64,000 nucleotides of DNA, taken from the NCBI GenBank assembly GCA_963749445.1, contig CAVVMJ010000010.1, positions 117,738 to 181,737 on the forward strand. Direction: 5' to 3'. Below, piece after piece: positions 1 to 64,000 of this stretch. This stretch comes from an uncultured bacterium. GTDB taxonomy: Bacteria; Patescibacteriota; Doudnabacteria; UBA920. How positions within the stretch are numbered: the first letter of the stretch is position 1; each line of letters begins with the position of its first letter. The notes under the pieces are model-generated. The model was not told the DNA's origin. It saw only the letters and a program-made list of their open reading frames with translations, and ran no database searches. A program made the position numbers and the translations under genes.

Positions 1-1130
1 AAGGAGCCGGCGCAGGACAGCAGATAATATTTCCACATCCGGTAAAAAACCTCGCTATAATCCTTATTCAGTTCCGGCCACGCGGCCTCAAAATTCCCAA
101 ACCAGGCCATTAAGGTTTTGTCGTAATCCGCGCCAAAATTATGCCAGTCTTCCAAAATGAATAAATTTTCCGAAGCCGCCGCGATTTGCTTGGCCGAAGG
201 CAGCGCGCCATTGGAAAAAATATATTTTTTAACCCAAGGATCAGAGGTCGCGGCCGGACTGGAACTGTTGGAGCCGATGGTATGCAGCAAAAATAATCCG
301 CCATCTTTTAGGCAATTGCGGACAACTTTCATATATGTCCGATGATTTTTTGGGCCCACGTGCTCAACCATCCCCAAAGAAACTATGGCATCGTACTGGC
401 CTTTAAGGTCACGGTAATCCTGCAAATAAAATTCAATGGGCAGGCCTTGGCACATTTGCCTTCCCAACTCCACCTGTAATGACGAAATAGTGATTCCCAC
501 GCAACTAACGCCGTATTTCTCCGCGGCATACTTCATAAAACTGCCCCAGCCGCAGCCAATGTCCAAAACTTTCATACCCGACTTAAGGCCGATTTTGCGG
601 CAGACCAATTCCAGCTTGGCTTCCTGCGCCGCGTCCAAATTTGCCGCGTTTTCCCAAAAACCGCAGGTGTAAGTCATTCGTCTGTCCAACATTTTAGAGT
701 AAAGATTGTTTCCGATGTCGTAGTGCTTAAGCGTAAACGCGGCCTTTTTCTTTTGCAAATTAAAAAAACGGTTCTTAATATAATGAGCCGCCACGGTAAA
801 ATTAATTTTTAATTTATGATTTAAATCCGCGCCCATTAACCTGTGAAAAAACTGGTCAAGCGCCGGACAATCCCACCAGCCTGCCATATAACTTTCCCCC
901 AAACCCAAACTCCCGCGGCTTAAAACCTGCCCATAAAGACGGTCATCGTGCACCATAATATCCCACGGCCTGCCGCCCCCCGGCACAATGTCGGCAAAGG
1001 CCAGCAAATTGGTGATGATTTCCTTTTCTTTTGCATACTTGGACATATCTATGGTAATTTTATCAAGCCGCAACAAAAATGGCAAAAACGGCCGTTCTTT
1101 ACTTTTTCCCAAATTTATTTTATAATACAT
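1..1130 (-). CDS. cfa: cyclopropane-fatty-acyl-phospholipid synthase, 3' end runs off the window
   Basis: The minus-strand translation from the ATG at 1130 reads MYYKINLG...VLDIGCGWG (SAM-binding motif)...EDWHNFGADY...YYLLSCAGS and is collinear with E. coli Cfa. It is absent from the ORF track because it is not closed inside the window. Confidence 0.85.
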   Translation of the reverse strand, partial: MYYKINLGKSKERPFLPFLLRLDKITIDMSKYAKEKEIITNLLAFADIVPGGGRPWDIMVHDDRLYGQVLSRGSLGLGESYMAGWWDCPALDQFFHRLMGADLNHKLKINFTVAAHYIKNRFFNLQKKKAAFTLKHYDIGNNLYSKMLDRRMTYTCGFWENAANLDAAQEAKLELVCRKIGLKSGMKVLDIGCGWGSFMKYAAEKYGVSCVGITISSLQVELGRQMCQGLPIEFYLQDYRDLKGQYDAIVSLGMVEHVGPKNHRTYMKVVRNCLKDGGLFLLHTIGSNSSSPAATSDPWVKKYIFSNGALPSAKQIAAASENLFILEDWHNFGADYDKTLMAWFGNFEAAWPELNKDYSEVFYRMWKYYLLSCAGS

Positions 1131-1145
1131 TTTAGTTGTCTTATC

Positions 1146-1221
1146 TTGGGGCGTAGCCAAGTGGTAAGGCAGGGGCCTTTGGAGCCCCCATTCGAAGGTC
1201 CGAATCCTTCCGCCCCAGCCA
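1146..1221 (+). tRNA. tRNA-Gln (anticodon TTG), CCA encoded
   Basis: Cloverleaf: acceptor stem TGGGGCG/CGCCCCA (U1:A72), D-arm GCC...GGC, anticodon stem GGGGC/GCCCC with loop CTTTGGA, T-arm GAAGG-TCCGAAT-CCTTC, then G-CCA. Confidence 0.8.
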
Positions 1222-1230
1222 TCAACCTTC

Positions 1231-1265
1231 ATCAAAAAAGCACAGGCGCCTGTGCTTTTTGTTTT
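1231..1265 (+). terminator. rho-independent terminator after the tRNA
   Basis: Hairpin GCACAGGCGCCTGTGC followed by a T-run. Confidence 0.6.
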
Positions 1266-1320
1266 GGCCGATTAATTTGTCTTAAACATCAAACCATTAA
1301 AAATCACACAGCTATTTCTT

Positions 1321-2527
1321 TTATTGGCTTGGCGCGACGTAGAGGTAGGCGGTGCCGGAATTTGAGTAGCCTTTGGTATTGGTAGCCGTGACTTTGACAA
1401 TAAAGCTGTCAGAATATTTATAGGTATGAGTGGCGGAATCAATTGCGGCTATGGTGTCGGCGGAACCGTCACCCCAGGAAATGGTATAGGTTAAAGGTAA
1501 ATTTTGCGGATCGCTTGCGCTGGCCGTAACGGTCACGCTGGTTCCGACTGTCGCGCCGGCAGGCAAAGAAATCGCCGGCGCGGAAAAGCTTGATGTTTGG
1601 AGGCAAAATGACCGTCACCGTGGCCGAACTTGAAGTCGCGTTCCTTTGGCTGTCGGTAACCGTGACGCCCAAAGTGTAAGTACCGGCGGCATAATAAGTA
1701 TGCACCACGGAATTGGCCGTGACCGAATCGGATGGCGAGCCGTCGCTCCAGAAATAAGTGTAAACCAAAGGTAAATTCGGGTCTCCGGAAATGGCGCCAA
1801 ACGTGGCCGTGGTGCTGGCGTAAACGTTGGTCGGCAGGAAAATTTGCGGCGCATAAGAAATAACCGTAGTCGTGGAAGTCGTGGCGGCGGATGAGCCGGC
1901 GGAACCGGAACCCGAATTCGTGGAATTATTTTGGGAACCCGCCCCGCCGAATTGCAAGGTTGGTTGGCCTATGACCCGCGGGTCGTCATTAGTTAAAGTG
2001 CCCAAAGACCCGCTGGCTTTTAACACGGCAAGATCATACTTGTTGGCTTTAATCACTAAATTCCACTTGCCGCCATTAGACAAAAATATGTCCGCGCTAG
2101 GCACACCGATAAGGCCGACCTGGGCGGCATAATAAATTACTCCTTTGTTACTTAACCAACTGCCCCAGGGATGGGCAATGCTCGCGCTATTAATCACGTA
2201 AGTCTGTGCCAAGCCGTAATCGCTTAAGTCGCCCGCAATCACATTGCGCAAAGAATAACCCAAACCCGTAAAAGCCTTATAATTGGCAAAAGGAATTTTA
2301 GTGGTGCCGCTGATAAAATAAATCGTGCTGCCGTCTTTAACCAAACTGGCGTTGGGATACGGATAAAGGTTGGAGGTGGAATCACCCAAAACCTTAGGCT
2401 GGTTTAAAATGTCGGGAAAAGTGAGGGCGGAGGCAAAATGCGGCTCCGCGGCTACTGCCACAACGGCGCAAACCGCCAGAGGAATCAAAGTCCTGGCGCT
2501 TTTGGAAATTTTAAGACGATGATACAT
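1321..2527 (-). CDS. secreted protein with two PKD-like domains and an N-terminal domain shared with the 4030..6621 protein; reading frame broken near 1590-1610
   Basis: Signal peptide after MYHRLKISKS. WSDGS and WGDGS PKD motifs. Two overlapping ORFs (1469..2662 and 1321..1566) join at ...ATVTVILPPNIK / SFSAPAISLPAGATVG by a 1-nt shift. Confidence 0.6.
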
Positions 2528-2724
2528 AATTGTTAAATTAGTTTTTATTTCAAAACCGATTCTTAATCTAGCTATATTAATTATAGCAAATAAACGACTG
2601 CCGGTGTAGCGATTTAAAATCCTCCGTAAACATAAATTATTCTGATCAATCAAAAAAAGCACAGCCGCAAGGAAGTGCTTTTTTTGCTTTATTGACTTTG
2701 TTTGTGCAAAATTTTACGCTAGAA

Positions 2725-3201
2725 TTACTTTATACCGGCCTGAGTCAAGGTGTGATAACCAGCGCTAAGGCTGCCGGTCGTTCCGCCGAGACAGAAACTA
2801 ATCGCGTAACCGTTGGTGAGGGGCCCGGTTGATCCCAAATACTGATAATCGTTGGATCCCGGAGAAGTGCAGACGGGGTTGGTACCATCGGCCGGAGTTG
2901 GGGCCACCGGCATTGTGCCGATATATTTAGGTGTCAGTCCCTGACCGGTCGCAAAATTGCTGTCGCTTAATATCTTCGAACCGGCATGAGCGGCGTCAGA
3001 GGCAGTCGGATAGCTATTGGCGTCATTAAAAAACAACTCCATAGCACTAGCCAGCTGGCGGACATCGGCAATCCTTTTGGCGTCCCTGGCCTTGGCTCGA
3101 GCCGAGTTAAGGGCAAGGAGGACCACGGAAGCCAACAAACCGATGATGGCGATAACGACCAACAATTCAATTAAAGTAAAACCTTTATTTTTGTTTCGCA
3201 T
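2725..3201 (-). CDS. type IV pilin / pseudopilin (prepilin N-methylation motif)
   Basis: MRNKNKGFTLIELLVVIAIIGLLA: the class III signal G/FTLIEL followed by a hydrophobic helix. Confidence 0.85.
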   Translation of the reverse strand: MRNKNKGFTLIELLVVIAIIGLLASVVLLALNSARAKARDAKRIADVRQLASAMELFFNDANSYPTASDAAHAGSKILSDSNFATGQGLTPKYIGTMPVAPTPADGTNPVCTSPGSNDYQYLGSTGPLTNGYAISFCLGGTTGSLSAGYHTLTQAGIK

Positions 3202-3696
3202 TGTTTTTTCCCTTAAATACAGGACTTACGTACTGGTTAAATCAATTTTAAATAAGGGATAAATTGGCATCATCGAGTAGAAAATCGAGTAGAAAGTACC
3301 ATATAAGATGCTTGATGATGGATTACAGAAAACCTTGATTCTATTAGCTTTTCTGAAAAATCAAAATCTGACCTTCATCGGTACTTTTGTTAGTCGACTG
3401 CCATATTAACGCTTATTTTAGGCTGAATTTGCCTCTGCGTAAGTCCTATTAAATATTAATAAAGAGTGCAAAAAATATTTACGTCAAAAAAAACTTTTTA
3501 CAAAGCTTTAATTTAACAAGCTCGCTTATGTTTTTAATTATAAGGGAAAATGAGATTCAAAGCAAACAACTTATGCACAACCTTATTTTTTTAAACTATA
3601 AATTTTGATTTTGTCAAAGACTGCCGGGCAAAAAGACTCCCGACTTCATCAACATCCTTGGCCTCAAGGCTGCGGGCAGTCAAGAGGCTTTGTCAG

Positions 3697-3995
3697 GCAA
3701 ACAACCCAAAAATTAATGGATATCTTCGTGGTTATTCAAACCGCAGCTGACATTTATCGCTATCCGATAATTATCAGCTGGAGGTTGATGAAAGTTCCCC
3801 GCAGCAGAGCTGCGAGGTATCGACTGCATACTGGTTCCATTCCGAGCGAGTCCCAAATAGCAGCTGAGGACGAGTCGAGGAATCTGTTACTAATTTAACA
3901 GACCCCTCCGCTCCTCCTCGGATGCACTCGTCGTCGGTCGGGGTGGAGCACCCCGGAGCCCAAATTTTCGAGGAAATCTATTTGATTATACCTCG
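3697..3995. repeat. GC-rich modular repeat (family shared with 55540-55800 and the dinB insert 25330-25500)
   Basis: About 80 percent identity to 55575-55700 over the core ttccattccgagcgagt...gcagctgaggacgag.cgaggaatct...ccctccgctcctcctcg...tcgtcggtcggg...cgaggaaat. Confidence 0.7.
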
Positions 3996-4029
3996 AAGAT
4001 TCCCATCAAGGCTTTTAAGTTCTATTTAA

Positions 4030-6621
4030 TTACTTCATCCGTGAATCATTCGCGGTCATCAGCGGCAGTTTCGGCAAAGCCAAATCGTAACTATTGGCCT
4101 TAACGATAAAACCCGCCTGGCCGCCGTTGTTTAAAAACGTATTCCAATCCGCAATCGGAATTAAGCCGTCCGGCGTTAAAAAATAAACCGTCTTGCCGCT
4201 AAGCAGCCAGCTGCCGCGCGGGTGCGCGCCGCCGGCCGTGACCACCACCTTGCCTGAAGCCGCCAAACCGGAATTGCTTACCGCGGTCACATTATTAAAG
4301 CTAAAACCGAGGCCCAAGAATGCCGGGGCGTTGGAAAACGGGGTCTTGGTATTTTTATAAACGATGGAGATGGTGCCGGCTTCGTTAATCAGCTGGCCGT
4401 TGGCATAAGTAGGGTTGTTTGGCTGCGCAGCTTGCGTGGTAACTGAAATGCTAAGATTGGCGGTGGCCGTGGCGTTATTGCTGGAAACCGTCACGATAAA
4501 ATTGCCTGTGCCCGATGAAGCGCTCGGCGTCCCCGAAATCAATCCGGCGGATGACAGTGCCAAGCCCGTAGGCAGGGAGCCCGAAGTGACAGCATAAATA
4601 TAACTGCCGCTGCCGCCCGTGGCCTGGAGCTGATAACTATAAGACTGATCAAAGACGGCGGCCGGCAGACTCGTAGTCATAAAAGCCAACTGATTTGCGC
4701 CGCCGCTACTGACCGTGACGCTCAAACTGCCGCAGTTTGAACCGCCGGTCTGACAAATGGAGACCGCGCTGTTCCCTACAGCCACGCCGGTCAAATTAAG
4801 CTGTGACCCGCTTAAATTCAAAGTTATGGCGCTGGGATTGGAAATAGTGGAAAGATAATAATTGCCGCTGCCCCCGCTGATGGTGATGCTCTGGCTCTGG
4901 CCAACGGCCAAAACCGGACTGTTGTTGCTAAAACTAACCGCCCCCGTGCTGCCGGAAGCGCCGGCCACGGTTATGGCCATCACCCCGCAAACGGAAGTGT
5001 TATCGCTTTGGCAAACCGTGACGCTGGAGGTTCCGGCATTAAGCCCGGTCACATACAGGGAATTTGACTGCAGCGAGACCGCGGCCGTGGAAGGATTGGT
5101 GTTGCTGGAAATATAATACTTGCCATCACCGCCGGTTATGGCAACTGTCTGGCTCTGGTTTAAGGCGACGTTAACGTTGCTCGGGTTAAAAGTCAGTCCC
5201 CCGCCGGCGCCGTTAACCGTCACGTAAAGTGTGCCGCAAATGGTGCTGGAAGTCTGGCAAACCGTAATCGCGCTGCTGCCGATATTCTGCCCGACCAAAT
5301 AAAGCGAGCTGCCGCTTAAGCTCAAACTGACGATGCTGGCGCTGGTATTGTTGGAAATCGAATAAGTATTGACGCCGTTGGTGGAATAAATGGCAATGCT
5401 CTGGCTTTGGCCCACGGTCATTACCGGGTTGGAAGCGCTAAAACTAATCCCGCCGCTGTTGTTTCCGCTGCCGCTGGAGCCGACCTGCACGTACAAATAA
5501 ACGCAGCCATTGGTACTGCCGCCGGCTTGGCAAATGGTCAACGTGCTTGAGCCGGCCGCGATGGCGTAAACCGTGACACTCTGGCTGGTCTGGCTGCTGA
5601 TGTTGCTCACGCTGGCCGAGACTACGGAGGAATTGGAATTGTTAGTGATAGTTAAGGTGCCGGAACTGTTATTAACAGTGGCGGTGCCGGTATTGCCGGA
5701 TGTCAAGGTCAGCGTGTTCGGGCTGACGGTTATTCCGCCCTGCCCGTTGTTGCCCACGGTTACGTTTACCGTGCCGCAGTAGCTGGCACCGGTCTGGCAA
5801 ATGGACAGCGTGGCGTTTCCGGGCACCCCGCCGGAAAAGTAAAGCGTGGAGCCGGAAATGCTCGGGTTCGTAACCACGTTGGAATTGGAATTGCTGGAAA
5901 TATAGTAAGCGGAAGAGTTGCTGTTGCTCGGGCTGTAAATGGTGATGCTGGTGCTTTGGCCGGCGATGACAACCGGGTTTTGGTTGCTGAAATTTAAAGT
6001 AGTGGAACTGCCACCGTTGACGGACACCAAAATGCTGCCGCACTGGCTGGCGGAAACGGTTGAACATACCGTAATAGTGGCGCTGCCGGTAGCCTGTCCG
6101 GTAATAATAATTGAGTCGCCGCTGGCAAAAGCATTGGCTACCGATGAATTGGAATTATTGGTGACGGAAACATTGCCGCCGCTGGACGGGGAAGCGATGA
6201 CCGTCGCGCTGTTGGGGCTGCTGATGGAAACGCTGGTCTGGCTTAGCGTGAGAGTGCCGGAGATACAACCCGAAGCGCAGCTGCCGGGAGGGATCTGGAC
6301 CGTCGGCGATTGCAGCCCGCTGATTATCACGTAAATTAAAACCGGATTGCTGCTCCCGTCAAAATTAATGGTTTGGGTGGAAGTAAAATTGCCGTTTTGG
6401 TCGGTATTGCCCAAACTGCCGCCGCTGGTCGTAAAAGAGGCCGCGCTTTGCCGCTGGTATAAATAAACCGCGCTATTGGCATTGGCGTTACTGATAGTTA
6501 AAGTGACGGAGTTGCCGCTTGCCGAGGCGTATAAACTTGGCGTGCCTGCCAGGGCCACCCCGGCCAGCCCCCAAAATCCCAAACCCATGCTTAAAAAGAA
6601 CACAATCAATTTTTGTTTCAT
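4030..6621 (-). CDS. large repetitive cell-surface protein (signal peptide, about 7 tandem ~85-aa Ig-like repeats each with a conserved Cys pair, C-terminal ~125-aa domain shared with the 1321..2527 protein)
   Basis: MKQKLIVFFLSMGLGFWGLAGVALAG signal peptide. Recurring ...TITVCSTVSASQCGSILVSV / TLSICQTGASYCGTVNVTV / ITVCQTSSTICGTLYVTVN blocks. The C-terminus HPRGSWL...NGG...IVKANSYDLA aligns to the N-terminus of the neighbouring protein. Confidence 0.7.
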   Translation of the reverse strand: MKQKLIVFFLSMGLGFWGLAGVALAGTPSLYASASGNSVTLTISNANANSAVYLYQRQSAASFTTSGGSLGNTDQNGNFTSTQTINFDGSSNPVLIYVIISGLQSPTVQIPPGSCASGCISGTLTLSQTSVSISSPNSATVIASPSSGGNVSVTNNSNSSVANAFASGDSIIITGQATGSATITVCSTVSASQCGSILVSVNGGSSTTLNFSNQNPVVIAGQSTSITIYSPSNSNSSAYYISSNSNSNVVTNPSISGSTLYFSGGVPGNATLSICQTGASYCGTVNVTVGNNGQGGITVSPNTLTLTSGNTGTATVNNSSGTLTITNNSNSSVVSASVSNISSQTSQSVTVYAIAAGSSTLTICQAGGSTNGCVYLYVQVGSSGSGNNSGGISFSASNPVMTVGQSQSIAIYSTNGVNTYSISNNTSASIVSLSLSGSSLYLVGQNIGSSAITVCQTSSTICGTLYVTVNGAGGGLTFNPSNVNVALNQSQTVAITGGDGKYYISSNTNPSTAAVSLQSNSLYVTGLNAGTSSVTVCQSDNTSVCGVMAITVAGASGSTGAVSFSNNSPVLAVGQSQSITISGGSGNYYLSTISNPSAITLNLSGSQLNLTGVAVGNSAVSICQTGGSNCGSLSVTVSSGGANQLAFMTTSLPAAVFDQSYSYQLQATGGSGSYIYAVTSGSLPTGLALSSAGLISGTPSASSGTGNFIVTVSSNNATATANLSISVTTQAAQPNNPTYANGQLINEAGTISIVYKNTKTPFSNAPAFLGLGFSFNNVTAVSNSGLAASGKVVVTAGGAHPRGSWLLSGKTVYFLTPDGLIPIADWNTFLNNGGQAGFIVKANSYDLALPKLPLMTANDSRMK

Positions 6622-6961
6622 AAATAAGAGTTAATTTTAATTGATTCCACCCATCAAATCGGACGGAGCTTTACTATTATTATACTATTTTACGCCCAAA
6701 ACCGCAACTTTGGCTCAATTATTTTCATAAACAAAAAAACATAACCGCGGAGCGCTTTTTTGAGTTGCCGATGATTACCACTTTGCTTTATTCACTCGTG
6801 AATAAAGCAAACCTATTCTACTGCGCACTACGCGATGCGCGGCGCGGCGGATGCCGGTTTTTACCTCTAACCGCATTATTTCCGCATCATCTGTAAACTA
6901 TATCTGTTGCGTTTGCGCGTACGTACGCGTATATTAAACAAATCTTTTGTTACATTTTAAT

Positions 6962-8296
6962 TTATTGCCCCAAAGCGGCAATATCGGATTCGTATTGTTG
7001 AGTTTGCGCGATTACATTATCGCCGTAAAAACGGTAGGCGACGTTGGTGCCGCCGGAAAAATAGCGCATGGCCGCGTTCCATTCCCCCTGTTGGGTATTG
7101 TCCGCGCCGTTAGCTCTTAACTTGATGCCCGCGGCCAAAAACGCGTCGCGGATGTCCCACGGGTTGGCGGTTTTGCCGGTAACGGATGACACCTGGTCTT
7201 TATAACCCATCCAAGTGGAGGGAATAAACTGCGCCGGACCCATGGCCCCGCCCCAGCCGACCTGTTTGCCTTTGCTGTTTTTCATCGGGCAGGAAACCGG
7301 CGTCACGTCCGGGTCCAGACCAAGGTCGGAAGTAATCTGCAAAAACGGCTGGATGTCGCGATTCGGTTTCATCACCACTTTATAACTTTTTTCCGGCGGA
7401 TCCCCGGGACGATTGCAGGTGCCCACGTTTTTGCCCAAATTGGATTCCTGCGTTAAAATCGCCAAAAGGAAAGCCGGTTCCACGCCGGTCTGGGTGGAAA
7501 CAAACTGCGCGATTTTTAAGGCGTTGCCAAAAGTAATTTGAGTGGTAATGCCAAGCAAATCGTAAATCCGGTTTTGGATTTCCGCGGCCCTCCGCTTGGT
7601 ATCGTTTAAGGTAATCTGGTAATCGGACTCTTTACCTTTGGTTTGCTGCAGCAAATCGTTTTGCTGGCCCACGGTATCGCCGAGCTGCTTCTCCTGCAAA
7701 GCCTGGATGGACAGATAATTTTGCGCGTCGCTTTGCTGCTGGGTAAAATCCTGCTCCTGCTGCTGGAGCTGGGTTTTGGTATCCCGGGCCTGGATAAGCA
7801 AAGCTTTTAGATTATCGGATACGGACGCGTAATCCTGGACTTGGGTCAAAATATCCGACAAGCTGCCCTGCTCTACCACGGTATACAAAAACGGTTGGCT
7901 GTCCTGCTCGTTGATGGCGCGCACGGCACCGCCGATTTGCTGCTCCAAAAGTTCGGACTTCAACTGGTTGGCCTGGATGCCCAGCTGGGTATCGGAAATT
8001 TTTTGCGTTAAATCGGCAATTTTTAAATTACTGGCCTGGATTTGCAGCTGCAAACTGGCCTGCTGTTTTTTCAGGCTGTTAAGTTTGTTCTGTAAAGTAT
8101 TTTTTTCGCCCTGGATAACGCTCAGCTGCTGCTGGAACTGATCGATTTCCTGCTGGATGGCCTGCAGCTGCTGCTGAAGCTGCGCCTGGGTGGCCGCGGT
8201 ACTGGAAGCCTCGTCCGCGCGGATAATAACCGGGGCGAATAAAAAAATGCTGATGGATAACAGGACTATTAATTTGGAAGTTGTATTACTGGGCAT
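6962..8296 (-). CDS. secreted coiled-coil protein with C-terminal SLT/MltB-like lytic transglycosylase domain
   Basis: Signal peptide, a Q/L-rich heptad region, then LAILTQESNLG (catalytic Glu-Ser) and GAMGPAQFIPSTW motifs. Confidence 0.7.
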   Translation of the reverse strand: MPSNTTSKLIVLLSISIFLFAPVIIRADEASSTAATQAQLQQQLQAIQQEIDQFQQQLSVIQGEKNTLQNKLNSLKKQQASLQLQIQASNLKIADLTQKISDTQLGIQANQLKSELLEQQIGGAVRAINEQDSQPFLYTVVEQGSLSDILTQVQDYASVSDNLKALLIQARDTKTQLQQQEQDFTQQQSDAQNYLSIQALQEKQLGDTVGQQNDLLQQTKGKESDYQITLNDTKRRAAEIQNRIYDLLGITTQITFGNALKIAQFVSTQTGVEPAFLLAILTQESNLGKNVGTCNRPGDPPEKSYKVVMKPNRDIQPFLQITSDLGLDPDVTPVSCPMKNSKGKQVGWGGAMGPAQFIPSTWMGYKDQVSSVTGKTANPWDIRDAFLAAGIKLRANGADNTQQGEWNAAMRYFSGGTNVAYRFYGDNVIAQTQQYESDIAALGQ

Positions 8297-8338
8297 CTTT
8301 CACATTATACCATTTTTTGCTATGATTTACCTATATAG

Positions 8339-8438
8339 TTGATGGGCATCTTCGCGGTACCACAATCGCTAACCGATGGTTATCGGATAGCGATAAATCC
8401 AGATCAAGAGGTTAAATAACCACGAAGAGGCCCATTAA
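8339..8438. mobile_element. MITE family 1 copy (TIR TTGATGGGCATCTTCG ... CGAAGAGGCCCATTAA)
   Basis: Terminal inverted repeat plus a shared internal core ccgatgg.tatcggata; about 100 bp; one of 5 copies. Confidence 0.75.
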
Positions 8439-8462
8439 GACAATTAAACCAGCGAAACAAAT

Positions 8463-8834
8463 ATGGCTGACAAATTGGAGCAGGAAGTAAGCGAATACGC
8501 CAAGCTGGCCAAAGAAAATTCCAATATTGACGTGGCCAGTCTGATGCTGCACGCCCTCAATGAAAAATCCAACAAAGTTTCCTCCAAAATGAAATGGTGG
8601 GTCTACATGTTATCGGTTGGCCTCCCGATGGTCGGTTTCTTATTTGCCGCGTATTATTACTTTTTTAGCGACAAAGATGACGCCCAGCAAGTCGCCAATA
8701 TTTGTATCTTTCTTTCCATCCTCTGCGTGGGCATATTTTGGATAACCGGAAAAATCATGTTGTCAGGAAGCGGCACCAGTTTGAACCAGATAGAACAAAT
8801 CACGCCGCAGGAAATACACGACACCATTCAGTAG
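8463..8834 (+). CDS. small membrane protein, hypothetical
   Basis: ORF with two hydrophobic helices; no recognisable family. Confidence 0.5.
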   Translation: MADKLEQEVSEYAKLAKENSNIDVASLMLHALNEKSNKVSSKMKWWVYMLSVGLPMVGFLFAAYYYFFSDKDDAQQVANICIFLSILCVGIFWITGKIMLSGSGTSLNQIEQITPQEIHDTIQ

Positions 8835-8950
8835 TAATCGCAAATATACAAATTCAAACAAATATACAAATCCGATGTCGGCTGAATTTCCTGTAAGCTA
8901 TAACTCATGGCTATTTGTATATTTGTGTTGATTTGTATATTTGAGAACAC
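8831..8950. repeat. MITE family 3 copy (GTAGTAATCGCAAATATACAAAT ... ATTTGTATATTTGAGAACACTAC)
   Basis: Palindromic AAATATACAAAT words. A second copy lies at 20319-20440 with the same ends. Confidence 0.7.
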
Positions 8951-8955
8951 TACCT

Positions 8956-10494
8956 ATGCCCAAAGAACTAACGATTGTCCACATCGCTTCCGAATGTTCG
9001 CCTTTTGCCAAAATCGGCGGACTGGGCGACGTAGTTTCCGCGCTGCCCAAGGCTCTGTCCGGTCTCGGACATAAGGTGGCGGTCATTTTGCCGCTGTACG
9101 AGGGCGTCAAAAAACAAAATTTGGTTTTGCGGGATATTTTGGAAACCGAAGTCAGCCTGCTCGGCAAAAATTTTTACGCCGGGCTCAAACAATGCGAAAC
9201 CGGCGATGGCGTCTCAATTTTTTTTGTTGATAACGAACAATTTTTCGGCAAACGGAACAATATTTACGGCTACGAGGATGATGGCTTGCGGTTTTTATTT
9301 TTTAATTTGGCCAGCCTCACCCTCTTGGATATGGCGCTCGGCCAAAAAATTCCGCCATTTGAACAAGGCAATATTGACATTCTGCACTGCCACGACTGGC
9401 ACGCCGGACTCATTCCCCAGCTGCTGCATTGCAATCACAGATTTGATCATATCACAGAAGTTGCCACCACGTTTACCATCCACAACCTGGCCTTTCAAGG
9501 CACGAACGACTGGTGGGCGGTACCGAAAAATAAACGGGATATGGGGCACGGCGACCCCACGGCCAAAGGCGTTAATCCCAAATACTTAAACTTTACCCGC
9601 CGCGCGATTTTGCACGCGGACGTGATTAATACGGTCAGCGAGCGCTACGCCGCCGAAATTCTCACGCCCAAATTCGGCCATGGGCTGGACAAGTTGCTAA
9701 AAGCCAGGAAAGACCGCGTGTTTGGCATCATTAACGGCGTGGATTACGCGGTATTTAACCCCCAGTTTGACCAATACATTTACGAAAAATTCGGCGCCGA
9801 TACCATTGAAAAAAAATTGGACAACAAGCTCAGGTTCCAAAAAGAAATCGGCTTGGAGGAAAATAAAACCATCCCGCTCATCGGCATGGTCAACCGGCTC
9901 ACCGAACAAAAAGGCTTTGAGCTGATGATGCAGCTTATGCCCAATTTGCTCCGCCTGCCTCTGCAGTTGGCCGTGGTCGGCAGCGGCGACCGGGGGTACT
10001 TAAAATTTTTCCGCGCGGCTTCCCGCCGGCACCCGGAAAAAATCGCGGTCTGCTCGCCTTTTACCGAGGAAATGGCCGCCAAAGTTTACGCGGCGTCCGA
10101 TATGTATTTAATGCCGTCGCGCTTTGAACCCTGCGGCATTTCACAATTGATATCTTTGCGCTACGGCAGTGTGCCCATTGTCCACGAAACCGGCGGCCTG
10201 CACGACACCATTTCCGATTTTGACTCGCGCTCCGGCCGCGGCAACGGCTTTGTGTTTTCTTCCTACACCGAAGAAGATTTTTTGATTGCCGTAGTCCGGG
10301 CTTTGGAAAATTACCACTACAAAGACGCCTGGCGCGCTTTGGCCAGTTCGGGCATGAAGGAATCTTTTTCCTGGGACCTGCCGGCCCAAAAATATTTGCA
10401 GTTGTACCAGCTGGCGATAAAGAAAAAGAAGACTGATGAAAAACCAAAAAATATCATCAAAAAAGTTTTTGATTTGGTCGCGGAACGGGTATGA
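8956..10494 (+). CDS. glgA: glycogen/starch synthase (GT5)
   Basis: MPKELTIVHIASECSPFAKIGGLGDV (K-x-GGL motif); ~513 aa; ends with a TGA stop. Confidence 0.9.
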   Translation: MPKELTIVHIASECSPFAKIGGLGDVVSALPKALSGLGHKVAVILPLYEGVKKQNLVLRDILETEVSLLGKNFYAGLKQCETGDGVSIFFVDNEQFFGKRNNIYGYEDDGLRFLFFNLASLTLLDMALGQKIPPFEQGNIDILHCHDWHAGLIPQLLHCNHRFDHITEVATTFTIHNLAFQGTNDWWAVPKNKRDMGHGDPTAKGVNPKYLNFTRRAILHADVINTVSERYAAEILTPKFGHGLDKLLKARKDRVFGIINGVDYAVFNPQFDQYIYEKFGADTIEKKLDNKLRFQKEIGLEENKTIPLIGMVNRLTEQKGFELMMQLMPNLLRLPLQLAVVGSGDRGYLKFFRAASRRHPEKIAVCSPFTEEMAAKVYAASDMYLMPSRFEPCGISQLISLRYGSVPIVHETGGLHDTISDFDSRSGRGNGFVFSSYTEEDFLIAVVRALENYHYKDAWRALASSGMKESFSWDLPAQKYLQLYQLAIKKKKTDEKPKNIIKKVFDLVAERV

Positions 10495-10497
10495 TAA

Positions 10498-10536
10498 TTT
10501 AAAAATTAAATAAAATTAACAAATTAAATAAAATTT
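10498..10536. repeat. left arm of a palindromic element enclosing the four-helix-bundle gene
   Basis: aaattaaataaaattaacaaatt is the inverted complement of 10903-10945 and identical to the left arm of the hairpin at 63775-63853. Confidence 0.7.
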
Positions 10537-10905
10537 ATGACCCCGGAGGAACTACAAAAGCGAACAAAACAGTTTGCAATTAGAATTATCAAACTTGTTC
10601 AGCAATTGGAGAAACAAGGTGCAGTCGGAATAGTCATCGGAAAACAATTGCTCCGTTCTGGAACATCAACTGCGGCTAATTATCGTGCGGTCTGCCGAGC
10701 GAAATCAGGGAAGGATTTCATCAATAAACTAGGAATTGTGGCTGAAGAAGCTGATGAAAGCCAATTTTGGCTGGAATTGTTAGTTGAAGCTGATGTAATT
10801 GAATTACTGATGGTAAAAGACCTCCTAAAAGAGGCTTCTGAAATTACTGCCATAATGACCGCTTCCAGATCTTCAGCAATAAAAAATCAAAAATCCAAAA
10901 AATAA
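10537..10905 (+). CDS. four-helix-bundle protein (23S rRNA intervening-sequence protein family)
   Basis: MTPEELQKRTKQFAIRIIKL...AANYRAV...LELLVEA..., typical of the TIGR02436/PF05635 family. Confidence 0.8.
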   Translation: MTPEELQKRTKQFAIRIIKLVQQLEKQGAVGIVIGKQLLRSGTSTAANYRAVCRAKSGKDFINKLGIVAEEADESQFWLELLVEADVIELLMVKDLLKEASEITAIMTASRSSAIKNQKSKK

Positions 10906-10945
10906 TTTTACTTAATTTTATTTAATTTGTAAATTTGTTAATTCT
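10903..10945. repeat. right arm of the same palindromic element
   Basis: taattttacttaattttatttaatttgtaaatttgttaatt. Confidence 0.7.
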
Positions 10946-10948
10946 TTT

Positions 10949-12364
10949 ATGTTCTGGGCCAACTTTCTCCACATCTACCAGCCGCCGACGCAAAAACCCT
11001 ACTGGGTCAAACGCGTGGCCGAAGAGTCCTACCGGAAAATTTTTGCCGGGCTTTTGGCCACGCCCAGCGCCAAAGTCACTATGAACATCAACGGCGTGCT
11101 TTTGGAGCTGCTGGATAAAAACGGCTGCGGAGACATTTTGGAAAGCATCAAAAAACTTTTGGACAAAAACCAGCTGGAACTGGTAGGCTCGGCCAAATAC
11201 CACGCCATGCTGCCGTTTTTGCCTGAACGCGAAATTGTCAGGCAAATCCAACTGAACGAACAAACTTTAAAAAACTATTTGGGATCATCGCTGTCATTAA
11301 AAGGGTTTTTCCCTCCGGAAATGGCTTTTGACCCCAAGCTGGTGCCGATTATTTCCTCCTTGGGCTACAAATGGATTATTTGCGATGAGCTGTCTTTCCC
11401 TGCGCCCGGACAAAAACCCCAGTACGACCGCATTTATACCGATGCGCAAAACCCTTCCGTGGCTTTATTTTTCCGCGAGCGGCACATGAGCTGGGTCATC
11501 CTTTCCGGCCAGGTCGGCACCGGCCAGCTTTTGGTTTCCAGCCTGGGCGATCGGCTTAAAAAAAACGAATTCCTGCTTACGGCCATGGACGGCGAAACTT
11601 TTGGCCACCACCGGCCGGGATTGGAACAGCTGTTGTTTGAAATTTTTAATGCCGATAAACTAAAAACGGTCCGGATGTCGGAACTGTTTGACTTATTTCC
11701 CACGCGCGAAGCCCTCACTCCGCGTCCCTCCACCTGGGCGTTAATGGAAAAAGATCTGGAAGAAAAAAAACCGTTCTCGCGCTGGCAGGATCCGGACAAT
11801 ATCATCCATCAATTGCAATGGCAGCTGACCGATTTGGCGATAAACACCGTGGAGCAGGCGGACGAGCGTGCGCCCGGATTTCCCGAGGCACGCCAAACTT
11901 TGGACAGGGCGCTGCATTCCGACCAGTATTGGTGGGCCTCGGCGCGGCCGTGGTGGAGTTTGGAAATGATCGAACTCGGCGCCAAGGAACTTTATGACGC
12001 GGTGCTGCTTACGCCGGGAATTTCCGACGAAACGCGCGAGCTGGCCAGGCATTTGTACCACACCATTGTGTTCACGGGTTTTGACTGGCAGCGCTCCGGA
12101 CTGGTGGACGAGCTCTCCCGCCGGGAAGACGAAGCCGTAAGGCAGCGCACGGACATCGGCATCCCCAAACTGCCCCGGGCCGAAGTGGAAAAAATGGTTA
12201 CCGGCCTGCAAAAAGAAATGGCGGCCGTGGCGGCCGCGCAGGAATACGAGCGCGCGGCGCAAATCCGCGACCGTATTAAGGAACTGCGCGGTTATGTTTC
12301 GGATGACGGCTCTGCATTAAAAACTTCCGATGAGGGCAATCGGGAGTTCAAGTTGAATCCTTAA
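10949..12364 (+). CDS. GH57-family glycoside hydrolase (amylase / branching-enzyme type) with C-terminal UVR-like motif
   Basis: N-terminal NFLHIYQPP (GH57 HxHQP signature). C-terminal AQEYERAAQIRDRIKELRG resembles a UvrB/C UVR helix. Confidence 0.75.
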   Translation: MFWANFLHIYQPPTQKPYWVKRVAEESYRKIFAGLLATPSAKVTMNINGVLLELLDKNGCGDILESIKKLLDKNQLELVGSAKYHAMLPFLPEREIVRQIQLNEQTLKNYLGSSLSLKGFFPPEMAFDPKLVPIISSLGYKWIICDELSFPAPGQKPQYDRIYTDAQNPSVALFFRERHMSWVILSGQVGTGQLLVSSLGDRLKKNEFLLTAMDGETFGHHRPGLEQLLFEIFNADKLKTVRMSELFDLFPTREALTPRPSTWALMEKDLEEKKPFSRWQDPDNIIHQLQWQLTDLAINTVEQADERAPGFPEARQTLDRALHSDQYWWASARPWWSLEMIELGAKELYDAVLLTPGISDETRELARHLYHTIVFTGFDWQRSGLVDELSRREDEAVRQRTDIGIPKLPRAEVEKMVTGLQKEMAAVAAAQEYERAAQIRDRIKELRGYVSDDGSALKTSDEGNREFKLNP

Positions 12365-12365
12365 A

Positions 12366-12404
12366 AAACAATTAACGATTAACAATTGACAATTAACATA
12401 AAAC
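12366..12404. repeat. left arm of a caattaacgattaac palindrome enclosing four-helix-bundle copy 2
   Basis: aacaattaacgattaacaattgacaattaac vs the reverse complement of 12781-12815, aacaattgacgattaacgattaacgattaac. Confidence 0.7.
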
Positions 12405-12408
12405 AAAA

Positions 12409-12801
12409 ATGAATACAAAAGACAAATATGGTTTCAGGTTTAGAGACTGACAAGTATACAAAGACGCAAGATCGTTCAGAAAAGAAATCAACTTACTTAT
12501 CAAAAAATTTCCAGCTGACGAAAGATATGCTTTAACCGACCAAACTAAACGGGCGTTAACTTCCATTATTTTAAATGTCGCGGAAAGCACAAACAAAAAC
12601 TCGGATAAAGATATGAGGGTTTACATTAACAGGAGCCACTGTTCACTTGACGAAGTCGTCGCCTGTCTTGATTGCGCTTATGATAATGGTTACATCAATG
12701 AGCCGGAACTGAATATTTCTTTAGCCAAAGCGTCCGGCTTAGCCAAACAACTCACAACCTTTACTGTATACCTGTCAAAGGACAAAAAAGTTAATCGTTA
12801 A
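12409..12801 (+). pseudogene. four-helix-bundle protein copy 2 with in-frame TGA after codon 13
   Basis: MNTKDKYGFRFRD*QVYKDARSFRKEINLLIKKFPADERYALTDQTKRALTSIILNVAES...YINEPELN: the full family signature is present but interrupted by TGA. Only the C-terminal 62 aa appear in the ORF track. Confidence 0.65.
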
Positions 12802-12815
12802 TCGTTAATCGTCAA
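12781..12815. repeat. right arm of the palindrome enclosing four-helix-bundle copy 2
   Basis: gttaatcgttaatcgttaatcgtcaattgtt. Confidence 0.7.
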
Positions 12816-14273
12816 TTGTTTATGAATGTGCTATTCGCCGCGGCCGAATGCGCGCCGCTGGCCAAAGTCGGAGGCTTGGGAGACGTCATTGGCTCTTTGC
12901 CCAAAGCCTTAAAACAAATTGGCGTTGACGCGCGGGTGATTTTGCCGAGGTATAAAAATATCCGGCTGCCTACGGAAAGTAAATACCAACCGATAAAAAT
13001 TCTGGTAACTTTTAACGACCAACCGATGTCAGTTACGGTCTACCAAACCACCTTGCTCGAAAGCAGCATTATTTTGTATCTGTTGGAAGAGCCGGCGATA
13101 TTCGGCAGCGGCACGGTTTACGAAACAACCGATGCCACGCCGGGTAGCGAAGAGGAAATAAAAAAATTCCTGTTTTTTTCCCAGTGCGTCGCGGAATTCC
13201 TAAAACAAAAAATCTGGCAGCCCGATGTCCTGCACGCGCACGATTGGCACCTTGCCCTCACTCCCCTTTTAATCAAATTGGCAAAACTCCCAATCCCGAC
13301 CTTGCTGACCATCCACAATCTGGCCATGCAGGGTTTGGCCTCGGCTGAAAGTCTGGAGGCTTTGGGCGGAAATTTAATCGGCCAGCCGTCCTTGCGCCAA
13401 GATTTGGCCAAATCCGGCAAAATTAACCTGCTGCGGCAAGGTATTTTGCACGCCGACGCGGTCAGCACGGTCAGCCCCACTTATGCCAAGGAAATTACCG
13501 CCGCGGAATTTGGCGAAGGTTTAGAAGCTGATTTAAACAAACTGGATAATATTTACGGCAATCTAAACGGCCTTGACGAGTCGGTTTGGAATCCGGCAAC
13601 TGACCGGCTTTTAGCCAAACCTTATGATAAATCTGCGCCGGAACTCAAACTGCAAAACAAATCAGCTCTGCAAAAATTACTTGGACTAAAATCCGCCGAT
13701 GATGTCCCGCTCATTGGGATCGTCTCCCGCCTGACCGGCCAAAAAGGTTTTGATTTGCTTGAACCCATAAGCAAAGCGCTGACAACTTTGGATTTCCAGA
13801 TGATAATTTTGGGCGTGGGCGAGCCCGCAATAGAAAACTTTTTTGCCGATCTTTGCCGCAAACATCCCCAACGGTTCACCTTGCAAAAAAAATTTGACGA
13901 GCGCCTGGCCCACCAAATTTACGCGGGCGCCGATATTTTCCTGATGCCCTCGCGTTTTGAACCCTGCGGCCTTGGCCAAATGATCGCCATGCGCTACGGC
14001 AGCCTGCCGCTGGTTCGCTCAACCGGCGGGCTAAAAGATACCGTAATTAATTTAGCGGATAATTTAAGCAACGCGGATTTCGCCACGGGGTTTGTGTTTG
14101 ACGATTATGATCCTTTGGCGCTTTTGGCGGAATTAAAACGCGCTCTTAATCTTTATCACCAGGACCAAAAAATCTGGGACCGGATGAGCCAAAACGCCAT
14201 GGCCAAAGATTTATCGTGGGCTAATTCAGCAAAAAAATACTCTGAACTCTATCAAAAAATTATTAATTCATAA
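12816..14273 (+). CDS. glycogen synthase paralog (GT5)
   Basis: MFMNVLFAAAECAPLAKVGGLGDVIGSLP; collinear with GlgA. Confidence 0.85.
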   Translation: MFMNVLFAAAECAPLAKVGGLGDVIGSLPKALKQIGVDARVILPRYKNIRLPTESKYQPIKILVTFNDQPMSVTVYQTTLLESSIILYLLEEPAIFGSGTVYETTDATPGSEEEIKKFLFFSQCVAEFLKQKIWQPDVLHAHDWHLALTPLLIKLAKLPIPTLLTIHNLAMQGLASAESLEALGGNLIGQPSLRQDLAKSGKINLLRQGILHADAVSTVSPTYAKEITAAEFGEGLEADLNKLDNIYGNLNGLDESVWNPATDRLLAKPYDKSAPELKLQNKSALQKLLGLKSADDVPLIGIVSRLTGQKGFDLLEPISKALTTLDFQMIILGVGEPAIENFFADLCRKHPQRFTLQKKFDERLAHQIYAGADIFLMPSRFEPCGLGQMIAMRYGSLPLVRSTGGLKDTVINLADNLSNADFATGFVFDDYDPLALLAELKRALNLYHQDQKIWDRMSQNAMAKDLSWANSAKKYSELYQKIINS

Positions 14274-14279
14274 CATGAG

Positions 14280-14378
14280 TTGATGGGCATCTTCGTGATT
14301 ATCCAATCCTCGACCATAATTAACCGCTACCCGATGGTAATCAATTAGTGCTTGTGGAACCACGAAGATGCCCATCAT
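14280..14378. mobile_element. MITE family 1 copy
   Basis: TTGATGGGCATCTTCG ... CGAAGATGCCCATCA. Confidence 0.8.
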
Positions 14379-14388
14379 TCAATTCTTA

Positions 14389-14651
14389 TGGACAACCTTG
14401 AACAGGAACTTTTAAAAATTCACGACAGAAACCGGCGCGTGGAGCTGGACAAAGCCTGGGAACGCAGCTGGACACGGCGGATAACAATCGCGATTATTAC
14501 CTACATAATCGCTTTGGTTTGGCTAATGCTGATAAAAGAGCCCTTCGCCGCCTGGAAAGCTTTTGTCCCGACCGTGGGATACATTCTATCCACCCTGTAT
14601 TTGCCGTTTGCCAAAACCGCCTGGCTTAAGCATCGCCCAAACCCAAAATAA
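14389..14651 (+). CDS. small membrane protein, hypothetical
   Basis: The ATG lies just outside the MITE. Two TM helices. The longer ORF-track N-terminus is MITE-derived. Confidence 0.5.
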
Positions 14652-14663
14652 TACCAATCCCCG

Positions 14664-14760
14664 CCACACCTTTTTTGCTCGCAAAGCAAAAAAGGTGTGG
14701 CTGTATTTTGTGCCCAAAATACAGTGATTCACTTTTTGACGGCCGTCAAAAAGTGAATCA
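14664..14760. terminator. two hairpin terminators between convergent genes
   Basis: ccacaccttttttgctcgcaaagcaaaaaaggtgtgg and gtgaatcactttttgacggccgtcaaaaagtgaatcac. Confidence 0.65.
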
Positions 14761-16497
14761 CTACTTCCTCGTCGGCGGAATATGCAAATAGTTCAAAATA
14801 AACTGCGCCATCTGGCCAAAGACCGGGCCGGCCGTGCTTTCGGCAAACTGCACGTCGCGCGGGTGATCAATGCGTATAATCATCACGAACCGCGGGTCTT
14901 CCACCGGCCCGTAGCCAATGAACGAACCGATGTTGTTGGTCGGGTCATACCCGGGTTTGCCGTCGGAGCGGGCCACCTGCGCCGTGCCGGTTTTGCCCGC
15001 GATAAAATAACCCGGAACCGCGGCCCGTTTGCCAAAACCGTTTTCCACCACGTCCACCAGCATGGCCGAAACGGTGTCGGCAGTTTTTTTGGTCACCGGC
15101 TGACCGACCACGGTCGGCTGGGTGTTAACGGTTCTGCCGTCCGGATAGACTTTGGCCTGCACAATATAAGGCTTCATCATTTTGCCGCTGTTGGCCAGCG
15201 CGCCGTAAGCCTCAAGCAATTGGAGCGGCGTAACCGAAATGCCCTGGCCGAAACTGGCCGTATCATAGTTGACGGCGATATTGCCTTTGGTAATCCCGCT
15301 CAAATCCCCCGAAACCTCGGGCAATTCCACTCCGGTTTTTTGGCCAAACCCGAACGCCTTAACGTATTTTAAAAAGTCCGGATTGCCCAGCTGGCTTTCG
15401 GCAAAAATCGCGCCGGTGTTTAGGGAAAAATCCAAAGCCTGCGCCATAGTCTGCGTGCCGCGCCCGCCCGGTTCGGCATTTTTGATGATATAGTTATCAA
15501 CCTCCACTTTGCCGGTATCGGTATAAGTCGTATCGGGGGTGATTTTGCCTTCATCAATGGCCGCGGCCATGGTGATGGCTTTAAAAGTGGATCCGGGCTC
15601 ATAGTTGCCCACGGTATTTTCATTGCTGAAGACTTTGGAATCGGTCACTTTGCCGTAATTGTTGGGGTCAAAATCCGGAAAACCGGCCATGGCTAAAACA
15701 GCCCCGGTTTTGGGATCCATCACAATAATGCTGCCGCTGTCCGCGCCGTGCTTGGTAACCGCGTCAGCCAAAATATTTTGGGCCTGGAACTGGATGTCCT
15801 TGTTCACGGTCAGCACCAAATTCACGCCGTCCACGGCCGGCTGTTCCTGGCGCATACTGCCGAAAATCCAGGCGCCCCCGGTGTCTTTCTCCTCGTAAAG
15901 CTGTCCGTTTGCGCCGGCCAGATCTTTGTCAAAATAACGCTCCAGGCCGTACAGCCCGACTTTCTGGTTTTGGTTGTTGTAGCCGACGAATCCCACCACG
16001 TGGCTTAATAAACTGTTTTGGGGATAATAGCGCGAATCCTCGGAATCCAAATAAATACCCGGCAGTTTCAACTGTTCGACGGCTTGCTGTTCCTGGTCGC
16101 TGAGCTGCTTTTTGAGCGGCGCGTATTTGCGGCTCTCGTCGGTAATTTTTGCCAAAATATCGGCGGCCGGCAAATTTAAGGCACCGGCCAAGACCTCGCT
16201 CGCGGCTTTGGGATTTAAAATATCCTGCGGCACGGCGTAAACCAAATACTGCTTAATGTTGGTGGCCACCGGAATGGTTTCCAAGGTCGCCTGGTCCGTC
16301 AAGTCAATTTCCCCGCGCGAGGCGAACAATTTTAAAAACACGCTGTGCTGCTGCTCGGCTTGCCCGCGCATATCGCCGCCGCGCAGCACCTGCAGCCAAA
16401 ACAGCCGGGCGGCAATGACCACCAGCCCCAATAATAAAACAACCGTCAATACGGCGGTTCGTTTTTGAAATATGTCTTTGTGGGAAGCTGAGACCAT
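14761..16497 (-). CDS. ftsI: penicillin-binding protein 2 / FtsI-type transpeptidase
   Basis: N-terminal TM helix. STFK, SLN and KTGTAQ transpeptidase motifs. Confidence 0.85.
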   Translation of the reverse strand: MVSASHKDIFQKRTAVLTVVLLLGLVVIAARLFWLQVLRGGDMRGQAEQQHSVFLKLFASRGEIDLTDQATLETIPVATNIKQYLVYAVPQDILNPKAASEVLAGALNLPAADILAKITDESRKYAPLKKQLSDQEQQAVEQLKLPGIYLDSEDSRYYPQNSLLSHVVGFVGYNNQNQKVGLYGLERYFDKDLAGANGQLYEEKDTGGAWIFGSMRQEQPAVDGVNLVLTVNKDIQFQAQNILADAVTKHGADSGSIIVMDPKTGAVLAMAGFPDFDPNNYGKVTDSKVFSNENTVGNYEPGSTFKAITMAAAIDEGKITPDTTYTDTGKVEVDNYIIKNAEPGGRGTQTMAQALDFSLNTGAIFAESQLGNPDFLKYVKAFGFGQKTGVELPEVSGDLSGITKGNIAVNYDTASFGQGISVTPLQLLEAYGALANSGKMMKPYIVQAKVYPDGRTVNTQPTVVGQPVTKKTADTVSAMLVDVVENGFGKRAAVPGYFIAGKTGTAQVARSDGKPGYDPTNNIGSFIGYGPVEDPRFVMIIRIDHPRDVQFAESTAGPVFGQMAQFILNYLHIPPTRK

Positions 16498-16617
16498 AGT
16501 TAATTGTTATAGGGTATGGCGGCCGGTAACGGTGGTAGGTTTTAAGGAATACGTCGCCTAAAACCCTATTACTTACGACCACACCGGACGCCACGCCTTA
16601 TAACCTATTACTGACAG

Positions 16618-16989
16618 CTATCGCATGCTCATCTGGCTTACCTGCAAAAATGTCGGCGTGCCGGCAGGCACAAAATTTGCGCCCAAAACCTGGCTTTGCA
16701 CCGCGATCATAGATGACACCTGTGCGGTTTTCACCGTCAATTTTTGGTTGGTTTCGGTTAAGGCAGAGAGTTGATTCTGCAACGTTTTAATCTGGTAACC
16801 GGTGGCCGCGTAACTATTGACGGAAACCAAATAGCTGGCCATGAGCAGCGTGCAGGCAATTGCCAAACACAGCGACGCCCAAAATTGCCAGACAGCCGGC
16901 TTGCGCGCGGTCTTATGCCGCGGCGCGGCCAAAGTCCGGCCCGGCTCGGAAAAACCGAAAAAATTGTCTAACGCCAAACTTTTAAGCAT
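16618..16989 (-). CDS. ftsL: cell-division protein FtsL-like
   Basis: Small bitopic protein with a coiled-coil periplasmic part, at the dcw position between rsmH and ftsI. Confidence 0.6.
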   Translation of the reverse strand: MLKSLALDNFFGFSEPGRTLAAPRHKTARKPAVWQFWASLCLAIACTLLMASYLVSVNSYAATGYQIKTLQNQLSALTETNQKLTVKTAQVSSMIAVQSQVLGANFVPAGTPTFLQVSQMSMR

Positions 16990-17112
16990 GTCGTTTTATT
17001 TTACCCCCACACCAATTTAGTAATAAAATTTGAGCTAAGACGATTTTTTAGCTGTACTTGGGCGTTTTGGCGCGCGTCCAAAAATTGCTGATAATTGGTG
17101 TGGGGGTGAATT
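16990..17112. repeat. TIR element: 17-bp inverted repeats ttacccccacaccaatt / aattggtgtgggggtaa around an ~85-nt loop
   Basis: Perfect 17-bp inverted repeat. Architecture matches the 54581-54690 element, which has different TIRs. Confidence 0.65.
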
Positions 17113-17212
17113 TTTATTTTTTGTTTGGGGGACGATTTAACCTTGATTTTTATTTTTCCGGCGAAGCCGGACCCCGCTTCGCGGGGCATGACGATGATCA
17201 TTTGTTTGTGTT

Positions 17213-18158
17213 TTATAATTTTACAATTACCCTTAATTTCCCCGGCTTGCTTCTCGGGTTTTTGTTTATTTCTTCGGCTGATGCAGTAACCGGCTTTTTG
17301 GTTAAAATTTTCCCCCGCGGATTCTTGCCGCAAACGCAATGGGAAAATCCGGCGGACAAACGCATCCTTTACTCAATCCCGAAAAAAATTGTTTAACCAT
17401 CCTGTCTTCCAAAGAATGGAACGAGACCACGGCCAAGCCTGCCCGCCCGGAACCAACAAGTCAAACGCTTTTGGCAAAAATTCTTCCAAACTCTGCAATT
17501 CCTGGTTAACCTCTATCCGTAGCGCCTGAAAAATTCTCCGCGCGTGGTCGTCGGCCTTATGCTTAACCGGTTTCGGCAGCGCGTCTTCTATAATTTGATA
17601 AAAATCAGTTGTATATTTTATTTCTTTTCCCTTATCTCTATTCTCTATAACTTTTTTAGCAATTTGATGGCTGAATTTTTCCTCCCCATAATCTTTAAAT
17701 ATTTTAATCAACTCTTGTTGGTAAATAACTGTTAACAATAACTTCGCGTCCTTAAGCGTTCGGCTTTGGTCAAACCGCATATCCAGCTCTCTTTTTTTTG
17801 GAAGCACATCGCGGCCCGCTTTTCCAGTTCATGGGATGATAACCCCAGATCCGCCACTATCCCGCTGATATTGTAAACTGATGATGTTCAACAGTTCTGT
17901 CTATCTGCGCAAAATTCCCTTGTACAATTTCCACCCTTCTCCCTCTGGGAGAGGGTCAGGGTGAGGGATTTGAAATTCTCAATAGCATCTTGATCCAAAT
18001 CGATCGCTAAAAATTTCCCATCTGGCTTTATCTTTTCCAAAATTGCCGCCGTGTACCCGCCCCCGCCTAATGTCGCGTCAACAAAATTCTTGCCGGCTGA
18101 GGATCCAAAAACCCAATAACCTCATTAAGAAAACCGGAACATGGTTATAATTTATCAT
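17213..18158 (-). pseudogene. rsmH: 16S rRNA m4C1402 methyltransferase RsmH, interrupted by about 7 frameshifts
   Basis: Eight collinear segments in alternating frames: MINYNHVPVFL / LNEVIGFLDPQP / GKNFVDATLGGGGYTAAILEK...SQREK / VEIVQGNF... / GIVADLGLSSHELEK / AGRDVLPKKRELDMRFDQ...FQALRIEVNQ...LLVPGG / [19 protein letters not shown]... / [27 protein letters not shown]. Confidence 0.7.
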
Positions 18159-18256
18159 CAAAAATATCCAAATTTCGGAATTTTCCGGATATTTTTTGCG
18201 GCTTGCGATAACCATCGACGCAAAAAAATTCCGGCGATGGACACGACTGTGAAAAA

Positions 18257-18688
18257 TTAAACTCCCAAAGATCCCAACTGTTCCGCAATCTGGTTTGCTT
18301 GCCGCTTCGGTTTGCGTCTTATAAGCCTTCCACAATTCTTCGCTCCAAATCTCAATGCGGTTATATAGCCCCGCGACAATTGCCTTTTTTTGTATCTTGG
18401 CAAATTCTTTTAAGTATCCGGTAAAACAATGCGGCCCTGCTTGTCCACTTCGCAATCCATGGCTCCGGCCAGCATCAGCCGGGAAAAAGCGCGCGTGTTG
18501 GCAGTAGAAATTGGGAGACTAGCCAATTTTTTCGCGAGCTTTTTCCATTCATCCATATTGTACAAGAACAAAGAATTATCAAGACCCCGCGTAACCACCA
18601 CTTTAGTTTTAAGCTGGGCGCGGAATTTTGCCGGAATGGCGATTCTGCCTTTGTCGTCTATGCTGGCTTGGTATTCTCCGATGAACAT
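18257..18688 (-). pseudogene. mraZ: transcriptional regulator MraZ, interrupted by 2 frameshifts
   Basis: MFIGEYQASIDDKGRIAIPAKFR...GRIVLPDT, then a shift to LKEFAKIQKKAIVAGLYNRIEIWSEELWKAY, then a probable second shift to ...AEQLGSLGV*. Confidence 0.65.
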
Positions 18689-18711
18689 ATTTACTAGTTT
18701 ATTTCTTGCGA

Positions 18712-18828
18712 AGCCGCTGAACGGTCGCTGATGGGTACGCTGATATGTCGCTGAGCGGATATTGAAGCTTCAGCGACTTTTCAGCGGCTGCAGTCAATTC
18801 AGCGTCCGATCAGCGGTTTAAAACGAGA
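18712..18828. promoter_or_regulatory. phased CGCTGA x4 / TCAGCG x4 word palindrome upstream of mraZ (candidate MraZ operator or hairpin element)
   Basis: Four direct cgctga repeats spaced about 11 nt apart, followed by four inverted copies. Confidence 0.4.
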
Positions 18829-18892
18829 TGAAAGCTTCGGGCCCTATTTTGGAGCCCGAAGCTCCTTTTGATCTCGATAACAGCGGGACGAG

Positions 18893-18934
18893 TTATCCAC
18901 CAAATCTACCACTTATCCCCACTCTTATCCACTT
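18893..18934. promoter_or_regulatory. cluster of three DnaA-box-like 9-mers
   Basis: TTATCCACC, TTATCCCCA and TTATCCACT (each 8/9 to TTATCCACA), followed by an AT-rich tract. Confidence 0.35.
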
Positions 18935-19101
18935 TTTACCATTTCAAAAGTATTATACTCCACAAAACCCCAAAAGTCAAAACCCTCAAATTATCACAAA
19001 ATAAAAAAATACCTCTTAAATAAGAGATACTTAAACAATTAATTATTAACCGATAATCCTAATCCACAAAAAATAAAAAAATTCCCGCCCGAATGGCTAA
19101 A

Positions 19102-19575
19102 TTACGCCATTTTTATGGCATAGGCGGCAATACCAAAGGCTACGGAGACGTTTAGGCTTTCTTTTTTGCCCAGCATTGGAATTTCCACGAGCTGGTCACA
19201 AAGTTTTATCAGAGATTTATTGATGCCGCCGGTTTCTTCGCCGAGGATGAGAGCCAAAGGAAATTTGGGTTTAAAATTGAGGATGTTGGTTGGTTTGCCG
19301 ACGTTATTTTCCAGGCCGATGATGTGTACTTTTTGCTTTTTTAAAATGCGGCTAACAGCCTGGGGCGATTTGGAATATTCCCAACTCACCAACTCCTCCG
19401 CCCCAAGCGCGACTTTGGCGATTTTGTTTTTGTGGACGTAATATCCCGGCGTGCCGGTATATCCCGTAAGATAAATCTTGGTAACATTAAAAGCATCGGC
19501 CGTGCGAAAAATTGACCCGACGTTGTATAGCGAGCGGATGTTGTGCGCGATGACAAAAAACTGTTTTGGTTGCAT
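19102..19575 (-). CDS. SpoU/TrmH-family RNA 2'-O-methyltransferase
   Basis: 157 aa; ...LGLENNVGKPTNI...ILGEETGGI...VEIPMLG..., the SPOUT knot motifs. Confidence 0.7.
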   Translation of the reverse strand: MQPKQFFVIAHNIRSLYNVGSIFRTADAFNVTKIYLTGYTGTPGYYVHKNKIAKVALGAEELVSWEYSKSPQAVSRILKKQKVHIIGLENNVGKPTNILNFKPKFPLALILGEETGGINKSLIKLCDQLVEIPMLGKKESLNVSVAFGIAAYAIKMA

Positions 19576-19589
19576 ATCTTGGGCAATAC

Positions 19590-19782
19590 TGCGGAGCCTT
19601 CTCCCCTACATTGATACACATCAAGAACGAGGGGAGATGCCCCGAGTGCATCCGAGGGGCAGAGAGGTGTTTTATTTCCCAGAGCCACCTCTCTGTCACC
19701 GAAAGCGATGTTGTCCTTATGACTTTCGGTGACATCTCCCCTCATGCGCTGTATTGCTCACTAAGGGGAGAAGGCTCCGCGG
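19590..19782. repeat. GC-rich nested palindromic element (gene-less member of the family that carries the DUF559 genes)
   Basis: Outer 17-bp inverted repeat gcggagccttctcccct / aggggagaaggctccgc. Inner repeats gaggggagat/atctcccctc and gcagagaggtg/cacctctctg. Shares ctcggatgcactcgg and the ggctccgcgg end with 48448-48931, 59521-59600 and 3900-3960. Confidence 0.7.
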
Positions 19783-19788
19783 ATGTTC

Positions 19789-20316
19789 CTAAAGTTCTGC
19801 CGATTTATTTTTTCTCAACACCAAAAACCACACCAAATAAACTATTGCCAAAAGCGAATAGTTAACCAGCATAAACAGCGGGTGTGCCCAGGACACGCCG
19901 TGGTCAAATTTATAGCTTGATAGAGGAAACAAAAACGGGGTTTCGTAAAAGCCTTTGTGGCTGGGAATATCTATCAAGATGTGTAAAACCCAGCCCCACA
20001 TTGGCCAATAGGTTTTGCCCTTTCGGATAACCATAACAATAACCATAACGATGGCAAAAATCACCAGGCTGTGCGTGTAGTTGTAACCGATTGACGCAAA
20101 TTGGAACGGCCAGGCATTACTGGCAAAAGCCGCGGGGCCGAACTCCCGCGCGCCTTTGGTCAAAACCATGTATATCCCATACAAAAAAGCCGGAGTGAAC
20201 ACCGCCAAATCCGGCAGGACTCCGAAAGCTACGGCAATGTAGCGCTGCAGCTTTTCCTTGCGGTATTTTTTGTAGAACACCGCGTTGGTCCACAGCGCGT
20301 GGGCAAATACATCCAT
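19789..20316 (-). CDS. membrane-bound metal-dependent hydrolase-like protein (YdjM/DUF457-like)
   Basis: Polytopic membrane protein with conserved His residues. The likely start is MDVFAHALW; the ORF-track N-terminal extension overlaps the MITE family 3 copy. Confidence 0.5.
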   Translation of the reverse strand: MDVFAHALWTNAVFYKKYRKEKLQRYIAVAFGVLPDLAVFTPAFLYGIYMVLTKGAREFGPAAFASNAWPFQFASIGYNYTHSLVIFAIVMVIVMVIRKGKTYWPMWGWVLHILIDIPSHKGFYETPFLFPLSSYKFDHGVSWAHPLFMLVNYSLLAIVYLVWFLVLRKNKSAEL

Positions 20317-20318
20317 AG

Positions 20319-20440
20319 TAGTAATCCCAAATATACAAATCAACACAAATAAACAAATAACTATCAATCCTTGTGTTTAGCAAAACAGGCGACTGTTACC
20401 GGATTTGTATATTTGTCTAAATTTGTATATTTGCGAACAC
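20319..20440. repeat. MITE family 3 copy
   Basis: gtagtaatcccaaatatacaaat ... atttgtatatttgcgaacactactgtagta. Confidence 0.7.
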
Positions 20441-20859
20441 TACTGTAGTAAATTTAAGTTCAAATCCGAATCCAACCCGCGACTCATTTCGCCGTCCAAT
20501 TTAATCAAAAAAATCTCGCAGGTGGCCGAAATTACCGCTTTGAACACGTGGCCGCCGAGCATACTTAAATCACGGCGGCTAAAGCTGCCGTGGACGTGCA
20601 GTGCCGGCTTGCCCGCCGATAGGGCGATATTGCCAATGAGCGAAACAATCTCCAACTGCTCGGTAATAACTTGCTTGGTATATGATTTCGCGGCGAAATC
20701 GTAAACCCCAATCTCCAGCTCGCCGCAAGCGCCAATGGCCGTAAACGAGGCCGCGTCAATATCATACTGTCTGGCGAATTCCAAAAAGCCGGCGAAGACT
20801 TCTTCACCTTTGTCTATACGGATGATATATCTCTGGTTATCCTTTAAAATTACTTTCAT
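20440..20859 (-). CDS. PPC/DUF296-domain protein (PD1-like DNA-binding fold)
   Basis: 139 aa; EIVSLIGNIA...PALHVHGSFS.. core typical of PF03479. Confidence 0.6.
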   Translation of the reverse strand: MKVILKDNQRYIIRIDKGEEVFAGFLEFARQYDIDAASFTAIGACGELEIGVYDFAAKSYTKQVITEQLEIVSLIGNIALSAGKPALHVHGSFSRRDLSMLGGHVFKAVISATCEIFLIKLDGEMSRGLDSDLNLNLLQ

Positions 20860-20862
20860 GTC

Positions 20863-20929
20863 TTCTACTAAATACGAAAGAGTCTAAAAATACTAAACTT
20901 GAATTTTCGATTTAGTACTTTTAGTAAAT
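20863..20929. repeat. tactaaatac-family hairpin, split by the IS insertion
   Basis: cttctactaaatacgaaagagtctaaaaatactaaa...tttagtacttttagtaaat; the rest of the right arm (tttagtagag) resumes at 21642. Confidence 0.6.
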
Positions 20930-20936
20930 TTAGTAT

Positions 20937-21634
20937 GGCTCTAGACTAGAAGATTTGTTCTGTTGTAGTCTAAAGATGTGATTAAATGGTCAAAACTGAC
21001 AAAATTTCAATGGGTCAAAGTAAAACACGGTTTTTGTGATGATTTAACTGCGACCCAAACAGCTAAACTTACAGGAATTAATCGCAACACAGTTAACAAG
21101 TACTACAAACTTTTTAGGGAGAAAATCGCCAAACATCAGGAGTCGGTCAGCAATGGGTTCAGCGGCCAGGTAGAGCTGGATAAAAGTTACTTCGGTGGCA
21201 GGAATAAAGGCAGGCGGGGCAGGGGTACAGAGAAGATTCCGGTCTTTGGCATTAAAAGGCGTAACGGTAGAGTCTACACCCAAATTATTAAGAATGCCAG
21301 TAGCGCCGAAATCAGGCCAATTATCAGGGAGTTTGTGAGGAGAGGCAGTATTGTGTATACCGATGGTTGGCGGGCTTACGACGGATTGGTTCTGGATGGC
21401 TACAAACATTTTCGGATTAATCATCGAATTTTTCAGTACTCCGACCGTAAAGGGGCCCACGTTAACGGCATCGAAAACTTTTGGAGCTTTTCCAAACGGC
21501 GGTTGGCAAAGTTTAACGGCATTAATCCTAAAAATTTTTACCTACACCTAAAGGAATGCGAATGGCGCTACAATGAGAAGCCCGATTTGTACAAAAAACT
21601 ATCATTAATTCTTAAAATCTTCTAGGCAAGAGCC
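20937..21634 (+). mobile_element. IS1595-family (IS1016-like) insertion sequence, 698 bp, 20-bp TIRs, 7-bp TSD TTAGTAT
   Basis: Left TIR ggctctagactagaagattt. Right TIR (reverse complement) ggctcttgcctagaagattt. TTAGTAT at 20930-20936 and 21635-21641. Confidence 0.8.
20978..21625 (+). CDS. IS1016-type (IS1595 family) transposase
   Basis: ...LDKSYFGGRNKGRRGRGTEKIPVFGIKRRNGRVYT...VYTDGWRAYDGL...INHRIFQY...HVNGIENFWS... is collinear with IS1016 transposases. GTG start. Confidence 0.85.
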   Translation: MIKWSKLTKFQWVKVKHGFCDDLTATQTAKLTGINRNTVNKYYKLFREKIAKHQESVSNGFSGQVELDKSYFGGRNKGRRGRGTEKIPVFGIKRRNGRVYTQIIKNASSAEIRPIIREFVRRGSIVYTDGWRAYDGLVLDGYKHFRINHRIFQYSDRKGAHVNGIENFWSFSKRRLAKFNGINPKNFYLHLKECEWRYNEKPDLYKKLSLILKIF

Positions 21635-21651
21635 TTAGTATTTAGTAGAGA

Positions 21652-22035
21652 TCATGCGAGCTTAACCGAGCGAGCCAGCACGTCCTTGACTTTTTGGATG
21701 ATGTCATCCACCGATTGATCACTCTTGAGCAAATAATCCACGGCTCCGGCCTCCACGATTTTGCTGATGGTCTCCACGTCGCCGATGTTGGTAAGCACCA
21801 CTACCGGCACTTTGGCCGTAGTGGGGTTGGCGCGCAATTCCCAAAGCACGGAAATACCATCCAGCTTGGGCATCATAATGTCAAGCAAAACCAAATCCGG
21901 AACAATTTCCTTGCATTTGGCCACGGACTCTTCGCCATCATAGGCCGGAACCGGATTGAAACCTGCTGTCTTAAGCGCCTCGCACAACGAATTGGAAATC
22001 AATTTGTCGTCCTCGGCCACAACAATGGTTGTCAT
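21652..22035 (-). CDS. single-domain response regulator (CheY-like receiver)
   Basis: MTTIVVAEDDKLI...LVLLDIMMPKLDG...KSDQSVDDII. Confidence 0.85.
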   Translation of the reverse strand: MTTIVVAEDDKLISNSLCEALKTAGFNPVPAYDGEESVAKCKEIVPDLVLLDIMMPKLDGISVLWELRANPTTAKVPVVVLTNIGDVETISKIVEAGAVDYLLKSDQSVDDIIQKVKDVLARSVKLA

Positions 22036-22075
22036 AAAATTTTTTGGGTTAAAAATTAAGTTTTAAAAATTTTAT

Positions 22076-22152
22076 TTCCTACGAACCTACGAACCTTTAC
22101 CGAACTACGAACTCACTAGCTTTCGCAGTTCGTACCGTTCGTAAGTTCGTAG
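22076..22152. repeat. ctacgaac-word hairpin (copy 1)
   Basis: cctacgaacctacgaacc...ggttcgtaagttcgtag; a near-identical copy lies at 23835-23909. Confidence 0.75.
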
Positions 22153-22155
22153 AAT

Positions 22156-23823
22156 TTAAGCAATAGGAAGCGAAAAATAAAACGTCGTACCCAAATTTTC
22201 GCCGGCCGACTCGGCCCAAATTTTGCCGCCGTGGGCCTCCACAATGCCGCGGCTGACCACCAGGCCCAGGCCCGTGCCTTTGCGCGAGCGGTCGCCGCTT
22301 TGCAGCTGCTTGAATTTGGAAAACAGCTGGTTTAAGTCTTCGCGGGCCACGCCGATGCCGCTGTCTTTGACCCCGACTACGACCTGCTTTTCGGCAGCGT
22401 CCAGGCTGACATTAACGTCAATTTGCCCGCTGTCGGTATATTTAATGGCATTGCTCAGCAAATTGCCCAAAACCTGGGAAACCCTAACCCTATCAAATTT
22501 TACCATATATTTGTCCGGAGCGGTACACCCAATGGTCAAATGCTTGGCTTCCGCCTGCGGAGCAAAAGCTTTAGCCTGATCCTTAATGACATCCACCAAA
22601 TCATAGACTTGCAAATTCAGCTCAAATTTGCCCGCTTCAATTTTGGCCACGTCCAGCAGGTCATTGACCAGTTCCAGCATATTGTTGGACGCGGTTTCAA
22701 TGGTCATAACCGTGTCTTTGACTTTACCCGGATCCACCCCGGCTTGGCTGGCCGCCAAATTTTTTAGCATTGATTCGGACGACCAGCGCACGGCGGTCAG
22801 CGGCGCGCGCAATTCGTGGACCATCATAGCCGTAAATTCCTGCCGGGTTTTTTCCAGGGTTTTTTCCGTGGTGATGTCGTGGAAAACCACGCTGGCGCCC
22901 AATTTTTCCCCGGCCGAAGTTTTTACCGGCGACACGCCGACTTCCAGGGCTTTATCTTTTAAATAAACTTCCTGGATCAGCATGGGCTTGTCCTCGCTCA
23001 AAGACTGTTCAATTTTGGTGCGGATGTCAACTTTTCCGGACAGACCGTCTACAATGTCAAACATAGTCAATGGTTTGCCGGCAGGCAAACCAAATAATCC
23101 CACGGCCGCGGGGTTATAAACCATTAAGCGGTTATCAATACTGACCATAACCACGCCGTCAGTCAAAGAATAAATAACAGCCGACAGCTTGCCCTTTTCG
23201 TTTTCCAGCACGCTCTGCAGTTTGGATACGGCTGTGGCCGCCTGGTTGGTGATGGCATACAAAATAGAGGCCTGAGCCTCGCCGTAGCGCCCGCGCTCTA
23301 TGGAAGCCACGTTAATCATTCCCACCAGCCGGTTGGAAATTACCACCGGCAGGTTAAAAAACGACTGCACGCCGGCTTTGGAATTATCATCCAAAATATT
23401 GCCGGTAATGCTTTCGTCCAGCTTTTGCGGCTTGACCTCACCGTCCAAAATGGCCGCGAACGACAGCAGCATTTTTTCCTTGACCTGTTCAATGAACTTG
23501 TGGCTCACCGAGCGCTCCACGTGGCATTTGAACACCACTGTGCCGTCTTCGCCCAAAAGCATATAAGCCACGGTGTCGTAATCCAAAAGGTTACCCAAAC
23601 TGCTGGTAATAATATCTATAATTTTGTTGGTGTCCAGAGAATAGCCAATACGCTCGTTGATTTCCTTGAGCACTTCGGCCTGATAAACTTTTTGCTGAAG
23701 TTCCAAGCCCTGGCTGGCTTCCTGGCGCAAATATTTGCGCTCGCGCAAGGACGTGTAAATATAGCCGACAAGCACGACGGCCAGCATGGCAAAATCAATG
23801 GCAAGCAGCAGGTTGAGGATCAT
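22156..23823 (-). CDS. sensor histidine kinase (TM, GAF/PAS, HisKA, HATPase_c)
   Basis: H-box MVHELRAPLTAV; N, G1 and G2 boxes (GTGLGLVVSRGIVEAHGG). Confidence 0.85.
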   Translation of the reverse strand: MILNLLLAIDFAMLAVVLVGYIYTSLRERKYLRQEASQGLELQQKVYQAEVLKEINERIGYSLDTNKIIDIITSSLGNLLDYDTVAYMLLGEDGTVVFKCHVERSVSHKFIEQVKEKMLLSFAAILDGEVKPQKLDESITGNILDDNSKAGVQSFFNLPVVISNRLVGMINVASIERGRYGEAQASILYAITNQAATAVSKLQSVLENEKGKLSAVIYSLTDGVVMVSIDNRLMVYNPAAVGLFGLPAGKPLTMFDIVDGLSGKVDIRTKIEQSLSEDKPMLIQEVYLKDKALEVGVSPVKTSAGEKLGASVVFHDITTEKTLEKTRQEFTAMMVHELRAPLTAVRWSSESMLKNLAASQAGVDPGKVKDTVMTIETASNNMLELVNDLLDVAKIEAGKFELNLQVYDLVDVIKDQAKAFAPQAEAKHLTIGCTAPDKYMVKFDRVRVSQVLGNLLSNAIKYTDSGQIDVNVSLDAAEKQVVVGVKDSGIGVAREDLNQLFSKFKQLQSGDRSRKGTGLGLVVSRGIVEAHGGKIWAESAGENLGTTFYFSLPIA

Positions 23824-23834
23824 TTTGGTTTCAA

Positions 23835-23909
23835 TCCTACGAACATACGAACTTTTCGAACTACGAACTCACAAGCCTTCGTAGTTCGTACCGTTCGTAA
23901 GTTCGTAGG
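23835..23909. repeat. ctacgaac-word hairpin (copy 2)
   Basis: Direct copy of 22076-22152 on the other side of the kinase gene. Confidence 0.75.
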
Positions 23910-23914
23910 AGACG

Positions 23915-24181
23915 TTATAGCCCTTTAAGCGTGGGGTATTTTTCCAGCAAAGTGTTCAAGGTCATTTGCGCGATCTGGCCGGATAAAGCCATGTATTCGT
24001 TGGCCACGCCTTTTAGCACCAGCTGCGGATCGCCGTCCATATCCAAAACCGTGCCGTCGTCAGCCACCTTTAACCCCGGAATCTTCCTGGCCTTGTCCAG
24101 GGCAATGTTCGGCCCCAGCACCACCATTTGCTTTTGGATTAAATCGGTCAGCATTTGTTTATATTCTGTTTCGTTGGCCAT
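23915..24181 (-). CDS. hypothetical protein
   Basis: 88-aa ORF; no recognisable family. Confidence 0.4.
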   Translation of the reverse strand: MANETEYKQMLTDLIQKQMVVLGPNIALDKARKIPGLKVADDGTVLDMDGDPQLVLKGVANEYMALSGQIAQMTLNTLLEKYPTLKGL

Positions 24182-24234
24182 AAAATTCCTTATTTCGATA
24201 AATGATAATTTTAGATGGTTATATTATAACACAC

Positions 24235-24321
24235 TTCTACTAAATACTAAAACCACTAAAAATACGAAACCCGAAATTAATCAGCTTTAGTATTTTTAGT
24301 TTCTTTCGTATTTAGTAGAAG
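24235..24321. repeat. tactaaatac-word hairpin (intact)
   Basis: cttctactaaatactaaaaccactaaaaatacgaaa...tttcgtatttagtagaag. Confidence 0.7.
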
Positions 24322-24322
24322 A

Positions 24323-25834
24323 TCATAGCTCTTTGACGCGCCCAAAACCCACCGAGTCGCGGAAGGCTTTGCCGGCGGCCATCATTTGCGCCCGCAAAAC
24401 GGTAAATTCCCCGTATTTGTCGTTAATGTCATCCAGCGCTGCCACCAAAGCGCGCTGCCGCTCAATATCGCCGAATAAAGACATCTGATGAATATACGGG
24501 CGCAGGCCGGCCACGGTTACGCCGATCAATTTTATCCCTGCGACATTTATCGGATATATCCCCGTAGGGGCGGGTTTCAAACCCGCCCCTACGCCGGGCT
24601 TAATCATTTTTAGGCATTCCAGGAAAATCTCCCGCCCGTCCTGCAAAAAATATCTCAACTTTTTGCTGTCGCCGAAACCCTGATAATCTTTGTCGTGATA
24701 ATAACAGCTGATGACATTCCCCATTAACTGTTTCTTGCGCAACCGCCGGCCCACCATTTCGCAAAGCTTGTACAGCACGGGCACAAAAAATTCCGGTTTG
24801 CGGAATTCCTGCGGCAAGGTGTACATATGTCCCATGGATTTGATTTCTTGTTCCTGATGAACCTCGGCTTTCCAAGTGCCTTCCAGTTGGCCGAGATTAT
24901 ATAAATGATGACCCGCGACCCGACCAAAACGCGCCACCAAGTGGCTGCGAGGGAAATCCCGCAAGTCTTTTAAGGTTTTGATCCCCAGCTCGTTTAAATT
25001 CCGCTCCTGCCGCCGCCCGATGCCCGGGACGTCGGTAAGTTTAAGCTGATGATACAAATCACCCTTAGATAAAACAAGGCAATCGGCGCTGTAGGGGCGG
25101 ATATCATCCGCCCTTTGTCGTGGGAGGATAATATCCTCCCCTACGCAACCATTGTGAATCACCGTCAACCCATCCGGTTTTTTTAAATCCGACGCAATCT
25201 TGGCCAAAGCCTTATTATCGGCAATCCCAACGCTGCACCTGAGCCAATCCCCAACTTCGGTTTTAAACCGCCGCTTTATTTCCCGCGCAATGTTTGCCGC
25301 CTCTTCAAAGGGATCAATCGAAAATTGTCCCATCCCGACCAACGAGTGCATCCGACCCGTTCGGTTCAACTCAGGGTCGCCCTGAGCGTAGCCGAATGGG
25401 CGAGGAGTGGAGGGATCTGTCTGATATAATAGATCCCTCGGCTCATCCTCAGGTGCATTCGGATTCGCTCGGGATGGCGAAAAAAAATTCCTAACATTGC
25501 ACACCCTCGTCAAATCCAAAAAACACTCGTCAATGCTGTACTTTTCCACCTTGTCCGTATAATCGCCCACGACTTTTAAAAACCTCCTGGTGTAAAACCG
25601 GTATCGTTCGGCGTGAGTTTGGGTCAAAATAATCTTAGGATATAACTTTTTGGCTTCCCACACCGGCGTGCCGGTTTTGATGCCCCATTTTTTGGCCTCC
25701 ACAGACGCCGCGATAATAATGCCGCCCAAATGCTCGCACACGCCCACGGGCTTTCCGCGCCAACTCAAATTATCCTGCTGCTCCACAGAGGCAAAATACG
25801 AGTTCATATCCAGATGCATTATTATGGACTGCAT
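24323..25834 (-). CDS. dinB: DNA polymerase IV (Y-family) carrying three in-frame palindromic insertions
   Basis: MHLDMNSYFASVE...SIDECFLDLT...CSVGIADNKALAKIAS...; 503 aa against the usual ~360. The extra segments coincide with the repeats at 24563-24591, 25091-25144 and 25330-25500. Confidence 0.8.
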   Translation of the reverse strand: MQSIIMHLDMNSYFASVEQQDNLSWRGKPVGVCEHLGGIIIAASVEAKKWGIKTGTPVWEAKKLYPKIILTQTHAERYRFYTRRFLKVVGDYTDKVEKYSIDECFLDLTRVCNVRNFFSPSRANPNAPEDEPRDLLYQTDPSTPRPFGYAQGDPELNRTGRMHSLVGMGQFSIDPFEEAANIAREIKRRFKTEVGDWLRCSVGIADNKALAKIASDLKKPDGLTVIHNGCVGEDIILPRQRADDIRPYSADCLVLSKGDLYHQLKLTDVPGIGRRQERNLNELGIKTLKDLRDFPRSHLVARFGRVAGHHLYNLGQLEGTWKAEVHQEQEIKSMGHMYTLPQEFRKPEFFVPVLYKLCEMVGRRLRKKQLMGNVISCYYHDKDYQGFGDSKKLRYFLQDGREIFLECLKMIKPGVGAGLKPAPTGIYPINVAGIKLIGVTVAGLRPYIHQMSLFGDIERQRALVAALDDINDKYGEFTVLRAQMMAAGKAFRDSVGFGRVKEL

Positions 25835-25837
25835 AAC

Positions 25838-25893
25838 AATTTACGATTAACGATTAACAGTACCAAAGGTTAATTGTCAATTGTTAATCGTTA
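25838..25893. repeat. caattgttaatcgttaa-word hairpin (gene-less form of the element around four-helix-bundle copy 2)
   Basis: acgattaacgattaacag taccaaagg ttaattgtcaattgttaatcgt. Confidence 0.7.
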
Positions 25894-26008
25894 AAAGTTA
25901 TTCGTATTCTAATAGTATACGATTGTTCACCTTTTATCAACCCTAAGTTATCCACACTCCTTTGCCAAGGCTTCAGAGTGCAAGCAAATAAAAAACGCGC
26001 GCCGTGGA

Positions 26009-26045
26009 AGGGATTGACCTTACCCACGGCGCCCGCGATAAATTG
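26009..26045 (-). terminator. rho-independent terminator downstream of the GNAT gene
   Basis: cgcgggcgccgtggg...cccacggcgcgcg followed by a T-run on the minus strand. Confidence 0.5.
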
Positions 26046-26062
26046 CTTCTCCTGTCCTCCGT

Positions 26063-26977
26063 TTACTCGCCGTTATTGCTGAACTGGATAAACCAGGCTT
26101 CGTCCGACCCACGACCGGGACGGAAACCTACCCCCTCAAACAAAGGCTTCTTTGGGGTGATGGTCAAAAGTTCTCCTAATTTGAGTTCCAAAGCCCAGTT
26201 CACGCAACGTTTGACAAGCTCTTTTCCAATCCCCCTCCCTGAGAACCCGCGGAGCACCACAAGAGTCCTGACCTCGCCGACATGACGTTTACCCTTCTTC
26301 CGCCGGAATTGTGTTAGCGCTATGGACCCAACCACTTCACCCCCAGCAATCGCAACGATGAACTCCGACTTCCGGGGGAAAAGCTTAGTACCCGGTTGAA
26401 TCAAAGTGCGTCTGTACATCCGGGCTAGCTTCTTAATCCCCTCCCAGTGGAAACTGGTTGTTGCCTTGACAAACTTTACCCCAACGATGGGTTTGAGTTC
26501 GAAAGGCTGACGGCCCTTTAAGGACATCAGCAACGCGTGCTTTTGCCCATGCAACCGCCGAAAGCCCACTTTGCGGAAAAGGGCCTTGTCCTGCTCATTG
26601 ATCGTGGCTAAGACCTGGTAAATTCCCAAATCCCACGCACGATCGACACAAAACTGGACAAGGATTTCGGAGAACCGCTCTCTGTACCAGGCGTTCCTGA
26701 AAGTAAAACTCCGAATCTCTCCGTATTTAAAGTTGCGTTTGTAGGTGAGCAGGGCACAACAACCCTTGACTAGGCGTCTTTTGCCTCGCACCAGAAGGAC
26801 GATAAAGTCCGACCAATGAGGCAAGTTTGTATGCTGCAGATTTGGATCTTTGAGAACTAGCCGTTGAATCGCAGGCCAGTCCCGTTTCTTTGCCGGCCTG
26901 ATAACGATCATCGTCTTTTCCTCCCGCGAAACTTCGCCGGCTGGCAAAATCTCGCGGCGGGAAAAAATCATCCACAA
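26063..26977 (-). CDS. tandem GNAT-family N-acetyltransferase
   Basis: Two acetyl-CoA-binding motifs (...IAGGEVVGSIAL... and ...RGFSGRGIGKELV...). The start may be the internal MIVIRPAKK. Confidence 0.6.
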   Translation of the reverse strand: MWMIFSRREILPAGEVSREEKTMIVIRPAKKRDWPAIQRLVLKDPNLQHTNLPHWSDFIVLLVRGKRRLVKGCCALLTYKRNFKYGEIRSFTFRNAWYRERFSEILVQFCVDRAWDLGIYQVLATINEQDKALFRKVGFRRLHGQKHALLMSLKGRQPFELKPIVGVKFVKATTSFHWEGIKKLARMYRRTLIQPGTKLFPRKSEFIVAIAGGEVVGSIALTQFRRKKGKRHVGEVRTLVVLRGFSGRGIGKELVKRCVNWALELKLGELLTITPKKPLFEGVGFRPGRGSDEAWFIQFSNNGE

Positions 26978-27065
26978 AATAAAAAATCGACACTACTGGG
27001 CATAATTTTGGACTATAAGCCCATTTATGTCAATTTTGTCAATTGTGACCAATTTTGTTCAATCT

Positions 27066-27452
27066 CTAATGAACCTTCGTGTCGTGCCACTGCCCGTGGC
27101 GGATGGCAATATGGCGCTTTTTATTCATTATAAAAACAAACACCATCATTGTGCCGTAACCCGCCCAGAGGCCGACCGTGGAGAACATCGCAAAACCGAC
27201 CAGCGGCGCGGTAACCAGCGCGTCCACCAACAAGTTCAAAACCAGCCACAAAAAAGCGGCAAAAATCGCTTCCAAATAATTCATCACCCCGATCCCGCGA
27301 ACCAAAAAAGTCACGGCCACCGCCACTATGGCGCAATACAAAAATTCCCAAGCCAAGCTGCCGTAGTTAACGGAGCTGAAATAAACAAACTTTAGGGCAA
27401 ACAGCACCGCGGCCTGAAGCAATAAGGTAAAATAAAATTTCTTGGCTGTCAT
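27066..27452 (-). CDS. hypothetical membrane protein
   Basis: 128 aa, about 4 TM helices. Confidence 0.45.
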   Translation of the reverse strand: MTAKKFYFTLLLQAAVLFALKFVYFSSVNYGSLAWEFLYCAIVAVAVTFLVRGIGVMNYLEAIFAAFLWLVLNLLVDALVTAPLVGFAMFSTVGLWAGYGTMMVFVFIMNKKRHIAIRHGQWHDTKVH

Positions 27453-27474
27453 CTTGGATTGATGTTGATGGGCA

Positions 27475-27563
27475 CCTTCGAGGGGTAGTTTAGTTAGCGA
27501 TGATGGATGCGCTGAACCGCAAACATCCGATAACTTTTATAGCCGCCCGAAGGTGCCCATCAA
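27475..27563. mobile_element. MITE family 1 copy
   Basis: TTGATGGGCACCTTCG ... CGAAGGTGCCCATCAA. Confidence 0.8.
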
Positions 27564-27576
27564 AACATATAAAAAA

Positions 27577-28059
27577 TTAAACCTTCTTGCTCTTTTGCGT
27601 TGCCGGTTTTTTTCTGATTATCCGCCGTCTGATGGGAACCGGTTTTAATATTTCCCTTGGAATTTCCCGGACCAAATTCTCCGCCTCGGACAAATCTTCA
27701 ACCAGCTGGTGCTTAACCTCTTCTACCCGCGCTTTAAAATCCTGATAAGCAGGCTTTGGCGGAAACAAATAATTGCGCGCGTGATGCAGGCTGCCGCGCC
27801 AGGCCCCGCGTTCGTAAACCAGCTCATACCAGTAATTTCCCAGCCAAATGCCGTACCAGCTGCCGCAAAGCATAGACAAAAGTAAGGTAATATCGTCAAT
27901 AGCCACAAATTCCAGATAGCCGCTGGAAGTCCAATGAAACGCGCCGTAATCCACCAATATCAAATAAGACAACACAATGATGCGCTGCAGCACCAAAAAC
28001 AGCAGCACCCCAAGCAATGAGCACAAAAACACATAAACTGACCTTTTTACCCCGCCCAT
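27577..28059 (-). CDS. hypothetical membrane protein
   Basis: 160 aa, N-terminal TM helices. Confidence 0.45.
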   Translation of the reverse strand: MGGVKRSVYVFLCSLLGVLLFLVLQRIIVLSYLILVDYGAFHWTSSGYLEFVAIDDITLLLSMLCGSWYGIWLGNYWYELVYERGAWRGSLHHARNYLFPPKPAYQDFKARVEEVKHQLVEDLSEAENLVREIPREILKPVPIRRRIIRKKPATQKSKKV

Positions 28060-28140
28060 ATATTTTTATTTCGTTAGATTAATTTTGATTTATTATAGGA
28101 TAGTTTGTCGCAAATAGCAAATTCCACGCTCTTCACGACG

Positions 28141-28230
28141 AAATTGCGAGGAGCCGGGGCTTTATCCGGCGACGAAGCAATCCCGATAAATATCAACTGG
28201 GCTGCTTTGGATGCACTCGCAGCTTCCATT
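28141..28230. mobile_element. MITE family 2 copy (AAATTGCGAGGAGCC.GGGCTTTATC.GGCGACGAAGCAATCCCGATA ... GCACTCGC)
   Basis: Shared 50-nt 5' block with the copies at 31240, 38811 and 31498 (inverted). Confidence 0.75.
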
Positions 28231-28248
28231 ATTTTTTTACTCCCTTTA

Positions 28249-29256
28249 CTACCTCGCGCTCAAAATACTTTTTTTGTAACTGTCCAAGTTGTCCAAAGCC
28301 ACGCCCGTGCCTTTGGCTACACAGAGGAGCGGCTGTTCGGCAACGAAACAGGAGACGCCCACGCTTTGCGCGATGTAGTGGTCAAGGTTGCGCAGCAAAG
28401 CGCTGCCGCCAGTCATAACCATGCCTTTATCGATGATATCCGAAGCCAGTTCCGGCGGCGTGTCCTGGAGCACGGTTTTAACGGCCCTGACTATTTCCTT
28501 TAATTCATCATGGATGGCTTCCACGACTTCGTTGGTGGTGACGGTAACGGTTTTGGGCAGGCCGGAAACCATATCACGGCCCTTAATTTCCATAACTTCC
28601 TCTTCGGGCACGGCCAGGGCGCTGCCGATGGTGATTTTGATTTCTTCGGCCGTGCGGTCGCCGATGGCAATGCTGTGCTTTTTGCGGACAAAGTCGATGA
28701 TAGCCTGGTCAAAACGGTTGCCGGCCACGCGCACCGAAGTGGAGTTGACAATCCCGCCAAGCGACAGTACGGCCACGTCCGTGGTGCCGCCGCCAATGTC
28801 GATGATTAAATTCCCCGAAGCCGAAGCAATCGGGATGCCGGCGCCAATGGCCGCGGCCACGGTTTCTTTGATTACATACGCGGCCTTGGCGCCGGCCGCC
28901 ATGGCCGCGTCCACCACGGCCCGCCGTTCGGTGGAAGTAATGCCGCCGGGAACGCTAATCATGACCTCGGGCCGGAAAAACCTAATGTTGCCCAAAGCTT
29001 TATTAATAAAATAACGCAGCATGGCTTCGGTCACGCGGTAATCGGCAATCACGCCGTCCTTCATCGGCCGACTGGCCACAATGGTTTCCGGCGTGCGCCC
29101 GAGCATTTCCTTGGCTTCCTGGCCCACGGCCAAAACGCGGTTATCGTCAAGCGAAATCGCCACCACGGTCGGCTCGTTAATAATTATTCCCCGCTTGGGC
29201 AAATAAACCAAAGTGTTGGCCGTGCCCAGGTCTATCCCGATTTTGTTCTGAAACAT
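28249..29256 (-). CDS. mreB: rod-shape-determining actin homolog MreB
   Basis: MFQNKIGIDLGTANTLVY...; the ORF-track N-terminal extension (QLQLQLQL) is read-through of the aattgt repeat. Confidence 0.85.
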   Translation of the reverse strand: MFQNKIGIDLGTANTLVYLPKRGIIINEPTVVAISLDDNRVLAVGQEAKEMLGRTPETIVASRPMKDGVIADYRVTEAMLRYFINKALGNIRFFRPEVMISVPGGITSTERRAVVDAAMAAGAKAAYVIKETVAAAIGAGIPIASASGNLIIDIGGGTTDVAVLSLGGIVNSTSVRVAGNRFDQAIIDFVRKKHSIAIGDRTAEEIKITIGSALAVPEEEVMEIKGRDMVSGLPKTVTVTTNEVVEAIHDELKEIVRAVKTVLQDTPPELASDIIDKGMVMTGGSALLRNLDHYIAQSVGVSCFVAEQPLLCVAKGTGVALDNLDSYKKSILSAR

Positions 29257-29258
29257 GA

Positions 29259-29331
29259 ATAATTGTAATTGTAATTGTAATTGTAATTGGTTATTAGTTG
29301 TAGCGGCCGGTTTAGTCATTAGTTATTAGGC
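29259..29331. repeat. aattgt-word palindrome
   Basis: aattgtaattgtaattgtaattgtaattggttattagttgtagcggccggtttagtcattagttattagg. Confidence 0.6.
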
Positions 29332-29471
29332 AAAAGGCGGAAAGACCTAAGACCACCGCCTTACAACCACACTGGCCGCCACAACCTATAACCTATTCCT
29401 TATTCAATGCTTATTATAACAAAACCGCGCCGTTTGTTAAAGCCCGGATTTTGAGCTAAAATAATGTCATC

Positions 29472-30773
29472 ATGAGCAAAAAAATCCGCTACATCCTGCT
29501 GGCCGGCATTTTTGTGGTTTTTTTGATTCTGGCGCCCTTAGTTGTCCTGTATGTCCGGGGCATGAGTTTTGATTTTGCCCAAAAAAAATTCGTGCAAACC
29601 GGCGTTTTGATTCTGCGAGGCGACCCAGGCGACGCCCGGGTTTCATTGGATGGCAAGCCGGTCAGCCAATCGGTTAAAGATTTAGATTTTCTGCTGCCCG
29701 GAGAATACCAAATCGCGCTGAAAAAAACCGGTTACCAGACTTGGGAAAAACGCCTGACCGTGGCCGGCGGGCAGGTAACCTGGGGCAGCCCGGTCAATGG
29801 CAAAATTTATCTTTTTTTAGGCCAGCCGAAAATATCAAACCTCACCGGACCGGTGGCGAATTTTTTGCTGCTGCCTAGTCAAGACCGCTTAGCCGTCCTG
29901 AATCAAAACAGCTTGATGATTGGCCCGCCTGACAATCCGAGCAGCGGCGTTGCGTTTACTTTGCCTAAATCAGCCGACTCAATAGTTGCCAGCGCCGGCG
30001 GCGATGAGTTTATTTTGCAAAACGCTTCGGGTACGGTTGCGACTGCTCTTTACGCCAGTCTGCCGGATAAAAAAATCATTGACCTAAGCGGCCTGTTTGC
30101 CGGTCCCGCAACTTGGAGTTTTGACGGTAACGGCCGGCTGTACGCTTTATCGGGCAACAATTTTTATCTGATAACTCCCGGGAGCCGGGACAAACTCCTG
30201 CTGCAAAACTCCGTTTTGTCCGCGACTTTCCTGAATAACGACTTGTACCTCCTAAAACAAGAAGCCACCAGCACAAGTTTGCAAATTTGCCCCGACCCGG
30301 CCCAAGCCTGCCAGGATATTACCGATAACCTACCGGCATTCAAGCAGGCCGAAATCATTATCACTTTTGAAAAACAGGTTTTTTTGCTGGCTGACGGCGC
30401 ATTCTATAAATTCGGCGGCAGCCTGGAACTCCTGGATGACAACATCACCGCCTGGAATTTTGACGCCGGCCAATCAACGCTAATATTTTTCCGCGACGGC
30501 GAACTGGACTACATCAATCCCTTTGACAATAATCTTGATTTTATTACCCGCCGTAGCGACCGGCTCACAAATCCGCTACTCAGCTTAAGCTTAAACGAGA
30601 CCTTTTTCGCGGAGAACAACAAAATCAAAGTCCTGGAATTGGATACCCGCGACCACCAGAACGAATATGATTTGTACTCCGGCGCCGACATAAAAAAATT
30701 CGCCCTTTTCGGCGACGGCAGGACTTTGCTGGTGCTGGATGGGGGTACGCTGAAAACTGTAAATATCAGATAA
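29472..30773 (+). CDS. membrane-anchored PEGA-domain protein
   Basis: N-terminal TM helix; PEGA-like DARVSLDGKPV...PGEYQIALKKTGYQTWEKRLTV. Confidence 0.6.
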   Translation: MSKKIRYILLAGIFVVFLILAPLVVLYVRGMSFDFAQKKFVQTGVLILRGDPGDARVSLDGKPVSQSVKDLDFLLPGEYQIALKKTGYQTWEKRLTVAGGQVTWGSPVNGKIYLFLGQPKISNLTGPVANFLLLPSQDRLAVLNQNSLMIGPPDNPSSGVAFTLPKSADSIVASAGGDEFILQNASGTVATALYASLPDKKIIDLSGLFAGPATWSFDGNGRLYALSGNNFYLITPGSRDKLLLQNSVLSATFLNNDLYLLKQEATSTSLQICPDPAQACQDITDNLPAFKQAEIIITFEKQVFLLADGAFYKFGGSLELLDDNITAWNFDAGQSTLIFFRDGELDYINPFDNNLDFITRRSDRLTNPLLSLSLNETFFAENNKIKVLELDTRDHQNEYDLYSGADIKKFALFGDGRTLLVLDGGTLKTVNIR

Positions 30774-30799
30774 CAATCTTTACTATCACGCAACATTAA

Positions 30800-31216
30800 C
30801 TACGCTTGTAGCGCTTCGTCAATAGCTTCATTCACCAACTTATCGGCTTCCTGATTTTGCTCGCGGGGAACGTGACGAAAGGTCACGTTTTTAAAATGAT
30901 TGCGTAATTTTAAGACATCGGCGGCCAAAAGTTTGAGCGCCGGCTCTTTGATTTTGTACTGCCCGTTCATTTGGCGGACAATCAATTCCGAATCCATTCG
31001 AATCTCTAGGGCTAAGGGTTTAGGGCTAAGGGCTAAGGCTTCTGACAATGCCAAAATCAATGCCCGATACTCAGCCACGTTGTTCGTGGCTGCGCCGATG
31101 TATTGCTTATGCCGGCTGATGATTTTTTGATGCTCATCGGCAATGACCGCGCCAATCCCGGCCGGCCCCGGATTGCCCCTCGCCCCCCCGTCGGTATTGA
31201 TAATAAGTTTTGTCAT
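30800..31216 (-). CDS. rnhA: ribonuclease HI with short in-frame gggctaag repeat insertion
   Basis: INTDGGARGNPGPAGIGAVI...EYRALILAL...; LALSPKPLALE is encoded by ctagggctaagggtttagggctaagggctaagg (31006-31039). Confidence 0.8.
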   Translation of the reverse strand: MTKLIINTDGGARGNPGPAGIGAVIADEHQKIISRHKQYIGAATNNVAEYRALILALSEALALSPKPLALEIRMDSELIVRQMNGQYKIKEPALKLLAADVLKLRNHFKNVTFRHVPREQNQEADKLVNEAIDEALQA

Positions 31217-31239
31217 CTGAAATTTTTTTGTATAACGTA

Positions 31240-31336
31240 GAAATTGCGAGGAGCCAGGGCTTTATCTGGCGACGAAGCAATCCCGATATTTTTTGGGATT
31301 GCCGCGCCCCTCGCTGCATCGGGGCTCGCAATTTCC
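31240..31336. mobile_element. MITE family 2 copy
   Basis: gaaattgcgaggagccagggctttatctggcgacgaagcaatcccgata...ggctcgcaatttcc. Confidence 0.8.
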
Positions 31337-31344
31337 ACTAATTT

Positions 31345-33225
31345 TCAAACTGATTTTCTAATATCTATAATCCGCAGTTTCGCCTGCTCGTATCCATTCC
31401 ATCCGTCGCGGATGAGTTCCGCCGCAACGTCTACATTATCGCCCACTTTTAAAGTTTTGGCAAAATCGCCGCAGTTGAACATTATGGCCGGTATGATGAG
31501 CCTTGTCATTCCTGAAATCGCGAGTGCAGCCGAAGCGATCCAGTTCTTTAGCAGGATTGCTTCGCCCTCGGCTGCACTCGGGCTCGCAATTTCATCGTTT
31601 GAGCTTAACTGCATCTGCAAGTGCTGCTGGCTAGTTCCAACCAGCCGGACGGAATTGATTTTTAAATTGCGGATGAGAAACTTGGGTTTGGGGTTGCCCA
31701 CGCCGAGGGGCTCTAATTGCTGCAACAATTGACAATTAACAATTGACAATTGACTGCCATCCAGTTCTGCTTCCAATAATAACTGATGATGTAAATCAGT
31801 TTCAGAAAGGCTTGCCTCCGCGTACTCCAAAATCTTTTTATAAAATTCCTCGTATTCCGCGGTTTTCAAAGTCAGTCCCGCGGCCTGCTGGTGCCCGCCG
31901 AATTTTACAAGATGTTCGGAAGCAAATTTTAATGCCTCAATAATATTAAATTCCCCAACCGTGCGCGCCGAGCCGGTAGATTCCGTTTCCCCTCTATCTA
32001 AAATAATCGTCGGCTTGTAAAATTCTTCCGCAATGCGACCCGCCACCAAACCGACCACGCCTTTGGGCCAATCCCGCCCTAGCAGAATCAAAACTTTGCG
32101 GTCTTGGTATTTTACCGCCTGCTCGCGCGCTTCACTTAGCAACTGCCCGGTCAAATCCTGCCGGCGGCGGTTAATTTGCTCCAAGGCCAAGGCTTTTTGC
32201 TGGGCGGCCAACGCATCGGTTTCCATTAAAAGATGTAGGGCGACATTGGCGTGCTCCAACCGGCCCGCGGCATTCAGCCGCGGCGCAATGATAAAGCCAA
32301 GTGTATAAGTATCCATCGGTTTCCAGAAGGCGCCCTCTTGCAGACCGGCTGATATCATCAGCGCTTTCAAACCAACCCACCGCGTCTTAGCCAAAACCTT
32401 GAGCCCGTATTTTACCAAAATCCGGTTTTCGCCGAGCAGACTGTGGCAGTCCGCCACCGTGCCGATGGCGACAAGGTCTAACAGCCATTTTTCCCATCCT
32501 TGAATAACGGATGATCCGCGTGTAAATCCGCGTAGCCGATCCGCGTGTAAATCCGCGGCGCGCAGCAACCCACAGGCCAATTTAAACGCCACGCCCACCC
32601 CAGTTAAGTCGTGATACAGATATTTGTCGCCTGAATTTTTTGGATTTATCAGCGCGTAGGCTTTCGGCAGTTCGCCGATGATTTCATGGTGATCGGTAAT
32701 GATTAAATCGATATTGTTCGCGCGACAAAAATTAGCGGCGTCAACCGAGTTTGTGCCGCAGTCAACGGTAATGATTATCCTTGATCCTCCATCCTTAATC
32801 TTTGACAATGCGTCAACGTTGACCCCATAACCTTCGGCAAACCTGTCGGGGATGTAACTTTCAACCTCAACGCCCAAATAACGAAACGTTTGCTGCAACA
32901 CGGCATTGGCCGTAACCGCATCCGCGTCGTAGTCGCCATAAATACAAATTCGCTGATGTTTATCAATCGCTTCCCAAATCCTGTCCACCGCCTTTTGCAT
33001 ATCCCCAAACAAAAACGGGCCATGCAAATTTTCATACTTGGGATATAAAAATTCCTCAATCTGATTTTTCTCGGTTAATCCTCGATTAAACAACAATTGA
33101 GACAACAATCGCAAATCCCCTTCCCCTCTGGGGGAAGGTGGCCGGAGGCCAGATGAGGGTTCTCTGTGAATATTTGTCTGATTTTCGCCAAAATCTCTTC
33201 CGTCACCTGCGATTTTAGTTTCCAA
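31345..33225 (-). CDS. recJ: single-stranded-DNA exonuclease RecJ (DHH/DHHA1), with in-frame MITE family 2 copy near the C-terminus and a disturbed N-terminus
   Basis: DHH motifs (ITVDCG...ITDHHE). Residues DEIASPSAAEGEAILLKNWIASAALAISGMTR are encoded by repeat 31498-31596. A GC-rich repeat at 33110-33170 separates an upstream MPKNWKLKSQVTEEILAKI segment in another frame. Confidence 0.75.
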   Translation of the reverse strand: METKIAGDGRDFGENQTNIHREPSSGLRPPSPRGEGDLRLLSQLLFNRGLTEKNQIEEFLYPKYENLHGPFLFGDMQKAVDRIWEAIDKHQRICIYGDYDADAVTANAVLQQTFRYLGVEVESYIPDRFAEGYGVNVDALSKIKDGGSRIIITVDCGTNSVDAANFCRANNIDLIITDHHEIIGELPKAYALINPKNSGDKYLYHDLTGVGVAFKLACGLLRAADLHADRLRGFTRGSSVIQGWEKWLLDLVAIGTVADCHSLLGENRILVKYGLKVLAKTRWVGLKALMISAGLQEGAFWKPMDTYTLGFIIAPRLNAAGRLEHANVALHLLMETDALAAQQKALALEQINRRRQDLTGQLLSEAREQAVKYQDRKVLILLGRDWPKGVVGLVAGRIAEEFYKPTIILDRGETESTGSARTVGEFNIIEALKFASEHLVKFGGHQQAAGLTLKTAEYEEFYKKILEYAEASLSETDLHHQLLLEAELDGSQLSIVNCQLLQQLEPLGVGNPKPKFLIRNLKINSVRLVGTSQQHLQMQLSSNDEIASPSAAEGEAILLKNWIASAALAISGMTRLIIPAIMFNCGDFAKTLKVGDNVDVAAELIRDGWNGYEQAKLRIIDIRKSV

Positions 33226-33269
33226 TTTTTAGGCATATCAATTATTGTATCATTATCTTAAATACAATT

Positions 33270-33297
33270 GTAGGGGCGGGTCTAGACCCGCCCCTAC
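33270..33297. repeat. short perfect palindrome gtaggggcgggtctagacccgcccctac
   Basis: Same family as 24563-24591 and 25091-25144 (inside dinB) and 53803-53831. Confidence 0.75.
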
Positions 33298-33318
33298 AAA
33301 GCAATCCTTGATATATAA

Positions 33319-34923
33319 CTAGCGGCTCTCAATCACATCCAGCAAATTCACGCCGGTCATTTCACGAGGTTTGGGCAGGCCGAACAAATCCAAAATCGTG
33401 GGCGCGACGTCGCAGATTACGCCTTCCGGCACCATAGCCGCCAGGGCCGCAAAACCGCGCCGGCGCGGCGCGCTGAATTTAAACTCGTTAGCGATTAGCA
33501 AAAACGGCACCGGATTGGTAGTATGGTCTTTGTCAATCTCGCCGGTTTTGGTGTTGATCATTTGTTCGCAGTTGCCGTGGTCGGAAGTTAAAATTAACAC
33601 CGCGTCGCAAAGCAACGCCGCGTTCATAATTTTCTTTAGGCAATCATCCAAAAATTCTACGGCCAAAACGCAGGCTTTAAGGTTGCCGGTATGCCCGACC
33701 ATGTCGGAGTTGGCGTAATTGGCCACGAAAAAATTGGTTTTGGTGCCCGAAATCCTATCCGTTAAAATTTTAGTGAGCTCCGCCGCCGACATTTGGGGAT
33801 GGTCCACGTAGTTGCGGCTGTTTTCCGGGCTGGTAACGATTACCCGCTCCTCGCCGGGCAGCTTTTCGGTGCGGCCGCAGTTAAAAAACGAAGTCACGTG
33901 GGCGTACTTTTCGCTTTCGGCAATGTGGAACTGGCTATAGCCACGGCGCGACAAAATTTCGGCCAAATTGTTTTTTAAATCCACGGGCGGGAAAGCGGCT
34001 TCCGCCGGCAGCCCGGGAGCGTACTGGGTCATGGTGGCAAAATACAGATGCTGCAGCCGCCGGCCCAAAAACCCGTCCGGAATTTTACCGGGCTCCACAA
34101 ACGCCCTTGTTAACTGCAGCGTCCGGTCGGAACGGTAATTAAAAAAAATCACGGCATCGTTGTCGGCAATCCTGCCCACCGCAGCGCCGTCTTCGCGCAC
34201 CATAACCGTAGGCTTAATCATCTCGTCAAAAATTTGCTGATCGTAATTGTGCTTTAAGCAGAGCTCCGCCGACACGGCCGTCTCGCCAACACCTTCTACC
34301 AGGGCCTGGTAAGTCAAAAACGTCTGGTTCCAATGGCCGCCGCGGTCCATGGCGTAAAACCGGCCCGTCACGGTGGCAATCTGGCCGACGCCGGTGATGG
34401 CGATTTTTTCCCGCAGTTTTTTCAGCGTGTCCAAAGCGACTTTTTCCGCGGTGTCGCGCCCGTCCGTAAACATATGGATAAACACGCGCTTGAAATTCCG
34501 TTCGGCGCAAAGGCCCAAAAGCGCGTACAAATGTTCATCCAGACTGTGGACGCCGCCGGGGCTGACCATCCCCATTAAATGCAAATTGGAATTATTATGT
34601 TCAGCGTGTTCAATGGCGCCCAAAAAAACCGGGTTGGAAAAAAACTCACGGTTTTGGACGGCTAAGGAAATGCGCGGCAAATCCTGGCCCACAATCCGGC
34701 CGGCGCCCAAATTCAAATGGCCGACTTCGCTGTTGCCCATTTCGCCCCAGGGCAGGCCGACCAAAGGCCCGCTGGCCTGCAAAGCCAAGGCAGGGTAATT
34801 GGCCATAATGTAATTTAACGTCGGCGTCCCGGCGCGGGTAATGGCGTTGCCGGGCACGGCCGGCGCCACGCCGAAACCGTCAAAAATCACCAGGACAACC
34901 TTTTTGTAATATTTGTGGCTCAC
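33319..34923 (-). CDS. gpmI: 2,3-bisphosphoglycerate-independent phosphoglycerate mutase
   Basis: VVLVIFDGFGV...GNSEVGHLNLGAGR...FTDGRDT... Confidence 0.9.
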   Translation of the reverse strand: MSHKYYKKVVLVIFDGFGVAPAVPGNAITRAGTPTLNYIMANYPALALQASGPLVGLPWGEMGNSEVGHLNLGAGRIVGQDLPRISLAVQNREFFSNPVFLGAIEHAEHNNSNLHLMGMVSPGGVHSLDEHLYALLGLCAERNFKRVFIHMFTDGRDTAEKVALDTLKKLREKIAITGVGQIATVTGRFYAMDRGGHWNQTFLTYQALVEGVGETAVSAELCLKHNYDQQIFDEMIKPTVMVREDGAAVGRIADNDAVIFFNYRSDRTLQLTRAFVEPGKIPDGFLGRRLQHLYFATMTQYAPGLPAEAAFPPVDLKNNLAEILSRRGYSQFHIAESEKYAHVTSFFNCGRTEKLPGEERVIVTSPENSRNYVDHPQMSAAELTKILTDRISGTKTNFFVANYANSDMVGHTGNLKACVLAVEFLDDCLKKIMNAALLCDAVLILTSDHGNCEQMINTKTGEIDKDHTTNPVPFLLIANEFKFSAPRRRGFAALAAMVPEGVICDVAPTILDLFGLPKPREMTGVNLLDVIESR

Positions 34924-34940
34924 GTCAAAGACTCTTCCTG

Positions 34941-35024
34941 TCTTTACTAACTACTAATCTTTACGAATATACTAATGTCGGCAAACTTATTCGTATATTA
35001 GTATTGATTGTAGTCAGTAAAGAC
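34941..35024. repeat. tactaat/cgtata-word palindrome
   Basis: tctttactaactactaatctttacgaatatactaatg...ttattcgtatattagtattgattgtagtcagtaaaga. Confidence 0.65.
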
Positions 35025-35026
35025 AA

Positions 35027-36280
35027 TTATTTGGTTTTTATTTGTTCCTCAATTTCCATCAACCGGTTATATTTGCACACTCTTTCCCCTCTTGTCGGCC
35101 CAACTTTAATCCACTTGCTGCCGACTGCCACGGCCAAATCCACCAAAAAAGTATCGTTAGTCTCCCCGCCGCCGCGATGGGAAGGGATAGTAAGCATCTG
35201 ATGTTTGTTTGCAAGTAAACAGCAATCCATAGTTTCAGTAACCGTGCCGGCCTGGTTTAGTTTGATAAGAATGGCGTTGGCCGCTTTGAGGTCAATGGCT
35301 TTTTGCCATAATTTGACATTGGTCACGGTCAAATCATCGGCCACAAGCGGGATTGGCGATTGGCTCATTAAAACCGGCCAGTGCTCCCAGTCAAATTCCG
35401 ACAGTAAATCTTCCCAGCAGATGATTGGGTATTTTTTGAGCCAGCCCAGGTACATTTTGATTAATTCCTCGGCCGACAAAATTTTGTTTTCGGCCGCGAG
35501 GTGGTATTTGCCGTCCTTATAAAATTCCGAAGCCGCGGCGTCAATGTATATTCCAGCGTCATCGTAAATTCTATAACCAGCTTTTGTTATGGCTTCAGTT
35601 AAAAGTTCCAAAGGTTTTTCGTTATCCGCAATGCCCTCCGGCGCGAACGCCCCTTCATTGCCCACGTTGGTGGCAAAACCTTTTTCGTGCATAATCGCTT
35701 TTAGGGCTTTATAAACCTCTTCCATCATCCGGATATTTTCCGCCGACGACTGCTCTTTGGTCACCGCTAAAATATATTCCTGCAAATCCGTGGAATTGTC
35801 CGCGTGCTTGCCGCCCTCGATGAACACAGCCAGCGGTTTTGGCAAACGCCAGTCTTTATCCGCAATTTGATAAGCCTGACGCAGATATCGGTATAATTCT
35901 AAATTTTCAGATAACGCCGCGGCCCGCGCAACCGCCATAGATACCCCCAAAATCGCATTAGCACCAAAATTAGACTTGTTTTCAGTACCATCGGCCTGGA
36001 TCATCATATCATCAATTTTGCGCTGCTGAGAGGCAATTTGGCCTACAATCAAAGGGGTAATTTTTGCATTTACATTAGCAACCGCTTTAAGCATGCCTTT
36101 GCCGTTATAACGTTTTTTATCCCCATCAAGCAGCACAAAAGCCTCTTTGCTGCCCGCAGAAGCCCCGTAAGAAACCGATGCCCGGCCAACCGCCCCCGAC
36201 TCCAAAGTTACGTCCACTTCCACGCTCGGCTCCCCGCCGCTGGCCAAAATCTCCCTGGCAAAAATTTTCGCGATTTTCAT
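35027..36280 (-). CDS. eno: enolase
   Basis: MKIAKIFAREILASGGEPSVEVDV...; ~418 aa from the ATG at 36280. Confidence 0.9.
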   Translation of the reverse strand: MKIAKIFAREILASGGEPSVEVDVTLESGAVGRASVSYGASAGSKEAFVLLDGDKKRYNGKGMLKAVANVNAKITPLIVGQIASQQRKIDDMMIQADGTENKSNFGANAILGVSMAVARAAALSENLELYRYLRQAYQIADKDWRLPKPLAVFIEGGKHADNSTDLQEYILAVTKEQSSAENIRMMEEVYKALKAIMHEKGFATNVGNEGAFAPEGIADNEKPLELLTEAITKAGYRIYDDAGIYIDAAASEFYKDGKYHLAAENKILSAEELIKMYLGWLKKYPIICWEDLLSEFDWEHWPVLMSQSPIPLVADDLTVTNVKLWQKAIDLKAANAILIKLNQAGTVTETMDCCLLANKHQMLTIPSHRGGGETNDTFLVDLAVAVGSKWIKVGPTRGERVCKYNRLMEIEEQIKTK

Positions 36281-36369
36281 ATCTTTTGATAATTTAATAT
36301 CTAACTTTACTATAGCACAAAAAAACAGGCTTTGTTTGGTTTTCATTCTAAATCCCGCAAACTTTAGCG

Positions 36370-36900
36370 TCATTGTCCAATGACGACTGCAATTAACGTG
36401 AGCAAGCTTACCAAAATCGGAAACCAGACCTGCGCCAGCCACGGCACCGGGATTAAAAACAACACGTCGGGAGTGGTCCAGGAATCAGGCCATCTGATCA
36501 TCAGCCACGTGCCAATGTAAAAAAACAGGTCCCAAGTTGCAAACATCCAAAAAAATATCGCCCACCTTTCCCGGACTTGCTTGGCCGCCAAAAGCGCGAC
36601 GCTGGCCAGCATAACTATGGTTGCCGCTTCCCGATAAAGTTCAATGTCCAGCAAACTTTTAGGCAAGGCATTAACCACCTGGATCGCCGGATAGCCCGGC
36701 AGAACGCCCAAGGCGGCCCTTAAATAAACCACCACGCTGGCTTCCACAAAACCAAAAGCTATCCCAAAAATTCCGGCTATAATCAGCCGTCTTTTGGTTA
36801 AGGCCAAACCGCGTTTACGCCAAAACAAAGATAAACCTATTGGCACTAAAATTAACAAATTCACCCACCATGGTTTGGCAAAAAGCACAAAGCTATCCAT
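36370..36900 (-). CDS. hypothetical polytopic membrane protein
   Basis: 176 aa, about 5 TM helices. Confidence 0.5.
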   Translation of the reverse strand: MDSFVLFAKPWWVNLLILVPIGLSLFWRKRGLALTKRRLIIAGIFGIAFGFVEASVVVYLRAALGVLPGYPAIQVVNALPKSLLDIELYREAATIVMLASVALLAAKQVRERWAIFFWMFATWDLFFYIGTWLMIRWPDSWTTPDVLFLIPVPWLAQVWFPILVSLLTLIAVVIGQ

Positions 36901-36957
36901 ATGTTTTATTTCAACGCCTCAATGCCCGAAAGTTTCCGGCCGGCCTGACCCAATTTG

Positions 36958-36990
36958 GACAAATACTATCATACTACTGTGCATGATAGT
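36958..36990. repeat. hairpin-containing direct repeat A (ggacaaatactatcatactactgtgcatgatagt)
   Basis: Identical (one mismatch) to 37519-37552. Contains the palindrome ACTATCAT..ATGATAGT. Confidence 0.75.
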
Positions 36991-37534
36991 TTTTATCCAT
37001 TTTTAAAAGTCGGGTTAATTCTTTACTTAACTTAGTCTTCTCCTTCATCTGCTCAAGCGCCATGGTCAATTTTCGGCGTTGCTTGGCATTCGCGTTCCTG
37101 ATAATTTCATCCAACACCAATTCTGGCCAGTAATACATAGGATATCTCTTTTTGACTTTACTCCAAGATAAAGCACCATCATCAGATTTAGCCGGCTTTT
37201 CTTTTATTCTCCCGGCGATAACTCGATACCCTTCTCCGTACAAATTAAGCCAGGTGTGGACTCTCGCTATGGTGGTGTTACTGACTTTCATTTCCCTTTG
37301 GATGTCCTGATAGGTGCAATCCTCCAAAAGCAAACGGGCAATTTGCAGCCTCCGCGCAAGCATCACCACTTCGCCCTCCGACAACAAATCCTTTATAAAA
37401 TTTGCCGCCTCAACGGGATTCTTAATGGCCGCTAAGGCTTTTGCAAAACCAATAAACAATTCCTGCTGCTGTTCCTTTGTTAAATGTTTCTTTGCATCGT
37501 ATTTGCCCATAAAATTTTGGACAAATACTATCAT
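36974..37534 (-). CDS. TrpR/YerC-YecD-family DNA-binding protein with C-terminal extension
   Basis: ...EQQQELFIGFAKALAAIKNPVEAANFIKDLLSEGEVVMLARRLQIARLLLEDCTYQDIQREMKVSNTTIARV... matches the Trp-repressor-like fold family. The start and stop codons lie inside the two repeat copies. Confidence 0.65.
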   Translation of the reverse strand: MIVFVQNFMGKYDAKKHLTKEQQQELFIGFAKALAAIKNPVEAANFIKDLLSEGEVVMLARRLQIARLLLEDCTYQDIQREMKVSNTTIARVHTWLNLYGEGYRVIAGRIKEKPAKSDDGALSWSKVKKRYPMYYWPELVLDEIIRNANAKQRRKLTMALEQMKEKTKLSKELTRLLKMDKNYHAQ

Positions 37535-37552
37535 ACTACTGTGTATGATAGT
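37519..37552. repeat. hairpin-containing direct repeat A' (ggacaaatactatcatactactgtgtatgatagt)
   Basis: Direct copy of 36958-36990. Confidence 0.75.
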
Positions 37553-37576
37553 ATTTAACCACTTTTTGCCATTACT

Positions 37577-38801
37577 CTATTTCAACGCCTCAATGCCCGG
37601 CAATTTTTTGCCGGCCAGGTATTCCAGCATGGCGCCGCCGCCGGTGGAGACGTGGTCGATGTTTTCAAATTGGTGCGCCTGACGGACGGCGTCAACCGTG
37701 TCTCCGCCGCCGACCACGACAAACGCGCGGCCCTTGCCGCGGCCGCCGATGAGCCGCGCCAACGCCATAGTGGCGTGGTGAAAAGGCCTGACTTCAAACC
37801 GTCCTAAGGGGCCGCTCCACAAAATGGTTTTGGCTTTTTTGATTTCCTGGGCGAACGCCAAAATGGTTTTTGGGCCCGCGTCCAAAACCTGTTCTTTTTT
37901 GCCGATGTCATAAGGCGTAGCCACGCGGATGGTGTCTTTGTCCATTTTCTCATCCACCACCACCACGTCCAGCGGCAACATTAACTTGTCCTTATAATTC
38001 TTTTCAATTTCCCAGGCAACCTTTAGCTTCGCCTTCCTCAATTTTGGACAAACCGATCTCCAAACCTTTAGATTTAAACATCAAATTGGCCACTCCCCCG
38101 CCCACCAAAATTTTGTCCGCTTTTTTGCCCAAATTTTCCAATGCCCCGACTTTTTCCGAAAGCTTGATGCCGCCCGTCATCACCACAAACGGATGCTTAA
38201 CGCTTTTAAGCATCATATCCAAAGATTTGATTTCTTTTTCCAAAAGCAAACCGCAATAGCTATCCAAATACTTAGTCACGCCGACCGTGGACGCGGCCGC
38301 ACGATGGTCCACGCCGAACGCGTCATTAACGTAAACATCGGCAAAACTCGCCAATTTTTTGGCAAAAACCGGATCGTCTTTTTCTTCGCCTTCGTAAAAC
38401 CGTAAATTCTCCAGCAAAATAATGTCTTTGGCCGGCGCCATCCCAAGCTGCTCCTGATGTTTTTCTTCCAGAATATTTCCGGTATAAAAAATAAAATGGT
38501 TAATTTGGTATTCCGGCAGCTTATGGTCAGTCTCCAAAAATTTATAGCCCAGCATCTCAGCCATCAATTTGGCCACGGGCTCTAAACTAAATTGCGGGTC
38601 TTTTTTGCCCTTTGGCCGCCCCAAATGCCCGCAAACAATTACCGTATTGCCTGCTGCATGCAAATGTTTAATAGTCGGAATAATTTGCTCAATCCTAAAA
38701 GCGTCGTTAACCTTGCCATTATCAATCGGCACGTTTACGTCCACGCGCAGCAGGACGGTTTTATTTTGGATTTTGGATGTTCGCAAATATTTTATAGCCA
38801 T
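37577..38801 (-). CDS. pgk: phosphoglycerate kinase, reading frame broken by a 1-nt insertion near 38020
   Basis: N-terminal part MAIKYLRTSKIQNKTVLLRVDVNVP... ends at ...IEEGEAK and continues in the -1 frame as VAWEIEKNYKDKLMLPLDVVVV...GGGAMLEYL; context gaagctaaaggttgcc. Confidence 0.8.
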
Positions 38802-38810
38802 AAAAAATTA

Positions 38811-38896
38811 TGAATTTGCGAGGAGCCAGGGCTTTAACTGGCGACGAAGCAATCTCATTAAATATTGGGATTACTTAGGCTGCACTCGCAATTTCA
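38811..38896. mobile_element. MITE family 2 copy
   Basis: gaatttgcgaggagccagggctttaactggcgacgaagcaatctcat...ctgcactcgcaatttc. Confidence 0.8.
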
Positions 38897-39190
38897 ACCG
38901 AGTAATTTAGAATATAGATCTTCCCAATTAGGATTCATTTTATTTATTAAATCTATTTTCTTTTGCCTGGAACCGCCTTTGATTTGTTTTTCTCGTTCCA
39001 ACGCGGTATACATCTCCTCAAAAACTTCGTAATATACCAGCTTGTCTACGTTATATTTTTTAGTAAACCCCTTCACTATATGCTGTTTGTGTTGCCATGT
39101 TCTCTTTATTAGTCCGTTTGTAAATCCAGTATATAAAACCGTATGTCGTTGGTTGGTCAATATATAGATATAGAACTGTTCCGATATCAT
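38894..39190 (-). CDS. GIY-YIG nuclease-family protein (stand-alone, ~98 aa)
   Basis: FYIYILTNQRHTVLYTGFTNGLIKRTWQHK...YYEVF...ALEREKQIKGGSRQKK: GIY..YIG..R..E..N core. Confidence 0.75.
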   Translation of the reverse strand: MISEQFYIYILTNQRHTVLYTGFTNGLIKRTWQHKQHIVKGFTKKYNVDKLVYYEVFEEMYTALEREKQIKGGSRQKKIDLINKMNPNWEDLYSKLLG

Positions 39191-39206
39191 ACATTGTTTG
39201 GTATTA

Positions 39207-39245
39207 TCGGGATTGCTCCGTCGGCTGCACTCCTCGCAATTTCAG
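39207..39245. mobile_element. partial MITE family 2 copy (3' half)
   Basis: gggattgctccgtcggctgcactcctcgcaatttcagg. Confidence 0.6.
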
Positions 39246-40270
39246 GAATTTTTACCCACCATAATCGCTTCCTCCACTAACCGATGAGAATACCCATATT
39301 CATTATCGTACCACGCCACAACTTTGACCAAATTACCGTCAACGACCTGGGTCAGGGCGAGGTCAATAATGGATGAGGCAGGGTTGGCCACGATGTCTTG
39401 CAAAACAATTGGTTCATCCGTTACTTCCAAAATTCCTTTAAAACGGTCGGTTTTGGCAGCGCTGATGAAGGCTTGGTTGATTTCTTCTTTGGTGACATTT
39501 TTCTTGAGCAGCATCGTAAAATCCGACAAACTGCCAACCGGAGTCGGCACGCGGAATGACACGCCGTCAAATTTTCCTTTGAGCGACGGAATTGCCTGCG
39601 TAGCCGAAATGGCGGCGCCAGTCGTGGTGGGGATTATATTGATTGCCGCGGCGCGGGCGCGGCGCAAATCATTGGATTTTCCTCCCGGCGGCGGGCCGTC
39701 AACCAAATTTTGTTCGGCCGTGTAACTGTGAATGGTGGACATCAGCGCTTTTTCCACGCCAAAAGTTTCCTGCATAATCGCCAAAACCGGCGCGATGCAA
39801 TTGGTGGTGCAGGACGCACAACTGATAATGTTTTGGTCCGCGCGATATTTATCGGCATTAACCCCTAAGACAATCGTCGGCGTCACGCCTTCGTCTTTGG
39901 CCGGCGCGCTAATGACAACCTTTTTGGCTCCGGCCTTAAGATGAGCGCCCGCCTTTTCACTATCCGTAAACCGCCCCGTGCACTCTATCACGACTTCCAC
40001 GCCCAACTTTCCCCACGGTAGCATTGCCGGATCTTTTTCCGCGGACACCGGATACTTTTTGCCGTCAACGATAATATTGGTTTCGTCATGCTCGATTTTA
40101 CGATGATAGCGCCCGTAAACGCTGTCGTATTTTAACAAATGCGCTAAAACGGCGGTGGAAGTCAAATCGTTAATTCCTAAAACCTCAACCTCCTTACGTT
40201 CCAACGCCACTTTAAACGCCTGCCGCCCGATGCGGCCGAACCCGTTGATGCCTACTTTGACTTGCTTCAT
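39242..40270 (-). CDS. gap: glyceraldehyde-3-phosphate dehydrogenase
   Basis: MKQVKVGINGFGRIGR...SCTTNC... Confidence 0.9.
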   Translation of the reverse strand: MKQVKVGINGFGRIGRQAFKVALERKEVEVLGINDLTSTAVLAHLLKYDSVYGRYHRKIEHDETNIIVDGKKYPVSAEKDPAMLPWGKLGVEVVIECTGRFTDSEKAGAHLKAGAKKVVISAPAKDEGVTPTIVLGVNADKYRADQNIISCASCTTNCIAPVLAIMQETFGVEKALMSTIHSYTAEQNLVDGPPPGGKSNDLRRARAAAINIIPTTTGAAISATQAIPSLKGKFDGVSFRVPTPVGSLSDFTMLLKKNVTKEEINQAFISAAKTDRFKGILEVTDEPIVLQDIVANPASSIIDLALTQVVDGNLVKVVAWYDNEYGYSHRLVEEAIMVGKNS

Positions 40271-40311
40271 TTTATTCCTTTCTTAATTTAAAAATTTAGG
40301 TCGCTCAAGAA

Positions 40312-40410
40312 TTGATGGGCATCTTCGGGCGGCTATAATCATCAGCCGATATTTATTGGCCGACGCATCAATCATAACCTACTAAACCACAACCTCGAAG
40401 ATGCCCATCA
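40312..40410. mobile_element. MITE family 1 copy
   Basis: TTGATGGGCATCTTCG ... CGAAGATGCCCATCAA (perfect 16-bp TIR). Confidence 0.85.
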
Positions 40411-40416
40411 ATACAT

Positions 40417-41433
40417 TCAACTTTCTTTTTTTGCTGCCTCCCGCAACACCCGTGCCTTGACTTTTTCATCCGTGATTTTTATCGGGACAAATTTTTTCAG
40501 CTTCTTAAGTTGCGCTTCCATCTCCCGCTTGGTCAAAAGCCCGGCCTGCGGCCCGACCTGCTGGACCACCGAGCCGGCATTTATGGGCCCCCAGCGCAGA
40601 GCTTCTTTGTGGGGCAAACCGTGCGCTAACGCCGCAATGTAGGCGGTAGTAAAAGCATCGCCCGCACCAGTGGCCTCAAGGCACGGCCCGGGATATTCCG
40701 GAATATAATAAAACCCTTCCTTGGAATAACTGTAAGCGCCGGCGCGGCCGTCAGTCAAGGCCACGGCTCTTGGACCCAGTTTGACCAAAGCGCGGCACAG
40801 GCTTTCCGGATCGCGGCCACTTTCGCCGACCCAACTTTGGGCTTCTTCCACGTTGAGCGACAGCAAATCCGTGCGCTTGAGCATCAATTCATTGGCCTTA
40901 GCTCCGGCCCGCAACTGGAAAGTGCCGGGATTAAATCCCAACTTGGCCTTGTAACGGTCAACATACCTGGCCAAATCGTGGTAAACGGTTTCAAACCCTT
41001 GGCCCATGCTCGTTAAATAAATCCAACCGGAGTGGACAAAATCGGGCAACTGATATTTGCGGTGCTCGTGGTAAACAAAAATCGTACGCTCGCCCTGGAA
41101 ACTTAACACGGTTGAGGCGTTAGTCGGGTGCTTGTCGTTTTTAATGATGTAGCGCGTGGACACGCCTTCTTTTTCCATTTTGTGCACGATTTCCCGGCCG
41201 CCGGTGTCATGCGCCACCACGCAATAATAAGCGGCGTTCAGCCCCAAGCGCGAACTGCCCACGGCGTTATTGGCCGCGTTGCCGGCCACGGTCCGGTAAA
41301 ACTTGTCCACCGGCAGCTTGTCGCCCCAGCTGATCACCGCTTTTTTTTCTCCGCCCATTTCCTTAATTTCAATATCGTGCACAATCAAAAACGTGTCAAT
41401 GGTCGGGTCGCCGATGGAAATAATGTCAAACAT
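40417..41433 (-). CDS. PfkB-family carbohydrate kinase (ribokinase-like)
   Basis: ...ATGAGDAFTTAYIAAL... anion-hole and GAGD motif. Confidence 0.75.
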   Translation of the reverse strand: MFDIISIGDPTIDTFLIVHDIEIKEMGGEKKAVISWGDKLPVDKFYRTVAGNAANNAVGSSRLGLNAAYYCVVAHDTGGREIVHKMEKEGVSTRYIIKNDKHPTNASTVLSFQGERTIFVYHEHRKYQLPDFVHSGWIYLTSMGQGFETVYHDLARYVDRYKAKLGFNPGTFQLRAGAKANELMLKRTDLLSLNVEEAQSWVGESGRDPESLCRALVKLGPRAVALTDGRAGAYSYSKEGFYYIPEYPGPCLEATGAGDAFTTAYIAALAHGLPHKEALRWGPINAGSVVQQVGPQAGLLTKREMEAQLKKLKKFVPIKITDEKVKARVLREAAKKES

Positions 41434-41443
41434 AGGTTAGTGA

Positions 41444-41490
41444 ATTAGTGAATTAGAGAGTTTACGTTCTAATTCTCTAATTCTCTATTT
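41444..41490. repeat. gtgaattag-word hairpin
   Basis: gttagtgaattagtgaattagagag...ctctaattctctaatt; related copy at 62613-62684. Confidence 0.65.
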
Positions 41491-41503
41491 TTCTTTTTAC
41501 TGA

Positions 41504-41701
41504 TTAATACCTGCTATACATCCCAAAACACCCGGCGCCAGCGCGGCCGTCAAGATTATCGCGGACATAATTGACGGCAAAAAAACTGACCAAAATAATC
41601 AGCAATAAGCCTAGCACTATATCGGACACGCTGTAATAAATCACAAACTTGGCTTCCGGCCTGTCTTTGTGCATATGCTTTTTGTGGACAAATTTGAGCA
41701 T
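41504..41701 (-). CDS. small membrane protein, hypothetical
   Basis: 65 aa, one TM helix. Confidence 0.35.
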   Translation of the reverse strand: MLKFVHKKHMHKDRPEAKFVIYYSVSDIVLGLLLIILVSFFAVNYVRDNLDGRAGAGCFGMYSRY

Positions 41702-41727
41702 AAAATTATGATCAAGATCAAAAATTA

Positions 41728-42699
41728 TTATTTTTTCCTTTTGAAAACTTTTAAGATCGCTTTCTTAATCGCGTCCTTGCCCATCCCATACTTTTCAATT
41801 AATTCATTCGGCTGGCCGGATTCGCCAAAGGTGTCGGGCATCCCCACCATTTCCACGGGTACGGGATAATTCTGCGCCAGGACTTCGCAAACCGCGCTGC
41901 CGCAGCCGCCCATCACCTGATGTTCTTCCAGCGTCACGACGGCGCCGCATTTGCGCGCCACGTCGATAACGGTTTCGGCGTCAATCGGTTTAATTGTATG
42001 ATTATTTACCACCATCACGCTAATGCCATCCTTTTCCAGCTCAATCGCGGCTAACAAACCGTTATATAAAACCGGGCCGCTGCCGATTAAAGCCACGTGG
42101 TTACCGTCGCGCATCACCTCGGCTCGGCCGATTTCAAAGGGCGAATCAGCCGTTGTCATTATGGGCGTTTTTTCGCGGCCAAAGCGGAAATACACGGGGC
42201 CCGGCGTTTTCCCCGCAGCTAAGGCGGTTTTTTTGGCTTCCAGGGCATCACAGGGCACTACAATTGTCAAATTGGGCAAAACCCGGGTTATGGCAATATC
42301 CTCTAAAGCTTGATGGGTGGCCCCGTCCGGACCGACCGATATACCTGTATGGGCCCCCGCGATTTTCACATTGGCCTGGCTGTAACAAACGCTCACGCGC
42401 AATTGGTCCCAATTCCGCCCTGGCGAAAAAACGGCATACGACGACACGAAAGGAATTTTGCCGTAAAGCGCCAGGCCCGCGGCAATGCCCATCATATTCT
42501 GCTCGGCCACGCCGCACTCAATGAACCGCTCGGGGAATTTTTTGGCAAAATCCAAAACGCGCGTGCTCTCGGCCAGGTCAGCGGTGAGCACCACCACTCT
42601 TTCATCTTGCGCGCCCAATTCCAAAAGCGCTTCGCCGTACCCGTTGCGGGTCGGCGCCTGCTCAATATCTGGTTCACCAATTTTGGGATTTAAATCCAT
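41728..42699 (-). CDS. transketolase, C-terminal (pyrimidine-binding) subunit
   Basis: ...RNGYGEALLELG...FIECGVAEQNMMGIAAGLAL... Confidence 0.85.
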   Translation of the reverse strand: MDLNPKIGEPDIEQAPTRNGYGEALLELGAQDERVVVLTADLAESTRVLDFAKKFPERFIECGVAEQNMMGIAAGLALYGKIPFVSSYAVFSPGRNWDQLRVSVCYSQANVKIAGAHTGISVGPDGATHQALEDIAITRVLPNLTIVVPCDALEAKKTALAAGKTPGPVYFRFGREKTPIMTTADSPFEIGRAEVMRDGNHVALIGSGPVLYNGLLAAIELEKDGISVMVVNNHTIKPIDAETVIDVARKCGAVVTLEEHQVMGGCGSAVCEVLAQNYPVPVEMVGMPDTFGESGQPNELIEKYGMGKDAIKKAILKVFKRKK

Positions 42700-42775
42700 T
42701 GTTACTCCGCTTTTTTGAGTAATAAATAAGCTCTATAATTATAGTGATTGAAGTTATTTTTTCATTTTATTAATT

Positions 42776-43633
42776 TTACTGATGCTCACTTTGGATTTGC
42801 CCGCGGAGCGTGCGCAATTCATTCAGCGCGATTTCCGCCTGGTACTGGTCGGGGGGGCTTCCGTGCCATTTATAATCCCCTTCCATAAAATCCACGCCCT
42901 TGCCCGGAATGGTATGCGCGATAATTATGGTCGGTTTTTCGTAAATGGCTTTGGCCTCCATGCAGGCGTCTATAATTTCTTGATGGTTATGCCCGTCAAC
43001 TTCCAAAACGTGCCAGCCGAACGCCTCGTACTTCGCGCGCAAATTTTCCAAGGGCATAATGTCTTCCGTGTTGCCGTCAATTTGGATGTTATTGCGGTCT
43101 AAAACGCCGGTCAGGTTGTGCAGCTTATATTTGCCCGCAAACATCACGGCTTCCCAGACCTGGCCTTCCTGCTGTTCGCCGTCGGACATTATTAGATATA
43201 TCCTCTGTGATTTTTTACGGTCCATCATCAACCCGTACGCTAAGCCTGCCGCTTGCGACGCGCCTTGCGCCAGTGGGCCGGAGGTGGTTTCAATGCCGGG
43301 AGCGGATAAGTTGTGCGGATGCCCCTGCAGGCGGGAGTTGATTTTCCTTAAAGTTTTCAGTTCGGCTTTGGGAAAATAGCCGGCTTCGGCCAAGCTCGCG
43401 TAAAGCACGGGATTAATATGGCCGCAAGATAAAATCAAACGGTCCCGATCCGGCCAAGTTGGATTTTTTGGGTCGTGGTTCATCACGCCGCCAAAATACA
43501 GCACCGTAAATACATCGGCCATGCCCAAAGGCCCGGCAGAGTGCCCGCTCTTGGCCTCCAGCAACATCCCGATGATGTCCTGCCGGATATCATTGGCTTT
43601 ATATTTTAATTCGTTTTGGGATAATTTTTGCAT
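42776..43633 (-). CDS. transketolase, N-terminal (TPP-binding) subunit
   Basis: ...GHSAGPLGMADVFTVLYF...LIMSDGEQQEGQVWEA... Confidence 0.85.
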   Translation of the reverse strand: MQKLSQNELKYKANDIRQDIIGMLLEAKSGHSAGPLGMADVFTVLYFGGVMNHDPKNPTWPDRDRLILSCGHINPVLYASLAEAGYFPKAELKTLRKINSRLQGHPHNLSAPGIETTSGPLAQGASQAAGLAYGLMMDRKKSQRIYLIMSDGEQQEGQVWEAVMFAGKYKLHNLTGVLDRNNIQIDGNTEDIMPLENLRAKYEAFGWHVLEVDGHNHQEIIDACMEAKAIYEKPTIIIAHTIPGKGVDFMEGDYKWHGSPPDQYQAEIALNELRTLRGQIQSEHQ

Positions 43634-43653
43634 TTTGGTATTTACGCTGTTTA

Positions 43654-44242
43654 CCAGTCCCCTCCTGGAACAGGAGGGGTGTCACCCGAAGGGTGACGGG
43701 GTGGTAGACACTATTTGAGATGACTTTTAATTTCTTCAATAATTCCGTTTAGATTATTCAAAACATCTTTATTCTGAAATCTGATGATTTTTATATTCTG
43801 ACTTTGTATAAATTCCGTCCGTTTTTGATCGTAATCGTAGGCTTCAGAACTGTCATGCGTACCGCCATCCAGTTCAATGCCCAGACGCTCATTAGGACAG
43901 TAAAAATCAAGAGAATATTGACCAACACCATATTGTCTCCTAAATTTTTTGCCGAGTTTGGACCCTTTCAATTCCCTCCATAAGATAATTTCCGGCAGAC
44001 CGAGGTTATTTCTAAGTTTCTTGCGTAAATCTTTGCGGCTGACATTGTTATATAAAAAGTCCATCTGTCTGCCGTTATTAGGGCTATACGCGGAGCATTC
44101 TCCTCCTATTTCAGGAATATCATCAGAATATAGGAGGGGTGCCCCGCCTTTGGCGGGACGGGGCGGTAATTTTATGAATTGCTGATGTCTACCACCTCCC
44201 CCCGCTTCGCGGGGTACTCCTCCTGTTCCAGGAGGAGACTAC
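43654..44242. mobile_element. GC-rich TIR element carrying DUF559 endonuclease gene (copy 1)
   Basis: Left end ccagtcccctcctggaacaggaggggtgtcacccgaagggtgacggggtgg. Right end ccacctccccccgcttcgcggggtactcctcctgttccaggaggagactact. Terminal inverted repeat tc.cctcctggaacaggagg. Confidence 0.7.
43711..44064 (-). CDS. DUF559 (Vsr-like restriction-endonuclease-fold) protein
   Basis: ...LWRELKG...FRRQYGVGQYSLDFYCPNERLGIELDGGTHD...IIRFQNKDV... is the PF04480 pattern. Confidence 0.75.
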   Translation of the reverse strand: MDFLYNNVSRKDLRKKLRNNLGLPEIILWRELKGSKLGKKFRRQYGVGQYSLDFYCPNERLGIELDGGTHDSSEAYDYDQKRTEFIQSQNIKIIRFQNKDVLNNLNGIIEEIKSHLK

Positions 44243-44563
44243 TTAACTCCGTTTTGTCGTTATTTGATAATTTTTCTTTCTGAAACGGCGGATGACAAGT
44301 AAAATTATAAAGCTAATTAAAATCCAAAAAAATAAATTAAGGAATAAAACTGATAAATCACCCAAAAATAATTCGTGATTTTTAAAAGGGAACCCAAAAT
44401 CATATATTTTAGGGCAAGGCCCCAAAAAGCAATCAGGCTGATAACTGTTCAAAGTCAGAAGACTGGCGACGACATCAATCAAAAATCCCAACACCACGCT
44501 CCACGCCGCCAAACCGGTTTTTGACTGTAAGCTGAAGATTTTCATGTTTGTTTCTGCCGTCAA
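44243..44563 (-). CDS. hypothetical membrane protein
   Basis: 106 aa, 2-3 TM helices. Confidence 0.4.
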   Translation of the reverse strand: MTAETNMKIFSLQSKTGLAAWSVVLGFLIDVVASLLTLNSYQPDCFLGPCPKIYDFGFPFKNHELFLGDLSVLFLNLFFWILISFIILLVIRRFRKKNYQITTKRS

Positions 44564-44566
44564 TTG

Positions 44567-45250
44567 TTAATTGTTTCCGCCAGAGGCGGATCCGCCTTCG
44601 GCGGAAATCGTCAATTGTTGATTTAGTTTTTCCCAAGCATCCGCCATATCCGGCGCTCTGATGAGGGCGCTGCCGACTACTATTAAATCCGCCGAGGCAT
44701 GAGCGACTTTTTTAACATTCCCGATATTTATGCCGCCATCTACCTCTATTATAGCATTGGGAATTAACTTTCTCAAAGCCGCGACGCGCTCTAAGGTTTC
44801 CGGAATGAACTCCTGACCCTGGTAACCAGGAACCACCCCCATAATTTGAAAATGATGGACGATTTTTTCCAAATCCTTAAGCACCTCCACCGGCGTGCCG
44901 GGATTAATGGCAACGCCCGGTTTAATCCCCTCGGCCGTTATGGCCGCAATGGCCTCATGCAGGTCGCGCGAATTGTCAAAGGATTCGTAATGCACCAAAA
45001 CCGTGCCAAAACCCGCCATTTTGTAGTCAAACATCTCTTTGGGTTCTTTGATCATCAAGTGCGCTTCCCATTCAAACGCCGGGTTCAGGCCGTCCATGGC
45101 GGTTACCGGCAACAGCTTGCGGTCAATAAACGCGCCGTCGCCGAAATCCACCTGGACGCGTTTGACGCCGGGCAGTTTGGTGACGCGGGAAACTTTATCC
45201 AAAAAGGCTTCCGAAGTTTCCTCTAAAATTGCGGGGACGATTTGGGGCAT
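44567..45250 (-). CDS. rpe: ribulose-phosphate 3-epimerase with repeat-encoded C-terminal tail
   Basis: MPQIVPAILEE...VDFGDGAF...; the last ~16 aa (LTISAEGGSASGGNN) are encoded by hairpin 44558-44622. Confidence 0.85.
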   Translation of the reverse strand: MPQIVPAILEETSEAFLDKVSRVTKLPGVKRVQVDFGDGAFIDRKLLPVTAMDGLNPAFEWEAHLMIKEPKEMFDYKMAGFGTVLVHYESFDNSRDLHEAIAAITAEGIKPGVAINPGTPVEVLKDLEKIVHHFQIMGVVPGYQGQEFIPETLERVAALRKLIPNAIIEVDGGINIGNVKKVAHASADLIVVGSALIRAPDMADAWEKLNQQLTISAEGGSASGGNN

Positions 45251-45258
45251 AAATAATG

Positions 45259-45360
45259 CGATACCAATATACTAATGCATGCGAATGATACGAATAATAC
45301 CAATCTTAAATCGTATTCGTATTATTTGTATCATTAGTACCATTCGTATATTAGTATCAT
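45259..45360. repeat. tacgaata/ctaatg-word palindrome
   Basis: ataccaatatactaatgcatgcgaatgatacgaataatacc...tcgtattcgtattatttgtatcattagtaccattcgtatattagtatcat. Confidence 0.65.
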
Positions 45361-45812
45361 TTAAAACTCTGCTGCTCTATCCTTTTTATCTTATCTATTC
45401 TCCGCTGATGCCTGCCGCCTTCAAACCCGGTCTTGAGCCACAAGTCCACCGCCGCTTTGGCCTGCGCAACGCTGACAAATCCAAAACCCAAAGACAGCAT
45501 ATTGGCGTCATTGTGCTGCCGGGCCAGTTCAACAATTTTTAAATCCCCGCCCTGGTACAACGCGCAGCGGATACCCCGAACTTTGTTGGCCACTATGGCT
45601 TCGCCGTTGCCGCTTAAACCCAAAACTATTCCGCGGTTACCGTCCACCGACGCGGTTTTAACCGCGCACGGATAAATAAAATCCGGATAGTCGTCGTCCT
45701 TGTCATATTTAAACGGCCCAACATCCTCAACTTCCAAATTCTGCTCCTTAAGGTATTGGCAGAGCGTATTTTTTAATTCAAACCCGGCGTGGTCGCTGGC
45801 GATGTATATCAT
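45357..45812 (-). CDS. rpiB: ribose-5-phosphate isomerase B
   Basis: MIYIASDHAGFELK...GIVLGLSGNGEAIVANK... Confidence 0.85.
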   Translation of the reverse strand: MIYIASDHAGFELKNTLCQYLKEQNLEVEDVGPFKYDKDDDYPDFIYPCAVKTASVDGNRGIVLGLSGNGEAIVANKVRGIRCALYQGGDLKIVELARQHNDANMLSLGFGFVSVAQAKAAVDLWLKTGFEGGRHQRRIDKIKRIEQQSFK

Positions 45813-45893
45813 GTTAGCGTTTAGCGTTTAGCGTTTAGCGTTTAGCAGTCCACTGTGTGGCTAAATGCTAATCGCTAATTGCTAACTGCTAAT
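45813..45893. repeat. ttagcg-word palindrome
   Basis: gttagcgtttagcgtttagcgtttagcag tccactgtgtgg ctaaatgctaatcgctaattgctaactgctaa; a related copy lies at 63270-63362. Confidence 0.7.
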
Positions 45894-46575
45894 AATTGAT
45901 TATCTGATTAAAGTACAAAGGCACTAAACTCGCTCCCCCAACCAACAAACCGTCAACGTTGTGCTGTTTTAAAAATTCCGCCGCGTTGGCCGCGTTAACG
46001 CTGCCGCCGTACAAAACTTTTTTGATTTGGTATTTGGTCTTAATGAAAATCGCGATTGATTCGGCGTGCTCGGGCGAGGCGTTTTTGCCGGTGCCAATGG
46101 CCCAGACCGGTTCGTAAGCGACGACGACCGATTCCGTGTCAACTCCGGCTAAATCAATATCCAGCTGGCTCTTTAAAATATCCGTAACTTCCAATTCGTC
46201 ATCTTCTACCGTGGTGCCGTACCCTACGCAGAGGATGGGAATAATTTTATGGCTGATGAGTGTCCGCAATTTGGCGTTAATCTGCTCGTCACTTTCTCCG
46301 GTACCGCGCTTTTCGCTGTGGCCGACGATGCAATACTTTATGCCCAAATCATTCAGCTGCAGCGGACTAGTCTCGGCTGTGAACGCGCCCTTGTCCTGCC
46401 AAAAACAATCCTGCGCGCCTAAGTTTGGATAATCTATCCGCGATAAATAAATGGTCGGCGGGCACAGCACCACCTTATTTTTCGCCCGAACGGAAATTTC
46501 CGCCGCCAGTTTTTGGGCGTCTTTGAGCGTAGTGGGATTTAATTTCCAATTGGCTACTATTAATTTTTTTGACAT
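45889..46575 (-). CDS. tpiA: triosephosphate isomerase
   Basis: LIVANWKLN...IVGHSEKR...AYEPVWAIGTGK... Confidence 0.9.
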   Translation of the reverse strand: MSKKLIVANWKLNPTTLKDAQKLAAEISVRAKNKVVLCPPTIYLSRIDYPNLGAQDCFWQDKGAFTAETSPLQLNDLGIKYCIVGHSEKRGTGESDEQINAKLRTLISHKIIPILCVGYGTTVEDDELEVTDILKSQLDIDLAGVDTESVVVAYEPVWAIGTGKNASPEHAESIAIFIKTKYQIKKVLYGGSVNAANAAEFLKQHNVDGLLVGGASLVPLYFNQIINY

Positions 46576-46590
46576 AGGATAAATTTACAT

Positions 46591-47031
46591 CTAAAGATCC
46601 ATTTTCGTCGGCGGGGTCAGGGAAATTGTATTTCCAAACTTTTTCAGTTCTTTCCGTAAATCATCATTGACCTCCCGCGCCAAGACCCACAAGCCGATGT
46701 TGCCGACGCTAAAATACAATACCTCCTCTACGGGCTCAACTAAATTCACGGTAAGCAAGTGGCGAAAAATCAGGCTGACCACCGCCCCGATAATGGAAAT
46801 TACGCCGAGCAGCCAGACCGCCCCCTGCTGCCTCAGCTTTGGCAAAAACAATCCCGCGCAAATACTGCTTATGCCGATAATCAAATGCAAAAAATTCTGC
46901 GTATCGTTAAGCCACCATTGCTGCCCGAATACGCTGTCCTGCGGCGTCGGCCCCAAAATATGCACAAACCCCAAAATGCCCAAACCCACCGCCCCCGCCC
47001 CGGCCAAAATCAAATAAAATTTTGTGCTCAT
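46591..47031 (-). CDS. hypothetical membrane protein
   Basis: 146 aa, 4 TM helices. Confidence 0.45.
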   Translation of the reverse strand: MSTKFYLILAGAGAVGLGILGFVHILGPTPQDSVFGQQWWLNDTQNFLHLIIGISSICAGLFLPKLRQQGAVWLLGVISIIGAVVSLIFRHLLTVNLVEPVEEVLYFSVGNIGLWVLAREVNDDLRKELKKFGNTISLTPPTKMDL

Positions 47032-47054
47032 ATTGTTTATCGATAAATGTTAAA

Positions 47055-48050
47055 TTATGTTTCACCTCTCAAAAACTTCGCCGTCACTTCCGGCGGCATG
47101 GGGTTGACCGGGATGCCGGTGGCGAATTCAAAGCCGGCCCAAATGGTGATGCGCGGAAAAATCGTCAGGTGCCAGTGGAACGCCCTTTCCTCCTGCGCCG
47201 CGTGCTGGTGGTCTTTTTTGTTGGGCATATTGTGGATGTAAAAATTCAAGGGCGGGTCGGAAAGTTTGGTGTAAAGCTGGCCGAGCGTAACTTTTAAGAC
47301 GAACGACAAATGCTTAATCTCATCTTCGCTCATATCCTCAAACCGCGCGCCGTGCTTTTTGGGCAAAATCCAGGTCTCAAACGGGCAGCGGCTGGCGTAA
47401 GCAGAAATCACCACAAAATGTTCGCTCTCGTGCACCAGGCGGTCCTTGACCGCCAGCTCTTCCTTAATAATATCACAATAAATGCAGGAACGGTTGTTTT
47501 CGTAATAGTGATAGCAACCTAAAATTTCGCTGTGGATGTGGGGCGGCACAATGGGCGTGGCCAGCAATTGGTAGTGGGGATGGATGATGCTGGCGCCGGC
47601 GTCGCGGCCGTGGTTGTGGAAAATCTGCACGTAAGCCAAGCTAGGATCTTTGCTTAAATTGTTTATGCGGTCAATGAATGTCCGAATGGTCAATTCAACA
47701 GTGGCGATGGATTGCAAAGCCACCGGCTCGTTGTGTTTGCGCGTGATGATTACCTCGTGGTCGCCGTCGCCGCTGTGCGAAACGTAAAAATCCTTGTGCC
47801 GATACACGGCCGTGCTTTCCAAAGCCGAAAACTTATTTGGGATAATTCGGATTTCCCAGTCTTTGCCTTTGGGCACGCGCAAAATTTCCGGACTTTTATC
47901 CTCGTTGCCCGGACAAAACACGCAAGAACTGTCCTGCTCGGGCACGCCGAACATCACGGAATACGTTTTGTACTCATCCGGCCGTTTGTTCCTGGCTGGC
48001 GCGATGAGCACCCAGTTTTTAGTTATTGGATTTTGCCGGAATTCACTCAT
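47055..48050 (-). CDS. galT: galactose-1-phosphate uridylyltransferase (HIT family)
   Basis: ...CVFCPGNE...IIHPHYQLLA... (HxHxQ). Confidence 0.8.
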   Translation of the reverse strand: MSEFRQNPITKNWVLIAPARNKRPDEYKTYSVMFGVPEQDSSCVFCPGNEDKSPEILRVPKGKDWEIRIIPNKFSALESTAVYRHKDFYVSHSGDGDHEVIITRKHNEPVALQSIATVELTIRTFIDRINNLSKDPSLAYVQIFHNHGRDAGASIIHPHYQLLATPIVPPHIHSEILGCYHYYENNRSCIYCDIIKEELAVKDRLVHESEHFVVISAYASRCPFETWILPKKHGARFEDMSEDEIKHLSFVLKVTLGQLYTKLSDPPLNFYIHNMPNKKDHQHAAQEERAFHWHLTIFPRITIWAGFEFATGIPVNPMPPEVTAKFLRGET

Positions 48051-48431
48051 CTATTTTTTATTTTTGTCTAGGTAATTTTGCAAAATTATTTGCGCAGCCA
48101 AACTATCAAGATTTTTATTTTCACCGATGATGTTCTGGGCCATTTGCGATGATAATCTTTCATCCATAATCTCCACCGGCAAGCCAGTCTCACTTTCCAC
48201 TTTCAACTTGAAACTTTTAACTTCTTCCGTTTTTTTTGTTTCCTTGCCGCTCATATTCAGCGGCCAGCCCAGAACTATTAAACTTATTCGCTGATCACTT
48301 ACCAGCTTATTAACTTGCTCCCAAAATTCTTTAGGCGATAAAATCGTAAGTTCACGCGCCAGGGTTTGGGACTCATCGCTAATGGCTAACCCAATCCGCT
48401 TCTCTCCGTAATCTATTCCAAGTATTTTCAT
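48051..48431 (-). CDS. ruvX: Holliday-junction resolvase-like RuvX/YqgF
   Basis: MKILGIDYGEKRIGLAISD... Confidence 0.8.
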   Translation of the reverse strand: MKILGIDYGEKRIGLAISDESQTLARELTILSPKEFWEQVNKLVSDQRISLIVLGWPLNMSGKETKKTEEVKSFKLKVESETGLPVEIMDERLSSQMAQNIIGENKNLDSLAAQIILQNYLDKNKK

Positions 48432-48447
48432 AAGTTTGTCCGGGCTA

Positions 48448-48931
48448 TCCGCGGAGCCTCCCCTCCTGCCAAGGAGGGGTGTCACCCGAAGGGTGACGGG
48501 GTGGTTGGAGTTTGCTAAAAATGCTTCCTGATTTCCATAAGCACTCCCTCAATATTATTTATAATGTCTTTATTTTCAAACCTGATAACTTTTATTCCTT
48601 TTCCGTTTATATAACCAGTCCTAATTTGGTCGTTTTGGTATCCTTGCCCCGTGTCATGCGGCGAACCGTCCAGTTCCACAGCCAATTTTTTTCCAGAACA
48701 ATAAAAATCCAAAATATAATTTCCTACACTATGCTGTCTTCTAAACTTTTCCCCCGGCTGGCTGTTTTTTAAATAAGACCAGGGCCTGGCTTCGGCGGGA
48801 GTAAGGCTCTTACGCAGCTGTTTACGATTATTTTTGAGTCCAATCAGATTATTTAATCGCTTGGTCATGCTCCAACCACCTCCCCCGCTTCGCGGGGTAC
48901 TCCTCCTCTGCAAGGAGGAGAGGCTCCGCGG
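48448..48931. mobile_element. GC-rich TIR element carrying DUF559 endonuclease gene (copy 2)
   Basis: Left end ccgcggagcctcccctcctgccaaggaggggtgtcacccgaagggtgacggggtggttgg. Right end ccaaccacctcccccgcttcgcggggtactcctcctctgcaaggaggagaggctccgcgg (~30-bp TIR). The internal block ggaggggtgtcacccgaagggtgacggggtgg is identical to copy 1. Confidence 0.75.
48515..48868 (-). CDS. DUF559 (Vsr-like endonuclease-fold) protein, copy 2
   Basis: MTKRLNNLIG...ARPWSYLKNSQPGEKFRRQHSVGNYILDFYCSGKKLAVELDGSPHD...VIRFENKDI...; the ORF-track N-terminal extension is the translated TIR. Confidence 0.7.
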   Translation of the reverse strand: MTKRLNNLIGLKNNRKQLRKSLTPAEARPWSYLKNSQPGEKFRRQHSVGNYILDFYCSGKKLAVELDGSPHDTGQGYQNDQIRTGYINGKGIKVIRFENKDIINNIEGVLMEIRKHF

Positions 48932-48937
48932 CAACTC

Positions 48938-50218
48938 CTATTTTGCTTCCCCCAATGTCACTTTGACGTCTTTTTCTTTACCCTGATGGTAAACCCGCAG
49001 AGTAACTGTATCCCCGACACCATAAGTTTGAAGCAGGCTAGACAAGGTGTTATCGTTGTTAACCTCGGTGCCATTAACCGCCAAAATAATGTCGTTTTCA
49101 GCCAGTCCCGCGGCCGCGGCCGGACTGCCCGGCACCACTCCGCTTTCCCCGGGGTTACTGCCGGCGACAATGAGCGCGCCGGCATTAAAAGCCAGCTTTT
49201 GCTGTTTTGCCAGGGTGTCGGTAATCATAACGTAGCGCACGCCCAAAAACGGTTCCGCAATGTGGCCGTTTTTCTGAAAACTGGCCAACGCCCGCTGGGC
49301 CGCACTGGACGGCAAAGCAAAACCGACCAACTGTCCTTGGTCATCAATAGCGGTATTAATACCGATAACCTGCGCCTGTATGTTCAAAAGCGGGCCGCCG
49401 CTGTTGCCTGGGTTAATGGCCGCGTCAGTCTGGATTACGCCGGATAACTGCTCGCTGCCGCTGCCGACATCGCTGCCCGCGGTAATGCTTCGCGACGTGC
49501 CGGAAATAATTCCCGAAGTCACCGTGTTCTGGTATTGACCCAGGGAATTGCCGATGGCCACGACCCGCTGGCCAATTTGGATTTTGGAGGAATCGGCCAA
49601 AGTTAAAAATGGCGCGTCGGCAATGTTGATTTTGATAATCGCCAAATCATTCACCGGATCCTGCGACATAACTTTGGCATCATAACTTTTGCCGTCCGAA
49701 GTAATCACGGTATAACTGGCCGTGGTATCGCTGACCACGTGCTTGTTGGTTAAAATCAAACCGTCCGCTGAAACAAAAAATCCGCTGCCCGCCCCGACTT
49801 CCTGAATGTTCGGCGTTTGGGGATACTGCTGCTGCCCGCGGCCGCCAAAGAAAAAATAAAACGGGTCAGTATTGCCGGGGTTCATACCGTATCCGGGAAC
49901 CTTATTCAAATCCTGCGAGATGATAATGGAAACCACGGCCGGGCTGGCTTTTTTGACCACGTCGATAATCGCAGAATCCTCATTCAGCGTGATATTTTGG
50001 GTGGCGGATAAAACGCCGGCCGATTTTTGCGCGTCCGGGCCGCGGAGCAAATAATAGGTACTCAAACTGCCACCGAGCATGCCAAAAATCAGGCTTAAAA
50101 CCACTAAAAGCACAATGGGATTGTGCTGATAATGCGGCCGCGGCACCGGATTGTTAATTTCTGACGGATTCTGGCTTGCGGAAACCGGGATTTCCGGCTT
50201 GTTTTCAAAATTTTCCAT
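48938..50218 (-). CDS. HtrA/DegP-family serine protease with PDZ domain
   Basis: N-terminal TM; GSGFFVSADGLILTNKHVV...GNSGGPLLN...; C-terminal PDZ. Confidence 0.85.
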   Translation of the reverse strand: MENFENKPEIPVSASQNPSEINNPVPRPHYQHNPIVLLVVLSLIFGMLGGSLSTYYLLRGPDAQKSAGVLSATQNITLNEDSAIIDVVKKASPAVVSIIISQDLNKVPGYGMNPGNTDPFYFFFGGRGQQQYPQTPNIQEVGAGSGFFVSADGLILTNKHVVSDTTASYTVITSDGKSYDAKVMSQDPVNDLAIIKINIADAPFLTLADSSKIQIGQRVVAIGNSLGQYQNTVTSGIISGTSRSITAGSDVGSGSEQLSGVIQTDAAINPGNSGGPLLNIQAQVIGINTAIDDQGQLVGFALPSSAAQRALASFQKNGHIAEPFLGVRYVMITDTLAKQQKLAFNAGALIVAGSNPGESGVVPGSPAAAAGLAENDIILAVNGTEVNNDNTLSSLLQTYGVGDTVTLRVYHQGKEKDVKVTLGEAK

Positions 50219-50352
50219 AAAAAAACTGTGCTTAAATTAAGACAGATCCCTCGCTTCGCTCGGGACAAAATGACCAAAAGTCATTTTGATTATAACATAT
50301 TACCTTAAAATACTAAAATCAGCCCCGCTTAGGTTCAGGGCTGGTTGGTTTG

Positions 50353-50452
50353 ATTGATGGGTATCTTCGTGGTTCCACAATCCTCAGCCGATATCTATCC
50401 GATAACGACAAGTAAAGGTCGAGGGATGTGTTGGCAAGAAGATGCCCATCAA
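50353..50452. mobile_element. MITE family 1 copy
   Basis: TTGATGGGTATCTTCG ... GAAGATGCCCATCAA. Confidence 0.8.
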
Positions 50453-50459
50453 CCGGTGT

Positions 50460-52136
50460 CTAAGGATTTTGCGTCGACGAACCCGCCGCGCAGCCGCCCG
50501 GCAGCTGGGCGCAGGCCTGGTTGAGCAAACTTTGGGTCGTGGGCGCGGGCGGGGGCTGCTGGTACGGGGTACCGGTAATGGGTACAATCGGGGCCAGCTG
50601 GGCCGCGGCCAGGCAGGTGGCCTGCTCTTTAAGCACGCCGCCGCTGCTCGGGCTGCGCGGGCTGACCGTGGCGCCGCTGAACAAAAATTTGGTAAACAAA
50701 GTCTGGGAAATTTGCGCCACGAACTGGCTAATGAAACTTCCAGCGTTGCTGTTTCCGAGCTGCATAATCTCGTTTAAACTGGCCTGCTCGCCGCCGGCAA
50801 TGGCATTGACCGACGTGGCAATGCCGCCGTTCAGCGCGTCCCTGGGGCTCTTTAAACCGTTACTGGTGAGTTCGCGGTCAGCCGCGGCCTGGGCCGCGCT
50901 CTCGGTTTGCGCCGCCAAATCCTGATAGTAAAGCTCCTGGCCGTTTGACGAAGCCATAAAGTTGCCGACCGAAGCCAATTTTTGATAGTAATTCGGGTCG
51001 CTCGGGTTCAAACTGGAAGGATCAAAACCCAAATACTGGCTGGCTTTGGCCTGGAAAATCGGTTTTAGGTTTTGGTTTTGTTTGTTGCAGGAAAACTGTG
51101 GAATCAATTGTTTGATAATGTTTTGGTCAAGCGAGCTGTCAACATATTTGTTTAAATAATCGTTGGCGTATTGGCCGGAAACCAAGGCGTCGGAATAATA
51201 CAGAAAGTTGGCAATTTTGTAATTGCTTTCAATTTTTTGCACCATCTGCTCCAAAAACGACGCCATAAACTGGGTAAAAGACGAAACCAGCCCTTGCTGC
51301 ACCGTATCCATAATGATGCGCGGGATATCGCCGACAGTAATGGTAACGTCGCCGAGGCCAAAAACCGCGCGTGCCTCGGGAATTAAAACAAAATGGCTGC
51401 CGCTTTTTTGCGCGTAATAAATTGTTTCATCGGCAAGATGGTATTTACCGACTAACTGATTATAGGCGGCGGTAAAAGCCTGAAAACTTTGGTTAATGGC
51501 CGCGTAATTTTGGTAAGTGTCGGCCCAGGGCTGGGTGTTCTGACCGGACGTATACTGCTTTGACAAATCCAGCAGCCGGCCGTAGGAAATATAAGCAGAA
51601 ACCAATGCCGTTTGCGCGGGCAGCGCTTCTTTGGGCACCGGCGCGGCGGTTAATTTACGGAAGGCTTGATTGTATTCTTTGCTGATGGTGGCCGCGGAAT
51701 TGGGGTCGGTAAATAATTGTTTGTTAAGATCGGATGTGTTTTGACTAAAGGCGACTAAAGGCCCGATCGCCGCGGTAAAGTAAGCTTCCACGGCTTTTTG
51801 TCCGGAGGCTGAAGTTAAGTTTAAAGTTTTTTGGTCAACCGTCGGCAGCACCACCGGCTGGCTGGTTTTAAGCTGCGCCTCCACCTCCTGCCGTATGTCA
51901 GCCTGCGTCAAAATGCTCTGGAACAATTCCTGGCTGGCCACCGGGTCGGTCTGGATGCTGGCCAAATACACGGCGTAAGCCTTCTGCTCAGCCTCTGATT
52001 GCTGCTGCAGCTTGGCGTAATCCGTGGTGTCTTTATACCGAAAATCGCTTTTCTGAAAAACCGTTATGCAAACCAAAACCAACACTACAACCATGCTCAC
52101 GCCAAAATAAACTTTTTGGGATTTTGTTTCTAACAT
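50460..52136 (-). CDS. membrane-anchored hypothetical protein (558 aa), Cys-containing C-terminal region
   Basis: N-terminal TM helix then a large Q/A/S-rich ectodomain. No recognisable family. Confidence 0.5.
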   Translation of the reverse strand: MLETKSQKVYFGVSMVVVLVLVCITVFQKSDFRYKDTTDYAKLQQQSEAEQKAYAVYLASIQTDPVASQELFQSILTQADIRQEVEAQLKTSQPVVLPTVDQKTLNLTSASGQKAVEAYFTAAIGPLVAFSQNTSDLNKQLFTDPNSAATISKEYNQAFRKLTAAPVPKEALPAQTALVSAYISYGRLLDLSKQYTSGQNTQPWADTYQNYAAINQSFQAFTAAYNQLVGKYHLADETIYYAQKSGSHFVLIPEARAVFGLGDVTITVGDIPRIIMDTVQQGLVSSFTQFMASFLEQMVQKIESNYKIANFLYYSDALVSGQYANDYLNKYVDSSLDQNIIKQLIPQFSCNKQNQNLKPIFQAKASQYLGFDPSSLNPSDPNYYQKLASVGNFMASSNGQELYYQDLAAQTESAAQAAADRELTSNGLKSPRDALNGGIATSVNAIAGGEQASLNEIMQLGNSNAGSFISQFVAQISQTLFTKFLFSGATVSPRSPSSGGVLKEQATCLAAAQLAPIVPITGTPYQQPPPAPTTQSLLNQACAQLPGGCAAGSSTQNP

Positions 52137-52177
52137 AAATTTTAATTAATTTTGATTTTTACGATCTCAAATTAAGT

Positions 52178-53761
52178 CTACTCTATTAATTCCCCACCGA
52201 ACACCTTGAGCACGTCGCCCAAGTTTACTGCCGCGCCTTCGGCCGCCAGTGGTTTGATTACCGCGCCGCGCACGGCCAGGGGCTTGCCGCTGATTTCCCG
52301 GATGACTGATGAAATCATGGCTTGATTTTTAGCATTTTCCAAATTGGCTTTGTCAAAATTAAACTTCACGCCCACAATTATGGCCCGGCCCAAAACGCCG
52401 TCTAGTGACGCGGTCTTAATTAAACTGGCCAGCGGACAGTTGCGCTTTTTGAGTTCCGCGATAAATTTTGGCCACCAAGCGCGGACTTCCTCCAAAGTTA
52501 TGGCTTCGGCCAAAGGAGTTTCATCGTCCGCCGATAATTCCGCGACCTCATCTTTTTTTGTTTCCGGATGATTACTGACCACGACCGTCGGTTGTTTAAC
52601 CGGCGCTGACAGAACCGCCGATCCGATTTTCTGATTTTCCGATTTATCCGATTTGCCGGATCTCCGCTGCGCCGCTTCCAAAGCCGCCAACAGCAGCGGA
52701 ATCTCGCCGCGCGGGCTGGAATTCAAATCTTTATACGACTTTAAAAACAGCCGCACGATAAAAATCAATTCCTGCGGATTGGCCAAAGCGGCCTGCTTTT
52801 TTATCTCCTCCTCGTGTTCTTTAGCCAGACCGGATAAACCTCCGCCGCTGACCTGAAAAATTAAAATTTTGCGCAAATATTCCAAAAAGTCGCGGTTAAA
52901 CACGGCCAAGTCCGCGCCCTGTTCCGATAAATTATCAAAAAACGCGGGAATCTCCGCCATCTTGCCGGCCAAAATGTGGCCAAGCAAACGGTGGCAGACG
53001 CCAAAGTCTGTAATGCCCAACAGCTGCTGGCAATCTTCCAAAGTGGCGTCTTCTCCCAAGGTAATAACTTTATCCAGCAAACTTAAAGCGTCGCGGACGC
53101 TGCCCTCGGCGTTGTCCGCAATCAGCCTTAAAATTTCTTTATTTAATTTAAAATGTTCAGCCTTTAAAATCTTTTCCAGATGTTCGGCCAATTCCCCGGG
53201 TTCCAACAGCTTAAAGTCAAACCGCTGGGTGCGCGAGATAATCGTAGCCGGCACTTTGTTGGCTTCGGTGGTAGCCAGCACAAAAATGGCATGCTGCGGC
53301 GGCTCTTCCAAAGTTTTCAAAAGCGCGTTAAACGCGCCCTTGCTGAGCATATGGACTTCATCGATGATAAAAACTTTATACTTGCCCACGGACGGGCTGA
53401 ACCTGACGTGCTCCACCAAATCGCGGATATTGTCCACGCCGGTGTTGGACGCGGCGTCAATTTCCACCAAATCCAAAAAGTTGCCGTTCTGTATTGCCAT
53501 GCAATTTGCGCACTTGCCGCAAGGGTCCCCCTCATCCGACTTAGCCCTTAGCCCTTCACCCTTAGCCCTATTCTCGCAATTCACCGCCTTGGCCAACAAA
53601 CGCGCCAAAGTGGTTTTGCCAATGCCGCGGCTGCCAGTAAATAAATAAGCGTGCGCGACCGAACCCGCCGCCACCTGATTTTTCAACGTGCGAATAATGT
53701 GCTTTTGCCCCAAAACCTCTGCGAAGGTCTGCGGTCGATATTTGCGATATAGTACAGCCAT
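52178..53761 (-). CDS. dnaX: DNA polymerase III subunit gamma/tau with in-frame gggctaag repeat insertion
   Basis: MAVLYRKYRPQTFAEVLGQ...GSRGIGKTT...; AKGEGLRAKSDEG inside the Zn-finger region is encoded by repeat 53538-53572. Confidence 0.85.
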   Translation of the reverse strand: MAVLYRKYRPQTFAEVLGQKHIIRTLKNQVAAGSVAHAYLFTGSRGIGKTTLARLLAKAVNCENRAKGEGLRAKSDEGDPCGKCANCMAIQNGNFLDLVEIDAASNTGVDNIRDLVEHVRFSPSVGKYKVFIIDEVHMLSKGAFNALLKTLEEPPQHAIFVLATTEANKVPATIISRTQRFDFKLLEPGELAEHLEKILKAEHFKLNKEILRLIADNAEGSVRDALSLLDKVITLGEDATLEDCQQLLGITDFGVCHRLLGHILAGKMAEIPAFFDNLSEQGADLAVFNRDFLEYLRKILIFQVSGGGLSGLAKEHEEEIKKQAALANPQELIFIVRLFLKSYKDLNSSPRGEIPLLLAALEAAQRRSGKSDKSENQKIGSAVLSAPVKQPTVVVSNHPETKKDEVAELSADDETPLAEAITLEEVRAWWPKFIAELKKRNCPLASLIKTASLDGVLGRAIIVGVKFNFDKANLENAKNQAMISSVIREISGKPLAVRGAVIKPLAAEGAAVNLGDVLKVFGGELIE

Positions 53762-53802
53762 AAAGTCACTTTATTATATCATTATACCTCTATAAATACA
53801 AA

Positions 53803-53831
53803 GTAGGGAACGGTTTGAAACCGTTCCCTAC
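53803..53831. repeat. perfect palindrome gtagggaacggtttgaaaccgttccctac
   Basis: Variant of the gtaggggcggg...cccgcccctac family. Confidence 0.7.
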
Positions 53832-53863
53832 ATCAGCATACGATCATCGACAAATAAGCGGAA

Positions 53864-54529
53864 TTACTTCTTAAACACAAAAATCTTATACCCGATAAAG
53901 TTCCAAATCAGGGAAACCAGGGTGGCTAAAATTTTGGCGATGTTTTTATTTAAGTCCGCGCTGGCGACTAATTGGAGATGGGAAGAAATCAAACCGATGA
54001 GCACACTGTTAATAGCCAAACCGATAATGCTCACAAACAAAAAGGCCAAAAATTCGCTGGCCGCCTGCTTGGGCGGCGCGTTTTTGTTTAATTCAAAACC
54101 ATACCACAAAACAATTTCCGCAATAACAAAAATCGCCAAAATAATCAAATAAAAACTTGCCGGCGCGCTCGCGTTGGAACCAAGCAATACAATCAAAACC
54201 GCCAGAGCTCCCAAAGCGCCGACCAAAACCAAACGGATAAAATTTTTCCACAAACTGACTATCTGTCCCGCGTTAAACGCCCAATAATGGTTCCAAAAAT
54301 AGCTTTGGATCACGGCCAGGGAAAAACCGATGACATTGATACTGCCAAGCTGCAGTCCCGAGCTGATGCCGAAAGTTTTGGACACCACGTTCAGCACTAT
54401 AAAATCCAGCGCCGTGTTAATGACGCCGATGGCCCCAAACCGGAGCACTTGAAGAATTATAGGATATTTTTGTAATTGAACTTCTATTTTGCTGCTCAAA
54501 TTTTGGTTTATTTGTAGGTTTGTTTCCAT
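53864..54529 (-). CDS. GtrA-like polytopic membrane protein (duplicated GtrA fold)
   Basis: ...RFGAIGVINTALDFIVLNV... and a C-terminal ...NFIGYKIFVF... Confidence 0.5.
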   Translation of the reverse strand: METNLQINQNLSSKIEVQLQKYPIILQVLRFGAIGVINTALDFIVLNVVSKTFGISSGLQLGSINVIGFSLAVIQSYFWNHYWAFNAGQIVSLWKNFIRLVLVGALGALAVLIVLLGSNASAPASFYLIILAIFVIAEIVLWYGFELNKNAPPKQAASEFLAFLFVSIIGLAINSVLIGLISSHLQLVASADLNKNIAKILATLVSLIWNFIGYKIFVFKK

Positions 54530-54580
54530 ATTAGTAGAAGCGAATTTAAACGCGAATTAATCTACGCGAAAGTAAACCCC

Positions 54581-54690
54581 GCACCACTTTTCACTAACCT
54601 AATCCGGTGCGATGGTTGCACATTTGACTACGCAAACATTCCTACACCTATAGATGTTAATCTGTTAAAAGTGGTGCGGGGTAAACGCGA
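54581..54690. repeat. TIR element: 20-bp inverted repeats gtaaaccccgcaccactttt / aaaagtggtgcggggtaaac around a ~67-nt loop
   Basis: Perfect 20-bp inverted repeat, flanked by cgcgaa-word arms. Confidence 0.7.
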
Positions 54691-54736
54691 ATTCGCGATA
54701 TGTTCGCGTTGCAGCCTTCGCGTCTATCCTTCGCTT

Positions 54737-55345
54737 CTAAAGTTCCTCGTCCACGTCCACATTAACCGCGGTGCTAGACATTTCCAGGTCCGCGTGTGCG
54801 CCGCCAGAATTCTTTTTAATCACGTTCTCCACGGCCGACCACTCCGACACTTGGTCTTTAGGCACAACGATGGTGACTTCGTCACCCGGCTCTGCTTTAA
54901 AATAAGTCAGGCTGGCCAGCAAAACTTTATAGGCTTTGCCTTCGGCCATGACGCGGAAATCGCCCTTGTCGTCAACCAAAAGCATGCCCAGCATTTTCTT
55001 GCGCTCCACCGGACCGATCTGCTTGTAAATAAATGAGCCGTCTTCGGCAATGGTCAATTTTAACACATCGCCCTCCACCAGTTTGGATTTGGATGCGTAA
55101 TTGGCCGGCACGGGGTACTGTTTTTTGTCCGGCCCGATCATATTTTGTCCGTCAAACACGCCCTCAATAATTTTGCCGCCTTCGGACACGGTAAAGTCTT
55201 TAACCTTGTCGGCCAAATGGCCGTTTGATTTTGTAGCCGGCGCGTTGCCCATAAGTTCGCGCAGCATCTGCTTGGCAGACTGAATATTCTTGTCCGCGGA
55301 ATCAATCATCTGGGCGATCATGGCTAAATTGGAAAGTTTGTCCAT
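54737..55345 (-). CDS. hypothetical protein (202 aa)
   Basis: Soluble ORF; no recognisable family. Confidence 0.45.
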   Translation of the reverse strand: MDKLSNLAMIAQMIDSADKNIQSAKQMLRELMGNAPATKSNGHLADKVKDFTVSEGGKIIEGVFDGQNMIGPDKKQYPVPANYASKSKLVEGDVLKLTIAEDGSFIYKQIGPVERKKMLGMLLVDDKGDFRVMAEGKAYKVLLASLTYFKAEPGDEVTIVVPKDQVSEWSAVENVIKKNSGGAHADLEMSSTAVNVDVDEEL

Positions 55346-55539
55346 TTTTGTTTTCCTTTTTACTTTAAAAGATGATAAATGTATAGGGTACGATAAAATC
55401 GCATCCTATTGTATTTACGAGATAAAACTGCTTTTTGTTTCAGTAAATAGCGCCTTTTTAGCGCCCACTGTAAGCTGTAGATAGTATACCACCAAACAAA
55501 AAATTAGGCAAATCCACATTATCAGCATAACTATCCGAG

Positions 55540-55800
55540 CCTTTTCCGCCCAATGGATCCTCCCCTGCGGCAGAACTGCGAAGTAACATCTGCATTTTGG
55601 TGTTCCATTCCGAGCGAGTTCGAATGCAGCTGAGGACGAGCCGAGGAATCTATCACTTTTACAGATCCCTCCGCTCCTCCTCGCCCATTCGGCTCCGCTC
55701 AGGGCGACCCTGAGTTTATCGAACGGGTCGGATGCTACTTAGTCGTCGGTCGGGATGGAACATCCGGAACAGAATTCCGAGGAAATATTCTTGATTACAA
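55540..55800. repeat. GC-rich modular repeat (same family as 3697-3995; carries the extra module that is also present, inverted, inside dinB)
   Basis: gttccattccgagcgagttcgaatgcagctgaggacgagccgaggaatct...ccctccgctcctcctcg + module cccattcggctccgctcagggcgaccctgag... + tcgtcggtcgggatgga...cgaggaaatattcttgatta. Confidence 0.75.
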
Positions 55801-58356
55801 CCCACGCTCAATATCCCCTACCCCGGCGCTCATACTTTCGGCAACTTGGCCAGCTTCCAAAAGTTCCTCTTCCACTTCGGCCCGCGGCCGGCCGTATTTT
55901 AAGCGCGATAGTTGCCGGATGGCTTTGGCCAGTTCTTCGTTGCGGTTTTGCGGCAGCGCGTAAGTGGCCATGTTAAACGGCTTGCTGGCCGTGCCGTTAA
56001 TCATCAATTTGACGTAAGTGACGAACCGGTCAATGTTGACCAAATCAAACTGGTTAAAGGTCGGGGCAAATTCCTTGCCTAAAACTTCGGCATCCTCGGC
56101 GCCGGTGCGGAATACCACCATGGTACCGACGTTGCCGAACACGGCGTTGCGCAAATCTTTACTGGCCGCTCCCTGGGCGCCGGCCTGCTGTTCCAACTGC
56201 CCGAGATATTGGTGCGCCATAATCAAGTTCAATTTGTATTTCCTGGCTTCTGATAAGATAGACGAAAACGCGTCGGTGATAAAATTTTGGAACTCGTCCA
56301 CGTACAAATAAAAATCTTTCCGCTGCTCTTCGGGGATGTCGGCGCGCGACAGCGCCGCGATTTGGATTTTACTGACAAGGATGAGCCCCAATAACTTGGC
56401 GTTAATTTCCCCTGTCCGGCCTTTGGACAAATTAACCAACAACACCTTGCCCTCGTCCATAATTTTACGGAAGTTAAAGCCGGATTTCGGCTGGCCCACA
56501 ATGTTGCGCATCATGGCGTTTTCCACAAACCGGCCGACTTTGGAAATCAAATAGCCCAACATTTCCGATTTATGGAAGTCCGAAGTCTTGGCCATTTCTT
56601 TTTCCCAAAACAGCCGCACCACCGGGTCTTTGACTTTGGCGATTTTGTACTTTTGGAAGTCCGTGTCCGTAAAAATGCGCGGGATGTCGGTAATGGTGCC
56701 CGGGTGTTCTTCGTCGGCCATGAGCGTAAGCATGGCGTTGCGCATATTGTGCTCAAACATCGGCCCCAGCATGGCCGGATCCGTGACCAATTTGTAAAAA
56801 ATCTGGATCATTTCCTGGACCGCGAAATCCTTTTGTTCCTCGCTGTCCACTTCCAGCATGTTCAATCCCAAAGGCCGGTCCATATCAAACGGCTCAAACA
56901 CAATAATGTCCTCGGCACGTTCCTTGGGGCAGCGCGTTAAAATATCTTCCACCAAATCGCCGTGCGGGTCCACCACGCACAAACCTTCGCCGTTTTTAAT
57001 GTCCTGGATGGCCATATTGGCGAGTAGCACGGATTTGCCGCCGCCGGTGCGGCCGAGAATGTAGGTATGACGGCGGCGATCGTCGCGCGTCATGTAAATC
57101 GGTGTTTCCACGTCACGGTAAACATTTCGGCCAAGCAACAACCCTTCCTTAGCCGCGTTAATGGGCGGCGGCGCTTTTTTGGACATCAGCCATTTGATGT
57201 TAGGAGTTTCGATGAACGGCGTAGGCAAGTGCCACAGGCTGGCCAGCTCTTCGGTGTTTAAAATGTTCAAACGTCCGCTGTCTCGGAACACGCGGAAAAT
57301 ATAATCCTTCAAAATCTCGTTCTTGTCGCGGCGTTTGATTTTAAGGCCGTTAAACGGCGGCATATTAAACTGCAAAAACGCCGAAAGCAGGCTCTTCATG
57401 TGGCTTTGGGCGTTGCCTGGAGTTGGAGACGAAGTTACCAAACGGACATTGACTTTATACCCCGGGCGGCTGGCTTTTTCCTCCAGTTTTTTGACGATTT
57501 CATTTTGCATGGGCGTCAGCTGGATGGGCGAGGCGTAGCCGGATAAATCCTTATGCGCGTGCGACGGCTGGAAATTTTTGGACGAGCCGCTGCCAATACC
57601 GGCCATGGCGCGGCCAAGCGCGCGAAAAAAGCCGATAAACAACCGGTAGGCGTGCCCGCGCTCTATCATTTCGGGATTCTTGCCCTGCTGGATTTCCAGC
57701 GCCATATGCCTCGGCACGCCCTGCCAGGTGGTGCCGGCCGGCGAAAGCACAAACTGCACGGCCGCGCCCTCGTTTTCGCCGAGCTTGCTCATGGCATTGG
57801 TCAAAGAGTTCAGCGGGTCGGATTCCATTACTTTATAAGTGCGGAACGGGTAGGCGTATTTTTTGGACAGATCTAATTCTTCCACTTCAATTTTGCCGTC
57901 ATCCTGGAACGGGTTATAGCCGCGCACCTGCTCCACAAACGCGTGCGGATACTGGGCCTGGATCTGCTTTTCCACCAGCTCCTGCAAATGTTTGGGACAG
58001 TTGACGAAAAAGGAAATTTTTTTGTCCGTGCAGGCAATCTCAAAACTGTAATAATCCTTGCCCTGCAGCCAGCCCCTGCTGTGGCCGGACTCCGAAAGAG
58101 TTGCGAACAATTGCTCGGCTACGGCAATCAGCTGCTTTTTTTCCTCGATGGTAGTCTTCATGGCGTTCTGCTGGTTCTTTTCTTCCGGATTTTCTTTGGG
58201 CATCATAATTTCCAAAAACACCCAGTCCAAAGTCCTGGGCACAATGTGTTTGGTATGGTAGACGTGTCTTTTATAATAATAAAAAAGGACAGCCAAAAAT
58301 ATGACTATCAATCCAAGCAGTACTAATACGGCAATATTAAAAATCGATAATTCCAT
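55795..58356 (-). CDS. membrane-anchored TraD/TraG/VirD4-like coupling-protein ATPase (853 aa) with ~400-aa uncharacterised N-terminal domain
   Basis: N-terminal TM helix. Walker A YILGRTGGGKSVL. YLYVDEFQNF...LSEARKYKLNLIMAHQYLGQLEQQAG resembles the TraG-D_C Walker B block. Confidence 0.6.
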   Translation of the reverse strand: MELSIFNIAVLVLLGLIVIFLAVLFYYYKRHVYHTKHIVPRTLDWVFLEIMMPKENPEEKNQQNAMKTTIEEKKQLIAVAEQLFATLSESGHSRGWLQGKDYYSFEIACTDKKISFFVNCPKHLQELVEKQIQAQYPHAFVEQVRGYNPFQDDGKIEVEELDLSKKYAYPFRTYKVMESDPLNSLTNAMSKLGENEGAAVQFVLSPAGTTWQGVPRHMALEIQQGKNPEMIERGHAYRLFIGFFRALGRAMAGIGSGSSKNFQPSHAHKDLSGYASPIQLTPMQNEIVKKLEEKASRPGYKVNVRLVTSSPTPGNAQSHMKSLLSAFLQFNMPPFNGLKIKRRDKNEILKDYIFRVFRDSGRLNILNTEELASLWHLPTPFIETPNIKWLMSKKAPPPINAAKEGLLLGRNVYRDVETPIYMTRDDRRRHTYILGRTGGGKSVLLANMAIQDIKNGEGLCVVDPHGDLVEDILTRCPKERAEDIIVFEPFDMDRPLGLNMLEVDSEEQKDFAVQEMIQIFYKLVTDPAMLGPMFEHNMRNAMLTLMADEEHPGTITDIPRIFTDTDFQKYKIAKVKDPVVRLFWEKEMAKTSDFHKSEMLGYLISKVGRFVENAMMRNIVGQPKSGFNFRKIMDEGKVLLVNLSKGRTGEINAKLLGLILVSKIQIAALSRADIPEEQRKDFYLYVDEFQNFITDAFSSILSEARKYKLNLIMAHQYLGQLEQQAGAQGAASKDLRNAVFGNVGTMVVFRTGAEDAEVLGKEFAPTFNQFDLVNIDRFVTYVKLMINGTASKPFNMATYALPQNRNEELAKAIRQLSRLKYGRPRAEVEEELLEAGQVAESMSAGVGDIERGL

Positions 58357-58388
58357 TTAAAATTTATTTTGGTTTCTTGAAACTAAAT

Positions 58389-58760
58389 CTATTGAAGCTT
58401 CTGGTTTTCTAATCCTTTAACAATAGAAGCCGCGTTAGCCTCATCGATTTCCATATCTTCAAAACTGCGTTTGCCCTGAAAAAAATCGTTTAACATCTGC
58501 TTGGCTTTAACGACCAAGGGAGATTCGCTACCAGTGCCAACTCTCTCTGATTTTGAACCGTCAGCTTCTGACTTTTGCCCGGATTGAGAGACAATTTTTT
58601 CTTGTACCTCTCTCCTAGCAGTCGTCGATCTTTTTTTACGGGCAAGAGCTTCCAGGTCTTCCGGCGTCATGTTTGCGGCAATATCAGGATTTAAAAAATC
58701 AGCCCGTTCGCCGTCTTGGGGACTAAAGTTTTCCTGTCGATTTAAGTTGGTAGCAACCAT
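58389..58760 (-). CDS. hypothetical protein (123 aa, charged)
   Basis: ORF only. Confidence 0.4.
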   Translation of the reverse strand: MVATNLNRQENFSPQDGERADFLNPDIAANMTPEDLEALARKKRSTTARREVQEKIVSQSGQKSEADGSKSERVGTGSESPLVVKAKQMLNDFFQGKRSFEDMEIDEANAASIVKGLENQKLQ

Positions 58761-58914
58761 GAAATCTTAATTTCCTAATGTTTATTATATCACAAACCAC
58801 CCATATAACCAAATATTATAGGCCTTTTTGGGCTTTTTGTCAACTCTGTGTGGGCCACAATCTCTGGTGTGTCATCCCGGCCTCCGAGCCGGAATCCAGA
58901 ATGACGCTTTTACC

Positions 58915-58975
58915 TGGATCCCGGATATTTTTTGCGGCTCACGATGTGCGTCTACACAAAAAATTCCGGGATGAC
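58915..58975. repeat. hairpin direct repeat B (ggatcccggatatttttt...aaaaaattccgggatgaca)
   Basis: A near-identical direct copy at 59409-59467 lies on the other side of the zincin gene. Confidence 0.7.
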
Positions 58976-59015
58976 ATTAGTGTCAAGGGTCACCCTTGAC
59001 ACTACTTGACACTAA

Positions 59016-59381
59016 TTAAACCTTACCTTCTTTTTGCCATTTTTGCTCCAGTTTGCGGATTTGGGGTTCGTCAAAACCAAAATGGTGCCCGATTTCGTGC
59101 CAGACCACACGGCGAACTAAGTTTGGGATGTCCTGATCACCACCGGCAAATTTTTCTATCGTGCCTTTCCAAATAGTAATTTTATCCGGTAACACGCCGC
59201 CCATTCCGTAAGTTGAGCCGCGGTTTAATTGCGACACGCCGTGATACAGCCCAAACAAAGAATTATTCGGCGATTCCCCTTCTTCCATAGTAATTTCCAC
59301 ATTATCCAACTTCGCCCGAATATTCTCCGGCAACGCCGCCACCGCTTCGGTGATTAGGTTTTCAAATTCTGTTGACGTCAT
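59016..59381 (-). CDS. zincin-like minimal metallopeptidase (HExxH)
   Basis: ...VVWHEIGHHFGFDE... in a ~120-aa protein. Confidence 0.6.
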   Translation of the reverse strand: MTSTEFENLITEAVAALPENIRAKLDNVEITMEEGESPNNSLFGLYHGVSQLNRGSTYGMGGVLPDKITIWKGTIEKFAGGDQDIPNLVRRVVWHEIGHHFGFDEPQIRKLEQKWQKEGKV

Positions 59382-59408
59382 ACATAAGTCCTTTTTTCAG
59401 GATCCCGG

Positions 59409-59467
59409 ATATTTTTTCGACTGACGATATTCCCAAACGAAAAAATTCCGGGATGACAATTTATACA
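59409..59467. repeat. hairpin direct repeat B'
   Basis: ggatcccggatattttttcgactgacgatattcccaaacgaaaaaattccgggatgaca. Confidence 0.7.
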
Positions 59468-59520
59468 AATTGTCATTTTAAAACCTGCCGGTATTATGGC
59501 AGGTTTGGAGGGAAATGGGA

Positions 59521-59730
59521 ATGCTGATGTTTCGACCTCTCTGTCCCTCGGATGCACTCGGGACATCTCCCCTCGCCAGGGGAGAAAGGCTCCGCGGTTC
59601 CGCGTCTTTCCGCGTAGTAATCAGCGACCGTTCAGCGGAACTAGCGCCCTCACCCGCCCCTCGGATGCACTCGGGGCACCCTCTCCCCGCCTGCTGGCGT
59701 GGCGAGGGGAAATAAGATATTCGCTTCAGC
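59521..59730. repeat. GC-rich element fragments (half-copy of the 19590-19782 element plus ctcggatgcactcgg modules)
   Basis: ctctgtccctcggatgcactcgggacatctcccctcgccaggggagaaaggctccgcgg matches the right half of 19590-19782. Confidence 0.6.
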
Positions 59731-59735
59731 GAATA

Positions 59736-61028
59736 CTAAAACCCTTCATAATCATGCATCGTCAACTGCGCTTCAATCTTTTTGATAACTTCAATAACCA
59801 CCGACACCACAATCAACAGGCCGGTGCCGCCAAAGGTTAGGGCCTGGGTGCCGGTGTAGTTTTGCATCAGCAACGGCAAAATGGCAATCAGGGCCAAAAA
59901 GAACGCGCCGGCCAGGGTGATGCGGTTTAAAACTTTGGACAGAAATTCCGCGGTCTGGGCGCCCGGGCGAAGGCCGGGGACAAAGCCGCCGTTTTTTTGA
60001 ACGTTTTCGGCAATTTCGTCCGGGTTAAATACCACCGCGGTATAAAAATAAGTAAAGGCCATAACCAGCAAAAAATACGCGGCCATATAAAACCAGCCCT
60101 GGTTGTTAAACAGGCTGATGGTTTTTTGCGCGATTTGGGAAAGCAGTACCGACTTGGCGCCCACGAAAAATTGCGCGATTAATGCTGGAAACATCATTAC
60201 CGAAATGGCAAAAATAATCGGGATGACGCCGGCCTGGTTAAGCCGCAAAGGAAGATGCGTGTTGACGCCGCCGAACAGCTTATTGCCGCGCACGCGCTTG
60301 GCGTAGGCAATAGGCACGTTGCGCTGGGCTTCGGTAACCAGCACCACGCCCGCGACCACAATCAAAATCACGGCCAAAAAGGCAATGACCGTGGGCAGTT
60401 TGGTCGGGTCATACCACTGCTGCAAAAAACCAAAACTGTTGGGCAGGCGCGCCACAATGCCGGCAAAAATGATTAAGGACGTACCGTTGCCCACGTCAAA
60501 CTCCGACATAATTTCGCCCAGCCACATCATCAGCATGGTGCCGCAAGTCACGGACAATAAAGTAATGAACCACTGAAACGGCGTAAAAACACCGAGTAAA
60601 TTGGCGCCGCCGGTCAGACTGCTGCCCTGCTGCAGCAGACGGATAGTGCCGAACGACTGCAAAACGGCCAGCGGAATGGTCAAATAGCGCGTGTACTGGT
60701 TGAGCTGGGCGCGGCCGGCCTCGCCGCCTTCTTTTTGCATTTCGGCAAACGACGGTACCACAATGGTCAACAGCTGCATCACGATGGACGCGGTAATGTA
60801 CGGGCCCACGCCGAGCATGGCAATGGAAAAATACGACAGTCCCCCGCCGGAAAAAATATCCAATAAATTAAAAAACTGGCTCTGCTGGAAAAACGATTTT
60901 AATTTGCTGGCGTCAATGCCGGGGATCGGCACATGGGCCAGGACGCGGGTCAACAGCAAAAGACCCAGCACGATGAGAATCTTGTTGCGTAAATCTTTAG
61001 TTTTCCAGATGAGGAAGAATTTGTTCAT
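59736..61028 (-). CDS. secY: preprotein translocase subunit SecY
   Basis: 10-TM protein, ...GGGLSYFSIAMLGVGPYITASI... Confidence 0.9.
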   Translation of the reverse strand: MNKFFLIWKTKDLRNKILIVLGLLLLTRVLAHVPIPGIDASKLKSFFQQSQFFNLLDIFSGGGLSYFSIAMLGVGPYITASIVMQLLTIVVPSFAEMQKEGGEAGRAQLNQYTRYLTIPLAVLQSFGTIRLLQQGSSLTGGANLLGVFTPFQWFITLLSVTCGTMLMMWLGEIMSEFDVGNGTSLIIFAGIVARLPNSFGFLQQWYDPTKLPTVIAFLAVILIVVAGVVLVTEAQRNVPIAYAKRVRGNKLFGGVNTHLPLRLNQAGVIPIIFAISVMMFPALIAQFFVGAKSVLLSQIAQKTISLFNNQGWFYMAAYFLLVMAFTYFYTAVVFNPDEIAENVQKNGGFVPGLRPGAQTAEFLSKVLNRITLAGAFFLALIAILPLLMQNYTGTQALTFGGTGLLIVVSVVIEVIKKIEAQLTMHDYEGF

Positions 61029-61133
61029 CCGCCAAAATTTTTAGTAAATAATCAACAAGCTTATTAAACCCATCCGTCTAAAATATATTATAGCTGATAA
61101 TAAAACTTTATAAAAATTTAGGCGGATAAATAT
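61029..61133. repeat. intergenic hairpin in the r-protein operon (secY-rplO spacer)
   Basis: ccgccaaaatttttag...taaaaatttaggcgg. Confidence 0.55.
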
Positions 61134-61568
61134 CTAAATTACCTTCCCGCCCAACTTCTCCACTACTGCGCGGACTGATTTTGAAGTAGGGAGCTTGATA
61201 ATCAGTTTTTTCTTGAGTCCGCCGCCTAAAATTTTAACCTTTACAGCGCTAATGTCAACAATTTTTTTGTCGCGCAACGCTTTTAAGTCAACCGTCGCGC
61301 CATCGGCAAAGGCCGACAACCGGCTCAAGGAAACCGGCGTGGCTTTATCCGATAAAGCGCGGAAACCGCGCAGCTTGGGCAATTGCCTGACTAACGGCTG
61401 GCGGCCGCCTTCAAACTGGGCCGGCATTTTGCTGTGGCCGGTACGGGCCGTCTGGCCCTTGCCGCCGCGCGTGCTGTATGTGCCGTGGCCTGAGCCAAGT
61501 CCCCTACCGACAACTTTACGCCGGTGCATGGATTTGGGATTTTTATGGAGATTATGTAATTTCAGCAT
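61134..61568 (-). CDS. rplO: 50S ribosomal protein L15
   Basis: ...RRKVVGRGLGSGHGTYSTRGGKGQ... Confidence 0.9.
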   Translation of the reverse strand: MLKLHNLHKNPKSMHRRKVVGRGLGSGHGTYSTRGGKGQTARTGHSKMPAQFEGGRQPLVRQLPKLRGFRALSDKATPVSLSRLSAFADGATVDLKALRDKKIVDISAVKVKILGGGLKKKLIIKLPTSKSVRAVVEKLGGKVI

Positions 61569-61665
61569 ATAACCTGCTACCTATTTCTACTATATTTCCA
61601 TATATTTCTATCTTATTTCTGAAACACGATGGAAATAAAATAGAAATAAAGTTGAAACACAGTTG
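61569..61665. repeat. atttct-word palindrome (rplO-rpsE spacer)
   Basis: tatttctactatatttccatatatttctatcttatttct gaaacacg atggaaataaaatagaaataaagttgaaa. Confidence 0.65.
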
Positions 61666-62172
61666 TTACTTTCTCATCTCAGATAATTCTTTCTTGCTCT
61701 TCATCTGCGAAAAAGCCAAAAACACGGCTTTAACGTTATTAACTTTATTATTAGAGCCGAGCATTTTGGAGACCACGTTTCTCACGCCGGCCAAATCCAT
61801 CACGCTGCGCACGGCTCCGCCGGCAATGACGCCGCTGCCGGGCTTGGCCGGCTTAAGCATTAAGCTGGAAGATTTATATTTAACCAAAAGCTGATGCGGG
61901 ATGGTGTCGTTGACCAAAGGCAGGGTAACCATATTCTTTTTGGCCGCGTTAACCGCTTTGTTGACGCTCTCGGCCACGTCCGCGCCTTTTTTTAGGCCCA
62001 TACCGACTTTGCCTTTGTGGTCGCCAATAACCACCAAAGCGCGGAAACGCATGCGCTTGCCGCCAGCGACCACGCGGGTGACGCGCTTGACTTCCACGAC
62101 TTTTTGGTCAAATTCATTGCGTTCGCGCTGGGCGTCGCCTTCCTGTCTTGATTGTCGTCTTCGTTTTTCCAT
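61666..62172 (-). CDS. rpsE: 30S ribosomal protein S5 (no L30 gene follows)
   Basis: ...VVKVTRVVAGGKRMRFRALVVIGD... Confidence 0.9.
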   Translation of the reverse strand: MEKRRRQSRQEGDAQRERNEFDQKVVEVKRVTRVVAGGKRMRFRALVVIGDHKGKVGMGLKKGADVAESVNKAVNAAKKNMVTLPLVNDTIPHQLLVKYKSSSLMLKPAKPGSGVIAGGAVRSVMDLAGVRNVVSKMLGSNNKVNNVKAVFLAFSQMKSKKELSEMRK

Positions 62173-62258
62173 ATATTAGTTAGTAGTCAGTAGTGAGTAG
62201 ATAGTAGCCAGCAGCTGTTTGGCTACTTACTACTAACTACTTACTACCTGCTAATTGA
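62173..62258. repeat. tactaact-word palindrome (rpsE-rplR spacer)
   Basis: ttagttagtagtcagtagtgagtagatagtagccagcagctgtttggctacttactactaactacttactacc. Confidence 0.65.
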
Positions 62259-62612
62259 TTAGAACTTTAACCCACCCTCGCGTGCGCCTTCAGCCAAAGC
62301 CTTGACGCGGCCGTGGTAAGCAAAACCGCCGCGGTCAAACACCGCGCTGGCGATTTTTTTCTCCCCGGCTTTTTTTGCCAGCAACTTGCCGGTTTCCATC
62401 GCCAAACTAACCTTCTTGCCTTTGGATTTGATTTCCGAACTGGAAACCGCGGCCAAAGTCTTGCCCGCTTCGTCATCAATCAGCTGAGCGTAAATATGTC
62501 GGTTGGCGCGGTAAACCGAAAGGCGCGGGCGCTTCGCTGTGCCGCTGACCACAGACCGGACGCGGTTGTGCCTAATTGAGCGCTTAATTCGTTTGGCTTT
62601 GTGTTGATTCAT
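62259..62612 (-). CDS. rplR: 50S ribosomal protein L18
   Basis: [19 protein letters not shown]... Confidence 0.9.
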
Positions 62613-62684
62613 AAAAATAGTGAATTAGTGATTTAGAGAATTAGCGAACTAGTTTTCTAATTCTCTAGTTCTCTAATTTTCTTG
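62613..62684. repeat. gtgaattag-word palindrome (rplR-rplF spacer)
   Basis: gtgaattagtgatttagagaattagcgaactagttttctaattctctagttctctaatt. Confidence 0.65.
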
Positions 62685-63269
62685 CTACTTACCGCCTCCC
62701 ACAACCTTAACCACTTTCCCCGCTTTGCGGCGCACGACTTCATCGGAATACTTAATTCCTTTACCTTTGTACGGTTCCGGCTTTTTAAGCTCGCGGACAT
62801 TGGCTGCAAACTGGCCGACTTTTTGCTTGTCCGCGCCGAAAATGCTGATGGTATTTTTGTCAACCGCAATGGTCAGATCCTTGGGTACCTCAACCACCAC
62901 GGGATGGGAAAAGCCCAAAGACATCGTGAGTTTGCCGGGAGTCGCGGCAACCTTAAAACCCACGCCGATAACTTCCAACTTCTTTTCATAGCCTTTGGTA
63001 ACCCCGTCCACCATATTCTGGATCAAAGAGCGGAACAGCCCCCACAAGGCGCGCTCTTTTTTAACGTCCTGTTTTTGCACGCCGATCAAAACTTCCTTTT
63101 CGCCCACGCTGACGGAAACGTCCGGATGAATGGCCAAAGTCAAAACGCCCTTGGGGCCGGTGACGGTTAAAGTCTCTTCTTTTCCGGCGGAGCCGGATCC
63201 CGCTCCGCGGGACTTTTCTACCTTCACGCCGGAAGGAATGATGACTGGTTTTTTTCCTATTCTGCTCAT
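62685..63269 (-). CDS. rplF: 50S ribosomal protein L6
   Basis: MSRIGKKPVIIPSGVKV... Confidence 0.9.
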   Translation of the reverse strand: MSRIGKKPVIIPSGVKVEKSRGAGSGSAGKEETLTVTGPKGVLTLAIHPDVSVSVGEKEVLIGVQKQDVKKERALWGLFRSLIQNMVDGVTKGYEKKLEVIGVGFKVAATPGKLTMSLGFSHPVVVEVPKDLTIAVDKNTISIFGADKQKVGQFAANVRELKKPEPYKGKGIKYSDEVVRRKAGKVVKVVGGGK

Positions 63270-63362
63270 ATGTTACTAGCGTTTAGCTTTTAGCAGTTAG
63301 CGTTTAGCCACACACGAATGCCTGGCTAAATGCTAAATGCTAATGGCTAACCGCTTAATTAA
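63270..63362. repeat. ttagcg-word palindrome (rplF-rpsH spacer)
   Basis: ctagcgtttagcttttagcagttagcgtttagcc...ggctaaatgctaaatgctaatggctaaccgctta. Confidence 0.65.
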
Positions 63363-63755
63363 TTACCAAACCTGGCACACAACCTCTCCCCCGACTTTTT
63401 CCTTGCGCGCCTGCCGGTCGGTCAAAAGGCCTTTGGATGTGGACACGACGGTTAATCCCAAACCGCTGTTGGTGCGGGGAATCCTCTCCGCCGGCAAATA
63501 AATCCGCTGGCCGGGTTTGCTCACGCGCTTAATGTCGGAAATCACCGGCTGCCCGCTTGGGTCGTATTTCAAATTAATCTGCAGGGTCTTTAACCGGCCG
63601 GGCACCTCGGACACGCTGCCCACAAAACCCTCCTTTTCCAAAAGCTTGGCCAAACTGGCTTTGAATTTGGAATACGGCAAAACCGCAGCCTCTTTGCGGG
63701 CCTGTGCTGCGTTCTTGATGCGGATTATCATGTCGGCGATGGGGTCGGTGTACAT
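63363..63755 (-). CDS. rpsH: 30S ribosomal protein S8
   Basis: MYTDPIADMIIRIKNA... Confidence 0.9.
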   Translation of the reverse strand: MYTDPIADMIIRIKNAAQARKEAAVLPYSKFKASLAKLLEKEGFVGSVSEVPGRLKTLQINLKYDPSGQPVISDIKRVSKPGQRIYLPAERIPRTNSGLGLTVVSTSKGLLTDRQARKEKVGGEVVCQVW

Positions 63756-63774
63756 AATAGATTGAACAAAATTT

Positions 63775-63853
63775 TTAAATTAAATAAAATTAACAAATTG
63801 GCTGCAAAAAATTTTATTTAATTTTACTTAATTTGTAAATTTTATTTAATTCC
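63775..63853. repeat. aaattaaataaaattaacaaatt palindrome (rpsH-rpsZ spacer), gene-less form of the element around four-helix-bundle gene 10537..10905
   Basis: aaattaaataaaattaacaaatt ggctgcaaaaaatt ttatttaattttacttaatttgtaaatttt; both arms match 10498-10536 and 10903-10945. Confidence 0.7.
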
Positions 63854-64000
63854 TTACCACGAAGCTTTTGATACTCCCGGAATTTCCCCTTTGCTGGCCA
63901 ACTCCCGAAAACAAATCCTGCACAAATCAAAATCGCGCATATAACCGGCTTTGCGACCGCATTTCCAACAGCGCCGGGTCTTCCGCGTGGAAAATTTGGC
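63854..64000 (-). CDS. rpsZ: 30S ribosomal protein S14 type Z (zinc ribbon), 5' end outside window
   Basis: ...[47 protein letters not shown]. Confidence 0.8.

Follow-up and report, generated by a model that had tools for sequence, protein, structure and literature searches.

Predicted DUF559 nuclease genes enclosed by inverted BoxC/PIT/TM-type repeats: a candidate selfish cassette

Two DUF559 genes bracketed by inverted repeats

The window analysed here, a 64,000-nucleotide stretch of a contig from an uncultured Doudnabacteria bacterium (Patescibacteriota), contains two DUF559 ORFs, each bracketed by inverted GC-rich units of ~45 nt. Five units lie at the two genes, and elsewhere the window has one pair and two solo units:

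48922–48931, minus strand: outer terminus (CCGCGGAGCC) at the end of element 2 that is 5′ in the ORF sense; pairs with 48449–48458
48875–48919, minus strand: 5′ triplex-motif unit of element 2; pyrimidine block (Y) TCCTCCT, first purine block (R1) AGGAGGAG, mini-hairpin CCCCGCGAAGCGGGG, second purine block (R2) GAGGTGGT; nhmmer match
48515–48868, minus strand: DUF559 ORF 2 (P0001), 117 aa, YcjD family; catalytic D54/E65/D67/H71 conserved
48461–48505, plus strand: triplex-motif unit on the 3′ side of element 2, given in the unit's forward orientation; CCCTCCT..AGGAGGGG, mini-hairpin GTCACCCGAAGGGTGAC, GGGGTGGT
48449–48458, minus strand: outer terminus (GGCTCCGCGG) at the end of element 2 that is 3′ in the ORF sense; 17 nt upstream of the ruvX ATG
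44191–44236, minus strand: unit at the outer edge of element 1, on the ORF's 5′ side (AGGAGGAG/GAGGTGGT type)
44089–44167, plus strand: extra terminus (CGCGGAGCA) and unit with a long loop 1, element 1
43711–44064, minus strand: DUF559 ORF 1 (P0241), 117 aa, divergent paralogue; catalytic residues intact
43660–43705, plus strand: 3′ triplex-motif unit of element 1; 32-nt block in common with the 3′ unit of element 2
19589–19782, no strand assigned: gene-less inward-facing pair of another subfamily (TCTCCCCT/AGGGGAGA/AGAGAGGT); termini CNGCGGAGCC...GGCTCCGCGG, 15-nt centre
59535–59597, minus strand: solo unit of the same subfamily as 19589–19782, ending in a GGCTCCGCGG terminus
59647–59710, minus strand: solo unit with blocks CCCTCTCCCC and CCCTCACCC (the complement of GGGTGAGGG), which match E. 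coli TMECO/BoxC

The two ORFs are 47% identical to each other and match Pfam DUF559 (PF04480) with E values of 5e-27 and 4e-28. By sequence, the window protein matches the DUF559 protein NGO0050 of Neisseria gonorrhoeae (PDB 3HRL; E 3e-17, 41% identity, equal length) and the catalytic domain of the homing endonuclease I-Bth0305I (PDB 3R3P), and it is 44% identical to E. coli YcjD (b1289), again at equal length. The AF2 model has a pLDDT of 81, and its best Foldseek matches are 3HRL, I-Bth0305I (E 3e-5) and then Vsr. The catalytic D/E/D/H residues are invariant across 32 homologues, and dN/dS values of 0.06–0.17 for DUF559 ORFs indicate strong purifying selection. From sequence and model, both ORFs are predicted to encode intact DUF559 nucleases of the Vsr-like PD-(D/E)XK restriction fold, as the initial annotation had proposed when it placed two such genes inside inverted-repeat elements. 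The DUF559/YcjD family is very large (8,161 clusters at 50% identity, E <= 1e-10), and we know of no function assigned to it.

The left ends of the two elements (43660–43705 and 48461–48505) have in common an identical 32-nt block, ggaggggtgtcacccgaagggtgacggggtgg, the shared internal block already noticed in the initial annotation, and the right ends (44191–44236 and 48875–48919) are imperfect reverse complements of the left ends. In element 2, termini GGCTCCGCGG can be read at 48449–48458 and 48922–48931, an inner inverted-repeat extension GGTGGTTGGAG (48500–48510) pairs with 48870–48880, and R2 of the 5′ unit also provides a Shine-Dalgarno-like GGAGGT directly before the ATG. The likeness of the ends exceeds chance: CCTCCTN5AGGAGG occurs 3 times in the window against 0.04 expected, and a strict 7-nt three-block scan of the 64 kb returned four units, all beside the two ORFs, against 0.04 in shuffles. 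Element 1 is composite: nested within it, upstream of ORF 1, 44089–44167 and 44191–44236 make up an entire inward-facing pair that holds no gene.

The gene-less loci were first described as MITE-like derivatives with the same motifs. Gene-less relatives do exist, and 19589–19782 is an inverted pair with the same termini that folds far better than shuffles (z = -9.6), but the second such locus (59535–59597) is a single unit with a terminus rather than a pair, and a further solo unit, with a degenerate R1 block, lies at 59647–59710. By sequence, the gene-less copies fall into another subfamily (TCTCCCCT/AGGGGAGA) than the units beside the two ORFs, and an origin by deletion is not demonstrable. 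MITEs, TIR transposons and IS200/IS605 elements likewise have terminal inverted, hairpin-forming ends and short gene-less derivatives, and IS200/IS605 also makes no target duplication; here, unlike in those systems, there is no DDE, serine, tyrosine or HUH transposase, and the sole ORF is a nuclease. Among the ORFs of the window there is no transposase at the elements, and the target-site duplications that the initial annotation advised looking for were seen at none of the inspected junctions. We therefore rejected assignment to TIR transposons or MITEs, despite the inverted ends.

The flanking units have BoxC/PIT/TM architecture

BoxC/PIT/TM repeats have been catalogued since the 1990s; hundreds of bacterial genomes contain them, and genome instability has been associated with them. 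To our knowledge, neither a function nor a mobilising enzyme has been assigned to them, and their origin has stayed unexplained for some 30 years. In each unit studied here, a pyrimidine block and the purine block complementary to it are followed by a small, variable hairpin and then by a purine block that forms a mirror repeat (CCCCTCCT..AGGAGGGG..GGGGTGGT). The consensus over 228 units is CTCCCCTCCTT..AAGGAGGGG-TG-hairpin-GGGGTGGT. The three blocks co-vary in this set. Units with R1 A->G also show Y T->C (22/22) and R2 T->G (17/21), compared with 0/142 of the others (Fisher 1e-19), and R1 G->A is accompanied by R2 G->A in 20/29, against 0/137 (3e-19); these variants are spread over 11–13 loci. 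The blocks thus comprise a pyrimidine tract, its Watson-Crick purine complement and a second, mirroring purine-rich block that would give G.G:C, T.A:T or A.A:T triplets. What had been described as ~30-bp terminal inverted repeats are indeed inverted, but judged by their sequence they are units of BoxC/PIT/TM architecture, an identity the initial annotation missed, and are predicted to be able to fold as an intrastrand DNA triplex. Such triplex-motif repeats are found across bacterial phyla, and this identity changes the meaning of the finding.

The published repeats have the same order of Y block, loop, complementary R, loop and mirror R (Bergler 1992; Hoyne and Maher 2000; Holder et al. 2015, PMC4666352), and the E. 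coli subfamily TMECO, with the consensus CCCTCNCCC N3-6 GGGNGAGGG N3 GGGNGAGGG, shares this three-block architecture (PMC4666352). Both sets are GC-rich, intergenic and multi-copy, with units either standing alone or combined, two distinct types at a time, into inward-facing inverted pairs. The window unit 59647–59710 even bears the E. coli BoxC/TMECO blocks CCCTCTCCCC and GGGTGAGGG, and it is the only place in the window with TMECO-like blocks. The ORF-flanking units differ from the TMECO consensus in their blocks (CCCCTCCT/AGGAGGGG/GGGGTGGT) and in their second loop, usually a 12–20-nt co-varying mini-hairpin where the E. coli repeats have TTA/CCG, so the architecture is common to both but the E. 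coli subfamily is ruled out for these units. The CPR copies, unlike the E. coli repeats, also have added outer CCGCGGAGCC termini. Finally, the pairs here enclose a gene, whereas Holder et al. 2015 explicitly reported no mobility-related genes near the repeats (PMC4666352).

We considered that the flanking hairpins might act in the mRNA of an operon-inserted gene, as stabiliser, processing site, ribosome-binding-site occlusion, terminator or insulator, with the triplex likeness incidental. The inner stem pairs the Shine-Dalgarno/AUG region with sequence directly after the stop codon, the mini-hairpins co-vary and often have GAA/TTCG-type loops, and the ORFs are co-oriented with their neighbours. 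However, both arms are true DNA inverted repeats, non-palindromic loops included, and the third block co-varies as a mirror repeat rather than as a Watson-Crick partner. The units have no U-tail and so received no terminator-like call, no Rfam family matches (covariance models run against the whole window gave only a tRNA at gathering score, with a best sub-threshold E of 4.9), and most units among the matches listed are solo and far from any such ORF. PIT elements also had neither promoter nor terminator activity in published tests (PMC4666352). We regard an RNA-level device as very improbable.

The gene and the repeats are associated across phyla

The association of YcjD-family genes with triplex-motif repeats is general and crosses phyla. 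A unit lies within 300 nt of the gene in 74 of 78 homologous genome loci from more than 10 phyla, and unit density at these loci is 34 times higher within 300 nt (4.1 per kb) than beyond 500 nt (0.12 per kb). In E. coli, ycjD and TMECO #9 are separated by 168 nt, units adjoin a gonococcal homologue (44% identical to YcjD) as they adjoin the window genes, and they also adjoin homologues on a Deinococcus plasmid and, more weakly, a Picosynechococcus plasmid. The E. coli and gonococcal genes, unlike those of the window, are single copy, have no outer termini, and their units do not form a clean inverted pair around the gene. We found no paper that reports a link between DUF559/YcjD and triplex repeats.

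Several features of this distribution speak against a selfish cassette. Outside the CPR and Nitrospirota clades, the units have no constant orientation with respect to the ORF: in Deinococcus they face outward, and in Neisseria their arrangement is direct. The units are dispersed, mostly intergenic and multi-copy, solo and in inverted pairs, both in the window and in metagenomes, where a scan yielded at least 120 loci with at least 149 units; ~98% of the metagenomic units among the matches listed have no DUF559 gene nearby. Where E. coli has ycjD, there is one copy, always at the same site; 62% of complete genomes carry it and 38% lack it, yet the ycjD-less genomes among those sampled still gave extra matches to a BoxC-containing query.

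The cassette differs between genomes and sites

Comparison with relatives shows that the gene and its units together make up the segment that differs between genomes and sites. In a syntenic relative (L092), htrA and ruvX are 1 nt apart and the site has no units at all, while the window has a 507-nt gap with a 483-bp element; this is presence/absence polymorphism at a conserved site, as expected of a homing gene. At rpe-tktN, where the flanking TktN proteins are 77% identical between the window and L092, the genome studied here has a 50%-identical paralogue, and the L092 occupant is 73% identical to the window's other copy. Close relatives occupy different sites. Two further loci (L009 and L010) have a common 463-nt segment, 98% identical in unrelated flanks, which begins ~10 nt outside the left unit and stops ~8 nt outside the right unit. 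All four paralogues come from a contig with a recorded length of 372,259 bp, most probably a single one. Within the window, the unit blocks of the two copies are identical although their ORFs are saturated at synonymous sites. These observations support the initial suggestion of a selfish, movable cassette, with counter-evidence: every comparison of CPR copies shows saturation at synonymous sites, which means that no recent movement took place in this lineage, and the synteny of many loci between related species indicates vertical inheritance.

The closest solved relative of known function is a homing endonuclease, which raises the possibility that the ORF alone moves: the nuclease would cut the centre of an empty inward pair, repair from a filled pair would copy the ORF with the units as homology arms, and the units would spread by other means. 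The CPR ORFs are bracketed exactly by the inner inverted-repeat ends (GGTGGTTGGAG-ATG...stop-CTCCAACCACC), empty inward pairs with 15–29-nt centres occur in the window, in metagenomes and in E. coli (16–27 nt, from Table 1 coordinates, PMC4666352), and different paralogues sit at rpe-tktN in the two genomes. However, the empty htrA-ruvX site lacks units, the L009/L010 segment takes in both units and ~10 nt beyond, and we found no orthologous site at which one genome has the filled state and a second genome an empty pair. We consider homing of the ORF into pre-existing pairs rather unlikely. I-Bth0305I and other Vsr-fold homing endonucleases share the predicted catalytic fold of the window protein and are products of selfish nuclease genes with presence/absence polymorphism, as the window genes probably are, but I-Bth0305I is encoded within a group I intron of a phage and carries an additional, large DNA-binding region, whereas the window genes are free-standing, repeat-bounded and encode one 117-aa domain.

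Alternatively, YcjD-type proteins could serve the host by processing or removing repeat triplexes or hairpins during replication, the genes being vertical and the flanking units reflecting autoregulation or hitch-hiking rather than mobility. Strong purifying selection, conserved chromosomal positions among related species, the single fixed copy in E. coli, and the polymerase stalling in vitro and instability linked to the repeats (PMC4666352) would fit such a role. It is at odds with the patchy presence of the gene (62% of E. coli genomes), the finding of several divergent paralogues within one small CPR genome, ORFs that at most loci are lower in GC than the host locus, near-identical cassettes in unrelated contexts and insertion into a 1-nt intergenic gap, and we judge it distinctly unlikely.

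The inverted repeats could also drive programmed inversion of the ORF, or repeat hot spots could often trap a small foreign gene; in favour are the rearrangement-prone nature of repeat loci (PMC4666352) and the 14-fold enrichment of "DUF559 domain-containing protein" among predicted programmed-inversion targets (PMC9881135). We find them most improbable, given that no recombinase gene lies beside either element in the window, that the window, L092 and a further locus (L002) all keep the AGGAGGAG type on the left, the AGGAGGGG type on the right and one ORF polarity with respect to these units, and that this is the only gene family seen between units among the matches listed.

Discussion

Our preferred reading, to which we give a probability of roughly 0.5, is that each locus is a selfish cassette consisting of a YcjD-family DUF559 nuclease ORF within an inverted pair of BoxC/PIT/TM-type units. 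The enzyme would act on its own flanking repeats, recognising the units by structure or sequence and nicking or cutting there. A hydrolytic nuclease alone cannot integrate DNA, which counts against this reading; with neither transposase nor target duplication seen, the cassette would then be copied or relocated by host recombination and repair. The ORF of the CPR copies, with co-directional genes on either side, may lack a promoter of its own, and the 5′ unit's purine block may double as its ribosome-binding site.

A cassette with such ends resembles the REP/RAYT system. In both, one small gene is flanked by inverted copies of a hairpin-forming repeat that is far commoner as gene-less singlets and doublets, there is no target duplication, repeats are homogeneous within a genome, and there is a hint of paralogue-specific repeat subfamilies; the gene-less solo units and pairs may be non-autonomous relatives or targets, as REPs and REPINs are to RAYT genes. 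This is a resemblance only, and membership is ruled out: the protein here is of the hydrolytic DUF559/Vsr-fold PD-(D/E)XK type, whereas a RAYT is an HUH/Y1 (IS200/IS605 TnpA-like) tyrosine transposase, and the repeat is a three-block triplex motif rather than the simple palindrome of a REP.

The arrangement may point to the enzyme behind BoxC/PIT repeats, and the cross-phylum physical association makes each the obvious candidate partner of the other. We suggest, tentatively and at less than even odds, that YcjD-family nucleases are the missing trans-acting partners of BoxC/PIT/TM repeats across bacteria, a REP/RAYT-like system with a Vsr-fold enzyme that would recognise the triplex or mirror-repeat sequence, create, spread or homogenise the repeats, and cause instability at repeat loci. 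If true, this would be a second, mechanistically different case of a domesticated or selfish gene with dispersed palindromic repeats, besides REP/RAYT, and would explain the DUF559 genes among predicted inversion targets. With its single ycjD gene and its 23 repeat sites, E. coli K-12 makes the question open to testing.

Two DUF559 cassettes with triplex-motif ends

The initial annotation had placed two DUF559 genes in GC-rich inverted-repeat elements with common ends, and the sequence bears this out; both ORFs match PF04480. The features in the window are as follows.

43711-44064, minus strand: DUF559 ORF 1, in element 1 (PF04480, E 5e-27)
48515-48868, minus strand: DUF559 ORF 2, in element 2 (PF04480, E 4e-28; starts with ATG)
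48449-48458, 48922-48931, 19773-19782, 59588-59597: GGCTCCGCGG termini
19589-19782: gene-less inverted pair of repeat units, same termini as element 2, 15-nt centre
59535-59597: single unit with terminus
59647-59710: second solo unit

The mechanical ORF list stretches the ATG-started ORF 2 as far as 48934. In the sense of this ORF, element 2 consists of the terminus CCGCGGAGCC, the hairpin CTCCTCCT..AGGAGGAG, the mini-hairpin CCCCGCGAAGCGGGG and GGAGGTGGTTGGAG, immediately followed by the ATG; CTCCAACCACCCC begins a few nucleotides past the stop codon and leads into the mini-hairpin GTCACCCTTCGGGTGAC, the hairpin CCCCTCCT..AGGAGGGG and the last terminus, GGCTCCGCGG. A 32-nt block is identical in the 3' units of both elements, and the shared ends exceed chance, with three occurrences of CCTCCTN5AGGAGG in the window against 0.04 expected. 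Element 1 is composite: an extra terminus and unit (44089-44167) lie between its outermost 5' unit and ORF 1, and 44089-44167 together with 44191-44236 form a complete gene-less pair within it. As for the two gene-less derivatives proposed elsewhere, 19589-19782 is indeed an inverted pair, with a folding energy of -56.6 kcal/mol as single-stranded DNA (z = -9.6), and 59535-59597 is only a single unit with a terminus.

Alignment of units from the window and related loci gives the consensus CTCCCCTCCTT-loop-AAGGAGGGG-TG-[variable hairpin]-GGGGTGGT(T). Its first block, Y, consists of pyrimidines; the second, R1, is the Watson-Crick purine complement of Y; the third, R2, is again rich in purines and mirrors R1 with T (sometimes A) opposite A. 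Judged from sequence, this three-block architecture is the one that defines the BoxC/PIT/'TM' intrastrand-triplex repeats, whose E. coli consensus is CCCTCNCCC N3-6 GGGNGAGGG N3 GGGNGAGGG (Holder et al. 2015, PMC4666352); the window repeats share the architecture of the class but differ from the E. coli sequence subfamily. A search profile that did not demand a mirror found 228 non-overlapping units, on which the mirror constraint was tested. All 22 units with G in place of A at R1 position 18 have C as the Y partner, and 17 of 21 have G as the R2 partner, against 0 of 142 otherwise (Fisher 1e-19); A at R1 position 21 is accompanied by A in R2 in 20 of 29 units, against 0 of 137 (3e-19). The covarying variants come from 11-13 separate loci. 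A strict scan for 7-nt triples recovers four units in the window, all beside the two ORFs, compared with 0.04 in shuffles. The second loop is usually a mini-hairpin with a covarying stem (columns 25 and 34: G/C/T versus C/G/A, in matching proportions), and roughly one unit in four shows nothing but TTA-like loops, like E. coli type A.

We take the units to act as DNA rather than as RNA structures, because the two arms of each element mirror one another as inverted repeats at the DNA level with non-palindromic loops included, RNA does not form purine-motif triplexes (PMC4666352), Rfam gave no match for the units (whole window searched at gathering score, element at E <= 10), and no T-run follows any unit. 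We reject a purely RNA-structure reading on account of the asymmetric loops within the inverted arms and of a third block that is a mirror, not a complement. Mismatches in hairpin 1 tally at about 45 G:T versus 55 A:C, which gives no sign of one particular folding strand. In the 5' units of the window, Y, R1 and R2 have changed jointly (TCCTCCT / AGGAGGAG / GAGGTGGT), making R2 a good Shine-Dalgarno sequence ~10 nt ahead of the ATG. No intrinsic terminators or promoters were called on the units, and that they serve as an RNA or expression device appears very unlikely.

The nuclease and its association with repeats across bacteria

The AF2 model of the protein (pLDDT 81) matches, in order, 3HRL (E 4e-7), the catalytic domain of the homing endonuclease I-Bth0305I (3e-5) and Vsr; a sequence search has the same top two entries, 3HRL and I-Bth0305I. 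The predicted DUF559 catalytic residues (D54, E65, D67 and H71) are intact, and invariant across 32 homologues. As modelled, the gene product is a genuine nuclease of the DUF559/Vsr fold, from a very large family of 8,161 clusters (50% identity, E <= 1e-10). The dN/dS values of 0.06-0.17, together with saturated synonymous sites, indicate that the proteins are functional and the copies old.

Close homologues were aligned, and searching one genome per species with the alignment gave 80 loci, of which 78 were analysed. They span Patescibacteria, Nitrospirota, Nitrospinota, Bacteroidota, Beta- and Gammaproteobacteria, Spirochaetota, Planctomycetota, Acidobacteriota and other phyla, and their homologues are 50-74% identical to the window protein. 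DUF559 genes elsewhere have repeat flanks too: at least one unit lies within 300 nt of the ORF in 74 of the 78 loci, and units are 34-fold denser within 300 nt (4.1 per kb) than beyond 500 nt (0.12 per kb). Most often a forward unit precedes the ORF and a reverse unit follows it; the latter begins 9-36 nt past residue ~115 in 25 of 35 cases, often with the stop codon inside it. Units also adjoin a Neisseria gonorrhoeae homologue (44% identity to YcjD; 3HRL/NGO0050 is the gonococcal protein with a solved structure), a Deinococcus plasmid gene and, more weakly, a Picosynechococcus plasmid gene, where the 5-nt blocks were recognised only by eye. Unit orientations vary among these three. 'DUF559 domain-containing protein' is 14-fold enriched among predicted inversion targets (PMC9881135), the expected outcome of flanking inverted units; inversion or chance capture is a very improbable account of the cassettes.

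A metagenome scan for the canonical unit covered at least 120 loci (726 kb) and at least 149 units. Among the matches listed, only three units, in two loci, adjoin a DUF559 gene, and most are gene-less, occurring solo or as inward-facing or outward-facing pairs. Almost all genes of the clade thus have units, whereas very few units have a gene, the same asymmetry as in RAYT/REP systems. At L150, a pair of inward-facing units encloses 770 nt in which no convincing ORF is present. The contigs of L003, L218 and several genome loci end at the element, often exactly at units, which is normal for repeats with many copies, so copy numbers from draft assemblies will be underestimated.

Evidence on mobility

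Four paralogues (P0001 and P0241, encoded by ORFs 2 and 1, with P0016 and P0019) are all recorded on a 372,259-bp contig, most likely the same one; the P0019 copy (L001) has the same architecture with other block sequences. The contig has at least three block subtypes, a hint that subtypes may follow nuclease clades within a genome. Whole cassettes are polymorphic between relatives. In a syntenic relative (L092) that keeps gene order over more than 10 genes, the htrA-ruvX gap is 1 nt; in the window it comprises 6 nt, the 483-bp element 2 and 17 nt. Two further loci (L003, L219) have a cassette upstream of ruvX too. The rpe-tktN site is occupied in both the window genome and L092, by proteins only 50% identical; the L092 occupant shares 73% identity with the htrA-ruvX copy of the window, and the TktN proteins beside the site share 77%. 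At L085, a third site is occupied by a relative with 81% identity to ORF 2. Loci labelled Thermodesulfovibrionales (L009) and Nitrospinota (L010) have a common 463-nt segment of 98% identity between unrelated flanks; its left limit is ~10 nt outside the left unit and its right limit ~8 nt outside the right unit, and L016 has the same left boundary. The transferred unit would thus seem to be the repeat-bounded cassette.

Relocation of the whole cassette, which we infer, is favoured by these boundaries and by the empty htrA-ruvX site of L092, which is unit-free. Homing of the ORF into empty inward-facing pairs is a possible but doubtful alternative, favoured by inner repeat ends that bracket the ORF exactly and by the change of occupant at the rpe-tktN site. 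Most of the loci have an ORF poorer in GC than the DNA around it. Conserved synteny of many loci among related species, together with the single copy of E. coli ycjD, speaks against recent mobility. A host-serving, structure-specific nuclease is an unlikely reading. No relatives were found in viral_contigs that would indicate carriage by phage. The surroundings of the gene-less pair were compared through its SpoU methylase neighbour; in relatives, another gene lies upstream and the pair is absent.

The units change in concert. Between the two elements of the window, the 5' units are nearly identical and the 3' unit blocks fully so, although the ORFs share 47% identity and have saturated synonymous sites. 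The window, L092 and L002 all keep a left type (AGGAGGAG) and a right type (AGGAGGGG); L218, whose protein is 84% identical, has an identical 3' unit but a 5' unit in which all three blocks have switched together. These patterns argue for selection on three-block compatibility, and for either within-genome homogenisation of units or a shared trans-acting reader. E. coli unit pairs always join two different types (PMC4666352).

E. coli ycjD

E. coli YcjD (117 aa) is 44% identical to the window protein, and the stop codon of its gene lies within a degenerate unit. BoxC was reportedly first described in a 1992 envM (fabI) paper, and fabI is the next gene downstream. TMECO #9 (1,351,204-1,351,239; Holder Table 1), one of 23 TMECO sites in K-12, is 168 nt from ycjD. 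Between the two, in K-12 (L082, ~7290-7370, minus strand), the 3' end of ycjD is duplicated in part and a degenerate repeat fragment follows; this may be the scar of an earlier event at the locus. The gene occurs in 3,378 of 5,426 complete E. coli genomes (38% are without it). In two ycjD-less genomes inspected (O157:H7, L083; O127:H6, L084), an eefRABC-like RND efflux locus replaces ycjD and BoxC in the sapF-fabI interval, with no repeat at the junction.

A proposed cognate nuclease-repeat cassette

The selfish nuclease cassette first proposed for the window was largely the right idea; what is added is that its ends are long-unexplained triplex-motif repeats and that the pairing of gene and repeat holds across bacterial phyla. 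We put the probability of a cognate nuclease-repeat cassette at about 0.5. The nuclease would read and cut its own flanking repeats, and host repair would copy the cassette. Strand transfer is beyond a Vsr-fold hydrolase, there is no transposase, and target-site duplications, which the initial annotation had advised looking for, were not visible at the junctions (at least six) read by eye; these points suggest host repair as the copier. Such a cassette behaves like a free-standing homing endonuclease gene and similarly to REP/RAYT, but lacks the defining protein feature of RAYTs; unlike TIR transposons, it has neither target duplication nor transposase. Mobility-type genes were never found near the repeats by Holder et al. 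(PMC4666352), and a search of the openly accessible literature yielded no paper connecting DUF559/YcjD with them.

Other repeats and genes nearby

A dinB/IMS-family polymerase ORF (24323-25834, minus strand) contains an in-frame GC-rich palindromic insert at 25330-25480, similar to the in-frame palindromic elements of Rickettsia; its Pfam IMS domain takes 209 residues for a 148-position profile, and related pieces lie at 3900-3960 and 55650-55770. A second GC-rich family, GAAATTGCGAGGAGCC...GGCGACGAAGCAATC, occurs at 28140-28200, 31240-31335, 31513-31593 and 38812-38896; the 31513-31593 copy is inside the recJ ORF (31345-33225), where the RecJ_OB match is apparently split in two. The mini-hairpin loop TCGGATGCACTCGGG is common to triplex-motif units and other GC-rich families, with eight matches in the window (3918, 19641, 25341, 25459, 31519, 31568, 59548, 59661) against 0.07 expected, which points to modular exchange among small elements. 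In L219 (2965-3075), a solo triplex-motif unit that lies upstream of ruvX has a copy of CATTCGGCT..CTCAGGG..CCC(C/T)GAG nested in its first loop, an element also present at 25368-25407 and 55677-55716 of the window. In L092, a small restriction-fold gene (PDDEXK_3, 122 aa; 17771-18139) sits between gap and pgk in a row of glycolytic genes. AT-rich low-complexity palindromes (e.g. gttagcgtttagcg...gctaaatgctaatcgctaa) fill many intergenic gaps (45813-45890, 45255-45350, 41429-41509, 62617-62697 and others) and resemble the usual hairpins between genes in this genome, with no relation to the GC-rich units.

Follow-up and report, generated by a model that had tools for sequence, protein, structure and literature searches.

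Hairpins built of tandem short words occupy operon junctions in a CPR lineage and may be STRR- and IVS-like selfish elements

The spacers of a ribosomal-protein operon in an ultrasmall CPR (Patescibacteria) bacterium are best read as occupied by a diverse population of small hairpin elements whose two arms consist of tandem words of 7 nt (sometimes 8-10 nt) in inverted arrays. The operon lies in a 64-kb stretch of DNA (the window), which we compared with about 30 related metagenomic contigs over the junctions from rpsH to secY. The elements, hairpins of 70-110 nt, arose in or invaded one CPR lineage and are now found at ~87% of its r-protein junctions. Each directly follows a stop codon and is separated from the next ATG by the ancestral AU-rich tail of ~12 nt; turnover is rapid, and families spread preferentially within a genome. 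On balance, we lean toward the view that they are selfish elements resembling STRRs (short tandemly repeated repetitive hairpins of cyanobacteria) and rRNA IVSs (intervening sequences), and that RNase III probably cleaves them within the operon transcript.

The operon is encoded on the minus strand and comprises secY (59736-61028), rplO (61134-61568), rpsE (61666-62172), rplR (62259-62612), rplF (62685-63269), rpsH (63363-63755), and rpsZ (from 63857). The gene map places no rpmD between rpsE and rplO, and the assignment of the host to the CPR reflects both this absence and its nearest relatives, which are labelled Patescibacteria. From rplO-secY to rpsZ-rpsH, the spacers measure 105, 97, 86, 72, 93, and 101 nt. 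All six had been described in an earlier note on this DNA as word-built inverted repeats, and their folding was to exceed that of dinucleotide-shuffled controls. Folding of the sense RNA against 200 dinucleotide shuffles each bears out both points for the five spacers from rpsZ-rpsH to rpsE-rplO, which form long imperfect hairpins (z -3.1 to -6.8), while rplO-secY is marginal and not word-built. DNA folding parameters agree with these RNA folds. The inverted repeats have arms of 28-36 nt with 81-85% complementarity, and the loops of the six hairpins span 4-16 nt with no ORF inside. An assembly artefact is ruled out by the independent Logan assembly L172, which is 99.98% identical over 4 kb, three spacers included.

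On the minus strand, the rpsZ-rpsH spacer (63756-63856) forms a hairpin of AAATTAAAT/AAAATTAAC words (-18.2 kcal, z -3.1) with inverted repeats of 33 nt at 85% and 22 nt at 95%. In the neighboring rpsH-rplF spacer (63270-63362, minus), TTAGC-NN heptamers pair with GCTAA-NN heptamers (-41.5 kcal, z -6.8); this family is also found at 45813-45888 in the window, at the orthologous junction of relative L087, and at the rplO-secY junction of L081. The rplF-rplR hairpin (62613-62684, minus) consists of GAATTAG-N words (-18.2 kcal, z -4.9; inverted repeat of 28 nt, 82%), and the word family recurs at 41467-41495. AGTAGT-N heptamers build the rplR-rpsE hairpin (62173-62258, minus; -37.0 kcal, z -6.0; inverted repeat of 36 nt, 81%), and related arms occur in L099 and L105 at other sites. 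ATTTCTA-type words form the rpsE-rplO hairpin (61569-61665, minus; -28.0 kcal, z -5.7, 37 pairs). The rplO-secY spacer (61029-61133, minus; -21.2 kcal, z -2.2) has a weak outer inverted repeat of 20 nt around a 67-nt interior. It encloses a conserved GCTATAATATAT, a promoter-like site (TTTATA-16-TATAAT, 61114-61087, minus strand) whose conservation in L171 and L173 is limited to the TATAAT core.

The word structure extends to the relatives. Among 131 hairpin arms from the window and related contigs, 53 have 7 as their best self-repeat period, 25 have 8, 15 have 9, and 14 have 10, and the mean period-7 autocorrelation is 0.44 in real arms versus 0.29 in shuffled ones. The arms look as if they had evolved by slippage of 7-nt units. 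The median hairpin starts 6 nt past the stop codon, ends 12 nt before the ATG, and has 25.5 pairs and a 6-nt loop; at empty sites in relatives, just the AU-rich tail is kept. Nested forms have outer arms in common and differ in their interiors. Folding is slightly more stable for the antisense than for the sense strand, in 81 of 103 spacers and by median z (-3.99 versus -3.60), and the RNA structure therefore shows no sign of having been optimised on the strand that is transcribed. No conserved loop motif was found across 66 hairpins, and in the TTAGC family the cores are invariant and variation is confined to unpaired linkers, which leaves little covariation to score. At gathering thresholds, Rfam finds one tRNA and no rRNA in the whole window, and the spacers are thus covered by no known RNA family. 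Shine-Dalgarno motifs precede only 9 of 63 ORFs.

Hairpins also adjoin non-operon genes throughout the window; the implication of the earlier note that the trait is special to the r-protein operon gives way to a genome-wide and lineage-wide one. Of about 40 window spacers sized 40-300 nt, 27 (about two thirds) fold with z < -3, and even though coding sequence makes up 83% of the window, 12 of its 15 longest inverted repeats fall between genes. Among the related hairpins that the note had placed elsewhere, those at 22076, 23835, 24235, 34941, 41444, 45259, and 45813 were recovered, while 29259 turned out to be a direct-only array, (ACAATT)x5 at ~29260, with z +1.6. Other direct-only arrays are (TTAATCG)x3 upstream of 12816 and GTCTGTAAA x14 in L008. 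The rpiB-tpiA spacer (45813-45888, minus; z -6.0) holds a second TTAGC/GCTAA heptamer hairpin, as seen in the family alignment. An ACGAAC-word hairpin (22036-22155, minus) and its partner copy at 23824-23930 (z -6.7 and -7.6) lie on opposite sides of a histidine-kinase gene and are 91% identical over 76 nt by blastn. By alignment, the ACTAAAT-word hairpin (24234-24321, minus; z -9.3; inverted repeat of 41 nt, 83%) has a second full copy at 20861-20957, adjoining an IS1595-family transposase gene (20978-21625) with inverted repeats on its flanks; this family alone shows end similarity to the IS1595-like unit. The eno-gpmI spacer (34924-35026, minus) forms a hairpin of ACTAATATACGAAT words (z -6.4, 37 pairs) with a related window copy at 45251-45356, and blastn finds its family at r-protein junctions of L089 and L102 with 95-97% identity. 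On the plus strand, the ACAAATAT-word hairpin (8835-8940; z -5.1) has arms that are conserved at 20331-20436 (z -5.6) and in L098, with different loops. The window further contains terminator-like perfect GC-rich hairpins, e.g., at 14652-14760, and another family, 100 bp long with TTGATGGGCATCTTCG as its 16-nt ends, is MITE-like, with five full copies.

Gene calls in the relatives are ORF-based. In the clade, 119 junctions between rpsH and secY have a median length of 91 nt, with 87% at 60 nt or longer, as compared to a median of 12 nt and 7% for 72 junctions of a sister lineage. Over all co-directional junctions, the median spacer is 83 nt in the clade versus 10 nt in the sister lineage. The sister lineage and most CPR bacteria have spacers of 1-30 nt without hairpins, and the median r-protein spacer of non-CPR genomes is 17 nt (236 junctions), in line with the earlier statement that these genes usually lie a few nucleotides apart. 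A literature search for intergenic hairpins, palindromes, and inverted repeats in CPR/Patescibacteria found no account of an intercistronic hairpin trait.

Copies are distributed by genome. Similar hairpin pairs amount to 9 of 1138 (0.8%) at orthologous junctions and 28 of 4586 (0.6%) at non-orthologous junctions, versus 13 of 162 (8%) within the same contig, which points to propagation within a genome. L108 carries three copies with at least 95% identity within one operon, and copy pairs inside the window are 91-97% identical. Each family has 1-3 copies per 64 kb, and the families are mutually unrelated. The active hairpin-generating mechanism that had been proposed thereby gains support in a modified form, in which families spread within the genome. 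Among the hairpins examined, we found no shared terminal motif, target-site duplication (none is evident at the L108 copies), or dedicated mobilising enzyme, and the case for mobility therefore comes entirely from the distribution of copies.

One operon hairpin has a counterpart that carries a gene. The PF05635 element (10495-10948, plus strand), located between glgA and a GH57 gene, is a word-built hairpin with the gene 10537-10905 (Pfam E 1.8e-14) in its loop; its arms (10495-10536 and 10906-10948) form a duplex with z -4.4. [quoted passage not shown] By blastn, the rpsZ-rpsH hairpin matches 10504-10535 and 10904-10936 at 94%, and on these sequence grounds it is a solo copy of the arms around the gene. 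This hairpin (63756-63856) is the only one of the six in the operon tied to a PF05635-bearing copy. The same framing of the gene by word arms occurs in five independent CPR contexts; one arm family occurs both as solo hairpins and with the gene in its loop, and an arm family accompanies PF05635 genes in three organisms. Tandem short-word arrays lie alongside all 12 of 12 sampled PF05635 genes on plasmids of other phyla; most have clear 7-nt units, about nine are inverted, two direct, and one weak. Heptamer arrays around such genes are found in CPR, cyanobacteria (plasmids of Nostoc, Planktothrix, and Dolichospermum), Chloroflexota, and Treponema. No PF05635 homologue was detected in 160 r-protein loci, and we found no literature linking S23p genes to inverted repeats or mobility.

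The architecture, as far as sequence comparison goes, matches that of three known systems: cyanobacterial STRRs, inverted Xanthomonas GGGAATC pairs, and the stems of 23S rRNA IVSs, some of which have a PF05635/S23p gene in the loop. STRR hairpins of 7-bp repeats sit between hupS and hupL, and they have been suggested to act in transcript stability or in translational coupling (PMC2670836). Both systems place hairpins of tandem ~7-bp units between genes or between cistrons inside an operon, with several words per genome. In contrast to the canonical STRR words of heterocystous cyanobacteria, the words here (TTAGCNN, AGTAGTN, GAATTAGN, ATTTCTA, AAATTAAAT) are AT-rich and reside in a CPR host, where they fill almost all junctions of the most conserved operon and the family differs at nearly every one. 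In Xanthomonas, intergenic tandem GGGAATC heptamers include 70-75 convergent pairs able to form stem-loops, and the repeat type is conserved between species while its length varies (PMC4692102). There, a single G-rich word with G-quadruplex potential is used genome-wide, whereas here many AT-rich words without such potential occur. REP, BIME, and REPIN elements are intergenic imperfect palindromes, often in operons, that spread within genomes, and REPs stabilise upstream mRNA. They form one or few high-copy consensus families with a RAYT transposase, unlike the dozens of low-copy families of tandem words here, and a Pfam scan of 58 window ORFs gave no match to a RAYT (IS200/IS605-like Y1) transposase.

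In Coxiella, the IVS is closed by a 28-bp terminal stem with heptameric repeats, whose copy number varies among strains, and carries an S23p ORF in its loop; it is excised by RNase III, and IVSs are regarded as selfish (PMC4990558). IVS-type insertions, some with a 23S_rRNA_IVP gene, are also present in CPR rRNA genes (PMC11270868). As in the IVSs of Coxiella, Leptospira, and Salmonella, which have terminal inverted repeats and stems of ~20-30 bp, the hairpins here have a median of 25.5 pairs and arms of 28-36 nt, and the element at 10495-10948 has exactly the IVS architecture, with the PF05635 ORF in the loop. However, the insertion sites of IVSs are helices 25/45 of the 23S rRNA gene; all copies here lie between protein-coding genes, and most are solo stems without an ORF. 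Excision by RNase III is established for IVSs; cleavage of the hairpins here would be its analogue. A second, works-like analogy is the early region of phage T7, which carries one imperfect hairpin between each cistron and in which cleavage leaves a stabilising 3' stem; its RNase III sites were reportedly described by Dunn and Studier in 1973 (cited in PMC4990558). The operon RNA here likewise has an imperfect hairpin per cistron gap that may be cleaved, but T7 sites are conserved functional signals that are neither repeat-built nor rapidly replaced. Integron attC sites were rejected, as R'' RYYYAAC/R' GTTRRRY cores at the hairpin base are absent from all 6 spacers and from all 66 clade hairpins. 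The same applies to TIGR arrays, which are tandem 36-nt units beside a Nop-domain Tas gene (PMC12045711): The repeat period of 7-10 nt and the solitary, scattered hairpins do not fit, and none of the ORFs scanned matches a Nop domain.

We infer how the elements may propagate and act. Arms would grow and diverge by slippage of 7-nt units, and the elements would propagate by DNA-level copying or replacement that recognises structure rather than a common sequence. In the polycistronic transcript, each element would become an imperfect double-stranded RNA stem of ~25 bp that RNase III may cut, by analogy to IVS stems and T7 intercistronic sites; the window contains no rnc gene. The cuts would separate the cistrons of the operon RNA, each with a stem capping its 3' end and a short AU-rich leader, and this splitting may be tolerable because the organism appears to make no use of Shine-Dalgarno sequences. 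The RNA processing or insulation invoked in the earlier note would be a reasonable consequence of a ~25-bp stem between stop codon and next ATG.

Other origins have to be weighed against such selfish spread. We consider it unlikely, yet deserving of attention, that the hairpins are host-selected RNA elements, kept in place for intercistronic processing, stability, insulation, or stop-start coupling, and similar to each other by convergence or gene conversion. The 87% occupancy and a narrow size mode of 75-105 nt, maintained across ~30 relatives despite complete sequence turnover, speak for selection, as do the constant distances of 6 nt from the stop codon and 12 nt to the ATG, the bias of the purine-rich arm (5' in 38 hairpins, 3' in 17; p = 0.016), and the roles proposed for STRR hairpins. 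Near-saturating one-per-junction occupancy is indeed easier to explain by host benefit than by purely selfish spread. However, the sister lineage and most CPR bacteria manage with hairpin-free spacers, hairpins also flank non-operon genes, and the spacers show no sense-strand folding advantage, unlike the long spacers of non-CPR operons. Moreover, 90-97% identical copies at unrelated junctions and gene-carrying copies are hard to obtain by convergence.

There is a slim chance that the hairpins are an immobile mutational by-product of a repair-poor lineage, in which slippage creates tandem 7-mers and intrastrand template switching the inverted arm, locally at AT-rich junctions. The direct-only arrays, half-decayed short word runs at short junctions of L091 and L111, the variable heptamer number of Coxiella strains, and the resemblance of some words to the preceding ...AAGTAA gene end would fit. 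Near-identical 75- to 105-nt copies, loops included, at different junctions would not, nor would 10-fold higher family sharing within a contig than between orthologous sites or an arm family that accompanies PF05635 genes in three organisms. Slimmer still is the prospect of classical MITEs, i.e., fused terminal inverted repeats of DDE transposons (e.g., of the IS1595 family) mobilised in trans by their transposases. Dispersed near-identical copies exist, the TTGATGGGCATCTTCG family behaves in this way, and a full copy of the 24234-24321 hairpin abuts the IS1595-family gene with its inverted repeats. Yet the six operon hairpins have no terminal motif in common, among themselves or with IS ends, the L108 copies lack target-site duplications, and a ~1-Mb genome would have to encode dozens of transposases to serve as many unrelated arm sequences. 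Intrinsic terminators or attenuators, which would make each r-protein gene its own transcription unit, are scarcely credible: Stable stem-loops directly follow the stop codons, and terminator-like hairpins occur elsewhere in the window, but the stems here are AT-rich with periodic mismatches and no U-tract. The 11 terminator-like matches are no excess over the 8.4 expected by shuffle and include none in the spacers, promoter-like matches are limited to two spacers, and the 12-nt tail is too short for a promoter.

STRR- and IVS-like selfish elements remain our preferred reading. STRRs and rRNA IVSs, both known for over 30 years, have so far lacked a mechanism and any connection to each other. 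The presence of PF05635 between heptamer arrays in CPR, Cyanobacteria, Chloroflexota, Spirochaetes, and the Coxiella IVS suggests a common biology for three separately described phenomena. A more speculative proposal, which we put forward at long odds, is that PF05635 proteins and tandem-heptamer arrays form one previously unrecognised, phylum-spanning system. PF05635 might be a trans-acting factor that recognises, propagates, or homes into heptamer hairpins, or the hairpin might be a vehicle that carries the gene inside host operons and rRNA. If so, STRRs, rRNA IVSs, and CPR intercistronic hairpins would be the same kind of element, which in this lineage would have filled the operon junctions to saturation, with the result that RNase III would process the polycistronic r-protein mRNAs into separate units. 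The lineage represents a natural extreme, in which hardly a junction of the most conserved bacterial operon lacks a hairpin while a sister lineage has none, and this pairing makes cost, benefit, and origin testable by comparison. For CPR genomics, distance-based operon prediction, coding-density estimates, and translational-coupling assumptions will fail in such lineages, and the hairpins provide fast-evolving strain markers.

The minus-strand gene run at the end of the window comprises secY (59736-61028, minus strand), rplO, rpsE, rplR, rplF, rpsH, and the start of rpsZ. Here, rpsE and rplO are adjacent, without rpmD in between, an arrangement characteristic of the Candidate Phyla Radiation (CPR, Patescibacteria). 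For the six spacers of this operon (72-105 nt each), the earlier note had claimed a palindrome in every one (61029-63853). Five of them are indeed single long imperfect hairpins that fold well beyond dinucleotide shuffles (z -5.7, -6.0, -4.9, -6.8, and -3.1; negative values denote higher stability), with folding energies of -18 to -41.5 kcal/mol. Their arms span 28-36 nt at 81-85% complementarity in the repeat search, and DNA folding parameters give the same outcome for the operon spacers as RNA parameters. The sixth spacer, rplO-secY, is marginal (z -2.2); its sole inverted repeat, 20 nt long, lies at the outside and encloses a 67-nt interior with a promoter-like TTTATA-16-TATAAT, of which the TATAAT core alone is conserved in this spacer in two relatives (~80% nucleotide identity). 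An independent assembly, contig L172, is 99.98% identical over three operon spacers, and thus the spacer sequence is genuine. Downstream of secY lies a conserved hairpin, AAACCTGCCATAATANNGGCAGGTTTTAAA, found as well in the compared loci L171 and L173.

The description of the spacers as built from short words proved correct and measurable. In a set of 131 arms, drawn from the window plus its relatives, the best period of internal repetition is most commonly 7 nt (53 arms), followed by 8 (25), 9 (15), and 10 nt (14), and arm self-identity at shift 7 amounts to 0.44 versus 0.29 for shuffled arms. Since the arms consist of ~7-nt words, the stems are 5-6-bp helices split by 1-2-nt mismatches at the variable linkers of the words.

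The hairpins are not peculiar to the ribosomal-protein operon. Of the roughly 40 window spacers sized 40-300 nt, 27 have z < -3, and nearly all of the longest inverted repeats lie outside genes even though coding sequence makes up 83% of the window. The further hairpin sites listed in the earlier note hold up with the exception of 29259, where the repeat, (ACAATT)x5, is direct. This array (29255-29290, before mreB) has no inverted partner; the same applies to (TTAATCG)x3 upstream of 12816, before the second glgA, while a hairpin at 25836-25905 is made of the same TTAATCG word. Two complete ACGAAC-word hairpins (22036-22155 and 23824-23930), 91% identical across 76 nt, enclose a GAF/PAS histidine-kinase gene (22156-23823). 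At the convergent gene junction 14652-14760, three successive near-perfect hairpins (z -11.6), unlike the word-built kind, may be bidirectional terminators. Further, long GC-rich structured spacers with common repeated segments occur at 19576-19788, 58761-59015, and 59382-59735, with a 95% match between 19628-19668 and 59535-59575.

The palindromes are a feature of the entire genome and lineage. The nearest relative among GTDB species representatives (SecY 67% identical) has compact spacers. Relatives collected by a metagenome scan with S5 form a graded similarity series, in which we define a clade (S5 at least 77% identical, ~30 contigs) and a sister group (S5 65-75% identical). The samples behind L081-L114 and L172 were peat, soil, and groundwater. 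Across the 119 non-redundant rpsH-to-secY junctions of the clade, the median spacer is 91 nt and 87% reach at least 60 nt, compared with 12 nt and 7%, respectively, for the 72 sister-group junctions. For all co-directional junctions of these loci, the medians are 83 versus 10 nt. Moreover, 62% of the long clade spacers have z < -3. These genes are, as had been stated, closely spaced in most bacteria (median 17 nt in non-CPR genomes). Word-built hairpins or tandem repeats also occur in the same operon in Moraniibacteria, Buchananbacteria, and two genomes labelled Saccharibacteria, all CPR, and in none of ~60 non-CPR genomes.

While this occupancy is lineage-wide, the sequences are rapidly replaced. 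Orthologous junctions of different relatives carry hairpins from unrelated words: similarity is detectable in 9 of 1138 orthologous spacer pairs, the same rate as for inter-contig pairs of non-orthologous spacers (28 of 4586), whereas 13 of 162 junction pairs on the same contig have a family in common. In the related contig L108, one 105-nt hairpin is present in three copies (at least 95% identity) at three junctions, and the window contains the copy pairs 8835/20331, 22036/23824, 45813/63270, 34924/45251, and 41467/62613. Relatives also carry families of the window at non-orthologous sites, and nested spacers in four compared loci (L087, L097, L098, L106) have outer arms in common and different interiors. 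Thus, occupancy is kept, sequence is not, and families spread inside genomes.

Placement is exact. In 58 co-directional hairpins, the median stem has 25.5 pairs and a 6-nt loop, and the median distances are 6 nt from the stop codon to the stem and 12 nt from the stem to the ATG. Where a junction is empty, in clade members as in the sister group, only an AU-rich tail remains, e.g. ATTT or TTAT. As Shine-Dalgarno motifs precede just 9 of 63 window ORFs and AU-rich tails (ATTT, ATAT, TTTT) precede start codons, translation initiation appears to be SD-independent.

Some hairpins carry a gene. The PF05635 gene at 10537-10905 (Pfam "23S rRNA intervening-sequence protein"; S23p, a four-helix bundle), between glgA and a GH57 gene in the same orientation, is enclosed in the loop of a word-built hairpin; the arms directly adjoin its start and stop codons. 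The rpsZ-rpsH spacer hairpin is 94% identical to both arms and has a short loop; it is therefore a solo copy. Four other CPR PF05635 genes (hyp|traG, TP_methylase|yebC, smpB|PLD, pilB|pilC) lie co-oriented within operons with inverted word repeats on either side (duplex z -3.2 to -7.5), and one of these loci additionally has a solo copy, in the rpmI-rplT spacer. [quoted passage not shown] Tandem short-word arrays flank all 12 inspected non-CPR genes, with clear 7-nt units in most, and are inverted in about nine, as in N. punctiforme ((GTCGGAG)x4 | (CGACYTC)x5, z -9.7) and N. flagelliforme ((TAATTCG)x4 | (TTACGAA)x4, z -11.6); Treponema and Bernardetia have direct arrays, and those of Pseudanabaena are weak. 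In L194 (Gloeocapsa pGLO7428.03) and L197 (a Chlorohelix plasmid), from unrelated phyla, the PF05635 gene is inserted at an identical place, with a DUF1156 gene on one side and a Swt1-family HEPN gene on the other, and is flanked by TCTAAAA-type heptamers. On the Pseudanabaena and Anabaena cylindrica plasmids (L200 and L201), PF05635 genes adjoin cas1 or sit between cas2 and cas1.

A second type of gene-in-hairpin cassette is represented by two small DUF559 genes (Vsr-like endonuclease, PF04480) among housekeeping genes, at 43711-44064 after tkt and at 48515-48934 between htrA-like and ruvX. Both have GC-rich inverted repeats on either side (regions 43634-44242 and 48472-48934), which places each gene in a hairpin loop. 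Elsewhere in the window, phosphoglycerate kinase is broken into two ORFs that overlap (37577-38801; 38004-38801 covers Pfam positions 4-236 and 37577-38041 positions 236-379), and of the 309 MraW positions, the ORF at 17373-17807 spans just 119-235; both cases reflect frameshifts, pseudogenes, or sequencing errors. The sole tRNA gene (1147-1218, Rfam 63 bits) lies within ORF 948-1385, which has no Pfam match and is probably spurious.

Several known identities were rejected for the hairpins (ALTERNATIVES). Intrinsic terminators would carry U-tracts, which are lacking here, and terminator-like counts stay at shuffle level; none of 66 hairpins is an attC site; TIGR arrays are 36-nt units beside Tas genes; and REP/REPIN elements do not fit many low-copy families without one consensus. 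For a single family, hairpin 24234-24321, an origin as a MITE is plausible. A full copy lies directly before an IS1595-family (ISXO2-like) transposase gene (20978-21625; region 20861-21651), which has its own inverted repeats (20931-20957 / 21615-21640). The six operon hairpins have no terminal motif in common, and no target-site duplication was seen. A separate ~100-bp family, whose 16-nt terminal inverted repeats read TTGATGGGCATCTTCG ... CGAAGATGCCCATCAA, resembles a classical MITE (8339-8438, 14280-14378, 27465-27563, 40312-40411, 50354-50452; lone end at 3994-4009). Its ends give 11 matches versus 0.09 expected by chance, and it overlaps ORF 14352-14651, probably spurious.

As to mechanism, we infer that the arms evolve by slippage of units and that propagation would occur at the DNA level, dependent on structure instead of common sequence. 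By analogy to 23S rRNA intervening sequences (IVS) and T7 intercistronic sites, RNase III would probably cut the ~25-bp stems in the operon transcript. This RNA-level reading is weakened by the strand test, because the antisense strand folds better than the sense strand in 81 of 103 spacers (median z -3.99 versus -3.60), whereas in non-CPR operons, the long spacers fold better on the sense strand, as expected (-2.78 versus -2.37). A modest orientation bias is present, with the purine-rich arm on the 5' side of 38 hairpins and on the 3' side of 17 (p = 0.016).

Comparable elements are known. The Coxiella 23S IVS has a 28-bp terminal-repeat stem with the S23p ORF in its loop and tandem heptameric repeats whose number differs by strain; RNase III excises it, and it is considered selfish, its mobility being unknown (PMC4990558). 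In several cyanobacteria, hupS and hupL are separated by STRR hairpins made of 7-bp repeats, with proposed roles in transcript stabilisation or translational coupling (PMC2670836), GGGAATC arrays form inverted pairs in Xanthomonas (PMC4692102), and CPR rRNA genes contain IVS-type insertions, some coding for 23S_rRNA_IVP (PMC11270868). Our literature search found neither a description of such hairpins between CPR protein genes nor a paper connecting heptamer arrays with PF05635 genes. These hairpins represent, in CPR, a variant of the tandem-heptamer hairpins of STRR/IVS type, distinguished by the near-saturation of the ribosomal-protein operon and by the newly seen cross-phylum association of PF05635 genes with tandem-heptamer arrays.
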